Source of the DNA: Eledone cirrhosa
Lineage: Eukaryota
DNA length: 64,000 bases
Reading direction: 5' to 3'
Assembly (NCBI GenBank): GCA_964016885.1
Contig: OZ024740.1
Coordinates: 171,678,001 to 171,742,000 of the forward strand
Positions 1 through 64,000 of the stretch are shown in pieces. How positions within the stretch are numbered: the stretch's first letter is position 1; every line of letters begins with the position of its first letter. Both the position numbers and the translations under genes were made by a program. Under the pieces are notes generated by a model that saw nothing but the letters and a program-made list of their open reading frames with translations, did not search any database and was not told the origin of the DNA.

Positions 1-777
1 AGAAAATCTATCTTCTTCTTGAATCATTATCCTGAAGTTAAATATAGTGAAGGAAGACTATATTGTTACTGGTAAAATAGAATTTCGAAGGGGTATATTT
101 CTAGGATACAGGCTCTCTGTGATGCTATTTATACTGTTAGTAAACCCCTTGTCCTTTATGCTGAGGAAATATGAATGATACCTGATTAGTTTACAGGCGG
201 CCAAAAGCATTAACCTAGCACATAGCTTCTTTAGTTTCTTTGTGGATGATCTGAAACTGTATGATAAGAATATAGATGGTATGAAGAAAATCCTTGACTT
301 GGGTACGACGTTCTCGAAAGAAATAGGAATAGACTTTGGCCAGAATAAGTGTTCTTATATGATTGTAAAGTAGGGAAAACTACAAGCCAATCTAGCAACA
401 TCTCTTTGAATAGCCAGACTGTTTCCCCTGTATCTAACGAGGACTGCTACAGCTACTTAGGGATATATGAAAATATATCTTATGATGGAAATTGTAACAA
501 GCAACGAGCAACCAGGAATATAACACCCAAATAAGAAGAATATGGTCACCAGAACTCTCCGTGTACAATAAATCAGTAGCTCACAATGTGTTTGCTGTGT
601 CTGTGCGGAAATGTTCACATTAACAGTGACATAGATCGCCTCTACCTAAAACGTAAGCGAGGAGGCAGAGGTTTAACATCAATCCAAACAACAATTGAGT
701 GTCGTATCATATCCTTCCGACAACATCTACATACCACCAAGCGTAGAAAACCATCCATAGAACAAGTTTTTACATGA
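1..777 (+). pseudogene. Degraded R4/Dong-like non-LTR retrotransposon RT fragment
   Basis: Broken frames give FFVDDLKLY (RT catalytic motif), IDFGQNKC, YSYLGIYE and SDIDRLYLKRKRGGRGL. These parallel FMDDLKLF, YKYLGVLE and SDVDRLYLRRSEGGRGL in the R4 copies at 32-39 kb. Stops and frameshifts are present. Confidence 0.8.
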
Positions 778-1074
778 TGTAAAATAGATGGGTCATTTTT
801 AGAAGGTCGAGTGACCATGAAGAATCTTGCTCACTGACTCAATAAAAACACTGGGTTCTATTGAATGGTGCAACGCTGTAAAAGTCTCAGAAACCCATCT
901 TGATATCTCTGCAAAATATTGTTGGGTTCACATAGATTTTCGTCATAAAAGAACAAGACAGCATTCGCACCAATATAAATAACAACAATAAAAACACCAA
1001 CAACAACAACTACGACAAAAATTACATCAGCGGGGTGTAAGGGTCTTTGGAGTAACATTACTCGATAAAGTGCG

Positions 1075-1402
1075 TAACTCAGAGATCAGAGTCACTCAAG
1101 GTAGAGCCACTACTTCTCCGAATTGAGAGATCACAGTTCCGATACTATGAGCATGTGGTTAGAATGTTTCAGGAAAGAATTGCTGGGCAGATTTTACGGG
1201 CGAAACCAACTGGCAGGAGACCCAGGGGTAGACCCCGAGCAAGATGGTTGGATAACATTCATGAGCTTCGCTGGTCTCGCTAGGGAATCCAGCCGGATTA
1301 GTTAGAGACGGTTGCTTCTGACAGGACCCGCTGGAAGGAGTGGTTGTTTGAGGATTCTGCCACCACGACCTTCTCAGGAATAAGTGGGCGAAGAAGAAGA
1401 AG
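1075..1402 (+). mobile_element. 3' fragment of RTE-like LINE
   Basis: Translates to ILRAKPTGRRPRGRPRARWLDNI...VASDRTRWKEW, typical of an RTE C-terminus, and ends in a (GAA)n tail. Confidence 0.6.
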
Positions 1403-1624
1403 GGATGCTAAATTCATCTGATTCGTAGCTAAATTTTAACAAGTGAACGTGGATTTTTTTTGGTATCAGCTGATGGCAAGCCTTATCATAGTTTTCTTAA
1501 GGAAGTTCTCCAATCTTAAGCTTCTTTCTCCATTTATTTCTATGCATCCCCCTCTCTCTCTTCCCCTCTCTTTTCTCATATACATATATGCACATACACA
1601 CGTACATACATATTTGTGTTAGTG

Positions 1625-2216
<592 letters not shown>

Positions 2217-2386
2217 TACGCGTGAGTGTGTGTTTGCATGTGTGTATGCGTGTGTTTGTGTGTACGCATGCGCGTGACCTACTCCTTAATTTCTAAAGTC
2301 AAGACAATGAAAGACTATTTAGCTTAGTTGATTGGGACATTGCGCTTTACATTTTGTGGGTTCTATCCCAATACTAAGCAGTCCTT

Positions 2387-2730
2387 GTGAAGCTACGTAG
2401 CTTAGTGGTTAGGGAGTTGGATTCACAATTGTGAGTTTGTGAGTTCGATTCCCGGACCGGACGATGCGTTGTGTCCCTAGGTAAGACATTTTATTTCACG
2501 TTGCTACTGTTCACTTAGCTGTAGAAATTAGTAGCGATGTCACTGGTGCCAAGCTGAATCGGTCGTTGCCTTTCCCTTGGTCGACATCGGTGGCGCGGAG
2601 AGGGAAAATTGGTATGCATGTGTGACTGCTGGCCTTCCACTAAAAACATTGCCCGGTCTTGTGGCTCGGTTGGTGGGACATTATATGTACAAAACCTATG
2701 ATTACTCGTGACCAAAAGGAGCCTTTTAAT
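2387..2730 (+). mobile_element. tRNA-derived CORE-type SINE (family 1)
   Basis: A box TAGCTTAGTGG, B box GTTCGATTCC, CORE-like TGTGTCCCTAGGTAAGACA; the body is shared with 44187-44475 and 47822-48157. Confidence 0.8.
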
Positions 2731-3761
2731 AAAGTCCTCGTGCAACTTTAAAAGTTAATAACTTTGGACGCACACACGATAGATATACGCCACAAACGAT
2801 ATATAAAAGCTTTATATAATTTTGAGTATTAGTATGTGTTCTTAAAATCTTTCTAATTATTTATAATTTATTGTTATTAATTAGCAACTCAGGAATGCTT
2901 TTAATTTGTTAGAATCACGGTTTGGTCGATATGTCAAGAAATATAGCATTTGCGCTGAATATTAGAAATAAGAGCTGTAGTCCATAAAATCTATAAATGA
3001 AACTTTATATGTTACATTTTTATCAAGTATATATGGAAGTTATCAACATTTGAAGTTGATCAAGAAATTTATAAACACTCTTTATACATGCTTACTCGTA
3101 CTTTAACTAAATATTGGCGTTTTATCAAATATATAAAACAGTCAAGCCACATTTAGCTCTGTTTCGTAGAGGGACTTGGTAATACTCGGCGGGTGATAGG
3201 CATGGCACCAACCATTTGGTTGCTGTTTTCGTTTCTGATCCAATTCCTTCAGTTTTTTTTCACGCTGTCTGCCGGAGGTATTACATCTCTCAGACTGTGA
3301 GTTTTCACTCCAGGGTCTTTTTCGAGTCCAGGTCGGGTACAGTTAGGTGGGAACGAACATTAAGTTTATCAGTCAGGCTTTCGTATCCATAAGTATGTTT
3401 TGGTTCTTTAAATGCGGTATTAATTGAAAGCTCACTGGGTTTGCCTTCTTTATTTCTCTTCCCAGCTTCTATAAGTATGCGAATCTTTATCCCCCCTCTC
3501 TCTCCCCTTCCCCCTCTTCCCCCTCTCGCTCTCTTGATATGTATACATCTTTGGATGAAAGAGAGAAAAGGAGTTCAAAGTATCGGACGCTAGTCCTTCG
3601 TCATGAGAGTACAAGTAGATAGACAAGAACCGAAAAGGGAGACATATGATTGTGTGTTGTTTTTAAGTTTTCATGTGTTTCACCGTATATATTGGCTGAA
3701 ACATTGTTCGTGATGGTGTTTAAGTGTTTCTGGCTAGTTTTTGTGTGTTTCAACGTATATA

Positions 3762-4012
3762 TTGCTTAATGGAGTTGGGCTTTCAATCGTGAGGTTGTGA
3801 TTTCGATTCCAGTTTACTTAACTGTAGAAATGAGTTGCGACGTCACAAGTGCCAAGATATATCGGCTTTTGCCTTTCTCATGGACAACATCGGTGGAGTG
3901 GAGAGGGGAGACCGGCATGGGTGACTGCTGGTTTTCCACAAACAATCTTGTCCGGATTTGTACCTCTAGGTACAAATCCCATGGTCATCGTGACCTAAGG
4001 GGATCTTTATCT
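3762..4012 (+). mobile_element. SINE family 1, internally deleted copy
   Basis: Body matches 2387-2730 (AACTGTAGAAATGAGTTGCGACGTCAC...GTGCCAAG). Confidence 0.7.
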
Positions 4013-4035
4013 TTTATATATATTCAATTGAATAA

Positions 4036-4222
4036 TAATTGTTTCTACTTTTGGTACAAGGCCAGCAATTACTCCAGTGCATTACTGGTACTTTATTTTA
4101 TCGACTCCGTAAGGATGAAAGGCAAAGTTGACCTCGGCGGGATTTGAACTCAGACCGTAAAGGGGCGTAACTCTATGCTGCAAAGCATGGCGTCCAACCC
4201 TTTACCGATACTGTCAATCCAT
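4036..4222 (-). mobile_element. tRNA-derived SINE family 2 (Meta-domain-like)
   Basis: Reverse complement of GAGTTCAAATCCCGCCGAGGTCAACTTTGCCTTTCATCCTTACGG..GTCGATAAAATAAAGTACCAG. Other copies lie at about 43545-43665, 44485-44590, 51901-52090, 55650-55845, 58760-58881, 61390-61455 and 62385-62520. Confidence 0.75.
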
Positions 4223-4837
4223 GTACTTTTCACTGTTGTTGTAAACATACAATAGTATGTTCGAAGGCTTTATTACATGTCTGTACAATGAACTATGTTA
4301 GCTGTTGAAACGCATTGCATGTGTGTGCGTGTATGTGTTTGTGTGTTCACGTGTGTGCGTTCGTGTGTGTGCATGCATGTGTTTGTGCGTGTGTAAACCT
4401 TTGTCTAGAGCACCGAGTATAAGATATACAGCAAAATAAGTTGCTCCTATGTTTTCTCCAAAAGCCATAACACACTTGGATAAACAAACCTTGGACAGAT
4501 GCAGATAACCAACACATCTTATCCCGAGTGGACACATGCTATAAACAGAATTGTTTGCTTCTCCCACTCCCAGTCTTATTTACTTTCCTGTAACTAACTC
4601 TGTCTTCTTTCTACCTACCTTGTTTTCTTCACTTTCTCTCACTTATCAATCTCTATTTCTCTCTTTTCTCTTTCCCCTTGGCTTCTTGTACATTTTTTTT
4701 TCCATCCTGAAACGCAACTCCTTATTCACATAGACAGACACATCTGATCGTTTATGTTACAGATTGCACAACTTATATATATATATGTATATATAGGTCC
4801 CGGGTTCAATCGGAGGTAACCACAGTAAATAGAAGCC

Positions 4838-4907
<70 letters not shown>

Positions 4908-7036
4908 TTATTAATTATAAGAACAGAATATATATACAAAGCAGGGAGCCCGACGGCTGAGCTCTTGCCGTTTCAACAGCTAATTTCCTGCTTCATCTAC
5001 CGTATCAAGTGACAATATAGATGCTTCAAGGCTGGCTTGGTATATAAAAAATGTTATTGTTGCTGCTCTTGTCAGCCATGATTGAATAGACCTACGCTAA
5101 AAGAAGTTTAAAAAGATTGTTCCATCCTTTTATATACCAGGGACTACAATATTTAATGTGTCCTTTATTTTGAAGAGTGTATGGTATGATTTAAAGGAAA
5201 TTTACCTCCTTTTTCTAGCAGGCTGTACAGTAGTTAGTTGGTAGACTTAAGATGTCGGCCAATTTAACATCCCCACTCAGTCTTTGTGTGCCTTTAGAGG
5301 AACCCACTTCGTTATAAGCATTTAGGCCTGCTCTCTGGTATAAAGATAACTCCTTCCCTGCATCCTATTAGTCTTGAGACTCTAAAAGGAGTTACAAACA
5401 TTGCCTTTCACTCCCTACCTAAACATTAAAAACGTTTGTATATCAAGTTCTGTGTGTTTGAGTGAAAGTGAGAATGAGAGGAAAAGAGAAAAACATAATA
5501 TGCCTTTATAAATGATTTTATATTTGTATATGTTCTAATAGAAGAAACCTGGAAATGATCGGTTAACCTCCTAGAAATACCAGTCAATTGTTACCATACA
5601 TACATAGACATTCTGGAATAATCCAGAAAATATTTTGTTAATTTCATCAATTTTATTTTATTTCTGTTTTCGAATCATCAACTGAACTCAACTAAAAGTA
5701 TTGACTACTTTGTCCTTCATCTATATATAAACTCGTAATAAACAAGAAAGTAGAGCAGTGGTATTTTATTTTGAATAGCCTGACAATTTTAAGCATAGAA
5801 AGCAAATGTACAGTGTTAATGGATGATACGAGCCATAAACAAGAAATAAGCTGCTCTCAGGCGGAGTTGTCGGCTCGTTTGAAGTCATTTCATTTCACAC
5901 ACGTTGCTAATACCCTTGAGAAAATTATGGTTATCAATAACTCCTATCGCCCACCCCCCCAAAAAAAAATATAGAACCCTTTGTGTTTAGTCAAAGTTAT
6001 TCCAATATAACATCAACTGGTATTTGCTAAGTGATGTTACTATCGATCACTAAATCGTAGAAGGCAATCAATTTTTCTTGTTGAAAACGATTACAAATGT
6101 GTTGGACTGTGTCTCGTGTAAAACTAATTATTAGTTTTCTATTACTTTAGGTTATGTTAGATTGGAGAAGAAATATTCGGGGTGTTTCAGAACAAGACGT
6201 TTACTTTTGTGGGAATATATGATAGAATTGCTTACATCCCCAAGTCAAGGTGCATGAGTTCATTGAGAAATCGGCAAATTTTTTACTATACATAGGCAAG
6301 GAAAACTAGTTAGGTATTGTTGCACTACCGCGAAAGCCCTCAAGTAAATTTGAGTTTTCAGTAAAAGGGAGCTATCGTTTTGATAAAATAAATCTCTAGT
6401 GTTAAGTACTCAGATATGTGATACACATTCAAAACAATATTTAAGTTAGTGTTAGGATAATGAATTCAGAGAGCATGTAACGAGGAAATGATAACATTAG
6501 ATGATAACATTAAACGGTTACATTAGATGTTTATTTATCATATACTGAATATAATTAGTTTGTGATTTTTTAAAAGTGTTTTTCTTTAGTTATTGTTCAA
6601 GTGAACTAGAGTTAAGTCACCCTTGATGAAGCAAACCTATCAGAAATGAAGTTTCTATTGCCATTATTCATCGGTTTTAGGGTTATCTAGGACTATATAA
6701 TCTTATGGGTTCACCTTTAAAAATGGGAGCGTATATTTTGAAGGAGATGTGGTTATTTCTCGCATATTAAGTGACCACCTGGAAGCTTTTCTCTAGGAAC
6801 ATCTTGTAGATTCTTACAGCTGGTGATAAAGTACATTTATTCGATGTTTTGCAGCCTTGAAAACTGCACTGAAAGTCACACCGTCTTTAGCTAATGACTG
6901 GCAGTATTAAGTATTTATACATATGGGTGTGTCTGTGTGTGCCTGTGTGCATATATATATATGTGTGTGTGTTGTGTGTGTGTGTGTGTCTGTATTTGTG
7001 TGCATATATATATATCTGTGTGTGTGTGTGTATTTG

Positions 7037-7120
<84 letters not shown>

Positions 7121-7223
7121 TATGAATATATGTATGTGCATATATATATATATATATATATATAGTTTTTTAAAAAGTAAACAGAACAAAAACAGAAAAA
7201 CCAAGAGGCAGTACAAATGATAT

Positions 7224-7266
<43 letters not shown>

Positions 7267-7557
7267 GGCATAGTGGGGAGTCTACGAGTTCTAAAAGTAG
7301 GATATCGAAGGATGTTTTTTTATATATATAGTCAACAAAATAACATAAACATGGTTGCCTTAATATCTGGCTTCTATAAGATCTAAAATTTGGGACAGAT
7401 ATGAACAGATATGAAAAGTATAGAAGTATACACACATGCACACATATGGATGTACATACGCAGATACACACACACTCATACACACACATACACCTCTGTG
7501 TGTGTATTGGATGTGTATGTATATATGCACGTACATTTTTACATATACATATATATT

Positions 7558-7617
<60 letters not shown>

Positions 7618-7820
7618 TATGTACACGTACATACATATATGTATATAGACGTACAGTAGTATGTATATATATATACATACATGCACACATATATATATGT
7701 ACGTATGGATTCACCGAATATTTATTATAATGCTCGGTGTGTTTGTAAACAAACATCCCGTATTAAGCCGTAGTGTCTAGCAACCATCGTTGCTCGTTTG
7801 TTCAACACTGACAATGTAAC

Positions 7821-7862
7821 AGCCGTACTAGTTTCAAACTTATTAGCTATCGTCAGCAACGT
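7821..7862 (-). ncRNA. Type I hammerhead ribozyme (inverted monomer)
   Basis: Minus strand reads ACGUUG-CUGACGA-U-AGCU-AAUA-AGUU-U-GAAACUAGUA-CGGC; helix I is weaker than in the plus-strand copies. Confidence 0.7.
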
Positions 7863-8407
7863 ATACCTTCCTGCCAGATTGTTGAACGTATATACTTACC
7901 TTATGCATATTAACGGTTGAGTAGCCCAATTTGCATATCGAGTGGGTTAATCGGCCGGGTGCACCGACAACGATAAACGGAAAAAATGAAACGAAATTTC
8001 GTTCCCCACTCTTAGTACAGCTGTTACTTTGTCAGTGTTGAACAAACGAGCAACGAAGGTTGCTAGACACTACGGCTTAATACGGGATGTTTGTTTAGAA
8101 ACACACCGAGCATTATAATAAATGTTCGGTGAATCCATGCGTACATATATATATGTGTGCATGTATGTATATATATATATATATACATACTACTGTACGT
8201 CTGTATACATATATGTATGTACGTGTACATACTTATATTTAAGTAACAGCGGTACTAAGAGTGGAAAATGTAATTTCGTTTCATTTTTTCCGTTTATCGT
8301 TGTCGGTGCACCCGGCCGATTAACCCACTCGATATGCAAATTGGGCTACTCAACCGTTAATATGCATAAGGTAAGTATATACGTTCAACAATCTGGCAGG
8401 AAGGTAT

Positions 8408-8450
8408 ACGTTGCTGACGATAGCTAATAAGCTTGAAACTAGTACAGCGT
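8408..8450 (+). ncRNA. Type I hammerhead ribozyme, unit 1
   Basis: Helix I ACGUUG/CAGCGU, core CUGACGA...GAAA, helix II AGCU-AAUA-AGCU, palindromic helix III ACUAGU; predicted cleavage after GUA at 8444. Confidence 0.85.
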
Positions 8451-8837
8451 TCCTTTGTCAGTGTTGAACAAACGAGCAACGATGGTTGCTAGACACTACG
8501 GCTTAATACGGGATGTTTGTTTACAAACACACCGAGCATTATAATAAATGTTCGGTGAATCCATACGTACATATATATATATATATATATGTGTGCATGT
8601 ATGTATATATATACACATACTACTGTACGTCTGTATACATATATGTATGTACGTGTACATACTTATATTTAAGTAACAGCCGTACTAAGAGTGGGAAATG
8701 AAATTTCGTTTCATTTTTTCCGTTTATCGTTTTCGGGGCACCCGGCCCATTAACCCACTCGATATGGAAATTGGGCTACTCAACCGTTAATATGCATAAG
8801 GTAAGTATATACGTTCAACAATCTGGCAGGAAGGTAT

Positions 8838-8880
8838 ACGTTGCTGACGATAGCTAATAAGCTTGAAACTAGTACAGCGT
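8838..8880 (+). ncRNA. Type I hammerhead ribozyme, unit 2
   Basis: Identical to 8408-8450. Confidence 0.85.
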
Positions 8881-9268
8881 TCCTTTGTCAGTGTTGAACA
8901 AACGAGCAACGATGGTTGCTAGACACTACGGCTTAATACGGGATGTTTGTTTACAAACACACCGAGCATTATAATAAATGTTCGGTGAATCCATACGTAC
9001 ATATATATATATATATATGTGTGCATGTATGTATATATATATACACATACTACTGTACGTCTGTATACATATATGTATGTACGTGTACATACTTATATTT
9101 AAGTAACAGCCGTACTAAGAGTGGGAAATGAAATTTCGTTTCATTTTTTTCCGTTTATCGTTTTCGGGGCACCCGGCCGATTAACCCACTCGATATGCAA
9201 ATTGGGCTACTCAGACGTTAATATGCATAAGGTAAGTATATACGTTCAACAATTTGGCAGGAAGGTAT

Positions 9269-9311
9269 ACGTTGCTGACGATAGCTAATAAGCTTGAAAT
9301 TAGTACAGCGT
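9269..9311 (+). ncRNA. Type I hammerhead ribozyme, unit 3
   Basis: Same motif with GAAAUUAGUA (C to U, giving a U-G pair in helix III). Confidence 0.75.
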
Positions 9312-9692
9312 TCCTTTGTCAGTGTTGAACAAACGAGCAACGATGGTTGCTAGACACTCCGGCTTAATACGGGATGTTTGTTTACAAACACACCGAGCAT
9401 TATAATAAATGTTCGGTGAATCCATACGTACATATTTATATATGTGTGCATGTATGTATATATATATACATACTACTGTACATCTGTATACATATATGTA
9501 TGTACGCGTACATAGTTATATTTAAGTAACAGCCGTACTAAGAGTGGGAAATGAAATTTCGTTTCATTTTTTTTCCGTTTATCGTTTTCGGTGCACCCGG
9601 CCCATTAACCCACTCGATATGCAAATTGGGCTACTCAGCCGTTAATATGCTTAAGGTAAGTACATACGTTCAACAATCTGGCAGGAAGGTAT

Positions 9693-9735
9693 ACGTTGCT
9701 GACGATAGCTAATAAGCTTGAAACTAGTACAGCGT
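9693..9735 (+). ncRNA. Type I hammerhead ribozyme, unit 4
   Basis: Identical to 8408-8450. Confidence 0.85.
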
Positions 9736-10114
9736 TCCTTTGTCAGTGTTGAACAAACGAGCAACGATGGTTACTAGACACTACGACTTAATACGGGATG
9801 TTTGTTTACAAACACACCGAGCATTATAATAAATGTTCGGTGAATCCATACGTACATATATATATATGTGTGCATGTATGTATATATATACACATACTAC
9901 TGTACGTCTGTATACATATATGTATGTACGTGTATATACTTATATTTAAGTAACAGCCGTACTAAGAGTGGGAAATGAAATTTCGTTTCATTTTTTCCGT
10001 TTATCGTTTTCGGGGCACCCGGCCGATTAACCCACTCGATATGCAAATTGGGCTACTCAGACGTTAATATGCATAAGGTAAGTATATACGTTCAACAATC
10101 TGGCATGAAGGTAT

Positions 10115-10157
10115 ACGTTGCTGACGATAGCTAATAAGCTTGAAACTAGTACAGCGT
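10115..10157 (+). ncRNA. Type I hammerhead ribozyme, unit 5
   Basis: Identical to 8408-8450. Confidence 0.85.
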
Positions 10158-10419
10158 TCCTTTGTCAGTGTTGAACAAACGAGCAACTATGATTGCTAGA
10201 CACTACGGCTTAATACAGGATGTTTGTTTACAAACACACCGAGCATTATAATAAATGTTCGGTGAATCCACACGTACATATATATATGTGTGCATGTATG
10301 TATATATATACATACTACTGTACATCTGTATACATATATGTATGTACGTGTACATACTTATATTTAAGTAACAGCCGTACTAAGAGTGGGAAATGAAATT
10401 TCGTTTCATTTTTTCCGTT

Positions 10420-10496
<77 letters not shown>

Positions 10497-10537
10497 ATAA
10501 TATTAATAAATGGAAACTATCTTTATAAAACCATATT

Positions 10538-10599
10538 TATTTTATTATACATATTTGAAGGGTACCAACACTTTTGGTACGATCTCATCAGATAAAATA
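10538..10599 (-). ncRNA. Degenerate hammerhead motif (family shared with 49410-49470)
   Basis: Helix I UAUUUUAU/AUAAAAUA, intact CUGAUGA and a GUACCAA/UUGGUAC hairpin, but CAAAU replaces GAAAU. Confidence 0.55.
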
Positions 10600-11209
10600 C
10601 CAAAGTTGTTTTATAGATAGTGACATATCCCTAAACAAGAACTTATCGTTTTAGTTTTGTGTGTGAATATATGACTTGATTTTTTCATTTTTTCCTCTCT
10701 TTACGTTGCCTCACCATTCGTCTTTATTTACATGTCTCTCTTTCTCCACCCAACTCTTTTTATCCCAATAACTTATTTTAGTTATTGTATCGCCCTAGCT
10801 GGAGGTATATTGTCTGTAATGCGAAGAAATACCTATGATGGCTAGTAGACAACTGATGACGGATATTACTAACTTTTATTTCTAATTCTTCATTTATTAT
10901 ATATATATATATGAACATACATACCAACGTGTGTGTGTATTTATGGTGGTGGGAATGGATATAGCTCTTTCAAGTGCCATCGGAGGCTTTTGAGCATAAC
11001 ACTAAAAGAAAACTTAACACTGGTCAATTATATAGTTCTCCCATTCTTCACTTTAGCCATTTATCAATTTACATACAAATACATGGAGACATTAAGGATT
11101 AACTGTCATTGTGGTTGTACAAACTGTAATACCAGTGATATATTTACAACATGGCAGCTTGTAAGTCTCTTCCTCTTTCTCCTTCTCAACATATTCAAAA
11201 CAAATTCAA

Positions 11210-11450
11210 GTTTATTCCAGCCCCGGAGGCTCAACAGGCAAGAGTTTATCCCAGTTTCACCGGAGAATGCTAGAAAGGACGCCAGTCCACCGCAAGGTTA
11301 ATTCCTAGCTACTGCTGGTACTCATTTTCAGCTGAGTCTATTGGAGCAACCCGAAATGAAGTGTTTTGCTCAAGAACACAACAGAACCACCTGGCTCAGG
11401 AATCGTATCCCCGACCATATGATCATAAGTTCAACCACCATGCCACTCGA
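11210..11450 (-). mobile_element. tRNA-derived CORE-type SINE
   Basis: Reverse complement has GAGTGGCATGG...GATACGATTCCTGAGCC...GTGTTCTTGAGCAAAACACTTCATTTC. Confidence 0.65.
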
Positions 11451-11589
11451 CGTCACTCTCTCTCTCACTTCTCCCTCTCTCTTTCTGTATATACATACAT
11501 ACATACATACACACACACGCACGCACACACACACACACACACATATATATATACATATATATGTATGTATGTATATATATATATATATG

Positions 11590-11769
<180 letters not shown>

Positions 11770-13179
11770 TATGTGTGTATATATTGGGAGCTACCAACTA
11801 GCTTAGTAAAACCACATTCAGCTAGGTACTCGATACTCGAAAAAACAATAGCAGAGTATATGTATAGTTAAACGTTATTGCCCGACTGCTGAGCTCAAGC
11901 CGTTTCAAAGGCGAATCCACTCGCAGTTGAAACACAGCGGGGTTTACAGTGGAAGTGCATATGAAGGCATATACAATACGTATATATATAATACACATAC
12001 ATAAATCTCATGATCATGTCACATCAGTGTTTCAGGATTTTTTTTATCCATCTTCAAGGGCATTCACTAACTTGGTCCTAAGATTGGAATAAGCTATAAC
12101 TCATATTAATGTTGTGTAGAAAACTTCTGCTGGAATATTTCATTGGCATATAGAGCGTGCTCGATTTTGTTCAGGATAATTAGCAGTAACACTAACAGTG
12201 TGATTTATAAGAAAGATATATAAGAAAGCACGTTTATTATACATAAACATATTGTATATGACTTCCGATACACATCTATGTGTATGTATGTATGCAAAGG
12301 GCGGAAGAACTCAAAAGAGTCAAGGACCATCCAAAAATGTGTAAATATGTATATATATACACATGTACATATGTATATATATGTATATATGTATATGCAT
12401 GTGTACATGTGTATGTATATGCGCGGAGACATATACATAGTCGGGCTGGATACCCGATCGCGCGGTTAAAACCACTGGGAGTGAAGGAACCCTAGCCTTT
12501 GTCAGGGCATCAAGGCATTCTTTTAAGAGAAGGCAACTCAGGAAACTGGGATAACTCCGATATAAAGCCTGCGGCTCAGTAGTTACTGATGATGTTGACC
12601 TTTACTTCTTTTCGGGTTATAGCTGCTGTCGCTCAGAGAGTGGGATTGGCTCAGTGCACAGTTTTTCTTCACTTAAAATCTTCACGCACAGGCATTGCAC
12701 GATAGAATTAATTGATAATTATTAATAATGGTATATCGCGTAATGGCCATACTCGATAATGAGGGGGCAGCCATCATGTATGTATGCATGCATGTATGTC
12801 TGTACGTATATATGTACGTACGTACGTTCGTATGTCTGTCTGTCTGTCTGTCTGTCTGTATGTATGTATGTGTGCATGCATGTATGCATGTATGTATGCA
12901 TGCATGCATGTAGGTACGTATATATGTACGCACGTACATATGTATGTATGTAAGTATGTCTGTCTGCCTGTCTGTCTGTATGTATGTATGTACAAACCTA
13001 TTAACCCTTTTATATGTCAAAATATACGAACGAATACAGATGACGTATGGATATACGAAAGAAACATTGCTTCGACATTAATATATATATATATGTTTAT
13101 ATGGTAATCTCTGCCTATGCTTTCATGCCTCTGTATAGCGGGAATAACTATAAATGGTGCTCATATTACACACACACAC

Positions 13180-13331
<152 letters not shown>

Positions 13332-13332
13332 G

Positions 13333-13507
<175 letters not shown>

Positions 13508-13838
13508 GCATATATATATATATATATATACACATATATATATTACATATATATACATATATATACATATAAGGTGCGTATGATGTGAATGTGTTTGAGT
13601 GTATTTGTAAGATAAATGCGTTACACTCAGAAATTAACTATCTAAATGACACCAGGACTTAGTTTACGGACTAGTATTCTTAATGTAATACATCGCATTT
13701 TCCTCATTGACCTAAAATTAAAAGCAAAAAGCCAAAAAATAAATAAATAAAAAGCATTACGAACTTGTCAATCCCTGATGTTCCCTGATGTAAACAATAT
13801 ATATATATATATATAAATATATATATGTATAAATATAT

Positions 13839-13869
<31 letters not shown>

Positions 13870-13870
13870 A

Positions 13871-14021
<151 letters not shown>

Positions 14022-14194
14022 TGCGCCAGCACCCAAAGTGTACAATAAATTGATATCTGTTCACGTACAGATTTGGTAACCGAAACTGCACCAATGCATA
14101 TATCTAATATGTAGGCATGTAAACATGCCAGAAATCGAACAAAAAAATGATAATAACTTTTAATCGACTTTTGGATCTAATTGGGATCTCAGCA

Positions 14195-14420
14195 GAAGGC
14201 GTGTATATAAATGAACACAATTTAGTGGTTAGAGAATTGGATTCGCAATCGTGAGGTCACGAGTTCTATTCCCGGACCGAGCGATGCGTTATATCCTTGA
14301 GCAAGACACTTTATTTCACGTAGCTATGTCTGCCAGGAGTATCGGAAAGACTAATGGAAACATTGTTTCTTTGGTCCGATTTAACGAGTGCCATCCACTC
14401 GGTAAGGCCTGGGATCTTGT
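14195..14420 (+). mobile_element. tRNA-derived CORE-type SINE (body shared with 57398-57600)
   Basis: TTAGTGGTTAGAG...GAGTTCTATTCCCGG...TCCTTGAGCAAGACACTTTATTTC. Confidence 0.7.
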
Positions 14421-14578
14421 CCATCATTTCGATATATATATATATATATAAATATCTCTCTATATATATATATATATATTTAGAGAGAGAAGGGGAAGAG
14501 GGGCGAGAGAGAGAGAGAGAGAAAGATAGGGAGAGAGACAGGGAGAGAGAGAGAGAGAGACAGAGAGAGAGAGAGAGG

Positions 14579-14658
<80 letters not shown>

Positions 14659-14905
14659 GAGAGAGACGCACGCATACATTTTCTACCTAATACGTGGTTT
14701 CCTATAATAAATAAAAACGTAACAGAATAAGCAGAACGACTAAAAATATGTGTAGTACATACACATTTACTAGATCTTTCGGAAAGTGTAAATAAATTTA
14801 TATTGTACTTCTTTAAGAACTTCAATCACAAGGTATCGGGAAATATCGGGACATATATATTGTTATATAAAAACAATATACAACTCCATATTACAAAACT
14901 AGTAG

Positions 14906-15087
14906 CAGACCTGCCAACCTCTAAAAGTGCCATGAAACAAAATGCCCCAAAACTTGGAAAAATGAGGCAAAATGAGGAGATTTTATGTAATGAAAGCTAT
15001 ACTCATTTCCACAAGTGAAGACATCTCTCACCCACACCAAAGCGGGTGGGAGACCTCCCCATCGGATGGGGAGAGTTAACAGGTCTG
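14906..15087. mobile_element. MITE with CAGACCTG terminal inverted repeats
   Basis: TIRs CAGACCTGCCAAC...GTTAACAGGTCTG; a second copy in opposite orientation lies at 51797-52165. Confidence 0.7.
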
Positions 15088-15837
15088 TAGTAACCTCTAC
15101 TTAACAAAGTAGACCCCTTTAGAATGTAAATTTAATTTTGTTTATTCGCCGAGAGTGGCTATGTGTATGTTGCACTTATTTTTTGATCTTTCGAATTGTA
15201 TTACATTTTGTTTCTTATACAAAAAAAACAAAAACAAAAAAAAACCTTACCACTATAAGTGAGATAGTCATTCATGTTTGCTATGGTAAAGGCTGCTTTC
15301 TGTCATGGCTGACCATGGGTTTGGAGCTAAAAAGTCCTTTTCTAGAGCGTAAGATTGGGAATTGGAAAATGTGTTTCTTTTCAAAGATCATCAGTTGCTC
15401 ATGAATGCAAGATTCTCTCTCCACATCATTGATGTTGCTCAAGGGATAAGCTGATGCAAATTGGCACCAGTGACGTCATAGGTGAATGCAAAGGGGCGAA
15501 AGAGATACCTCAAGGCTTCCTGTCCGAGAGATAAATGTTATAGAAAAATATAGTAGCATCGTCGCACGCATTTCTCGCCTATGTATCACGGAATTTCCTT
15601 ATAGTAAAAACAATTATTATTTTCGAAAGTAGTAATTGTTTTTACTATAACGAAATCCCACAACACTTACATTTATGTATCAACTGTGCTAGGGCGAGAA
15701 ATAAAATTCTAATTTTACTTTTAGTTCTCGGCACGGTCAGCCGTAACACGCTCGGTATGCAAATGAGGGTACTCAGCCGTTGTGTACTTAAGAAAATACT
15801 ATATATTTTCAACCGTTCAACAGATTGGCAGATGTAT

Positions 15838-15880
15838 ATAGTCCTGATGAAGGGTAATGACCCAGAAACATGTTGATTGT
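15838..15880 (+). ncRNA. Type I hammerhead ribozyme in a divergent relative of the 425-bp unit
   Basis: Helix I AUAGUC/GAUUGU, CUGAUGA, helix II GGGU-AAUG-ACCC, GAAA, palindromic ACAUGU; cleavage triplet GUU ends at 15874. Confidence 0.8.
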
Positions 15881-16116
15881 TCCTCAATGCCAGAGTTGAA
15901 CAAAAGGATGACAATTTGTCATCGGCATGGCACAGCTTTAATCGGACCGTTTGTTTACAAACGAATCGAATATTATTATTAATGTTCGATATAACCCATA
16001 CGTATATGTATGTATGTGTGTATGTATATATATATATATATATGTGTGTGTGTGCGTGTATGTATATATATATAAATATGTGTGTGTGTCTATGTGTACG
16101 TATGCATACTTACATT

Positions 16117-16269
<153 letters not shown>

Positions 16270-16330
16270 TCAGCAAGAGAATCGAGTGCTCACCCGGCAT
16301 ACCACCTGCGGATGCAATTAACTTGCACCT

Positions 16331-16436
<106 letters not shown>

Positions 16437-16649
16437 ACATATATATATATATGCCGTATGTCGGGCATCTGCTATTGCCACTTTCCTACATGACCTGACC
16501 AACTCCTAACGCCAATTTAGAAGTCTAAATAGTTGACTATAAAAGTAATATAAAGCGATAAGTTAATAGAAAAGGGAGGAATGACTCAATATTTATAACA
16601 GGGTAAATATATAAATGAATAAAGAAGCCTATTACACACACACACACAC

Positions 16650-16729
<80 letters not shown>

Positions 16730-16843
16730 ACATACACATATATGGGTATGATGCTTCAGGAAAAAGAGTAGTTTGTTCACTAAGCCTAATCAAAAAAATA
16801 ATAGACACACTCACACACACGCACACACCCATATATCTCCCTG

Positions 16844-16915
<72 letters not shown>

Positions 16916-16938
16916 GTATAATAAACAATACAATATAA

Positions 16939-17012
16939 TTACCTCATTACCAGAGGTTTCCCGAATAAGACGAATACAAGAAACGTCCTCATTCGTTCGT
17001 CAGACAAGGCAA
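16939..17012 (-). ncRNA. Type I hammerhead ribozyme with long helix II
   Basis: 9-bp helix I UUGCCUUGU/AUGAGGUAA, CUGACGA, helix II CGAAUGA..GACG/CGUC..UUAUUCG, then GAAACC-UCU-GGUA. Confidence 0.8.
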
Positions 17013-17387
17013 TTTAAACATAGTGAAATATTTGAAAAATCTCCTCAAGAAAGGCAAAAGTTTAACGGGCAAAAAAAAATATATAAATAAAAGTAATGCA
17101 AGAGATATATAAAAATAAAATAAGGAAATATAGTAAGGGTATGTGTATAAATGTGTGTATATGCACCTACAAATGTACATATGTGTGTATGTACAAATGC
17201 ATGTGTATAGTGAAAAAATATGTGCGTAAGTACATACATGAGGGCAAGCATATCAGTGTATGTGTGACCACAAATACGTATATAATATATGTTGAAAAAA
17301 GAAATTGTAAGATAATAGAGTTAACGTACATACAGACTCAGGGACTAAGGATTGAAATATATACACATACAAGTATGAAAGCACGCG

Positions 17388-17479
<92 letters not shown>

Positions 17480-17494
17480 TATACATATATATAC

Positions 17495-17582
<88 letters not shown>

Positions 17583-17942
17583 CATCGGTGAAGTTGGCAC
17601 CCTTAACTCACAGTTGGGTGCGGATGCATTCATGTATATATGTGTGTGTCCGCGTGTATCTGTGTGTTTCTAAATATATTAATAACTCCCTCTGGTCGAG
17701 CAATCTTTGAAGTGTGGGAACAACTGGAAAGCTTCCATTACTCATACTTCTCGCCTTCTTCACTACCTCTTCTACGGCCTCGATATGAATACCCCCTCCG
17801 CCTCCGTGGTATTTTCTTCGTGGTTATAAAAGGCTTAGCTCTGTTTCTCGACCGTTATATCGCGTGACTATCTCCCCCTCCGCCTTTTGGGATTCTTTCT
17901 CACGTCGTGTAGACGCGTTCTTGAGACTAGTAAAATGAGGTA

Positions 17943-18030
17943 TCCTCTTGATAAGTCGGCAGACCTCGCAAGGACTCTATATCTTTGATATATTGTTTTT
18001 GTTTATGCCACGAAACTACGTAGTCGAGGA
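17943..18030 (+). ncRNA. Hammerhead ribozyme, U3:A8 core variant (copy 1)
   Basis: Helix I UCCUC/GAGGA, core UUGAUAA, helix II GU(C)GGCA/UGCCAC, and GAAACUACGUAGUC with palindromic helix III and a GUC site. Confidence 0.7.
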
Positions 18031-18533
18031 ATTTAGGAACAGTTTAGGTATGATACATTTTATTACTAATTATATCTAAATGTTTCTTCTCTCTTCATAA
18101 TGTATTTTTAACTCTGATACTGGTTCAGTCTGGTTCAAACTGAATTGGTCTGTCCCAGTCATTCATTGAGCAACATCGGTGAAGTTGGCACCCTTAACTC
18201 ACAGTTGGGTGCGGATGCATTCATGTATATATGTGTGTCCCCGCGTGTATCTGTGTGTTTCTAAATATATTAATAACTCCCTCTGGTCGAGCAATCTTTG
18301 AAGTGTGGGGACAACTGGAAAGCTTCCATTACTCATACTTCTCGCCTTCTTCACTACCTCTTCTACGGCCTCGATATGAATACCCCCTCCGCCTCCGTGG
18401 TATTTTCTTCGTGGTTATAAGAGGCTTAGCTCTGTTTCTCGACCGTTATATCGCGTGACTATCTCCCCCTCCGCCTTTTGGGATTCTTTCTCACGTCGTG
18501 TAGACGCGTTCTTGAGACTAGTAAAATGAGGTA

Positions 18534-18621
18534 TCCTCTTGATAAGTCGGCAGACCTCGCAAGGACTCTATATCTTTGATATATTGTTTTTGTTTATGCC
18601 ACGAAACTACGTAGTCGAGGA
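18534..18621 (+). ncRNA. Hammerhead ribozyme, U3:A8 core variant (copy 2)
   Basis: Identical motif 591 bp downstream. Confidence 0.7.
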
Positions 18622-18896
18622 ATTTAGGAACAGTTTAGGTATGATACATTTTATTACTAATTATATCTAAATGTTTCTTCTCTCTTCATAATATATATAT
18701 ATATATATATATACATATATATACATATATATATATATATTTATATTGTTATACTTTGGGAGGGTCATGTTGCCAATAAGAAACACACGCACCAGTTGCT
18801 TTCACTTCAATTTATTATAATAAATTTATAAATTTAAGAATTTATAAATTTCTGGTTGGTTGGTTGGTTCCACAACCAGATAGTTGTTTATATATT

Positions 18897-18939
18897 GTCA
18901 AAGTTCTTTCGTCACACATTCTGTGACCTCTTCAGTGAC
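18897..18939 (-). ncRNA. Minimal hammerhead motif
   Basis: GUCA-CUGAAGA-G-GUCAC-loop-GUGAC-GAAAGAACUU-UGAC; helix I is only 4 bp and helix III is very weak. Confidence 0.55.
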
Positions 18940-19059
18940 TGGGATTCTTTTCTTTGTTTTTGTGCCTCTCCTTTGTTCTGTCCTACGCCATTTTGTTTCT
19001 GAGAAACAAAATGGCGTAGGACAGAACAAAGGAGAGTTACAAAAACAAAAACAAATCTA

Positions 19060-19540
19060 GCACCGGGAATGCGGGACGGCTAATTTGGCCTGGCTACACA
19101 CATGTAGTCAGACCTGCAAAATTTTTGATGTGGAATATACTAATTTTACTGGGTTCCTGTTGATAAGCACAGAAGATTTGGATATTTCACTTTTTATTTC
19201 AATTCCATTTCGATTCTCTTTATTTTTCAATTCATGTACCATCGTTGCGAAACATATTTAGGTTTCGAGGTTCAAATTCATCTACGGAGCGGGTTTGGAT
19301 TTTGAAATTTAGATTTGTCCAGGAATCACGGCCTTTGCCAATATAAGCTTGTCTTTATTGACTTATATCGAGACAGACAAATTGTATTCACTTTAATTAG
19401 TTTATTTCATTAATAGCTAACTTTGTCTGTTGCAATGCAAACACGTTTTGTGTTTATCATATATTTTAATGTATTTAACTGCTCGGAAATGCCCCTTTCT
19501 TGGAGCTGATTTATTGTAAACGACTGAGAGTTTATTCTCA
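19060..19540 (-). pseudogene. Possible highly decayed Penelope-like RT C-terminal fragment
   Basis: Minus strand gives LINRNPVKLVYSTSKNF, resembling the IFNRNTVKLSYSCMPN motif of PLEs, and it lies upstream of the HHR at 18897. Otherwise degraded. Confidence 0.35.
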
Positions 19541-19552
19541 AAATATAATATA

Positions 19553-19655
<103 letters not shown>

Positions 19656-19764
19656 AAGGGGTTAACAGAACAGGGATGTGCGGATCACACCATGGTCTGT
19701 CGGTTGTGAAGCAGATAAAAGGAAACGCTTAACGACCTGTATAAATGGGACAAGACGGACCATT

Positions 19765-20223
<459 letters not shown>

Positions 20224-20377
20224 CTTTCTTTATTAACCACAAGGGTTTACATAAAGTAGACATTAAGGACAGTACAGGACAATACTGGACGGTACAAATG
20301 GGCATTTCTGCGTGTAAAAAGCCACAGTGACCCTGACCACCAGGGCAAGTGCCCTCTCCCAGTTTTCCACCTTTAAT

Positions 20378-23300
20378 TTACAGACACATACTCAGAGTAG
20401 GCCCATTCACTCGGGCTATACTTGCTTCTCTCACCCATCTTTCAACAAAATGCTGGGAAGAGAGCACTTCCCTCTCTACCCCGATTTTCCTTTTCAAATG
20501 AAATTTGAAAAAGTTAATCAGGGCATCACCGAAGAGGTAAGTGCTCGTCTTCAGCCCTTTCAAACGTGTCCACCATACTATCTCTTTCGCCATGGCCACC
20601 AGACAGATAAAAACTGCCTGCTCTTCCCGGCTAAAGGAGGAGGGCGGGGCAATCCTCACGATGGAGTCAGCTGATAGCTGGATCCGTCCTACACGTGACA
20701 GCAGGTGTTCGACATAAACCCACAAGTCAGCAATGCTCGGACACTGGACGAGTACGTGCAGAACGGTTTCGTCGCCCTGCGCGCATCTCGGACATGCCCG
20801 GTTGACGGCACCTCCATGCTTGTAGAGTTTATCCCGAACTGGCAAAGCTCCTCGGTAGCACTGCCAGGCCAGGGATTACTGGAAGTTGTCCATAGGCCCC
20901 GGCCCGAAAGTCCTTCCGAAGAGATTGGCTAGTTGATTTTCGTCGACACCTAGAGTTTCTCCAAGTACGTCGTCGCTCTTCCCCTCCACTAATCCTCTAT
21001 AGAACGCCAAGGTGGAGTTTCCACCGATCACATTGCCCGATTGGTCGAGGGCTGTGAGCGCCTGAAGACATTCCAGTCTCCAAGCGCTCCCTCTCGGTCT
21101 TCGCTTGACCCAGGACTGCAGCTCCGTCAAGGAAACGAGCTGGGGAAAGACGTGTCTAGCAAACGGCGACCACACCTGATCACCGTCGAGGAAGAGGTGG
21201 AGATGTCGTAGCCTGAGCGCGTGTCTGCGCATCATCAGCCACGGCATGCCCAGCCCTCCACGTAGCGTGTGTTGACAGCAGATGGACCGCCTGACCATCG
21301 GAGCGCGTCCCTTCCACAAAAAGCGAAAGAGCAAACGCTCCAGCGCAGTCAGGCGGGGCTTAGGACAAGGTACGACAGTCAGGCGGTAGTAGATGACGGA
21401 CGCGATGTACGCGTTAGCCACCTCCGCTCGACCTTTCAGGGATAGCTTCCTCTCGGCCCATTTCTGGGTGAGAGAAGCCACCCTGCTCGTCACCTCGTCC
21501 CAGTTTTTGTCCGTCTGGAGGTCCGGACCGAACCAGACCCCTAGCAATTTAACCGGTCCGTCCGTCCAGCGTCCGACGACGCTGTTGGACGGCATGGACC
21601 TGCCTGTCCAGGTGCCGAGCTGCAGGCCCACTGACTTTTCCTGGTTGATCATTGCTCCTGTCACCGCTTCATATTCTCTTAGTGTAGTTCCGATCGCCTC
21701 GATGTGTTTAGCGTTCGACACCACTACGGTGACATCGTCCGCATATGCTGACACGGATCTTCCGCATCCTAGTTCGCGTGGGACGCCCCTCAACGTCTCC
21801 AGTTTGTGCAGTAATGGCTCGAGAGTCAATACGTACAAGAGGGACGAGAGGGGACATCCTTGGCGGACCGAGCGCATGATGTTGAACGGTTCCGAAAGGT
21901 GACCGTTCACTCTCACCACAGAGCAGATGTCGCTGTGCATGGCAGCGATCCAGCCTCTGAAGAGGGGCCCAAAGCCAGCCTCCCTCAGGACTGCCGCTAG
22001 GTAACGATGGTCGACACTATCGAAAGCTTTCGACTCATCTAAATTGATCAAGGACCCATCTGTGCCAGGTTCCCTAGCTACCCTCTCTACGATGTATCGC
22101 ATGAATTGGAGGTTGTCGTGGATGGATCTGTCGGGAATTGCGCACGTCTGCGCCTCTCCCACCAGACCACCAACGACAAGCGCCAACCTCTTTGCTAGCA
22201 CCTTGGCCAAAATCTTGAACTCTGTGTTTAACAGAGTTATGGGCCTGAAATTATCTATGTTATCCCCCTTTTTCGGATCCTTTCTCAGCAGCGCCACAGC
22301 TTTTCGGCTCACAGAGCTGGGAATTCTCCCGTTCTGTTGCCAGTTGCAGTAGACCTCCGCCAAGAGGCCTCCGAACAAGTCTGGCATCTGTACGTAAAGT
22401 TCATAGGGCTGACCATCCAAACCAGGTGATTTACCCCTTGTGCAGCCAGTCATTGCCTCCCGTACTTCAGCGGCTGTTATCGGCTTTTCGCAACACTCCG
22501 CCTCAGTGGCCGAGAGCCGCGGCAGTCCGTCGAGGTAGACACTAAAGTCCATCCCTCGATTCGGCCCGCCGCTGCCCCCAAACAGCTGGGCGAAGTGTCG
22601 CTGGAAAGCTCTACACATTTGCCCGAGATCGAGTAGCATGCGCCCGTCGTGGTCCACCAAAGACCGGATCATGGCTTTGTTGCCACGATGCGCCTCTGCC
22701 ACTCGGGCCCATTGAACGGCTTTCGTCCCCTCGTGTCTGAGAGCACGCACCCTAGCTCTGACAACGCAGCCTTCGTGCTTTGCATTGAAGAATTGGTCAA
22801 GGGCCAATTTCGCCGCAAGTACATCGGTCGCGATGCCTTTGCTAAGCGCCTCGTCTAATTTTCTAACTAGTTCTCCCTCTGCTCTATTTTTCTCTATTGC
22901 TAAAACCTTACTAAACCTAATGGATTCTATTCTAATCGCTCTTTTCAGAGCAAACCACCACTTGTTGTTGACGATGGCCTCCGTCAACGCCCGCTTAAAT
23001 AGTTCGCTAATCCGGTCTCTGTAGGCCTTGCGCGCTGGTAAGGACGCGTTTAGCTTCCAGTAGCCGGGTCCTCGTCTATGAAGCCTATCTAAGTCAAGAA
23101 CAAAGATCACGAATTTGTGGTCCGTGTAGCTGACTATCTTGAATTGTGGACAGCCTATGCTAGACCTATCTATTTCCCTACAAAATACTCTATCTAGATA
23201 TGATCTGGATGACCCTATGCGATTTGTCCAAGTCCACATTGGCACATTCGGGAAATCCAATCGGTACCTGTCAGACAGTTCAAAACGCCTGAGCAGGTTG

Positions 23301-23782
23301 GTGAGGCTCTTGCACCCTCCACCCTATCCGCTAATCCCACACAGTCCCAGCGTGCATCTAAGATCCCGTCCCAGTCGCCCACTAACACTAAAGAGCGGAA
23401 CGTTCCAAGAAAGGTCTCCAGACGCCGGAAGAAATCAGGCCGCCCTGCTCCTGTCGGGGCATAGACGGCCACTAGCCCAAAAGCTTGCCCGTCTCCAGCC
23501 CCACCAACTTACCTTCTGGGTCCAGGAAGATGGCCCGTATGGCGAGATCCAAACCTCTCCGATAAAGCACAGCAACTTCTCCCCCCGATCCAGGACGGCT
23601 GGGAGATGCGTAGACATCGTAGCCGCCGAAGATCGGTGCGAAGGTCCGTGCTTTGGAGATTCTGGTCTCGCTGATGGCCACTACATCTATGTTTAGTGAC
23701 CGGAGTCGTTGAGCAGGTGGCCCTGCTTCCATGACGACCCAAAGCCACGCGCATTTATGCTGCCTATTCTGAGTGAGGTCAT
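20378..23782 (-). pseudogene. Tx1 ORF2: AP-endonuclease + reverse transcriptase + CxxC...HxxxxC
   Basis: Starts MTSLRIGSINARG; motifs VYAP, VGDW, LDRVF..TDH, GYWKLN, KSPGLDG, QGCPLS, YADD and CPRC..ETVLHVLVQC. Broken by frameshifts near 23700 and 23300 and stops at 23472 and 20876. Confidence 0.92.
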
Positions 23783-25721
23783 CTTGAAATGGAGTGGAAA
23801 AGATGGGAAAGACCATCTCGTAGAGGAAGGATAGTTTCTCCATCCTTTTCACTGCTTGTGGCCTCCTCCGGAAGGATATCCTTATAAATCCCCCTGGAGA
23901 GTGCTTGTCGGAAGTCTCCGATGTCTTTGGGGAATTTTTGTTTTAGTGTCGTGTACGTTTTCTGTGTGATGCGAGTGATTTGAATGTGTGGAGGTGGTGT
24001 GAACTTTTGGGTTGTTGTGTAGTCTTTTCCTGTGATCCTGGTGTTGTGTTGGATGTAGTGTAATAATTGGTTGTTGTTCAAATTTAATGCTGTGTAGGGT
24101 GTATCGTTTTGGTTGTTTTGTTTTGTTTGCGTTTGTTGTGGGTTTGTTTCTGTTTCGCTTTTTGGTGACTTTTGTGGTGTTGGTGATGGTGGTGTTGGGG
24201 TTAATGACGGTGATGGTGTTGGTGCTTGTGGTGATGGGGTTGGTGATGCTGGTGTGGATGGTGGCATATCTGTCCTAACTTTTTTGTTTGATAGTTTATT
24301 TGTTTCCCTCATTATTTTGTTTTTGGAGGGGGAGGGAAAGGAATTTTTTCTTTTTTGGTTTCTTTTTTCTTTTTTCCTGATACAGTTTCCCACTCCTGGT
24401 CGTCACGATCTGTCTCCAGTTACGATAGGTCGGGGAGTGGAAAATCCTCCACAGGTGTTGGTTTTGGTTGTGGCGTGGTGGATGGTGTAGGCGCTGGTGC
24501 TAGTTCTGGCGCGTTGGGTGGTGGTGGTGTTGGTTTTGCTACTGTTGCTGGGGTTGTTGCTGTTACAGTTGCTTCTGTTGTTGCTGCTACAGTTGTTGCT
24601 GCCATCTCTGTTGCTGGTGGTGTTGATGGTTGAGTCACAGGGGTGGGTAAGAGAGGTGGCCTCAAACTTTTAGCCTGAGGGCAGAAAGCCCTTAGGTGGG
24701 TTCCTTCACCACAAACGACACACCTAGTTCTTCTGCCCTCGACGATTACGGTGAGGTGGCTGCCGTCAATGAGGTCTATTACCTCTGGGATCTCCTCAAT
24801 GCTTTTTTGGTCCGCTTGGATCAGGAGCTCCATCCCAGATCCGGACCAGTTCTCCTGCTTTTCTTTCGCTATTTCGATTATCTTGGTGTTGGCTTCGATG
24901 CCGGCGAGGACGGCAGCTATTAGCCAGGGAATTTCGATGGCCGGTGGAACGTGGGTCACCCTGATCTTTACGAGACTCTGGCCACAATAGCTTGGGACGA
25001 GTGTGAAGTCGTCACTTCTTAATGGGGCCATGGAGTGTTCTCTAGCCTCCTGTGGTGTTTCAAAGAACACGTCCACGGTTCCATATTTCTGCCCACCTCT
25101 GATGTGGGTTTTTTTTGCCCACACATGTCCCAAAGCTTTTTGTATTTGGGACTCGGATGGCCGTTCCACTCGGCGCGATTTTATGTTAATTGTTCGATAA
25201 GACACGGTGCATAGGCGCCGATGCTCCATTTTATTAGGTGGTGGCTGGGGGGGGGGGATGACCCTGTATCCATCTTTCTTTACCATTTTTTTGGCTTCTT
25301 CTAATTCCTCCTGAGACCTGAAATGCTTCGCACTGTTTTCCTACTCTGGCAAAACTCAGGGTGGTTTTCTTAATTTCATTGTTGTTGTTGTTATCGTTAT
25401 TTTTGTTATTGTTAATTTTAGTTTCAGTTGTGGTGGTGGTGGCGTCAGTGGTGTTCGGTGTGGAAGAGTTCATTTTGGTTGAATTCATTTCGATATCACG
25501 AGTTAATTTATTTTTTCTTTTGTTTCTGTTGTCGCGGTGGTGGTGGCGGCTTCAACACCTGCAGTCATTGGTAATGGCGGGAAATGAATGTCTGCCTGAG
25601 ACAAATTTAAAATATTGCTACTGCTTATATTTTTAGTGTTGGCAAACGTAGTAATATTTACAATGGTGGTGTCGGTGTGAGGTGTTAGTTTATGAGGAAG
25701 GAATGACTCTGAGTCGTCCAT
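23779..25721 (-). pseudogene. Tx1 ORF1 (gag-like, zinc knuckle CVVCGEGTHLRAFC, Pro/Thr-rich tail)
   Basis: Fragments 25503-25721, 25234-25488, 24420-25286 and 23779-24393; homologous to ORF1 of copy 2. Confidence 0.8.
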
Positions 25722-25935
25722 GATTTTTCAAAGAAAAATTTTTGTTTGATAATTATAAAAGTTAAAATTTTGGGCTCAAGGACCCAATCTTTTTGGGTAT
25801 CCTTTTCAGATAACAATGTATGTGCACTGATATACAGTTAACAATAACAATTTTCCATAAATAGCAATTTTAAACAACTGAAAATAACAAACCTTTGTGG
25901 AGCTCACGATGATACGATTTACTACGTAGGTCGCC

Positions 25936-25979
<44 letters not shown>

Positions 25980-26295
25980 TTTCTTAATTGGCCACAAGGG
26001 CTGACATCAAGAAAAACATTACAGACGGCACAGGACGGTACAGGATGGTACAGGACGGTACGATGTGGGTTTTGTGCGTGTAAATATTTTTATTATTTAT
26101 ATAAGAAAAGGAAAAAAAAAAAGGACATAGAAACATATATATATATAAACAATAAAAATGAAAATTGAAACAATGAAAAATTCCCCAATAGGGGGGAAAC
26201 CTCCGAGGGTTACTCGTGGCGAAAACCACACAAAAGACCACGGCTACCCTGACCATCAGGGCAAGCGCCCTCTCTTAATTTTTCCATTTCTCAAA

Positions 26296-29200
26296 CTACA
26301 GACGTATATTCAGAGCGGTCCCGTTCACTCGGACCATTCTCGCTACATTCACCCACCTTTCAACAAACTTGCTAGAAAGCAGCACTTGCCTCTCCATCCT
26401 GATTTTCCTCTTCAAGTGAAACTTGAAAAAGTTAATTAGGGATTCGCCGAAGAGGAAAGTGTCTGTCTTTAACCCTTTTAACCTTGTCCACCACACAATC
26501 TCTTTCGCCATGGCCACCAGGCAGATGAAAACCGCCTGCCCTTCCTCCTCGAAGGAAGACGGCGAGACCATCTGCACAATGGACTCAGTCGACAACCGGA
26601 TCAGTCCCACACGCGACAGCAACTGTTCGACATAGATCCACAAGTCAGCAATGCTCGGGCACTGAACGAGTGCGTGCACGACGGTTTCGTCGCTCTGCGC
26701 GCATCTCGAACAGGCTCGGCTGACGGCACTTCCGTGCCTGTAGAGCTTATCTCGCACCGGCAACGCTCCTCGGTAGCACTCCCAGGCCAGGGATTTTTGG
26801 AAGTTATCCATAGGCCCCGGGCTGAAAGTTCTCCGGAAGAGAGCAAACAGCTGATCTTCTTCGACGCCCAGGATCTCTCCAAGAATGTCGTCGCTCTTCC
26901 CCTCCACTAGTCCTCTATAGAACGCCGAGGTGGATGTTCCACCGATACTGGTGCCCAGCTGGGAGAGGGAAGTGAGCGCCTGGAGACATTCCAGTTTCCA
27001 AGCGCTATCCCTCGGTCTTTTTCTGACCCAGGACTGCAGCTCCGCCAAGGAGACGAGCTGTGGGAAAACGTGCCTGGCGAACGGCGACCACACCTGTTCA
27101 CCATCAAGGAAGCACAAGAGATGTCGCAGCCTCAGCGCATGTTTGCGCATCATCAGCCATGGCATGCCCAGTCCTCCACGCAACGGGTGTTGACAGCAGA
27201 TGGATCGTCTGACCATGGGAGCGCCTTCCTTCCACAAAAAGCGGAAGAGGAGGCGCTCCATTTTGGTGAGAGTTGGGCTGGAGCAAGGAACGACGGTGAG
27301 GCGGTAGCAGATGACGGATGCGATGTTCGCATTCGCCACCTCCGCCCGGTCTTTCAGGGACAGCTTCCTCTCAGCCCATTTCTGGGTGAGGGAGGCCACC
27401 CTGCTCGTCACCTCGTTCCAGTTTTTCTCCATCTGGAGGTCCGGTCCGAACCAGACCCCGAGCAATTTAACCGGTTCGTCCGTCCAACGCCCCACGACGC
27501 TGTCGGACGGCATGGACTTGCCTCTCCAGGTGCCGAGCTGCAAGCCCACCGACTTTTCCTGGTTTATCTTTGTTCCTGTCACCGCTTCGTATTCCTTGAG
27601 AGCAGTGCCGAGCATCTGGACGTGCTGGTGCTCAACACCACCACGGTGACGTCGTCAGCGTAAGCCGACTCTGGATTTCCCGCATCCTAGTTCGCGTGGG
27701 ACGTCCCTCATCGCCCCCAGTTTGTGCAGTAACGTCTCGAGAGCAAATACGTGCAAGAGGGACGAGAGGGGACAACCCTGGCCGACTGAGCGCATGATGC
27801 TGAACGGCTGCGACAGGTGACTGTTCACCCTCACAACTGAGCAGATGTCGCTGTACATTGCTGCTATCCAACCCCTGAAAACGGGCCCGAAACCGGCTGC
27901 CTCGAGGACCACCGCCAGGTACCGATGGTCGACCCTATCGAATGCTTTGGATTGATCCAAGTTGATCAGGGCCCCACCCTTGCCAGATTCCTTAACCACC
28001 CTCTCTATGATGTATCGCATGAGGTGGAGGTTGTCGTGTATGGATCTGTTCGGAATGGCGCATGTCTGCGCCTCTCCCGCCAGACCCTTGACGACAAGCG
28101 TCAACCTCGTTGCTAACACCTTGGCCAAAATCTTGAACTCTGCGTTTAGCAGGGTTATAGGCCTGAAATTATCGATAACATCCCCCTTGTTCGGGTCTTT
28201 ACTCAGCAGCGCCACTGCTCCCCGGCTCACAAAACTGGGAATGCTCCCGTTCTGCTGCCAGTTGCAGTAGACGTCTGCCAAGAGGTCACCGAACAAGTCT
28301 GGCACAAATGGATAAAGCTCGTAGGGCAGACCATCCAAACCTGGCAATTTACCCCTTGTGCAGTTAGCCATCGCTTCCCGTATTTCACCGGCTGTTATTG
28401 GCTTTTCGCAACACTGTGCTGCGGTCGTTGAGAGCCGAGGCAGTCCGTCGAGGTATGCACTGAAGTCCATGCCCCGACCCGGGCTGCCGCCGCTCCCGAA
28501 CAGTTCAGCAAAGTGCTGCTGAAAAGCTTCACACATCCGCTCGGGTTCGAGCATCACGCACCCGTTTTGGTCAGACAAAGACCGAATTGCGGCTATGTTG
28601 ACATGTCGCGTCTCTGCCACCCGGGCCTATTGGACGGCTTTTGTCCCCTCGTGTTTCAGAGCACGCGCTCTAGCTCTGACAATACAGCCTTCGTGTTTTG
28701 CGTTGAAGAATTGGTCGAGTGCCAATCACGCCACAAGCACGTCGGTTGCGATGCCCGTCCTAAACGCCTCTTCTAGCTTTCTGACTAGCTCTCCCTCTAC
28801 TCTATTTTCCTCTATCACTACTCCTTTGCTAAACCTAATCGACTCTACTTTAATTGCCCTTTTCAGGGCGAACCACCACCTGTTGTTGACGACCGCTCCC
28901 GTCAACGCCCGCTTAACTAATACGCTAATCCGGTCTCTGTAGGCTTTGCGCGCCGGGAAAGACGCGTTCAGCTTCCAGTAACCGGGCCCTTGTCTATGAA
29001 GTCGGTCTATGTCGATCTCACTGATCACAAATTTGTGGTCTGTGTAGTCGACTATTTTAAATAGTGGACAACTTATACTAGCCTTATCTAGTTCTCTGCA
29101 GAATACCCTATCGAGATACGATCTGGATGACCCGATGCGGTTTGTCCATGTCCACATTGGCACATTCGGTTGATCCAGTCGATACCTGTCAGACAGTTCA

Positions 29201-29670
29201 AAACGTCTGAGCAGGTTGGTGAGGCTCTTGCACCCTCCTCCCCTATCCACTAACCCCACACGATCCCAGCGTGCATCCAAGATACCGTTCCAGTCGCCCA
29301 CTAACACTAAAGAGCGGGACGTTGCAAGAAGGTCTCTAGACGTCTGAAGAAATCTGGCCGTCCTGCCCCTGTTGGGGCGTAGACGGCTACTAGCCTGAAA
29401 GCATTGCCTTCGCTGCCGGTCACGTCCAGTACCACCGACTTACCTTCTGGGTCTAGGAAGATGGCCCGTATCGCGAGATCCAAGCCTCTCCGAAAAAGGA
29501 CGGCAACACCTCCCCCCGATCCTGGACGACTGGGAGATGCGTATACAGCGTAGCCGCCGAAGATCGGTGCGAAGGCTTGTGCTTCGGATATTCTGATTTC
29601 ACTGATGGCCACCACATCTATGTTTAGTGACCTGAGGTCGTTGAGCAGGTGACCCTGCTTCCAAGATGAC
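26296..29670 (-). pseudogene. Tx1 copy 2 ORF2 (APE-RT), frameshifted, start region deleted
   Basis: Fragments 29307-29738, 28726-29307, 27655-28620 and 26296-27615 carry VGDWN, LDRVF, GYWKLN, DQSKAFDRVDH, QGCPLS and CSRC..HALVQC. Confidence 0.9.
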
Positions 29671-29699
29671 CCCTCTTGGTAACCGACCCTCTGAAGTCT

Positions 29700-31690
29700 C
29701 CAACTGCGTTGGGGAATTTTTGTTTTAAAGGTTTGCACTGTTCTATTGAGATTTCGATGATGCTTATGTTTGTCGGGAGAGTTCTTGGTGTTGGTGGGGT
29801 GTAGTAGTTTTTTTTCTGTGATGCCTGTGTGCTGCTTTATATATTGTATGAGTTCTTTTTTTTTACATGTTTATGGCTGTGTACCTTTTGAGGGGAGGGG
29901 GGATTTTGTTGCTGTTTTCTTATTGTTGCTGTTTGGTGTGTGTGTTTTGTTTTGTTTGAGTTGTTGCTGTTTTTGGTGATGCTGGTGGTGGTGTGGTTGT
30001 TGTTGTCAGTGGTGCTTGTGGTGGTGATGGTGGTGGTGTTGCTGCAAGTTTCCTCGCTGCCTTTACCCCTCTTTGTATGCCTTCGCTTTTGGAGGGTGAA
30101 TCTAAGGGTTTTTTTTTTTTTGTGGCAGACCGTGTGCCACTTCACTCCGGCCTCAAACTCCATGTCGGATTCTGTGGCGTCTGGGAGGGGTATGTGCTCC
30201 ACGGCTGTTGGTGGTAGTAGTGGAGCCCTCTTCGGCAATTTTGTTGCTGGTGTAGCCGCCACTGATGCTGCTGCTTTAGTTGTCCGTGGCCTTGGTACGG
30301 GTGCTACGGACGTTGCCCTCCTACTCACCGTGGAAGGGGCTTCACGTTTGTTGCCTGCCCTGCTCTTGGTTGCAGCGGACCAGGTATTGGAAGGAGAAGG
30401 ACCTTCTTCGCTGTGTTTTGCGGGCAAAAGACCCTGAGGAGACCCTTCGACCCACAGAGATAACATTTTGGTCGTCTTCCTTCTACACTTATAGGGAGTT
30501 AGAGTCCTTCCTCGATGTCTATGATATCGGGGATAGCGTCGATACATTCCTGGTCAGTTTGTATAAGCATTTGCATTCCTATACCTGACCAGTTCTCTCT
30601 CCCTATTTTTTCTACTTGCAGCATGGTCGTCCTGTTCTCGATTCCAGCAAGGACAGACGGGGCCAGCCAAGGTATGGGCACGTCGGGTGGGACCTGGGTC
30701 ACTTTGACCCTCACAATTTTCTGCCCGCAGTAGGAGGGCACCAATACTATCTCCTAACTCTTTAGGGTTTCCAAAGAGTGAGACTTTGCTTCCTGGGTGG
30801 TGGCGAAAAGTACGTCTACTGTAGCGTACTTTCTGCCTCGGGTGATGTGGGTTTTGTGTGCCCAGACGCACCCCCAAGGCCTTTTGGATTTGAGCCTCTG
30901 TGGCTCTCTCCACCCGATGTGAGATTTTGCTTACGGTGCGGTAAGTCGCCGTCCGTAGCTGCTGGTCCTTGAAAAAATCGGGTGGAGGTTTCAGGGAGAC
31001 TCTATTTGCGCTTCTTGTCACCATGGCCCTTGCGACTGCCATCTCCTCCTCTGTGACTAACACTGTCTCGATATTTCGGGCGACACCTGCAAAAGAAGTG
31101 GTCCCTTTTTCAGCAGCACCACTATTGCTGCCGCTACTGGTCTTACTGGTGGTGCTGAGATCGCTATTACAGGTATCGGTGTCATTATTGTTGTTTTCGT
31201 TGGTACAGTTGTTGGTGTTGTTGTTGTTGTTGTTTTCATTGATACTGTTGCTGTTGTTACTGTTATTGTGGCTGTTGTTATTATTGTTGTTTTTGTTGAT
31301 ACTGTTCCTACTATTATTGTTGTTGTGGCTGTTGTTATTGTCATTGTTATTGTCGTTCTCGACCTTACCGCTGTTATTTTTCTTATTCTCGTTCTCGACC
31401 TTACCGCTGTTATTTTTGTTATTGTCGTTCTCGACTTTACCGCTGTTATTTTTGTTGTTGTTATTGATGATGTTGTTGTTGGTGTTGTTGTTGGTGTTAT
31501 TGTTGTTTGTGTTAGAAATATTTGTTAATTTTAAATCTGTAACAATCTTCTTTTCCTTTGTAATATTTTCGTTTATATTTACCTCCGCTGGAACGCTGTC
31601 TTGTTGACATGCTGATAAAGTATCCCTCTCTCTGTGTTGTCTGACAGCGCTCTCTCTCTTTCTTGTGTTATCCATGTTGAAATTTTTCAA
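29700..31690 (-). pseudogene. Tx1 copy 2 ORF1 with Asn-rich N-terminus
   Basis: Fragments 30554-31690, 30499-30744 and 29837-30547. VPSYCGQ..V.VT.VPP....PWL matches copy 1, and NNSGKVEN repeats are present. Confidence 0.75.
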
Positions 31691-31896
31691 AAAAATATTT
31701 TTTCACAAATACGAATACGACACCCCGTAAAGGGGTGCCGTATTATTTACTAGTGAACCCCTGTATTAGGTGGGTCACTTCTAAACTTTTATCAAATTTA
31801 AAACTTGAATAAAAGGTTTAGAACGGTTGAAAACGAGGTAAAACGTTGAAAAAAATCGGAGGCGATAAGAAGCGTGGCTTCACCAACAACAACAAC

Positions 31897-31970
<74 letters not shown>

Positions 31971-31971
<1 letters not shown>

Positions 31972-34900
31972 CAACTGCTGATGTTGGAGGAGGAAGAAGA
32001 AGAAGGAAAGGGGCCAGAACCAACTGGACGAAAGAATTGAATAGAACTGTTATGCAATGTTACCTGAAAAGTAACCCCAAGGAGAGGGGCTACAGGAGAC
32101 GGATGCATAACATCTGGAACGAGATTGGTCTATTTAAATTAGATGAACAAAAATTGGCCGGGCAGGCTCGGGTAATAAGAACTAATGGGTGGATAAGCGA
32201 GCTGGAACTGGAGGAACTGAGCAGAGAGAATGGCTTGGAGATGGCGGGTGTAGTATGCCAGACAAGCGAGCCAGTGGGAAATGAAGGTGAAGAGGTCGAG
32301 AGAACGGAGGAACCACCCGAAGCAGACAATGATCTGAATACTGAGATAAATAATACCTGGAACAGAGATACGGCCACCGAGGAGATGAATGCTGACGGGC
32401 TAGGACAAGATTCGGTTGACATCCTAAATTTAGTGGTAGATGAATTGAACAATGATAGTGGGAGACCTATGAACCTAAGATTTGTAGACAGGAAAAAGTT
32501 AAAAGAAACAACAGCTAAGGTAAACAAAGTCATCCCATACCTTGAGGCGAGGAGCCTTCACCAGTGCAACAATATCCTCAAAGCAACAGCAAATACGGTG
32601 AGGAAACTACTTGGTATAAAAGCGAGAGGAAACAACAGACAAGAAAGAGCAGAGCCGTGGTGGAAGAAACGACTGAGTGGTCAAATCGGGGAAATGAGAA
32701 ATGACATAGGAAAGCTTGAGTCACTACTGAATGGGACACTAAAAAACATAGGCACTAAAAATAGACTGGAAATAAAGTACAAAACTAGGAGGAAAAAGCT
32801 AAATATTATCATAGAGGAACTGAAGCAACGCATTGTAGCAAAGAATGCCAAAATCAGGCGATACGAGAACAGAGTCAGTCAGTATAAACAGAACCGCATG
32901 TTCGACAACAACCAGAAGATGCTGTTTGGACAGCTTGAGGGGAAAGAAAGAGACAACGACTTGATCCCTGGGGCGGAGCAAACTAAAACATTCTGGAGAG
33001 GAATATGGGAGCAGGATGTTAGACATAATGTCCAGGCAGGGTGGATTGAGACAGTACAGAGGGAGATCGGTGAGCAGGCACACCAACAAACTGATTTGAG
33101 TATCACAGTTGAAACTCTTAAGGGGCAGGCCAAAAAACTAACCAACTGGAAATCACCAGGCCCAGATGGTGTGCAGGGGTATTGGATTAAAAATTTAACA
33201 TCCCTCCACCCGAAGCTGACGGCCATGTTCAATGACTGCTTGGTGTCGGGTGAGGTGCCAGAGTGGTTGACAAAAGGTACCACAGTTCTGATAATGAAAG
33301 ACCGAATCAAGGGTAATGATGTTACCAACTATAGACCTATCACATGTCTGTCCGTAATGTGGAAACTGTTGACGAGCATTGTGTCTGAGGAAATCTACCA
33401 TCACCTCCACACAAACAACTTGTTACCGGACGAACAGAAAGGATGCCGAAAGAAGTCACGTGGTACAAAAAGACCAGTTACTTATTGATAAGATGGTAAT
33501 GGGGAATTGCAGGAGGAGACACACTGATCTTGCCATGGGATGGATAGACTACAGAAAGGCATTTGACATGGTGCCTCATTCTTGGATCACCAAAAGCCTG
33601 GAGATCTTCAGGGTGTCAGATAACATCAGACAGTTGCTGGGCAGGAGTATGGGGTCCTGGGAGACAGAGTTGACATCAACTGGAGTATCCTTGGGAAGCG
33701 TGAAGATCAAGAGAGGTATCTTCCAGGGAGATAGCCTGTCCCTTCTGTTGTTTGTCCTTGCCCTGATGCCCTTGACCACTATGCTGCGAAAAGTGAGAGC
33801 AGGATACAAGTTGGGAAAGGGAGAGCTTACCATCAATCACCTCCTCTTCATGGACAATCTTAAGCTCTTCGTGAAAAGTGAGAAGGAGTTGGATGTGCTT
33901 GTTGACACTGTCCGTATTTTCAGCAGTGATATATGTATGCAGTTTGGTATTAGTAAATGTGGAGTCATTGTGATGAGGAGGGGTAGGTTGAGCAGAAGTA
34001 ACGGGATCCAGATACCAACAGGTGAGATGATAAAGGAAATTGACTCTGAGGAAGGATACAAGTATTTGGGCGTTCTGGAGGCTGATGGCATCTAGAACAA
34101 AAAAATGAAGGAATTGTTAAGAACTGAATACATTCGGAGAGTAAGGAGCGTATTGAAGTCACATCTGAACAGCAGAAATGCCATAAGCGCAGTAAATTCC
34201 CGAGCTGTGTCTATTATTAGGTACAGTGCGGGAATTCTGAGATGGAATGTTGCTGAACAAAAAGAAATGGATAGGAAGACTAGGAAGCTATTGACTATCT
34301 ACAACATGTTCCACAAGAGGAGTGATGTCGATAGACTCTACCTAAGGAGATATGAGGGTGGAAGAGGTCTTATCAGCATAGAGGACTGTGTTAAGATGGA
34401 GAAAAATAACCTATACAAATACGTGACCTATAGTAAGGAGCCAATGCTCAGAACTGTACTGAAGGAGGGGACAGTAGGCCAGGGGATGTCCAAGGAGGAA
34501 ATAACATCAAGGAGGAAGAGCAGCCTTAAGGGAAAATCCCTTCATAGTACCTTCTTTGAGAAAACTGAATTTAGAGATCCACAGACATGGAACTGGTTGA
34601 GAAGAGGAGACCTCAAAAAGGCTACAGAAGGAATGCTAATGGCTGCGCAGGAGCAGGCCCTCAAAACGAAGTGGTTGAAGCACCATATTTACAAGGAGGA
34701 GGCTAGCCCACTGTGCAGGAGCTGTGGAGAGAGAGAGGAGACTGTGGCTCACATTGTGTCCGAGTGTAAACACCTAGCCCAGACCCACTATAAGGGCTGG
34801 AGACACGATGTGATGGGCAGGGTGATCCACTGGCACCTGTGCAAAGTAAACAATTTACCACATTCTGAGAAATGGTATGAGCATAGGCCAGAGGCGGTGA

Positions 34901-35360
34901 TGGAGAACAATCAGGTGAAGGTGCTGTGGGATTTTAGGATACAGACGGACAAAAAACTGGAACACAATAGACCTGACCTGGTGGTTGTGGACAAAGAAAA
35001 AAGATCGTGTCTGATTGTGGATGTGGCCTGCCCTTTCGACACGAGAGTGCAAGAGAAGGAGAGGGAGAAAATTAACCGATACCAGGACCTAAAGTGGGAG
35101 GTGAAAAGGATTTGGAACTGCCATGAAGTCAAAGTGATCCCGATTGTCATAGGCGCACTGGGGACTATCTCCAAAAGTTTCCAGGGATGGTTAAAGAAAA
35201 TCGGCCCCTTCACGCTTTTTGGAACGCTTCAAAAGGCATGCTTGCTTGGAACGGCAAGAACCCTCCGATACGTCCTGAATATCTGAGGCTGCAGGTAGTG
35301 GCTTGATATTCATTCCAACGGACTTTCCAGTTAACCAACATCAATGACTGAGATTCAAGG
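31971..35360 (+). mobile_element. R4/Dong-clade RLE non-LTR retrotransposon, copy A (near full length, inactivated)
   Basis: Single ORF with N-terminal WTKELNRTVMQCY, RT, CCHC finger and RLE; (AAT)n on both sides. Confidence 0.92.
32037..35286 (+). pseudogene. R4/Dong ORF copy A (RT + restriction-like endonuclease)
   Basis: Frameshift near 33470, catalytic FMDD changed to FMDN, premature stop at 34093-34095. RLE motifs CRSC..ETVAHIVSEC, RHD and RPDLVVVD..DVACPFD..K..RY are present. Confidence 0.92.
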
Positions 35361-35369
35361 AATAACAAC

Positions 35370-35435
<66 letters not shown>

Positions 35436-38022
35436 TAAAATACAAAACTAGGAGTAAAAAGCTAAATATTATCATAGAGGAATTGAAGCAACGCATTGTA
35501 GCAAAGAGTGCCCAAATCAGGCGATACGAGAACAGAGTCAGTCAGTATAAACAGAACCGCATGTTCGACAACAACCAGAAGATGCTGTTTGGACAGCTTG
35601 AGGGGAAAGAAAGAGGCAACGACTTGATCCCTGGGGCGGAACAAGCTAAAACATTCTGGAGAGGAATATGGGAGCAGGATGTTAGACACAATGCCCAGGC
35701 AGGGTGGATTGAGACAGTACAGAGGGAGATCGGTGAGCAGGCACAACAACAGACTGATTTGAGTATCACAGTTGAAACTCTTAAGGGGCAAGCCAAAAAA
35801 CTAACCAACTGGAAATCACCAGGCCCAGATGGTGTGCAGGGGTATTGGATTAAACATTTGACATCCCTCCACCCGAAGCTGACGGCCATGTTCAATGACT
35901 GCTTGGTGTCGGGTGAGGTGCCAGAGTGGTTGACAAAAGGTACCACAGTTCTGATAATGAAAGACCGAAGCAAGGGTAATGATGTTACCAACTATAGACC
36001 TATCACATGTCTGCCCGTAATGTGGAAACTGTTGACGAGCATTGTGTCTGAGGAAATCTACCATCACCTCCACACAAACAACTTGTTACCGGACGAACAG
36101 AAAGGATGCCGAAAGAAGTCACGTGGTACAAAGGACCAGTTGCTTATTGATAAGATGGTAATGGGGAATTGCAGGAGGAGACACACTGATCTTGCCATGG
36201 GATGGATAGACTACAGAAAGGCATTTGACATGGTGCCTCATTCCTGGATCACCAAAAGCATGGAGATCTTCAGGGTGGCAGATAACATCAGACAGTTGCT
36301 GGGCAGGAGTATGGGGTCCTGGGAGACAGAGTTGACATCAACTGGAGTATCCTTGGGAAGCGTGAAGATCAAGAGAGGTATCTTCCAGGGAGATAGCCTG
36401 TCCCCTCTGTTGTTTGTCCTTGCCCTGATGCCCTTGACCATTATGCTGCGAAAAGTGAGAGCAGGATACAAGTTGGGAAGGGGAGAGCTTACCATCAATC
36501 ACCTCCTCTTCATGGACGATCTTAAGCTCTTCGGGAAAAGTGAGAAGGAGTTGGATGTGCTTGTTGACACTGTCCGTATTTTCAGCAGTGATATATGTAT
36601 GCAGTTTGGTATTGGTAAATGTGGAGTCATTGTGATGAGGAGGGGTAGGTTGAGCAGAAGTAACGGGATCCAGATACCAACAGGTGAGATGATAAAGGAA
36701 ATTGACTCTGAGGAAGGATACAAGTATTTGGGCGTTCTGGAGGCTGATGGCATAAAGAACAAAAAAATGAAGGAATTGTTAAGAACTGAATACATTCGGA
36801 GAGTAAGGAGCGTATTGAAGTCACATCTGAACAGCAGAAATGCCATAAGCGCAGTAAATTCCCGAGCTGTGTCTATTATTAGGTACAGTGCGGGAATTCT
36901 GAGATGGAATGTTGCTGAACAAAAAGAAATGGATAGGAAGACTAGGAAGCTATTGACTATCTACAACATGTTCCACAAGAGGAGTGATGTCGATAGACTC
37001 TACCTAAGGAGATCTGAGGGTGGAAGAGGTCTTATCAGCATAGAGGACTGTGTTCAGATGGAGAAAAACAACCTATACAAATACGTGACCTATAGTAAGG
37101 AGCCAATGCTCAGAGCTGTACTGAAGGAGGGGACAGTAGGCCAGGGGATATCCAAGGAGGAAATAACATCAAGGAGGAAGAGCAGCCTTAGGGGAAAATC
37201 CCTTCATAGTACCTTCTTTGAGAAAACTGAATTTAGAGATCCACAGACATGGAACTGGTTGAGAAGAGGAGACCTCAAAAAGGCTACAGAAGGAATGCTA
37301 ATGGCTGCGCAGGAGCAGGCCCTCAAAACGAAGTGGTTGAAGCACCATATCTACAAGGAGGAGGCTAGCCCACTGTGCAGGATCTGTGGAGAGAGAGAGG
37401 AGACTGTGGCCCACATTGTGTCCGAGTGTAAACACCTAGCCCAGACCCACTATAAGGGCTGGAGACACGATGTGATGGGCAGGGTGATCCACTGGCACCT
37501 GTGCAAAGTAAACAATCTACCACATTCTGAGAAATGGTATGAGCATAGGCCAGAGGCGGTGATGGAGAACAGTCAGGTGAAGGTGCTGTGGGATTTTAGG
37601 ATACAGACGGACAAAAAACTGGAACACAATAGACCTGACCTGGTGGTTGTGGACAAAGAAAAAAGATCGTGCCTGATTGTGGATGTGGCCTGCCCGTTCG
37701 ACACGAGAGTGCAAGAGAAGGAGAGGGAGAAAATTAACCGATACCAGGACCTAAAGTGGGAGGTGGAAAGGATTTGGAACTGCCATGAAGTCAAAGTGAT
37801 CCCGATTGTCATAGGCGCACTGGGGACTATCTCCAAAGGTTTCCAGGGATGGTTAAAGAAAATCGGCCCCTTCACGCTTTTTGGAACGCTTCAAAAGGCA
37901 TGCTTGCTTGGAACGGCAAGAACCCTCCGATACGTCCTGAATATCTGAGGCTGCAGGTAGTGGCTTGATATTCAATCCAACGGACTTTCCAGTTAACCAA
38001 CATCAATGACTGAGATTCAAGG
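35436..38022 (+). mobile_element. R4/Dong retrotransposon copy B, 5'-truncated
   Basis: Near-identical to copy A from KYKTR onward, with the same ~75-nt 3'UTR and (AAT)n flanks. Confidence 0.93.
35483..37948 (+). CDS. Uninterrupted RT-RLE reading frame (821 aa, N-terminally truncated)
   Basis: KSPGPDG, YRPITCL, DYRKAFD, GIFQGDSLSP, FMDD, YKYLG, CCHC, RHD and PD..D..K are all intact. Confidence 0.88.
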   Translation: MKQRIVAKSAQIRRYENRVSQYKQNRMFDNNQKMLFGQLEGKERGNDLIPGAEQAKTFWRGIWEQDVRHNAQAGWIETVQREIGEQAQQQTDLSITVETLKGQAKKLTNWKSPGPDGVQGYWIKHLTSLHPKLTAMFNDCLVSGEVPEWLTKGTTVLIMKDRSKGNDVTNYRPITCLPVMWKLLTSIVSEEIYHHLHTNNLLPDEQKGCRKKSRGTKDQLLIDKMVMGNCRRRHTDLAMGWIDYRKAFDMVPHSWITKSMEIFRVADNIRQLLGRSMGSWETELTSTGVSLGSVKIKRGIFQGDSLSPLLFVLALMPLTIMLRKVRAGYKLGRGELTINHLLFMDDLKLFGKSEKELDVLVDTVRIFSSDICMQFGIGKCGVIVMRRGRLSRSNGIQIPTGEMIKEIDSEEGYKYLGVLEADGIKNKKMKELLRTEYIRRVRSVLKSHLNSRNAISAVNSRAVSIIRYSAGILRWNVAEQKEMDRKTRKLLTIYNMFHKRSDVDRLYLRRSEGGRGLISIEDCVQMEKNNLYKYVTYSKEPMLRAVLKEGTVGQGISKEEITSRRKSSLRGKSLHSTFFEKTEFRDPQTWNWLRRGDLKKATEGMLMAAQEQALKTKWLKHHIYKEEASPLCRICGEREETVAHIVSECKHLAQTHYKGWRHDVMGRVIHWHLCKVNNLPHSEKWYEHRPEAVMENSQVKVLWDFRIQTDKKLEHNRPDLVVVDKEKRSCLIVDVACPFDTRVQEKEREKINRYQDLKWEVERIWNCHEVKVIPIVIGALGTISKGFQGWLKKIGPFTLFGTLQKACLLGTARTLRYVLNI

Positions 38023-38034
38023 AATAACAATAAC

Positions 38035-38088
<54 letters not shown>

Positions 38089-38090
<2 letters not shown>

Positions 38091-39754
38091 GCGTGAAGAT
38101 CAAGAGAGGTATCTTCCAGGGAGATAGTCTGTCCCCTCTGTTGTTTGTCCTTGCTCTGATGCCCCTAACCAGAGTACTGCGAAAAGTGAGAGCAGGATAC
38201 AGGTTTGGAAAGGGAGGGCTTACCATCAATCACCTCCTCTTCATGGACGATCTTAAGCTCTTCGGGAAGAGTGAGAAGGAGTTGGATGTGCTGGTTTACA
38301 CTGTCCGTATTTTCAGCAATGATATATGTATGCAATTTGGTATTAGTAAGTGTGGAGTCATTGTGATGAAGAGAGGTAAGTTGAGCAGAAGTAACGGAAT
38401 CCAGGTACCAACAGGTGAGATGATAAAGGAAATTGACTCTGAAGAAGGATACAAGTATTTGGGTGTTCTGGAGGCTGATGGCATCAAGAACAAAAAAAAT
38501 GAAGGAATTGATAAGAACTGAATACATTCGGAGAGTAAGGAGCGTATTAAAGTCACATCTGAACAGTAGGAATGCCATAAGTGCAGTAAATTCCCGAGCT
38601 GTACCTATTATTAGGTACAGTGCGGGAATTCCGAGATGGAATGTTGCTGAACAAAAAGAAATGGATAGGAAGACTAGGAAGCTATTGACTATCTACAACA
38701 TGTTCCACAAGAGGAGTGATGTCGATAGACTCTACCTAAGGAGATCTGAAGGTGGAAGCGGTCTTATCAGCATAGAGGACTGTGTTCAGATGGAGAAAAA
38801 CAACCTACACAAATACGTGACTGATAGTAAGGAGCCAATGTTCAGAACTGTACTGAAGGAGGGGGCAATAGGCCAGGGGATGTCCAAGGAGGAAATAACA
38901 TCAAGGAGAAAGAGCAGCCTTCAGGAAAAATCCCTTCATAGTACCTTCTTTGAGAAAACTGAATTTAGAGATCCACAGACATGGAACTGGTTGAAAAGAG
39001 GAGACCTTAAAAAGGCTACAGAAGGAATGCTAATGGCTGCGCAGGAGCAGGCCCTCAAAACGAAGTGGTTAAAACACCATATTTATAAGGAGGAGGCTAG
39101 CCCACTGTGCAGGATCTGTGGAGAGAGAGAGGAGACTGTGGCTCACATTGTATCCGAGTGTAAACACCTAGCCCAGACTCACTATAAGGGCTGGAGACAT
39201 GATGTGATGGGCAGGGTGATCCACTGGCACCTATGCAAAGTAAACAATTTACCACATTCTGAGAAGTGGTATGAGCATAAGCCAGAGTCAGTGATAGAAA
39301 ACGATCAGGTGAAGGTGCTGTGGGATTTTAGGATACAGACGGACAAGAAACTGGAACACAATAGACCTGACCTGGTGGTTGTGGACAAAGAAAAAAGATC
39401 GTGCCTGATTGTGGATGTGGCCTGCCCATTCGACACGAGAGTGCAAGAGAAGGAGAGGGAGAAAATTAACCGATACCAGGACTTAAAGTGGGAGGTAAAA
39501 AGGATTTGGAACTGCCATGAAGTCAAAGTGATCCCGATTGTCATAGGCGCACTAGGGACTATCTCAATAAGTTTCCAGAGATGGTTAAAGAAAATTGGCC
39601 CCTTCACGCTTTTTGGAACGCTTCAAAAGGCATGCTTGCTGGGAACAGCAAGAACCCTCCGATACGTCCTGAATATCTGAGGCTGCAGGTAGTGGCTTGA
39701 TATTCATTTCAACAAACTTTCCAGTTAACTAACATCAATGACTGAGACTCAAAG
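38089..39754 (+). mobile_element. R4/Dong retrotransposon copy C, 5'-truncated within RT, frameshifted
   Basis: Starts at SVKIKRGIFQGD, has a frameshift in the A-run near 38495 and stops at 39680; more substitutions relative to A and B. Confidence 0.92.
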
Positions 39755-39783
39755 AATAAAAATAACAATAATAATAATAATAA

Positions 39784-39993
39784 TACAAGGGCGATTTGTT
39801 AAGCCTTCATTACATTTATTGATGGGTGACGCGCGTTTCGCTTTTGTTCAACTGAAGGTTTGATTACTACAACAGAGGTCCGACGAGCTTTTGATTCCAG
39901 AGTCGGGCCAGATCGATACAGATCGAACCTTGAGCTGATCAAAAGCGAAACCCATCAATAAACGTAATGAAAGCTTAACAAATCGTCCTTGTA
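39784..39993. repeat. Inverted-repeat element with split hammerhead remnants
   Basis: Arms TACAAGGGCGATTTGTTAAGC / GCTTAACAAATCGTCCTTGTA. Plus strand has CCGACGA-GCUUUUGAU..AUCAAAAGC-GAAAC; the minus arm has GAAACGCGCGUC. Confidence 0.75.
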
Positions 39994-40101
39994 TCATTAT
40001 ATTACACTCTGTTTAGCTCTACACCTTGCTACTGACGTGAATCTAAACATCGAGTGCTCACCTGGGTGAACCTACAGTAACTTCACCTTACACTCCCTGT
40101 A

Positions 40102-40158
<57 letters not shown>

Positions 40159-40199
40159 AGACACAAAGCACGCTTTGTTTACGAACGGCTAGCGAATTT

Positions 40200-40640
40200 G
40201 AAAATTAGGTAGTAACGTGTGCTTACGCCGTATTTGACTAAATAGAATTAGTCTGTTAGTTGGGATTTAAAAGAACCTTCTGAATGGAAAAAAGGATGAG
40301 TATTGACGTACATGGGAGACGTACCCACGTCTTTGGACCAATGTGTTACCATAACACCAACACACCACCCGTCTTCTTCCATTCAAATTAGAAGCTATAA
40401 ACTTAGCGACTGTAATGTCAATTAGAATTATATAGCTTCTAATTGAATGGAGGGGAGCATGGTTGGTGTGTTGGTGTTATGGTAACACATTGATCCGGCA
40501 GACCAAAGACGTGGGTTCGTGTGCCATGTACGTCAATACTCATGTTTTCCATTCAAAGGGTTTTTTTTAAAAATACCAACGAACAGACTAATTCTCTTTA
40601 GTCAAATACGGCTTAAGCACATGTTACTACCTAATTTATA
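40200..40640. repeat. Imperfect ~440-bp palindrome (foldback element)
   Basis: Arms AATTAGGTAGTAAC..CCATAACACCAACACACCA..AGAAGCTATA and their reverse complement surround a centre near 40415. Confidence 0.8.
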
Positions 40641-40689
40641 TATATATATAGAGAGAGAGAAAGAGAGACATACGTGTATATACATAACT

Positions 40690-40992
40690 AACAAACATAT
40701 GTTCCAGTTGATCTGATCAACGGAACAGCCTGTTCGTGAAATTACCGTGCATGTGGCTGAGCATTCCACAGACCCGCATGCTCTTAATGTAGTTCTCAGG
40801 GAGATTCAGCGTGACACAGAATGTGACAAGGCTGTCCTTTAGAATTACAGGTACAACTCATTTTTGCCGGCTGAGTGGACTGTAGCAACATGAAATAAAT
40901 TGTCTTGCTTTAGGACAAAAATGCCACCGGGAATCGAACTCACGAGCCTACGATTGTGAGCCGAATAACCTAATACAAAACCACGAGCCTTC
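40690..40992 (-). mobile_element. tRNA-derived CORE-type SINE
   Basis: Reverse complement GAAGGCTCGTGG...GAGTTCGATTCCCGG...GTCCTAAAGCAAGACAATTTATTTC. Confidence 0.75.
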
Positions 40993-41669
40993 ATATACAT
41001 ATATACATATGAGCGTATGAGAGAGCCTCAATATGGTCATTCGAACTGCAAGAAATAGTAGCTAAATTTCTTTACGCTCATCAAAAAAGGCAGAACACTT
41101 GGATAATATAGTTGAAATAATTTGCAAACGAAAAAACTGAATGGAAGGTGATGAGATGGAGCAAAGCAACATCAACAACATAAAACATAATACATAAATA
41201 TACGACCAGGCACGGGTGCAGATACACACACAGAGATGCAGATATAGAACTATAGAGAGTTGTAGAAACAAATACATAGACATTTATATTTGAGGACTAT
41301 TCTTAAATGAAAGGTATTATTGACAGTGGCAATTGTTTCATAATGTAGACATTCTGTCTCCTGAATAGACAGTAACAATGTATGCATAGATTTTATTATG
41401 TGCACATGTAGGCTGGCACTTCACATTTTCCTATACGTATACACGCACCATACACACATATCTTTGTAAAAGCGGAAACCGAAGCTCGGTGTATAGATTG
41501 TATTTATAAACACATTTGGCGACAATGACTACTAAGGCTCGGAAATAGTAGAAGTTAGATAAACAAATATCAAATATACGTACACTTAGCATGCCGTATA
41601 TACATACATGCCTACATACATACATACTTGTAAACACACACGCGCATTCATACACACACAAATAAATAA

Positions 41670-41724
<55 letters not shown>

Positions 41725-41728
<4 letters not shown>

Positions 41729-41910
41729 AACCAGTAAGACCCCGACAGCTGAGCTCAAGCCGTTTCGACGGCTAATTAGAATTAGCCGTCGAAACGGCTT
41801 GAGCTCAGCTGTCGGGGTCTTACTGGTTCCTATTACCCACTCTACTACCTCAAGTATTGAGTACTTTGGTGCGTTATGGTCCACCTGGTTCCTTACCACA
41901 TTTCCTCCGT
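41725..41910. repeat. Small (TA)n-embedded element with a perfect ~50-bp hairpin and a 3' half-hammerhead
   Basis: GAAACGGCUUGAGCUCAGCUGUC-GGGG; relatives at about 4948-4997, 11880-11915, 60397-60530 and 61018-61250. Confidence 0.75.
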
Positions 41911-41942
<32 letters not shown>

Positions 41943-42053
41943 CATACATGCACACATGCTTACACACGCACGTATATGTATATTTTTCTGGTTTTATAAT
42001 TTTATAAATTTTTACCAATCGAGAGAGTCAGTTTCTAACATAGACACTATATA

Positions 42054-42106
<53 letters not shown>

Positions 42107-42436
42107 AGAATGTGTATGTATGTAGAATGTGTATGTAGGGAATAACTCCTCTTCTAAGTATCTCGACTGTTTTCGTCTAAGCTATTTTATCAAGGGTTTT
42201 TTTAATTCATATTTACGTATGAGTTCTTCGCAATTTGTTTGGGACCGTATAGTTGACAAATAAATCATCAACGCACACACACGCACATACAAGCACACAC
42301 GAACGCACACGCACATGCGGTCACATACGCACACAGACGCGCGCACACACAGTGACACAAACACACATATACACACGCACACACACACACATACACATAT
42401 ATATATATGGAATGTAGAAAAGTGACACATGAGTTG

Positions 42437-43306
<870 letters not shown>

Positions 43307-43332
43307 TATTCAGCCATGTAGAGCGAAAATGT

Positions 43333-43403
<71 letters not shown>

Positions 43404-43938
43404 TATATATATATATTCTAATATATATATATATTCCAATTTTACCTAAGTTAATTATTTTCAACTGAACCAGATCAATAATGATGTATAATCATTTGAT
43501 CCAGAAATATTATATGGAGTAGCGAAACAATTGTAAACGGACATATCCCGCCGAGGTTAACTTTGCCTTTCATCCTTACGGGGTCGATAAAATAAAGTAC
43601 CAGTAATGTACTGGGTAATTGCTGGCCTTGTGCCTAAAGTAGAAACAATTATTATTAATATTATTATTATTATTCTCTACATTTCTTACATCAAACTAAA
43701 ATATGTTGACAATCTTTTAATAATGTCTTCCTTGTGAAATTTGTGGTCTTGTTTTGCTTAACTAATGAATATTTCCAGCTCTGTGCACCTAACCCCTGCA
43801 TGAACCCAGCCACCTAGCTGCCTTCCACTGCATATTGCACATTGAGCACATGCCTTTACGATTTGGCTTCTAACTAATTCACCAATCTTTCTTCTCCTCT
43901 CCTATCTCCATCTCTCTCTTTAAGATTGGTTACTCTTG

Positions 43939-43976
<38 letters not shown>

Positions 43977-44186
43977 GGCTAAGAGACAAAAAAATAAACG
44001 GTAAAGTTAGGGAATGTTAAAGTGACGTTCAGAAGAGAAAGTCAAACAAAGTTAGTCGATAACATTTCGGGCTACAGGAAAAAGTAGGGAAAATAAATGA
44101 AAGCTATTTTGCCAACTAATCAGTTTTCATAATCGGCCATTATTGATTTTTATTAATATCTATATGCATGATTTCAAATTAAATTG

Positions 44187-44475
44187 TGAAGGCGCATGGC
44201 TTACTGGGTAAAGCATCGGGCTTACAATTGCGAGGTTAGGAATTCGACTCTTGGACTGGGCTTTGCGTTGTGTTCTTGAGCAAGACACTTTATTTCACGT
44301 CATTCCAATTCACTCAGCTATAGAAATGAATTGGAACGTCACTGGTGCCAAGCTGTATCGACCTTTCCTTTTCTTTGGAGAACATCGGTGGCGCGGAGAA
44401 GGTAGATTCCTATGCATGGGCGACTACTGGTCTTTCACAAACAACCTTGCCCGGACTTATGTCTAGGAGGGGGTC
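44187..44475 (+). mobile_element. SINE family 1 (tRNA head, CORE)
   Basis: GAAGGCGCATGGCTTACTGG...ATTCGACTC...TGTGTTCTTGAGCAAGACAC. Confidence 0.8.
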
Positions 44476-45515
44476 TTTAGTCTTGATTTCAAATCCCGCC
44501 GAGGTTAGCTTTGCCTTTCATCTTTACGGGGTCGATAAAATAAAGCACCAGTAATGCACTGGGGTCGATTTAATTGACTTCCCCTTCCCCGCAATGGTTG
44601 CTCAGAAAACATCAGAAAACATTATTGACAAACATGAAAACCAAAGAAAATTCTGAAAATACATTCGATTCGAATGTAAAACATTCGAAATACATTCGAA
44701 ACACATAAGAAACATCGATTATTGCATAAGTCACAATGTAACTCCCAAAGCACAATATAACTCTGTTCCTAGTGCTTGAATGCGCTGATATACACAGTTG
44801 GAAATTACTTGGGACTACCTAGGAGGCGTAACTCCTTGTAGGGTAAAGAACGTCAAAGTAGAAGAGGGCTCCTCTTACTCATCCGAGGGGATATGCGTTC
44901 AATTACTATTTAAAAAAGGAATAGATATAGAAATTTTAAAGATTCCAAGTTCATGTTTATTCAAAATTATTCAAAACTTTCTTTTTTAATGATTCCTGCT
45001 ATCTTAACTCATTAAAAAACCCCCAAGAATTCCTAAATTATAATGTAAAAACGTCGAAATTTCTCCATTTTCAGAGTATATCCTTTTTTTTGCAGGCTTT
45101 TATATCTTACCTCTTCCCGTAAAACCATCCTTATTTTGTCATCATGTGTTTTCAAAGTGTAGCTCCATACTTGTGATTAGTTAAGAAATATTACAATATA
45201 TTACACATCGGTGACTGATTAATCGGTAATCGGCCGATCTGCTTATCGGTGCAACCATTATATATATATATATATATATATATTGGTAAACGGAATAGAA
45301 AATGCTGACAAATTGTTCACAGTTGAAAAATGGTTTAATTAGGAATAAAAGAGTATTAGTGATTGTATGGGTTAGTATTCAGTTGTGGTTTTAAGTTTTT
45401 AAGTTTTTACCGGTTGCGCATTTCTAAATGCTTTTCAAAAATAATTTTGAGATAGAGTGTCCGTGCTGTTTGCTCTGATCTGATTAGTTTTGGGAATTCT
45501 ACCTGTTTTTATGAT

Positions 45516-46370
45516 CTCCCCTTCAACTCTTGCCACCCTAGACACGTTAAAATTAATATTCCCTACAACTTAGCCAAGAGAATCTGTACTATAGTCTCCA
45601 ATAAAAACATCTGCTACTTACGGCTACAAGAACTAAAGGACACACTCATAGGCAGGGACTACCCTGCATCACTAATTGACAATGGAATCCAACGTGCCCT
45701 AAAACTCAGTACCCAGGACCTTAGACACCCTAAAGTAAATCAACCAAAACTAAAAGCTCTTCCATACATCTCCACACACAACCCCCTCAACAATGAGGCC
45801 TTTGACACCATCCTCCAGAACATCCCTGTATTGAAAAAGGACCATAGAATGAACCAAATTCTACGAACACACGATATCATAAAGAGCAAAAGACAATCCA
45901 AGTCAATGAAAAACATCTTAACACATGCCAAAGTACTGCCAACCACAACAACGAAACCCACAGTAAAAAAATGCGAAAAACCCAACTGTGGCATTTGCAT
46001 CAACCTAATAGAGGGTTCGGAATTCTATTTCAAAGATGGACAACGTTTTATAGTAAAACACAATTTCACATGTGCATCGGAAAATCTAATATATGTATTA
46101 ACTTGTTCAGGTTGTCGAGAACAATACATAGGCCAGACCAAAAACAGCCTCCGCCAACGCATGACTGTCCATAGATCCCAAATTAAAATACGGGAATACA
46201 GGAAAATACCACTGAGTGAACACATTGATACCTGTGCCGCCCAAAATCATCCCAACTTCAGAATGTTTCCCCTCTACAAATTTAAAGATAATGCCACCCA
46301 CACCCAGCGCATCAGCAAGGAATCTTACTTCATTAACAAATACGGACCCCGTCTAAACACTTCTCCCTAA
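45516..46370 (+). CDS. PLE ORF C-terminus: RT thumb, Cys linker and GIY-YIG endonuclease (no start, truncated)
   Basis: Open frame LPFNSCHPRHVKINIPYNLAKRICTI...RDYP...CEKPNCGIC...FTCASENLIYVLTCSGCREQYIGQT..LRQRMTVH..LSEH..E..FI...LN. Confidence 0.88.
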   Translation, partial: LPFNSCHPRHVKINIPYNLAKRICTIVSNKNICYLRLQELKDTLIGRDYPASLIDNGIQRALKLSTQDLRHPKVNQPKLKALPYISTHNPLNNEAFDTILQNIPVLKKDHRMNQILRTHDIIKSKRQSKSMKNILTHAKVLPTTTTKPTVKKCEKPNCGICINLIEGSEFYFKDGQRFIVKHNFTCASENLIYVLTCSGCREQYIGQTKNSLRQRMTVHRSQIKIREYRKIPLSEHIDTCAAQNHPNFRMFPLYKFKDNATHTQRISKESYFINKYGPRLNTSP

Positions 46371-46896
46371 GACGAACCCACAACATACACACGTCAACAT
46401 ACATACCTACATCAGCACACATCTCTACCCACATATAAACACAATGACACACGTAAACACACATGCTCTATGGTGCAATACAAAAAAATATATGTGCATA
46501 TATATGTATGTATATATGTATATATATATATATATATGTAGTGAATATATGTATGTGTATATATATATATAGAGAATATCATTTCACACCTTTTATTGTT
46601 AAGATTTTTGATGTTCTATTAAGAGAACCGATTTTACTGAAAAAATCGAATAATGTACACCATTTTACCAGGGGGAAAAAAAATACTGGTCCACCCACAC
46701 ACACACACACACATATATACACAAACACATACACACGCGTACATCAACATACAAAGAGACTTATATACACACACACACACACGCACTTCTCCGTATAAGA
46801 CAAAAGCTGAAAAATATCTTTTGACATGCTAAAATACCCCCCATTGCTTTCAGACACATTCTTACTGACCATCCCTGCCACCACAAATTACTCTGC

Positions 46897-46935
<39 letters not shown>

Positions 46936-47508
46936 ATCTTTTGACATGCTAAAATACCCCCCCCATTGCTTTCAGACACATTCTTACTGACCATCCCTAC
47001 CACCACGAATCACTCTGCTATACACACACACACACACACACACTTATCTTAATAGCCATTTGACACACATCGCTGCTGGCCATTGTCGCAGCATCGAACA
47101 CCTTACTACTACTACTACACACACACACACGCACACACATACACACACACACGCACACACACACACACATACACACACACACACACACACATATTTGTTG
47201 TGAAAGAGTCATTTCTCAATCTTGGCGCAAAACCAATTTTTTATTCACATGACCTCTACCGACCAATCAAAATTGTTTTGACCAAGAATTTTTGCTGGAG
47301 CCACTTTTTTTTACATAAAAACAGTCTTGGCACAAAATCAACTTTTTACATTCACATGACCTCTACCGACCAATCAAAATTGTTTTGACCACAAGAATTT
47401 TTGCAACACAAAAATAACGCTGGAGCCACTTTTTTAACATAAAAACAGGTAGAATTCCCAAAACTAATCAGATCAGAGCAAACAGCACGGACATCTATCT
47501 CAAAATTA

Positions 47509-47546
47509 TTTTTGAAAAGCATTTAGAAATGCGCAACCGGTAAAAA
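47509..47546 (+). ncRNA. Hammerhead-like motif in the PLE pLTR (variant core; inverted copy near 45405-45442)
   Basis: UUU-UUGAAAA-GCAUUU-AG-AAAUGC-GCAACCGGUA-AAA. It has U3:A8, GCAA in place of GAAA and a weak helix I. Confidence 0.45.
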
Positions 47547-47702
47547 CTTAAAAACTTAAAACCACAACTGAATACTAACCCATACAATCACTAATACTCT
47601 TTTATTCCTAATTAAACCATTTTTCAACTGTGAACAATTTGTCAGCATTTTCTATTCCGTTTACCAATATATAATAACTTGTGTGTTACACCTCTATTCT
47701 TT

Positions 47703-47734
<32 letters not shown>

Positions 47735-47821
47735 CTTTTAGAAGATGCAGGAATCCCAAACGCCAAAAATAAGTGTAGCAACAGTCGATTGTGATAAATA
47801 AAGGTAAAAGTAAGGTAAGTA

Positions 47822-48157
47822 AAGACCCCCTTCGGTCATGAATGGCCATGGGATTTGCACCTAGAAAGTTCCCCTCCGAGGTAAAAGCCCGGGAAAGGTT
47901 ATTTGTGGAAGACCAACAGTCGCCCATGCATACCAGTCTCTCCTCTCCACGCCACCGATGTTGTTCCAGGGAAAGGCTAAGGCCGATACATCTTGGCACC
48001 AATGACGTCGCGAATCATTTCTACAGCTGAATGAACTGGACCAACGTGAAATAAAGTGTCTTGCTTAAGAACACAACTCAAAACCGGGGCCGATAATCGA
48101 ACTCACAACCACACCATTGTAAACCCGACGCTCTAACCACTAAGCCACGCGCCTTCA
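47822..48157 (-). mobile_element. SINE family 1, full-length copy
   Basis: Reverse complement GAAGGCGCGTGGCTTAGTGGTTAGAGCG...GAGTTCGATT; body as in 2387-2730. Confidence 0.85.
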
Positions 48158-48794
48158 ATATGATAAATAATAGCTTTAAAAAACTTGTAAAATCTCCCAT
48201 GGATGTGAAAAAGGGACCAGGAGCCAATAGGAAGAATTGAATTCTGCATCTCTTGAATTGCGGCTGAGTTCTCTATGCATTGATCTAAGGGACCTCTGGC
48301 AACAGATTTTGTCTCAATTAGAGAGCTATACCGAAAAACTTGGATGTAACAACCTTCTATACAAACTTTGAAGCTCTGGATAATTTAAAATTCTTATAGA
48401 AAATGTAAGAACCCCGAACGCTGAAATAACTATAACAGCAGTTGGTTGCTATGAATAATAACTTTGAAAGTAAATTAATAAATTAGTAAACAAGCTATAA
48501 AATAAATAGACAATAAAGGTTAATTATATATAAATCAGAAGCCTGTGTCAGCAAATTTTACTTTATTATATTATTTTATGTATTTTCATTTCTTATACAA
48601 ATGTCAGATTTTGACCCAAATGTTCAATTGATCTCATGAGGTCGATATCGACTACTTTAGGGACCCCATCGTTGACATTCTACAAAAAGACGCGATAGGA
48701 CTAGTTTTGATGTGTTTGGAGTTATAAATTATAAATATTTCTAAATATACGATAACAATGCATCGTGTGTATGCATGTATATGTGTGTGTGTAG

Positions 48795-49160
48795 TGGCCA
48801 ACGGCAACAGCACCAACCAATCTATGAAAGGTTCTCATGCCCACCCCCATTCGTTCGCTCTGCCTCTCCAACGTCCACATCCCCAGGCATATGCCACCCT
48901 CTCGTTACAGCAGACAAAATCCAATTCGTTCGCGGGCACACCCTTACGTGTGGCCAACACCACCCCGATAGCAGCGAGTAGGAAGGTAGTTCGAGGGCTC
49001 AGAACACCAGACGTTTCCACCGCTATAGGTTCAATGACAAATCTATCGGAATGTACCCGATACTTCAACAACTTACGATCTTCAGCTTGTCGGGCAACGG
49101 AACCTGGGTCTGTCGGTGAATCCACCAGGTTTCTGCTGGAGAAAGTGTCGCTATAATGTC
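48795..49160 (-). mobile_element. 3' fragment of a CRE-like RLE non-LTR retrotransposon
   Basis: DTFS...GSVARQAEDRKLLKY...EPIAVETSG resembles an RLE C-terminus; it ends in a (CA)n-like tract. Confidence 0.6.
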
Positions 49161-49369
49161 GCAACCCAGCAGTAAAAAGAAATTTGGATTTAGACATTCC
49201 GTCTTAATATTTAAATCCCGAGTCTTATGTGTAGTCTGTATCGCTCGTGTTTATAACTTACTTTAATTCAAATACCTTTTCTTTGTTCTCCAGCCGAAGA
49301 AAGATCTCCTTAACCGACGCATTATAATATATTTGCCTTGAGTTATTCTTAATTCAGTTAAACTATATA

Positions 49370-49625
49370 TAATATTAATAAATGGAAACTATCTTTATAA
49401 AACCATATTTATTTTATTATATATATTTCAAGGGTACCAGTATTTTGGTACGGTCTCATTAGATAAAATACAAAAATTGGTTTACAGATAGTGACATATT
49501 TACATATGAACTTAGTTATGAGTTATATGAAAATAGTGAGAGTACCAAAATACTGGTACCCTTGAAATATATATAATAAAATAAATATGGTTTTATAAAG
49601 ATAGTTTGCATTTATTAATATTATT
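49370..49625. repeat. Inverted-repeat element with degenerate HHR (49410-49470, minus)
   Basis: Same family as 10497-10630. Here GAAAUAUAUAUA is intact but the core reads CUAAUGA. Confidence 0.7.
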
Positions 49626-49860
49626 GAAATTATACTCCAGAAGAAAATCTGTTGAGTGCTTCTAATCTATTATAAATTAAATTTGTTGAATAATCAACAA
49701 ATTAAATAACTCATTGTTTATATATATATATATATTCCTTTTCCTTTGCCATTTTATTTACATAAGAGTGTTTTATTAAATATATTTTATTTGACTTTCA
49801 TTATAATTATCATATACACTTAAATTTTTCAGAAATATTTTTTCTTATTAATAATAGATG

Positions 49861-50468
49861 TTACAGATACGTATATCGCGTTTGTGAACCGTATGTGTCA
49901 TACATGTTTTCACTTGTTGATGTTGTTATTGGCATTAAAGTGTCTTGGAATGTGTTTTCTAATGGCACCATGCTTGTTTGGTAAACTGTATTTTGGTTCC
50001 TATGTGATGATAAATGGTAATCTGTTGTGTACGATATATCATTTGCTGGCTGCTGATTGTATGTGTTGTGTTGAACGATTGAATAACCACCTACACTTGG
50101 GACTGGCCCCTCGTAACAGGTGTAAGGGCTACTTGGGCTCCGGTAAGGAGAACCGGAATCACTTCCGCTTCCAGTCGAAGATGAGCATTTCTGCGCTTGC
50201 TGTATCATTTTGAAGTTAAATTTGTACGTGTAACGTTTGCCTTGAACTTTTGACAGAATCTGCTTTTCGTAATAATAACGCAATGCTCGACTCAATTTAT
50301 CATAGTTCATACTTGGTTTGTTCTTTCTTTTGCCCCATTTTCGAGCTACTTCTTCTGGGTCAACCATACGAAATTCTCCGCGACCACCGTCCCATTTGAT
50401 GCAAGAAGTGTTCGTGTCGTCTAAAAGCAATTCAAGTAAAAACTGCCATAATTGAACCTGGCCGCCAG
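49861..50468 (-). CDS. ETS-family transcription factor, last coding exon (ETS domain, ERG/FLI/FEV-like)
   Basis: [51 protein letters not shown]...[11 protein letters not shown]; acceptor ttttgtag, phase 1, TAA at 49861. Confidence 0.95.
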
Positions 50469-51796
50469 CTACAAAATAAGAGTTAATTAGAAGTTAATTT
50501 ACAAATGTAAAAAGAAAACGTTTCTAAGCAATAATTACAAAGAACATATATAAAACTAAAGAAAATGAGTGAAAACTAATAAGACTTATGAATTTTTTCT
50601 ATTTGTGATCGTTTTCTTTACTATAATAGTAGAATCATTAATTGAAGTGACTCTACTACATTATTTGGATTCATTTTGTCAGTCTCCAGATTAAAAAGAA
50701 TAAAATCAATCCTGATAGGATTTAAATTCGGAATGTAAATAAAGATAAACAAGCTTGGCCATCATGAAATAGCAGCCAAATATACCTAAAATAATAGTGA
50801 AAGGATACACTGAAGTATCACTAGTATCACTAGAAAGACTTGGGGTGGGGCTTTTGATAATATTTCTGTTCGCTCTGGACCAAACTATGGCATCTACCAT
50901 CGGGCTGAACACCCAACAAGACATAATTAAGTACAGAAGTAACGTAAATAAAAATTCATGTAAATATGTATGACATGGTAGGTTTCGCTTACTTAATCAC
51001 CATGAAGCTCTTTGAATTTTTTTTTCTCTAACGATAACGCGAAAGCTAAAGTTTTACTATGTTGAAAATCTTCCGATAATTTTAGCCGAATGTTCTAAAT
51101 ATAGCGATAAAATATTGTAGTGAATAGAATTGAAGGAAAGATTATTTGCTATCCAGAGTTGGTCTAAAATGTTGATTAGATTAGAACATTTAGGAGAAAA
51201 CGTCTTTGCTTTTAACTTGAAGGCCTTATCCCTCAGATTATAAGGCAAACGAAAAGATTTAAAGTATAGTTTTTAACAAAAACCTTTGGTGTCGTTTCCA
51301 TTCAAAGACAAGATAACTTCCGTGTAAAATTTCTTATTGTATGTGTTTTATATGTACTTATTCCTATATGATTTTAAGTGTTATTCTCAACATAAATGTC
51401 TGTATATGTAATTAAAACCAGCACCTAGAACATTCGTGTTGAGTTGTTTACTGGAAACGTCATCTCCGTACTTCAACCAGAGTGAACTTGAAAGCAATAC
51501 TGAACGCTAGGAAAACACTTGTTCCTTTTACAGTTCTCTCCTACTTTTTATATTGATTGCTAATTTACAGACGATGCTAACAAATTTCGGGAAAGTGCAA
51601 ATCTGATTCAATTAACACCCAGTATTTGACTGGTATTTTTTATTTTATCGACCCTGGAAGGATAAAATGCGAAGTTGATCTCGACAGGATTTGAACGCAC
51701 AATGTAAAGACCTAGACCAAATACCGCAATAGCATTTTATCGAACCTTCTAGCGATCCTGCCAATTCATCACGCTTCCCTACTCTTTATATTAACA

Positions 51797-52165
51797 CAGA
51801 CCTATCAACTCTCCCCGTCCGAGGGGGAGGTCTCCCGCCCACTTGGGGGTGGGCGAGAGATGTCTTCTCTTGTGAAAATGCGTACAGCTTTCATTATGTA
51901 GCGGTGGATTGGCAGTATCGGTAGAGGGTCGGACGCCATGCTTTCCAGCATAGTTACAGCCCTTTATGATCTGAGTTCAAATCCCGCCGAGGTTGACTTT
52001 GCCTTTCATCCTTACGGGGTCGATAAAATAAAGTACCAGTAATGCACTGGGTAATTGCTGGCCTTGTGCCTAAAGTAGAAACAATTATGTAAAATCTCCT
52101 CTTTTCCTAATTTCACCCCGTTTTGGGGTACTTTTTCTTTGGGTTTTGATAGGTTGACAGGTCTG
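51797..52165. mobile_element. CAGACCT-TIR MITE interrupted by a family-2 SINE (51901-52083)
   Basis: The two halves match 14906-15087, and the SINE is flanked by a duplicated ATTATGTA (51893-51900 and 52084-52091). Confidence 0.75.
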
Positions 52166-52328
52166 TTACATTGTATCTTAATATGTTTCCTATTTACAGC
52201 TAGATCGACCAAAATAAAGAGATAGAAACGTATTGAATAATAAGTAGTACATAGGACAGGATATGGTCAGTCGTCAGACACTATCAATTGACCAAGTGCT
52301 GTTATTCTATGGTATAGTATCTGATATG

Positions 52329-52600
52329 TGGATGCACGTGGCCTAGTGGTAGGGGTATTGGACTTACGATCATAATTTCGTGAGTTCGATTCCTGGGCTG
52401 GGTTGCATGTTGTGTTCTTGGGCAAAACACTTCATTTCACGTTGTTCCAGTATACTCAGCTGAAAATGAATACCAGCAATAGCTGGAGTTTAACCCTGCG
52501 ATTGACTGGTGCCCTGTGTAGGGGAAGTCTTGTACTCTCAGTCGCTTCACGCCATGAAACCAGCATAAGCACCGGCCTAACGAGCCGTCTGGCTTGTGAC
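52329..52600 (+). mobile_element. tRNA-derived CORE-type SINE
   Basis: GTGGCCTAGTGGTAGGG...GAGTTCGATTCC...TGTGTTCTTGGGCAAAACACTT. Confidence 0.75.
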
Positions 52601-52852
52601 AGACTTTAGACATAGAGATAATATCTGATAGTTCACTTACTGGATATATAAGATCTGAGATCATAAAACGACTCATCATCGTCATCTGCTTTACTATTGT
52701 AGACTCCTATAGATAAAAAAGGAAAGAAGACAATTAATATATATATATATATATGTTTGTGTGTGTGTGTGTGTGTGTGTGCGTTGTATCCCGGGTTCAA
52801 TCGGGAGTAAACACAGTAAGTAAGGTACTCAATACATAGTAGAGTATATAAT

Positions 52853-52970
52853 ATTTAATATAGAAATGACTTCTACGGGACTAGACCTGTTTCATTCGAA
52901 GGAAAGCTTTGCTGATGATTTTCTTCGAATGAAACAGTTCTACTCCTGCAGAAGCCATTTCTATATTAAA
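52853..52970. repeat. Hairpin element with degenerate HHR
   Basis: Plus strand CUGAUGA-UUUUCUUCGAAU-GAAACAG..CUGCA-GAAGC; the inverted arm retains GAAACAGG..CCCGUA-GAAG. Confidence 0.5.
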
Positions 52971-52974
52971 CATA

Positions 52975-53039
<65 letters not shown>

Positions 53040-53158
53040 ATGTGTGCGTATGTGTGTGTAAATGTGTGTGTGTAAGTATGTGCGTGCATGTCTGCGTAAT
53101 AGTGAGTGTGTGTTTTGTTTTGGTTTTGTGTGTATATGTAGTGCTCTACGCATGTATA

Positions 53159-54751
53159 CAGTGCCCCGCAAAAGTTTACAACACATTAGGAAAAATGCAG
53201 TTTTAGGTACTTTTAATAAAGTTAGGGTAATGAAAATTTAACTACTGATAGAACATATAATGAGGCATTTAATGATACAATCATATTTAAAAAAAAAATA
53301 ACAAGGAAATAACTCATGAAGAAAAATCAATATTTTTATAACGCAAAAGTTTACAACACATTTTATATTTATCGCTTTTTTTCAAGAAAATTCTTAAATT
53401 TTCAGATTTAAAATTCAGTAGAATGTTCTAGATTAGGTTTAAGGTAACTTCTAAGGACTATTAAAAACATTACGTCATTATTTGTCTGACAACCATCCTG
53501 TAAACATTGACAACCGTCCTGTAAACATTGACAATATGGGGAAAAATAAACTGGTTGATGAAGACCTCCGTAAACGCATTGTAGACCTTCATACAAATGG
53601 TGTTGGTTATAGAAAGATATCTTGTCAGTTAAATGTGCCATTGAGTTCAGTTGGTACTATAATTCGTCACTGAAAATCTCATCATTCCATCTGTCCTCTA
53701 ATTAGTTCTGGTTGTCCTAGAAAGATAACGGAACGTGCAGCTCGGTTATTGACGAGAAAGGTTGGCAACGAACCCCGGTGTACTCTTAAAAATCTTCAGG
53801 ATGACCTAGAAGAAAGTGGATTAAAAGTGAGCACAGATACAATTAGTCGTTCACTTCGTCGATATAATATCTTCTCGAGGTCTCCAAGGAAAACACCACT
53901 TCTTACGAGGAAACACGTTCTTCGTCGATTAAACTTTGCAAATGAGCATCTCATCAAACCTGCGTCATTTTGGGAAGGTGTACTTTAGTCGGACGAAACA
54001 AAAATTGAACTTTTTGGTCGAAATGCTGTGGCAAAAGTCTGGAGAAAGAAAGGTACTGAATATTCGCCTAAGAATACTATTCCAACTGTAAAATTTGGAG
54101 GTGGATCAGTCATGGTCTGGGGTTGCTTTAGTGCCACAGGTGTAGGAAATATTGAAATAATAGAAGGAAGAATGGGTGGCGCTTATTATAGAGGTATTTT
54201 CCAAAGGAATTTACATCAAAGTGCACATTCTCTCAGCTTAAAGCCAGGTTGGTTTTTTCAACAAGATAACAATCCAAAGCATACTGAAAAGCTAACACAA
54301 TCTTGGTTAAGTACGAATGGAATAAATGTTCTAAAATGGCCATGTCAGTCTCCATATCTTAACCCGATCGAAAATTTGTGGAGAGAATTCAAAAAAGGAA
54401 ACCCCAAAATATCCCTGTACTAAAGAAAATTTGTTGTGAAGAATGGATAAATATTAGCCAAGAAACGTGCAAGAAGCTACTCCAAACGCCTACAGGCTGT
54501 AATTAGCAACAAAGGTTACGCTACGAAATATTAAGAGATGATTTAATAAATGTGTTGTAAACTTTTGCGTTATAAAAATATTGATTTTTCTTCATGAGTT
54601 ATTTCCTTGTTATTTTAAAAAAAATATGATTGTATCATTAAATGCCTCATTATATATTCTATCGGTAGTTAAATTTTCATTACCCTAACTTTATTAAAAA
54701 TACCTAAAACCGCATTTTTCCTAATGTGTTGTAAACTTTTGCGGGGCACTG
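53159..54751 (+). mobile_element. Tc1-family DNA transposon, IR/DR type, in ETS intron
   Basis: TA target duplication and ~200-bp TIRs beginning CAGTGCCCCGCAAAAGTTTACAACACA, with an inner direct repeat GCAAAAGTTTACAACACA near 53343. Confidence 0.95.
53536..54534 (+). pseudogene. Tc1 DD34E transposase pseudogene
   Basis: MGKNK.., SDETK, TVKFGGGSVMVWGCF, FQQDNNPKH and SPYLNPIENLW. Stops at 53671 and 53986, with a frameshift/deletion near 54400. Confidence 0.92.
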
Positions 54752-54918
54752 TATATATATATATATATTTATATTTTCGTCAATACTCATCTTTTTCCAT
54801 TTATCTGAGGGTTCTAAACCCCATTATCAGGCTAAAATTCCTTTAGTCAAAAATACGGTGAAAGCTATTCTATTTTCTAATTTCAAACCTGCTCACTGTT
54901 TCAAAATATACTTACTTG

Positions 54919-54950
<32 letters not shown>

Positions 54951-55159
54951 ATGTGTGTGCGTGTGTGTGTGTGTGAGTGTGTGTGTAACTTATAAACCAA
55001 GCAATGACATTTCTCTTTCGAGAAGTTTTTGTACGAGGATAGCTTTTCATATTCTTTCGAGCCATATTTTAGCCAGAAGGGTGTGAGAAATTTTGCACAT
55101 CAGTGTGCAGAAGTTTTCCTTTATGGGTTAGATTTTGTACACACACATACACAAACGCG

Positions 55160-55260
<101 letters not shown>

Positions 55261-55294
55261 ATAATCTTTCAAAAGGTAACTACTACTACTACTG

Positions 55295-55327
<33 letters not shown>

Positions 55328-55328
55328 T

Positions 55329-55370
<42 letters not shown>

Positions 55371-55482
55371 ACTTTTTTTTCTATGTTGACATTGGAAAGA
55401 TATAAAAACGACTGCGATAATGGTGGTTACCATCGTCATTAGGAAGAGAGATGATGGTGAAGATCATGGTGAAGAGATTTAC

Positions 55483-55524
55483 CTGAATTGTAGCAGTAAC
55501 AGAAGCCTGGCCGACATTTACAAT
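55483..55524 (-). CDS. ETS gene 42-nt micro-exon (YCKCRPGFCYCYNSA)
   Basis: tttttcag acceptor, CAG|gtaaat donor, phase 1 at both ends; it joins the flanking exons in frame. Confidence 0.7.
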
Positions 55525-55901
55525 CTGAAAAACATAATAATGAAATCATAAAAATACGGACAAACTTGTTTCTTACAAATCATTTTCAGCATAATTCTTA
55601 TAGCATTTCAGACATGCGCATATCATAACATATATATATATATATTATTAGAATTGGCAGTATCGGTAGAGGGTTGGATTATGCTTTCCAGCATAGTTAC
55701 GTCCCTTTACGATCTGAGTTCAAATCCCGCCGAGGTTAACTTTGCCTTTCATCCTTACGGGGTCGATAAAATAAAGCACCAGTAATGTACTGGGATAATT
55801 GCTGGCCTTGTGCCAAAAAGTAGAAACAATTATTATTATTATTACTGGAATTCTATAAGAATCCAGTTTCTATAATTTTCGGCGGAAGCAGTGGAGTGCG
55901 T

Positions 55902-55943
55902 GGCTCTGATGAACGCCAACCAGCGTGAAACAGACTGTCAGCT
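55902..55943 (+). ncRNA. Canonical type I hammerhead ribozyme, antisense within ETS intron
   Basis: GGCU-CUGAUGA-ACGC-CAACCA-GCGU-GAAACAGACUGUC-AGCU, enclosed by an outer stem UUUCGGCGGAAG/CUUUCGCCGAAA (55877-55965). Confidence 0.85.
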
Positions 55944-58114
55944 TCTCTCCCTTCTTTCGCCGAAAAGAAGTAAGTGACATAGTCACTACTTTTAAACTGA
56001 TAACGTATGGTCTTCTAAATGTTTTTAATTAAACATACAGTATATTGCCAAATATACTATACACATATTTATATATATATAATGTATTTGTGTATGTATA
56101 TGTGAATGTATGTATGTATGTATGTATGTATGTATGTATGTATGTATGTATGTATGTATGTATGTATGTATGTATGTACCCTTAACTTGGGTGGAGTCGT
56201 AGGAGCACCGTAGTGACATACCGCGTTTCTTGGCCAGTTTATAACTGTCAGAGCGCATCCCCTTTCCCGATCTGGAACCGTTTTCTTCCAGAGAAAGAGA
56301 GTGATGGCGGGTTAGTGAGGAAGAGATGTAAATGAAGAATCGACCCCAGTATTGGACCAGTCCTTTTTTTTTTATAGATCTTCTAGGAATGAACTGCGAA
56401 GTTGGCTTTAGCAGAGTTTGAACTCAGAGAGCAGAAAGTCGGATCAAATACCGTATTGTATTCGACGTTCTAACGACTCTGATAATTCGCAGACTTGTAA
56501 TATTAGTACGGCCAATAAAAATGTTAATGTAGGTGTAGATATGGTTATATAAAAAGTTCAATTCCTTTACACGGGTTTGATCCCTTTGAGAGAGAGAGGG
56601 ATCCGTCTGTGCTGCACCTTGGGCAAGTAACTTGTAACAACGTTTGATCGGCTAAAGCTTTACGAGTGAAACTCCAGGCATGGGCAATCTGAAATTCAAG
56701 ATTGCCCAGAGAAGAGCTTCCCTAGCATTTTAATTGATAGACCCCTTGTAACAAAATTTAATTTCTATTCACCCTAAACGAATTAACCGAATATAAAATT
56801 ACAAAACAACTAATTTACACGTGTTTAAAAAAAAACTTACACGAAGAAAGAGTCAGTCACTGGCAGCTAGTCTACATGATTCAGCGATTTTTGATCTCCC
56901 GTAAACAAAAATAAATTAGTCAATTCACTCGCTGTTGATCCATAAGCTTATATCGACCCCTACCAAAATGTTATCACCCCCTCCCCCTGGAACACTTTGA
57001 GAAGCCCGGGGCGAGAACCTCTGCTAAATCGGAACTCTTGTATAGCAGTGAAACTGCAATTTACGGCACACACACACACACACACACACACAAATAATAT
57101 GTATGTGTGTGTGTGTGTGTGGAAGGGCTATATGAGTATGCGTGCATTTGAAATCATTAATCCATTAAAAAAAGTCTCAAAGAATTTTGATTTTTCATTG
57201 AAATTTTGAAATGAAGGAAAACTACGAAATATTGAAAATTTGTGAAACAGAATCTAAAGGAGGGTAAGCCATTGGTAATTCTAATTGTAATTTCAACAGT
57301 GGGATACATTAACATTTTAATTTGCAATTTTGAACAATTCAACAATGAACTATTTACTGATGTCTGCATTTGTACACGTATATATATTCAGTAATTTGAC
57401 TTAGTGATGAGGATGTTGGACTCACGATTGGTCGTTGGTTCGATTTCGGAACCGAGCAGTGTGTTGTGTTCTTTTTACGAAATACTTTGTTTCACATTGC
57501 TCTGTCTGCCAGGAGCTATCAGCAATGGAAAGAGCAATAGAAATATCGTTTCCTTAGTCGGATCTGACAATCGACTTCTTTTCTGTTATATCTTCAGGAA
57601 CGGGTGTAAGCCATTGGAGGTGCGCAATACCATAGGCATTACGCGAGACAACTAAGGACAACGTGGAAGCAATAAAAAGAGCATCTAAATGTCTCTAGCT
57701 GAAAAGGAGTAGACGGTAGGGAGAGTAGGATGCTAATCGGATATAGGCTAAAACTTGATCAACTTCGATCGGGTCACCTAGATGTGAGTGTATGCTGTTC
57801 GACACAAAAGCCCCAGTGAAACCAGGATGAGGTGAAATCATTGATCAGGTGTCTACATATTTGCATCCGTAGAGGTATGACGAACTTGTATGTATGTATG
57901 TATGTATGTATGTATGTATGTATGTATGTATGTATGTATGTATGTATGTATGTATGTATGTATGATCGCAGCTTGGTTTATGAGTTTTGCTTTGCAGTCA
58001 TACATAACTAGTTCACATAAATCTCAGATATACATTAATTATTTGGAAATGTTTGGAAAAGAAAGAAGAAATTCGAATGAAGTCTGTAACTAAACTCCCA
58101 AATTGACCACTTAC

Positions 58115-58477
58115 ATGGATTGTAAAAGCTGTACGAGTCACCTTTATAGGAATCGACCATGTCGGTGGTATTGGAAGCAGAACTGAATGCTGAGATCTGC
58201 TGAGCGTATTCATTTTTTAGGGTGGCTTGACAATTTTCAACTTGACCCTGATTGGGTAGAAACCTTTTCATGTGTTCTTCATAAGACGGTGGATTCCGGA
58301 CATACAGAAGTTGTTGTTGCTCAGGGGTCAATTCAGACGCAGGAAACATTGAATACGGAGCATTGTAAGCCTGGTCTGTGGAAGATCCATAAAACATATC
58401 TTTCTGTTCTAACATAGTGTAGAGATTCATTAAATCATGCTTAACATTACTGATAAGCATCTCCTGGCCTGAGTGTT
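58115..58477 (-). CDS. ETS gene upstream coding exon
   Basis: Non-repetitive open frame (HSGQEMLISNVK...NPPSYEE...SFYNP), tatttcag acceptor and T|gtaagt donor; phase 1 matches the next exon. Confidence 0.72.
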
Positions 58478-58954
58478 CTGAAATACCAAAAGAAATAATT
58501 TGTGAAAGGCAATGTTAACGAAAGTAAAGCAAAAACATATTTATGAAAGAACTAGGAAGAAAGGTTAGTAACTGTTTTTAATTTTAGCACAAGGCCAGCA
58601 ATTTTGGAGCAGGAGAACAGTCGATAAAATCGACAACATTGATTATGCGGTATTCAAAATCAGAACGTGAAGAACCAGAACAAATACCATAAAATATTTG
58701 TGTATCGCTCTAGCGATTCTGTCAACCAGCCATCCTCTGATTGATTAGTATTAAATATTAACAAATAATTGTTTCTACTTTTAGCACGAGGCCAGTAATT
58801 ATCCCAGTGCATTACAGGTACTTTATTTTATCGACCCCGTAAGGATGAAAGGCAAAGTTAACCTCGACGGGATTTGAACTATTAACAAATATTAACAAAT
58901 ATTAACAAATAATAATATGAAATCTTACAATATAAAATTTTCAAAGGATATACC

Positions 58955-59052
<98 letters not shown>

Positions 59053-59322
59053 CACACTCATACAAACACGCACATTCAAATACACTAGTATACATACACA
59101 CATGCATTATATGCACACATTGATATGATCTCATTATACACCCATTAATCACACAAATGTCTTTATTATCTACTTTGATTATCTATGTGTATTGAATCCT
59201 TTATTTAATCTATGTTTATTCTTTATTTCATTTTCGGGAACGTACAGCAAAAGTCATATACATGCATGTATACATACATACACACGTATATATATATATA
59301 TATACATATATATACTTATAAG

Positions 59323-59358
<36 letters not shown>

Positions 59359-59368
59359 TGTATGTATG

Positions 59369-59415
<47 letters not shown>

Positions 59416-60327
59416 GAAAGGTATAGAAATTGTTTTAGCGATAAGCTAACAGTATTCCATAACATATATATATATATATATATATTACTTATATACTGAG
59501 AATACAATTAAAGACCGTCTCGTTAGTCGTTCGTTTTGCTAGATCTAGCAGCCAAAATTCCCCTGTCACCTCCACTTTCTTAAAAGGGTAAGGCATATTA
59601 TACAAAAAGACGAAGTGGTCATTGTTGGAAAGTCTTTTTCGAGATCAAAATAAGAACATGTTTCTGTAAATAGTTTTGTATAACTAGGGTTTGTTTTATT
59701 GAATATTGATGTTCAGTGCTGAAAGTACTTTATTTTCTAATTCATGTCCAAATGTGCCAATATTGTTTCATCGATGAGAAAGGGTGTGGTTTAGTGATTT
59801 GAGTTTTAAGAAGGTGGGGTGTCTCACAAAGTATTAATCCTATAATGGAGAGATAACATTTGTGAAGCTCATTGTTCTCAGTTCAAATCGACGAGCGCTC
59901 AACTTTCACGAGTCAACGCTGGAGCTTCTACGTGGTCCCTCAACCTATTAGAAAAAGCAACCTCACCTGACCCAAAACACACCATACTGTCTTAAATAAA
60001 GAAGGAGATATTAGTCCTAAATACATTGTTTAAATACAGGATATGACACCCATGGCTACACAACTTTGACCCTACAGTCATGATTAAGAAAAAAAGACAT
60101 ATGTAAAGAATATAGCCATACATATTCCTAAAAAGACACACACACACATATATATATATACCTGGTGGATCCGAGTTGATCTAGGTCTCTCCAAAGAACA
60201 TGAACCGTATGAACTTTACTTTTTTCCTCTCGAGAAGAAAGGGAACATATTCACTATTATACCTCCCTTATAATAATACATTCATCTTTTATCTTGTCAA
60301 AAGAAAGCAAAACCACTCATGCTAATC

Positions 60328-60398
<71 letters not shown>

Positions 60399-60687
60399 CG
60401 AAGGAAAAGTGGTAAGGAACCAGGTGGACCATAACGCACCAAAGTACTCAATACTTGGGGTAGTAGAGTGGGTAATAGGAGTAAGTAAGACCCCGACGGC
60501 TGAGCTCAAGCCATTTCGAAGGCTAATTCTGTACTATATATATACATGAATGTGGCTGTTGCTAGCGTTTAATTTAACATATGCATATAAACAAGACACT
60601 CTACAACATGTACCGAGCAACGTTTCTTCCGTTCATTTGCGAACTGTAACATCTGTGTGTACTGATATATATATATGTATACATACA

Positions 60688-60719
<32 letters not shown>

Positions 60720-60838
60720 GTGTAGGCAGTACAGTGAATTACTGGTGTTGGTACCCAAGCACTCTATACACAGGCAGAGTGTACATAATAGAAAAAAACG
60801 AGGAAGTTTCGTTTACATATAAAACATATTTATTGTGT

Positions 60839-60936
60839 ATCGACCTGTTACGCGCGTTTCGCAGGGGGTTGGCTCAAAGTAACCCATAGAATTATGGACC
60901 TGACTTCAGTATTGACCTGTTCGTCAGACTGGTGAT
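60839..60936 (-). ncRNA. Type I hammerhead with long helix II in an inverted-repeat element
   Basis: AUCACCAGU-CUGACGA-ACAGG...CCUGC-GAAACGCGCGUA-ACAGGUCGAU; palindromic helix III typical of PLE HHRs. Confidence 0.75.
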
Positions 60937-61256
60937 GTGACAAAAAAAAAATTTTTTTGTCATATCACCAGTCTGACGGGCAGATCCTCTGTAACAGGTC
61001 GATACACAATAAATATTAGAGTGGGTAATAGGAAAATAATTTAGGGCCCCGACGGCTGAGCTCCAGCCGTTTTGACAGCTAGATCCGAACAGAGAACAGA
61101 TCTAGCTGTCGAAACGGCTGGAGTTCAGCTGTCGGGGTCCTGACTCTTTTCCTATTACCCACTCTAATATTTATTGTGTATCGACCTTAGTATTGAGTAC
61201 TCTGGTGCGTTATGGTCTACCTGGTATCTTACCACACCCTCTTTCTTATATATATG

Positions 61257-61295
<39 letters not shown>

Positions 61296-61555
61296 GCCGA
61301 CCATCGAGTATGACTTGGTAGTATACACTATGCTTTCGCTAAGAGTTGTAGGTAGCCGTGCAGTCTCGATCCTTCCGTGACCCAATGCTATCTTTATCGA
61401 CCCCGAAAGGATGAAAGGCAAACTAGACTTCAGCGGGGTTTGAACTCAGAACGCAAATCAATCATGTGCGTCCGCAGGTGAAACTCCACAGTAACAAGGC
61501 TCACCATTAAGCCATGATAAAAGAAAATTTAAACTCTTATTCGTGCATAACAGAC

Positions 61556-61595
<40 letters not shown>

Positions 61596-61981
61596 CATTA
61601 TGTATATTTATATATGTGTGTGTGTGTATGACGCGCGCGGGTAATTTTTTGTGAATCTGTATGTTTGTTTTCCATGTATTTGTATATCTTTTTCTTTTCC
61701 AGAAATAGGAGTGCATACAGTGTGACAACAAAATATTAATTATTCCGTTTCGATACTGCAATATGTTACCGAACAATGGAGATATGGAGTTATCTTATGT
61801 AACCCAAATAATAGCGGTTTACTTTCGAAAAGCATTTTTTCTCTTTGCCCATGCATATTACTTTTTATTTTACCTTCTTTTTGAATACGCAATTTCAAAC
61901 AGCTGGGGCATATCTCACTTTTAATCGCATTGTGTATTTTATCGACGTCTAGCGAAAGCACGTGTTTTATTCGTTATTTAA

Positions 61982-62205
61982 CCTTTTCGTTAATACATTT
62001 TTAATAAAAGACATTACCTGTGATTATAAGAAAAAAATTGAAAATAATCAAGAATTTGGAGGGATTTAGTGATATAACTAACTTCTTCCATATAAAGCTC
62101 GAGTTTCAGGAATTACTTAACAAATGTTCTTACTTAAAATTATGATGGAATGTTTTCTATCGTAGGAAGCAGGACCAGTTTCAGATGTTCTTTTAATAAA
62201 AAGGG
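61982..62205. mobile_element. Possible piggyBac-type MITE
   Basis: TTAA|CCTTTTCG...AAAAGGG|TTAA termini. Confidence 0.4.
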
Positions 62206-62527
62206 TTAAAGACTGGTGAACACCCGAATGCCATATCAATCTACCTACCGTATATTTACATTTAATATATCTCATCATAATGAATAGCTAGGTGATGATG
62301 GTAGTGGTGGTGGAGGAGTCGGGATGATGATTATTCAGTTGTCCGAACAAATGAAATCCTACTCGTGAAATTAATCTGTAAGCGACTGATACTTTATCGA
62401 CCGCGTAAGAATGAAAGGGATCGTGGACCTCGAATGATTTGAATTTAGAGTGCAGAGAGTTGGAACGAATAGTGCAAAATATTCTATCCGACACTTCAAC
62501 GACTTTGCCAATCCATTACCATGAGAG

Positions 62528-62772
62528 TGAGTGCTAATGGTAACATATGTAGTGGTAACATCCACCGCACTTTGAGTGCTAATGGTAACATGTGTAGTGG
62601 TAACATCCACCGCACTTTGAGTGCTAATGGTAACATGTGTAGTGGTAACATCCACCGCACTTTGAGTGCTAATGGTAACATGTGTAGTGGTAACATCCAC
62701 CGCACTTTGAGTGCTAAAGGTAACATGTGTAGTGGTAACATCCACCGCACTTTGAGTGCTACTGGCAACATG
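62528..62772. repeat. 45-bp minisatellite, ~5.4 copies
   Basis: Unit GAGTGCTAATGGTAACATGTGTAGTGGTAACATCCACCGCACTTT, with no spacers. Confidence 0.95.
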
Positions 62773-62882
62773 TAATCCAATACAAACTGTTACATGATTG
62801 GTTCGTCGGTGACGAAACCAGTACCCTCCTGGGTCAGCTTGGTGAGAAGGATTGTTAGAAACCTAACAGGACAAAAACAATA

Positions 62883-63023
62883 ACGGATCAACTCAGAATA
62901 TGAATATTTATGGATAAGCTTAAACAGATCATATATATACATATATACATATATACATTTATATATATTGAGCTATTTTAATTGTAAGGGACTATTCTGA
63001 ATTCCTAACTCAATATATACTTT

Positions 63024-63098
<75 letters not shown>

Positions 63099-63231
63099 AT
63101 ATATTGAGTTAGGAATGAATTCAGAATAGTCCCTTACAATTAAAAATAGCTCAATATATATAAATGTATGTATGTATATATATGATCTGTTTAAGCTTAT
63201 CCATAAATATTCATGTTCTGAGTTGATCCGT
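62883..63231. repeat. Inverted repeat (~140-bp arms) with a (TA)n spacer
   Basis: ACGGATCAACTCAGAA...CAATATATACTTT, then (TA)n, then AAAGTATATATTG...TTCTGAGTTGATCCGT. Confidence 0.85.
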
Positions 63232-63369
63232 AGAGTGCTAGAAGTGAATTGCATCCTTATATACCGAACATATATATACATTATGTTACTTCCTAAAAAC
63301 AAGGATGACGGAGTATATTAATAAAGATGAAAATGCGAGACCCTAACATCTTCAACTTCGCACTTTCAT

Positions 63370-63408
<39 letters not shown>

Positions 63409-63593
63409 TAATTTAATATATCAACTAACATAAGCGCACAGATGCACGCCCATGCTAGCAAATACACAGGTTATGTCATAGTACCTAGGTGGTTCAATGC
63501 AAGAGAATGCAGAACAATAATATAAAATACGTAAAATAAGAAAATATCTTTTAAAAAAAATTTTCAAAAAACTTTTTACTTACTTAAATTTTC

Positions 63594-63675
63594 ACTCCAA
63601 CTAATTAGTTTCTGCAATGGGATAAAGACAGTTACGTAATCCAACTGTCGAGAATTCATTGCGTCATCAGGGAGT
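63594..63675 (-). ncRNA. Type I hammerhead ribozyme with long helix II
   Basis: ACUCC-CUGAUGA-C-GCAAUG..GACAGUU/AACUGUC..CAUUGC-A-GAAACUAAUUAGUU-GGAGU; palindromic helix III, GUU site. Confidence 0.8.
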
Positions 63676-63677
63676 CT

Positions 63678-64000
63678 ATTCTCAGTTAAGTCTCCAGGCA
63701 ATGCGCGGACACTGGCGGCTCATATAAAAATAATAATAATTCGGTAGATCGAACAGCTGGCGAGGACTGGATTCTATGTACCGAAATTCTCACTGCTTCA
63801 AGTCAAATGGCCGATTCTAAAGAATCAATCACGTGACACAGAGGCTAGTTAGAAGGAATGGGATGGTAAGATGACCGACGCCTACTAACACCCCAAGCAG
63901 TGAGAATCCAGTCCTCGCCAGCTGTTCGATCTACCGAATTATTATTATTTTTATATGAGCCGCCAGTGTCCGCGCATTGCCTGGAGACTTAACTGAGAAT
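63678..64000. repeat. Near-perfect inverted repeat (~95-bp arms) running off the window end
   Basis: 63678-63775 is the reverse complement of 63904-64000; it adjoins the HHR, so it is probably a pLTR-like structure. Confidence 0.85.

What the first reader, a model, noticed from the sequence alone, without database searches (positions are those of the whole stretch)
7613..8030. Array geometry records a cleaved or circular RNA template
Seen: the plus-strand array begins at TAGTA|CAGC (8013-8021), the predicted HHR cleavage site. The inverted copy to its left is one whole monomer in a different circular permutation: it starts at AAGTAACAGC, crosses the HHR and ends at CATACTTAT just before that start. 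The inversion junction uses an internal segment (AAGTAACAGCCGTACT) complementary to the sequence spanning the cut. Inference: reverse transcription of a cleaved or circular RNA with fold-back template switching. The same complementarity could sequester helix I and switch the ribozyme off in the circle.
Basis: partly seen in the sequence, partly recalled or inferred. Interest (0 to 1): 0.78.

Follow-up and report, generated by a model that had tools for sequence, protein, structure and literature searches.

The report
Two-ended ribozyme retroelement insertion
This is one of thousands of copies of a small repeat carrying a predicted self-cutting ribozyme; its back-to-back layout likely comes from a Penelope-type copying enzyme that starts at two different fixed points of one RNA, one per DNA end, and not from the ribozyme's cut.

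Summary
The geometry is real; the reading is mostly not. The 430-nt repeat is a non-LTR retrozyme (type I hammerhead, 4,687 exact 40-nt core matches genome-wide). The array does not begin at the cut: 8013-8029 fits the inverted arm's own end, and the switch lies at +9 to +11. In 181 arms from other insertions, none stops at +1 to +3, and the cut site is read through 190 times. Instead, outer ends cluster at monomer positions 224 and 283, mostly in (TA)n. In head-to-head insertions one arm uses each site (52 of 55 assignable; strict classes 30 of 30), and both arms share a haplotype. This is Penelope-like anatomy (inverted arm, tail at one end). The 'whole permuted monomer' follows from the complementary segment lying next to site 224. 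The off-switch fails in folding: helix I stays formed, and the segment pairs elsewhere with covariation. What survives: the join is an over-used site (46 matches against 12 and 4), 5' ends are mildly enriched near helix I, and this locus underwent a local template switch. A circular template is plausible, not shown. The scan noted related Penelope hammerhead-edge patterns in other genomes.

The parts
7559..7612 (.). (TA)n target microsatellite at the left end; the inverted arm's outer (RNA 3') end, monomer position 224, merges into it at about 7611
7611..8029 (-). Inverted arm, about one monomer, RNA-sense 227 to 224
7826..7856 (-). Hammerhead core of the inverted arm (CTGACGA ... GAAAC-TA-GTA), with a private change in helix II
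7813..7830 (+). a'-type sequence standing in place of the hammerhead's 3' strand; unique genome-wide; makes the two arms around 7831-8012 a near-perfect palindrome
8013..8029 (.). Head-to-head join inside the A/a' imperfect inverted homology; best switch at CTT 8027-8029
8027..10422 (+). Direct arm, about 5.6 monomers of 418-430 nt, from position +9 to outer end 283
8383..8469 (+). Type I hammerhead of the first full copy: extended helix I (8383-8413 with 8445-8469), core 8414-8444, predicted cut after 8444; further predicted cuts after 8874, 9305, 9729, 10151
8671..8687 (+). a' segment (one of six direct copies: 8241, 8671, 9101, 9524, 9948, 10366); predicted to pair with 8497-8503 (monomer 53-59) and in a small hairpin whose loop holds site 224
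10364..10422 (+). 59-nt 'tail' between the two start sites (225-283), present at this end only
10423..10494 (.). (AC)n(AT)n flank at the right end

Best explanation
This is a copy of a non-coding tandem repeat with a predicted hammerhead ribozyme (a non-LTR retrozyme) whose head-to-head layout likely arose when a Penelope-type reverse transcriptase primed both ends of a break in a (TA)n tract on one RNA, one end at monomer position 224 and the other at 283. Shown: fixed outer ends at 224 and 283, one of each per two-armed insertion; scattered inner ends; both arms share a haplotype; the cut site is read through. Inferred: the enzyme is a Penelope-like RT-endonuclease; the template was a circle or an uncut multimer; the two cDNAs annealed at their 3' ends through the chance A/a' homology. 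One further local template switch at the resulting quasi-palindrome likely made both arms a'-type, and DNA-level duplication likely lengthened the array afterwards.
For:: of 214 outer 3' ends in 139 insertions, 103 are 283-class, 78 are 224-class, 33 other; 76 of 139 insertions are head-to-head; 52 of 55 with both ends assignable have one of each (3 are 283/283, none 224/224; p about 1e-12), strict classes 30 of 30; 177 of 214 outer 3' ends have (AT)4 within 24 nt, against 28 of 64 outer 5' ends; opposite arms differ at 55 of 1,157 family-polymorphic site comparisons (4.8%) against 24.6% for random pairs; in 25 of 52 neither arm contains the other; 190 read-throughs of the cut, 79 of 181 arms longer than one monomer. 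RT plus C-terminal GIY-YIG ORFs of up to 938-1,096 codons exist in the genome. Literature: inverted 5'-truncated arm, tail often at one end, (TA)n bias (PMC8557442, passages); two internal RT start sites and extension of both strands (PMC11167929, parts 1-2 of 4); arm homogenisation and spacer inversion by template switching (PMC8604942, passages).
Against: No autonomous partner was found: no pLTR homology in 47 GIY-YIG loci. The tail is 59 nt, not the 30-40 nt described. The junctions carry a few bases of homology to (TA)n, whereas the in vitro PLE start site was non-homologous. 21 of 76 two-armed insertions have at least one unassignable end. One rare allele is shared only by the inverted arm and the first array copy (2 of 248 passes), which fits fold-back copying at this locus; the window's 224 arm is contained in its 283 arm, so fold-back is possible here. 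5' ends are not fully random: 397-407 holds 13 vs 3.9 expected (scan p 0.023) and +4 to +14 holds 9 vs 3.3. The sample is mostly contig C1, 1-65 Mb, and holds a few duplicated loci.
Confidence: 0.72

Rival explanations
1. First reader, strong form: RT ran off the ribozyme-cleaved 5' end, folded back onto a' and made the inverted monomer.
For: The join lies 9-11 nt from the cut; mild excess of 5' ends at +4 to +14; 46 A/a' joins, of which about 5 switch within TAGTAC at the cut (and listing); a rare allele is shared by the inverted arm and first copy.
Against: A run-off fold-back would leave A-type sequence at the join and at the second hammerhead; both are a'-type. The same arm reads through five earlier cut sites. 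0 of 181 arms stop at +1 to +3. 10 of 11 copies lacking the upstream hexamer are point mutants that read through. The apparent step (37:7) is matched by its control (29:7; Fisher p 0.77; both read by eye).
Confidence: 0.08
2. Locus-specific double fold-back: family rule as in the best explanation, but here the left arm was copied from the nascent cDNA by two switches at A/a', with no role for cleavage.
For: One process explains the a'-type hammerhead strand, the rare shared allele and the similar microsatellite pattern of 7613-7812 and 8030-8240.
Against: The left end is exactly the family's 224 site opposite a 283 end, as in 52 of 55 others; the second switch must unpair a fresh hairpin; a later inter-strand switch that flips 7831-8012 gives the same sequence.
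Confidence: 0.13
3. LINE-type twin priming by one of the genome's LINE RTs.
For: LINE-like RT ORFs are present in the window (family labels by eye, recalled); twin priming gives 5' inversions (recalled).
Against: No poly(A) or common 3' end with a LINE was seen; the second primer site is fixed, not variable; starts are internal to a multimer.
Confidence: 0.05
4. Assembly or long-read fold-back artefact.
For: Palindromes cause such artefacts (recalled); no laid contig or read bridged the unique site (uninformative, since contigs drop rare variants and the raw runs are reduced-representation).
Against: The palindrome arms differ at 7 substitutions and two small indels; the left end is the canonical 224 site; 76 of 139 other insertions share the layout.
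Confidence: 0.02

Closest known systems
Metazoan non-LTR retrozymes (Cervera and de la Pena 2020, PMC7229834; Li et al. 2026, bioRxiv 10.64898/2026.07.22.740005)
   Same: Tandem, low-GC, non-coding monomers each with a type I hammerhead; thousands of dispersed copies; predicted circle leaves the hammerhead free to fold, as those authors report for most animal retrozymes.
   Different: 430-nt monomer with an internal (AT)-rich tract. In the parts I read, those papers infer PLE mobilisation from co-occurrence and pLTR similarity and do not describe insertion anatomy; here the anatomy itself is PLE-like.
Endonuclease-positive Penelope-like element insertions (Craig et al. 2021, PMC8557442; Frangieh et al. 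2024, PMC11167929)
   Same: Adjacent inverted 5'-truncated copy, partial tandems, tail at one end, (TA)n targets, two internal start sites downstream of a hammerhead, cleavage not needed for insertion.
   Different: No ORF; tail 59 nt; the two sites are used one per DNA end almost without exception, whereas the in vitro study saw no strand difference in start site.
Quasi-palindrome template switching (Abraham and Hazkani-Covo 2021, PMC8604942)
   Same: Imperfect inverted arms made alike, with possible inversion of the spacer.
   Different: Spacer here is about 180 nt and arms about 220 nt, far longer than the yeast cases.

Membership tests
non-LTR retrozyme | Type I hammerhead core with helix I about 6 bp, helix II about 4 bp, 1-2-bp helix III with palindromic loop | tested here: met
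   CTGACGA, stem II, GAAAC-TA-GTA; helix I probabilities 0.45-0.94; U-G to G-U swap in the related family. No Rfam match. Architecture as in PMC4209133 passages.
non-LTR retrozyme | Short tandem monomers, each with the ribozyme, low GC, no ORF | tested here: met
   Five hammerheads in the direct arm; GC 0.37; no ORF of 200 aa or more in 7600-10500. Size 430 nt is above the 170-400 nt first described, inside the 51-972 bp of the 2026 preprint.
non-LTR retrozyme | Many dispersed genomic copies | tested here: met
   4,687 exact 40-nt matches; 9,922 exact 17-nt matches.
non-LTR retrozyme | Self-cleavage; expression as linear and circular monomer RNA | not testable with these tools
   No RNA holder listed; needs bench work.
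PLE-type insertion anatomy | Adjacent inverted 5'-truncated arm | tested here: met
   76 of 139 insertions.
PLE-type insertion anatomy | Tail between two start sites, at one end only | tested here: met
   52 of 55; strict 30 of 30; length 59 nt rather than 30-40.
PLE-type insertion anatomy | AT-rich or microsatellite targets | tested here: met
   177 of 214 outer 3' ends.
non-autonomous derivative of a specific PLE | Sequence similarity to the pLTR of an autonomous PLE in the same genome | tested here: inconclusive
   None in 47 loci of 150 listed GIY-YIG matches (10,595 candidates); retrozyme copies in those loci were separate insertions.
autonomous Penelope-like element | RT plus GIY-YIG ORF | tested here: not met
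   No ORF in the element.
self-blocking ribozyme circle (viroid or plant-retrozyme type) | Hammerhead strand sequestered by a complementary segment in the circle | tested here: not met
   A:a' probability 0.0 in eight monomers folded as circles; forced pairing costs 15.5-18.7 kcal/mol.

The most novel reading that the evidence does not exclude
A dimeric Penelope-type RT loads on one circular retrozyme RNA, assigns its two start sites (224 and 283) one to each DNA end, and rolls round the circle from both. The near-absolute one-site-per-end rule, seen in a family with thousands of insertions, would then be the genomic footprint that explains how PLE inverted-arm and one-sided-tail structures form, and direct evidence that animal retrozyme circles are PLE cargo.
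Probability: 0.35. Interest if true: 0.7.

Novelty: new member of a known kind. Interest (0 to 1): 0.42.

Why it matters
The element class and the inverted-arm and tail layout are known. What adds something is the count: the two DNA ends almost never use the same start site, and both arms carry one haplotype. How PLEs make inverted and tailed insertions is called an open question in PMC8557442 (passages), and how retrozymes are mobilised is still inferred from co-occurrence. A 430-nt RNA with two mapped start sites and thousands of insertions is a small, cheap substrate for testing both. I did not find the rule in print (searches; open-access library only; supplements not read).

Tried and rejected
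Rfam at gathering and E-value thresholds: no hammerhead match, only microsatellite noise. A variant subfamily with a'-type hammerhead strand: rejected, one match only. A step in 5' ends at the cut: rejected by its control. Ligation scar at the cut: none; 193 of 198 spans have normal length. Array length as proof of rolling-circle copying: rejected, because several arrays show AB or period-3 allele patterns that fit DNA-level duplication. First forced-pairing fold failed for technical reasons and was redone on a rotated circle. First segmentation split a subfamily with a small insertion near 367; redone. Search for the autonomous partner led nowhere. Sequencing runs: no RNA holder listed; laying contigs and reads did not bridge the unique site. 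PMC7999016 passages were not useful. No earlier scan finding by sequence.

Full report
Numbering. Position 1 is window 8445, the first base after the predicted cut. A is the strand that spans the cut (426-430, 1-11); a' is the internal segment 227-243; B is 12-226 and C is 244-425. The window lies on contig C1 of a 3.0-Gb animal genome.

What is there. A 430-nt tandem array of 5.7 copies carries five type I hammerhead cores: CTGACGA, a 4-bp helix II, GAAAC-TA-GTA. Rfam does not find them. Folding gives helix I at probability 0.45-0.94, extended to about 25 bp; the circular monomer folds at -132.4 kcal/mol, z -7.0 against 60 shuffles. The 40-nt core occurs exactly 4,687 times in the genome. There is no ORF. 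This fits the non-LTR retrozymes (PMC7229834, passages and Discussion; bioRxiv 10.64898/2026.07.22.740005, parts 1-3 of 5).

The join. On the top strand the locus reads B-reversed, a', C-reversed, a'-reversed, B, a', C, A, B and so on. The stretch 8013-8029 differs from the inverted arm's a' by one CpG transition, present in 22 of 391 family passes and in an unrelated junction. From A it differs by an insertion and a mismatch. A jump alignment puts the switch at +9. The array therefore only seems to start at the cut because a' resembles A. The inverted copy's own hammerhead strand is also a'-type, a form found once in the genome.

Other insertions. I segmented the fetched loci against the window monomer: 202 distinct clusters, 170 complete and at least 92% identical, 139 after removing the window and loci chosen for the A/a' join. 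Most lie on C1, 1-65 Mb; a few are local duplicates (L163; L167/L168). 76 are head-to-head, 61 single-orientation, 2 other. Of 214 outer RNA-3' ends, 103 are 283-class (274-284), 78 are 224-class (216-228) and 33 other; 177 have (AT)4 within 24 nt. Of the 76, 55 have both ends assignable: 52 have one of each, 3 are 283/283, none 224/224 (p 8e-13 against 0.5; 6e-15 against 0.45). With strict classes it is 30 of 30. The window follows the rule: 224 on the left, 283 on the right. Opposite arms differ at 4.8% of family-polymorphic comparisons (55 of 1,157), random pairs at 24.6%, background 3.1%. In 25 of 52, neither arm contains the other, so both were copied from RNA. This matches PLE anatomy: an adjacent inverted 5'-truncated copy, a tail often at one end, (TA)n targets (PMC8557442, passages), with the tail lying between two internal RT start sites and both strands extended (PMC11167929, parts 1-2 of 4). 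RT plus GIY-YIG ORFs are present, but none of 47 such loci shares a pLTR with this repeat.

Do 5' ends mark the cut? In 181 arms with canonical 3' ends, none stops at +1 to +3 and the cut is crossed 190 times. Many arms were selected for spanning the cut, so I also counted exposure only beyond the selecting anchor: 0 observed, 0.9 expected at +1 to +3, and 0 of 58 arms selected near the start sites. These counts exclude a major stop at the cut, not a small one. Adding six upstream bases lowers the genome count from 9,922 to 8,833 (0.890) against 0.924 expected from point changes; 10 of the 11 such cases among the first 100 listed read through, and one is an A/a' join. A by-eye step (37 near, 7 far of 44 loci) was matched by its control (29 and 7 of 36 loci; p 0.77). 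Against my reading: prompted by earlier scan notes, I found 13 ends at 397-407 against 3.9 expected (scan p 0.023), 9 at +4 to +14 against 3.3 (unadjusted p 0.007), and 21 at 50-79 against 11.8 (p 0.01). Pausing at helices, trimmed cleaved ends or a discrete RNA start could each explain this.

Is the A/a' join special? It has 46 matches, about 40 after evident duplicates and including related families, against 4 at a 7-nt homology and 12 at a site without homology; the anchors differ in how many subfamilies they cover. Switch points spread along the 17 nt; 30 of 45 fetched have a tail-only short arm (its family labels are rough). None of 80 unselected junctions joins the A side to the a' side, so it is a minor class. 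Junctions without a gap show short homology (mean 1.6 against 0.8 nt, 36 of 80).

The off-switch. A:a' pairing has probability 0.0 in eight monomers folded as circles and in linear contexts. Forcing it costs 15.5-18.7 kcal/mol; the duplex is -10.4 against -25.0 for extended helix I. a' pairs with 53-59, and a related family about 77% alike keeps that helix through two double changes while weakening the match to A. Most animal retrozyme circles are likewise predicted to leave the hammerhead free, and a 2-bp helix III with a palindromic loop offers a known dimer-dependent control (PMC4209133, passages).

Circle or multimer? Both fit. One young insertion has seven full monomers across both arms, six identical and one with a single change; another has 14 near-identical ones. 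That is what one circle would give, but a uniform source array would too. Other arrays, including this one, show repeating allele patterns that fit later duplication. No ligation scar is visible.

This locus. One allele is shared only by the inverted arm and the first array copy (2 of 248 passes), and both palindrome arms are a'-type. A template switch at the quasi-palindrome explains this (PMC8604942, passages). It may have been an arm correction, an inter-strand switch that flipped 7831-8012, or a double fold-back on the nascent cDNA; I cannot separate them. The arms differ at 7 substitutions and two small indels, which argues against an artefact; public contigs and reads neither confirm nor deny the site.

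Verdict. A new member of a known class, with known PLE anatomy. The cleavage boundary and the off-switch do not hold. The one-site-per-end rule is the part worth following; I did not find it, and supplements of the cited papers, which I did not read, may bear on it.

Noticed in passing
window:15733-16110: An older, related hammerhead repeat (about 66% alike over 351 nt) with core CTGATGA at 15844, the same extended helix I, and its 3' end running into (AT)n.
   Followed up: partly
window:52912, 55906 (+) and 15394 (-): Three further hammerhead-like motifs by pattern match, probably from other PLE or retrozyme families.
   Followed up: no
window:20876-28620 (-) and 32037-39680 (+): Two clusters of LINE-like reverse transcriptase ORFs, partly broken and nested; labels by eye, not searched.
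   Followed up: no
L235:7588-8911; L125; L252: A related retrozyme family (about 77% alike, 470-512-nt monomers) with covarying helices and apparently the same two end sites.
   Followed up: partly
L088:2735-7483 and L052/L112: Arrays with strict AB alternation of two diverged monomers (period 842); either DNA-level dimer amplification or copying of a dimeric circle.
   Followed up: partly
L227:1483-4770; L225; L226: Penelope-like ORFs of 840-1,100 codons with RT and C-terminal GIY-YIG; L227 itself has an inverted arm and ends in (TA)n at two different points, like the retrozyme insertions.
   Followed up: partly
L114, L115, L260 (C1:51.77-51.79 Mb); L118: Long arrays (over 20 kb on C1) with higher-order repeats: retrozyme turning into satellite DNA.
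   Followed up: no
L136-L140 (C2:142.0-142.3 Mb): Five copies of one small two-armed insertion, probably spread by segmental duplication.
   Followed up: no

What the first reader, a model, noticed from the sequence alone, without database searches (positions are those of the whole stretch)
15690..16005. Divergent homolog of the 425-bp unit shows compensatory covariation across a larger RNA structure
Seen: the element is colinear with the array unit, but paired regions differ while still pairing. Helix I is ACGUUG/CAGCGU vs AUAGUC/GAUUGU. Helix II is AGCU/AGCU vs GGGU/ACCC with a conserved AAUR loop. Helix III is ACUAGU vs ACAUGU. Downstream hairpins are AGCAAC..GUUGCU vs AUGACA..UGUCAU and CCGAGCAUU..AAUGUUCGG vs UCGAAUAUU..AAUGUUCGA. 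The outer stem GUUCAAC..UGGCA/UGYCA..GUUGAAC and UUUGUUUACAAAC are conserved, and a third relative lies at 43125-43306. Inference: selection acts on a multi-hairpin RNA well beyond the ribozyme, possibly RT-recruitment signals.
Basis: partly seen in the sequence, partly recalled or inferred. Interest (0 to 1): 0.8.

Follow-up and report, generated by a model that had tools for sequence, protein, structure and literature searches.

The report
Folded ribozyme retroelement with snRNA-like promoter
This is one old copy of a very abundant non-coding repeat family whose four diverged lineages keep the same base-paired shape across the whole unit, carry a hammerhead-ribozyme motif and a copy of the host's U6-gene promoter motif, and end like Penelope retrotransposons, so it is likely a self-transcribing, self-cutting RNA parasite that borrows a Penelope enzyme to spread.

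Summary
Observation confirmed with corrections. Window 15663-16119 is one decayed monomer (lineage E) of a hammerhead-bearing repeat superfamily: 29,445 pattern hits against 4 control hits. The 430-bp array is lineage B; 43125-43337 is only an inverted 3' fragment of lineage C; a fourth lineage F was found. Lineages are 43-70% identical, yet pairing outside the ribozyme is kept: E vs B, 75 of 76 hand-registered pairs, 9 double and 9 wobble changes (0 of 20,000 null runs). A fully automated test gave weaker support. Copies end at two fixed sites on (TA)n with inverted 5' copies, the same signature as an autonomous Penelope element here, but no sampled autonomous element shares sequence. New: all four lineages carry the host's U6 upstream block plus TATA box (spacing 3-5 nt short), and the first oligo-T lies at the insertion end. 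Verdict: a non-LTR retrozyme variant, likely Penelope-mobilised, likely with its own snRNA-type promoter; cleavage, circles and promoter activity are untested.

The parts
15663..16119 (+). One full monomer of lineage E, from end-site 1 to end-site 1, followed by (TA)n; decayed copy
15664..15679 (+). P9 small hairpin; homologous to end-site 1 (repeated at about 16103-16119 where the copy ends)
15682..15689 (+). P4 strand a (long-range helix; one pair broken by a private change at 15683)
15692..15698 (+). Pa 5' strand (pairs with 15747-15753)
15698..15720 (+). Pb hairpin; its 3' arm is the first run of four or more T after the predicted start and marks end-site 2
15729..15743 (+). Pc hairpin
15747..15753 (+). 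Pa 3' strand
15757..15767 (+). Octamer-like block, 11 of 11 identical to the -76 block of host U6 gene L269
15773..15776 (+). TCAG block, at the distance from TATA seen in host U1/U2 promoters (weaker match)
15792..15810 (+). Pe hairpin containing the TATA box (15800-15805); predicted transcription start near 15830
15815..15834 (+). 5' arm of the extended helix I (outer stem)
15838..15880 (+). Type I hammerhead motif: helix I 15838-15843/15875-15880, core 15844-15850, helix II 15852-15863 flanked by an A.A mismatch, GAAA 15865-15868, palindromic helix III 15868-15873, predicted cut after 15874
15882..15901 (+). 3' arm of the extended helix I
15907..15923 (+). P3 hairpin
15930..15937 (+). P4 strand b
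15949..15989 (+). P6 (15949-15962) and P7 (15966-15989) hairpins
16000..16102 (+). Microsatellite-like internal linker; a long hairpin without expansion in lineage F, absent in C
8013..10422 (+). Lineage B tandem array, 5.7 units, five hammerhead cores (8414, 8844, 9275, 9699, 10121); ends at end-site 2
7612..8029 (-). Inverted lineage B copy at the 5' side of the array; ends at end-site 1 on (TA)n
43125..43337 (.). Palindrome of two inverted 3' ends of lineage C (site 1 left, site 2 right), no hammerhead, (TA)n on both sides

Best explanation
The element is a decayed copy of a protein-less, tandem-forming repeat with a hammerhead motif and base pairing conserved across the whole unit, and it likely works as a non-LTR retrozyme: likely transcribed from its own snRNA-type promoter, likely cut between neighbouring hammerheads into unit-length (possibly circular) RNA, and likely copied into (TA)n sites by a Penelope-type reverse transcriptase. 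Steps. (1) Shown: a host-U6-like block plus TATA in every lineage; inferred: it drives transcription from just upstream of the hammerhead. (2) Inferred: because this promoter lies upstream of its own start, a new copy can only inherit it from a read-through multimer or circle, which explains tandem units and why helices that straddle the promoter (Pa, Pc, Pd, Pe, outer stem) are under selection. (3) Inferred from known hammerheads: palindromic helix III lets two units cleave as a dimer. (4) Shown: copies end at two fixed sites flanking P4/Pa/Pb, on (TA)n, often with an inverted 5' copy; inferred: these are the two internal RT start sites known for Penelope elements. The partner element is not identified.
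For: Copy number 29,445 vs 4 control. Core motifs invariant across lineages 43-70% identical. Pairing outside the core: Bm vs E 75 of 76 pairs kept, 28 changed sides, 9 double changes, 0 of 20,000 null runs; without the three re-registered helices 57 of 58, 0 of 20,000; P4+Pa alone P 1e-4 to 2.5e-5. Tool count on a sequence-only alignment of 18 copies: 22 of 77 pairs with double changes, covariation 0.208 vs 0.04-0.07 slid; P4+Pa 8 of 15. 15% simulated neutral change removes most excess stability (-1.5 and -2.7 per 100 nt) whereas all 9 groups keep -6.6 to -11.1, sense stronger than antisense in 9 of 9. 9 of 10 one-sided changes give G.U. Ends at two sites: B1 50 of 58, B2 15 of 19, E 11 of 12, C 37 of 43, F 12 of 12; autonomous Neptune-like element 69 of 69 ends at two sites 41 nt apart (not deduplicated); site 2 also seen as loose (AT)n ends in unassembled contigs. 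U6 module 21-27 bits in all four lineages (one E copy 17.8), 0 of 1000 shuffles, true U6 leave-one-out 17-21; top 7 sites in the window and 8 of 8 sites of 20 bits or more in 0.97 Mb are family copies.
Against: Automated test with MFE pairs and sequence-only alignment: total retention significant for B->E (2-14 of 3000) but neither the double-change count nor the changed-site test reached significance (240-898 of 3000), and F->E gave nothing; the strong result uses helices I chose. 'Further pair types' did not beat shuffles. All 9 E/Bm double changes are double transitions, the easiest to get by chance. Block-to-TATA spacing is 42-45 vs 46-48 in U6, and the 41-48 range was set after looking; the matrix rests on 3 promoters; little similarity between block and TATA (3 of 18 comparisons P<0.02). 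Absence of T runs in the predicted transcript is not significant per lineage (P 0.2-0.57). 5' ends do not cluster at the predicted start or cut site. B, E and C have an A.A or U.U mismatch beside helix II and E has a GUU triplet, which may impair cleavage; 8 of 9 frog retrozymes tested did not cleave (10.64898/2026.07.22.740005). No sampled autonomous element shares sequence.
Confidence: 0.75

Rival explanations
1. Same retrozyme, same selected fold, but no promoter of its own: the octamer-like block is kept for an RNA-level or enhancer role and copies are transcribed by read-through from host genes, as the current model for animal retrozymes holds.
For: Spacing is 3-5 nt shorter than in U6; lineage B1 lost 8 nt between TATA and hammerhead yet is young and abundant; block and TATA both lie inside predicted helices; no 5'-end cluster; review statement in PMC7761336.
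Against: The block is the longest invariant run outside and inside the core (9 columns) while its pairing partner varies or mismatches; lineage C holds two perfect copies in 7 of 11 copies; 9-11 of 11 identity to the host U6 block; TCAG-TATA distance matches U1/U2.
Confidence: 0.3
2. The unit is the orphaned pseudo-LTR of an autonomous Penelope family not sampled here, mobilised as linear read-through RNA; the hammerhead is dispensable and no circles form.
For: Two-site ends, inversions and (TA)n targets are Penelope features (PMC8557442); hammerhead cleavage was not needed for insertion in vitro (PMC11167929); an autonomous family here has the same U.U-flanked, palindromic hammerhead design.
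Against: No family unit was found joined to a Penelope ORF in the loci held; arrays of ORF-less units recur in B, C and F; the core stayed invariant over 50% divergence.
Confidence: 0.2
3. Hairpins are kept by DNA-level processes (template switching, conversion between arms, single-stranded DNA intermediates as in Helitron-like elements), not by selection on RNA.
For: Family is rich in local palindromes and inversions; most double changes are transitions; antisense strand also folds better than shuffles.
Against: Long-range P4 and Pa covary; 9 of 10 single changes are G.U on the hammerhead strand; sense beats antisense in 9 of 9 groups; intact hammerhead core.
Confidence: 0.06
4. The shared pairing is inherited from a structured ancestor and has simply not decayed yet.
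For: Changed-site null in the automated test was not exceeded.
Against: Simulated 15-35% neutral change destroys the excess stability; lineages differ by 30-57%; helix-level nulls.
Confidence: 0.03

Closest known systems
Metazoan non-LTR retrozymes (PMC7229834; seen: part 2 of 6 of the text, Discussion, passages)
   Same: Tandem non-coding units of a few hundred bp, low GC, one type I hammerhead per unit, highly self-paired predicted RNA, co-occurrence with Penelope elements; described in a mussel (350-390 bp).
   Different: Units here are 420-500 bp with an internal microsatellite linker; hammerhead is atypical (mismatch beside helix II); whole-unit covariation, two-site ends and a promoter-like module were not found in the passages read; expression and cleavage were shown there, not here.
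Retrozymes as non-autonomous Penelope derivatives (bioRxiv 10.64898/2026.07.22.740005; seen: parts 1-3 of 5, abstract to Discussion)
   Same: Monomers, dimers and multimers; proposed Penelope mobilisation.
   Different: Their evidence is pseudo-LTR homology and co-occurrence in vertebrates; here homology to an autonomous element was not found, but insertion ends match the Penelope signature.
Penelope-like elements: tail, inverted 5' copy, microsatellite targets, internal RT start (PMC8557442 passages; PMC11167929 parts 1-2 of 4; PMC4209133 parts 1-2 of 4)
   Same: Two alternative 3' ends with the longer one at one end only, inverted 5' copy, (TA)n targets, minimal hammerhead with palindromic helix III.
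   Different: No ORF; tails of about 35-72 nt rather than 30-40; conserved G10.1-C11.1 directly beside the core only in lineage F.
Newt satellite 2 and schistosome hammerhead satellite with internal promoters (cited in PMC2220036, passage seen; the primary paper PMC308520 was not held; the octamer-plus-PSE detail is recalled)
   Same: Hammerhead-bearing tandem repeat with its own snRNA-type (newt, Pol II) or Pol III (schistosome) promoter.
   Different: Here the module matches the host's own U6 upstream block plus TATA, with a U1/U2-like block between; activity and polymerase are untested.

Membership tests
non-LTR retrozyme | type I hammerhead motif in each unit | tested here: met
   core motifs and helices I-III in all four lineages; no Rfam model hit
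non-LTR retrozyme | short tandem units plus dispersed monomers | tested here: met
   tandems in B, F, C; no full E tandem among the E copies held (one search checked 12 loci); units 420-500 bp, upper end of the published 150-450
non-LTR retrozyme | no ORF, low GC | tested here: met
   only ORF overlapping is microsatellite read-through; GC 0.37-0.38 in the 2-kb bins
non-LTR retrozyme | self-cleavage | not testable with these tools
   needs in vitro assay
non-LTR retrozyme | expression as linear and circular RNA | not testable with these tools
   no suitable data available to lay
non-LTR retrozyme | target-site duplications, absence of PBS/PPT | not tested
   (TA)n targets hide duplications
non-autonomous Penelope derivative | two alternative 3' ends (tail) | tested here: met
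   same pattern in autonomous element
non-autonomous Penelope derivative | inverted 5'-truncated copy and microsatellite target | tested here: met
   window array and 43125-43337; many loci
non-autonomous Penelope derivative | sequence homology to the pseudo-LTR of an autonomous element | tested here: inconclusive
   none in at least six ORF families seen (outputs of 65 and 74 partly cut); sampling is a small part of 10,596 first-look GIY-YIG candidates; one 13-of-14 match at the ends is within chance range
PLE minimal hammerhead | palindromic helix III | tested here: met
   B, E, F palindromic; C has a 3-bp stem with tetraloop instead
PLE minimal hammerhead | bulged base then G10.1-C11.1 | tested here: not met
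   E and C have the bulge and G-C but an extra base before GAAA; B has U.U then A-U; F is canonical without bulge
U6-type (type 3) promoter of this host | upstream block and TATA box | tested here: met
U6-type (type 3) promoter of this host | block-to-TATA spacing 46-48 | tested here: not met
   42-45 in the four lineages
U6-type (type 3) promoter of this host | oligo-T terminator ending a T-run-free transcript | tested here: inconclusive
   first T run at site 2 (site 1 in F) in 7 of 7 units, but absence upstream has P 0.2-0.57 each
U6-type (type 3) promoter of this host | promoter activity and polymerase | not testable with these tools
   needs 5'-end mapping or reporter

The most novel reading that the evidence does not exclude
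An animal retrozyme superfamily that has captured or mimicked the host's U6/snRNA promoter and uses tandem read-through plus hammerhead cutting to carry an external promoter inside its own RNA circle, with a covarying domain (P9-P4-Pa-Pb) that sets the two start sites for a Penelope reverse transcriptase: a complete, testable life cycle for a class whose promoter and helper are stated to be unknown.
Probability: 0.35. Interest if true: 0.8.

Novelty: new variant of a known kind. Interest (0 to 1): 0.62.

Why it matters
A 2020 review states that animal retrozymes seem to have no promoter and no conserved motif pointing to their helper element (PMC7761336). This family offers both kinds of handle: a host-U6-like module conserved over about 50% divergence, and Penelope-type insertion ends tied to a covarying RNA domain. 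With young, near-identical arrays (B1, F) and young intact Penelope ORFs in the same genome, the questions of how retrozymes are transcribed and who moves them become directly testable. Precedents exist (newt, schistosome), so this extends rather than overturns the class.

Tried and rejected
Rfam: only low-complexity miRNA noise in the 150 of 223 rows shown for the window and no hammerhead family on either unit. RNA evidence: no RNA holder listed; contigs of 4 runs of unknown kind were laid and show DNA-type variation only; two of them are too shallow to use. RNAalifold on large, decayed family alignments (E, B1) gave poor folds and was not used; RNAalifold on A2 also predicted a helix at columns 280-318 that I rejected because it conflicts with single-family folds. 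Three helix registers were off by one and were redone. Two C copies (L078, L080) were dropped as chimeric before group counts; C is absent from alignment A2, so searches cover E, B and F only and C was compared by folds. Partner search: the 784-aa element has no canonical hammerhead and no homology; the 1217-aa element has a minimal hammerhead but no homology. Dimer cofold of the B core did not give the catalytic dimer as MFE; the E core gave an intermolecular helix III; uninformative. 5'-end clustering: none. Similarity to U6 beyond the 11-nt block: not robust. Families D and H lack the module. Earlier findings: nothing in 3 look-ups. Papers not held: Lunse 2017 on Penelope hammerhead variants, Coats 1994; either may already describe the mismatch variant or a similar promoter; the preprint's supplements were not seen. 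Searches for prior description listed nothing on this family; Repbase/Dfam could not be checked. The host taxon was not established.

Full report
Observation. The stretch aligns to each unit of the 8013-10422 array at 65-66% over 264 nt and is colinear. The helices quoted are present and both sequences fold better than 100 of 100 shuffles. The copy really spans 15663-16119. It belongs to a dispersed family (lineage E): 40 scored of 2743 first-look candidates, all 88-92% identical, star-like tree, about 6% from the column majority. This copy differs from the majority at 14 positions, so comparisons were made on column majorities.

Family. The array is lineage B (95-99% among 40 scored hits) with a ladder of subfamilies. 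43125-43337 is two inverted 3' ends of lineage C, whose full units do carry a hammerhead. Lineage F came from pattern searches. A pattern for the hammerhead with its upstream GGCAG gave 29,445 hits against 4 for the reversed control; most listed rows are B and a few belong to other families, so this is an order of magnitude, not a count. Pairwise identity between lineages is 43-70%.

Covariation. Three tests. (a) Automated: MFE pairs of one lineage mapped by a sequence-only alignment. Total pairs kept exceeded a neutral null for B->E (2, 13 and 14 of 3000) but the changed-site test and the double-change count did not (240-898 and 701-1223 of 3000), and F->E showed nothing, partly through misregistered loops. 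(b) Thirteen helices outside the core, chosen by hand from B folds, three re-registered for loop length: Bm vs E keeps 75 of 76 pairs with 9 double and 9 G.U changes, 0 of 20,000 null runs; without the re-registered helices 57 of 58, 0 of 20,000; P4+Pa alone P 1e-4 (B1/E), 2.5e-5 (B2/E), 1e-4 (B2/B1). The tool count on 18 natural copies gave 22 of 77 pairs with double changes, above 500 of 500 shuffles and far above slid controls; further pair types did not exceed shuffles; the tool's shuffle ignores relatedness. P4 is fully paired in E, B2, B3 and F majorities with five of eight positions changed on both sides, and forms in C folds too. (c) Alignment-free: 15% simulated neutral change cuts excess stability to -1.5 (B1) and -2.7 (F) kcal per 100 nt, 10 runs each, while up to 5 copies from each of 9 groups keep -6.6 to -11.1, stronger on the hammerhead strand in 9 of 9. 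Conclusion: pairing was maintained in source elements; individual E copies decay about evenly. R-scape was not available and four lineages give limited power.

Ends. Among loci held at that point, copies end at two homologous sites followed by (TA)n or (CA)n: B1 50 of 58, B2 15 of 19 (B1 and B2 sets overlap), E 11 of 12, C 37 of 43, F 12 of 12. Site 1 is in hairpin P9, site 2 just after Pb. The window array and the C palindrome have site 1 at the inverted end and site 2 at the direct end. A young autonomous RT plus GIY-YIG element, a fragment of which lies at 45456-46370, shows the same pattern: 69 of 69 ends at two sites 41 nt apart, not deduplicated. This is the Penelope tail, inversion and microsatellite preference (PMC8557442), which in vitro corresponds to two internal RT start sites (PMC11167929). 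No homology to the units was found in the autonomous families sampled. One family has the same unusual hammerhead design. A 13-of-14 match between old B subfamilies at site 2 and the autonomous site 1 is a weak lead; E has an equal match at an irrelevant place.

Promoter-like module. The longest run invariant across E, B and F is a 9-column block containing the octamer motif; it is present in 123 of 149 copies, twice in 7 of 11 C copies, while its pairing partner varies. Three distinct host U6 promoters carry the same 11-nt block at -76 to -78 and TATA at -30; nine distinct U1/U2 promoters carry TCAGT-like at -56 to -58 and TATA at -28 to -33; 14 of 18 U6 loci viewed lacked the block at that place and look like pseudogenes. 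With spacing 41-48 allowed, all four lineages score 21-27 bits (one E copy with a deletion 17.8), 0 of 1000 shuffles, against 17-21 for left-out true promoters; the 7 best sites in the window and all 8 sites of 20 bits or more in 0.97 Mb are family copies; unrelated hammerhead families D and H do not score. The U1/U2 module scores weakly in E, B and C (2-14 of 1000 shuffles in 7 of 8 copies, 133 in one) and not in F. Against: spacing is 42-45, not 46-48; the range was set after looking; the matrix has three sequences; the sequence between block and TATA does not match robustly. The predicted start lies 8-27 nt above the hammerhead core and the first run of four or more T falls at site 2 (site 1 in F) in 7 of 7 units, but a T-free stretch of that length has P 0.2-0.57 and 5' ends do not cluster at the start or cut site.

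Mechanism. Most likely: transcription from the unit's own snRNA-type module, read-through into the next unit, dimeric hammerhead cleavage to unit-length RNA that contains the promoter, probably circularisation, then Penelope endonuclease nicking at (TA)n and reverse transcription from site 1 or 2, giving monomers, tandems and inverted 5' copies. Shown: motifs, covariation, ends, module match. Inferred: transcription, cleavage, circles, helper. P4 can pair in either permutation, so it is not itself evidence of a circle.

Known and new. It meets the sequence-level features of non-LTR retrozymes (PMC7229834) and behaves like a non-autonomous Penelope derivative (10.64898/2026.07.22.740005). A review says animal retrozymes seem to lack promoters and helper-indicating motifs (PMC7761336), though newt and schistosome satellites have promoters (PMC2220036). 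Ten searches listed no paper on this family; two key primary papers were not held and repeat databases could not be checked. Verdict: new variant of a known kind, interest 0.62.

Noticed in passing
window 45285-46370 and downstream; L136, L138-L149: 5'-truncated, partly inverted copy of a very young Neptune-like Penelope element (784-aa RT plus GIY-YIG frame, preceded by an overlapping 455-aa frame without Pfam match; tandem period 4734); no canonical hammerhead.
   Followed up: partly
L253 (G000:C28:42015500-42025000): Second very young Penelope-type family, 1217-aa frame, tandem period 4146, minimal hammerhead in its 3' region.
   Followed up: partly
L258, L259, L260, L267, L268: Autonomous Penelope family whose hammerhead has U.U beside helix II and a palindromic helix III, the same design as lineage B.
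   Followed up: partly
window 55840-56070; L098, L152, L179, L145, L109: Separate hammerhead families D and H (about 310-bp tandems) with a long extended helix I and related 3' parts; no U6-like module.
   Followed up: partly
L269-L271, L284-L286, L299-L304, L324: Host snRNA promoters: U1 and U2 both have a TCAGT-like block near -57 and a TATA-like box near -30; U6 has an octamer-like block at -77 and TATA at -30.
   Followed up: partly
window 52880-52980 and 18900-19055: Other hammerhead-like motifs next to (TA)n or to a near-perfect inverted repeat; probably Penelope pseudo-LTR remnants. At least ten more hammerhead families were seen among loci.
   Followed up: no
L282, L283, L329, L330: U6 copies without promoter lying directly after (TA)n or TA-rich runs, possibly retrocopies at the same targets.
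   Followed up: no
window 20876-39680: Several LINE-type RT fragments (RVT_1, zf-RVT, Exo_endo_phos), partly repeated.
   Followed up: no
window 49861-50493 (-): Frame with an Ets domain (E 2e-35), probably a host exon.
   Followed up: no
window 62528-62773: 45-bp tandem repeat, 5.5 copies, 97% matches.
   Followed up: no
L255 18-772: Short tandem repeat resembling the TATA-containing Pe hairpin of lineage E.
   Followed up: no
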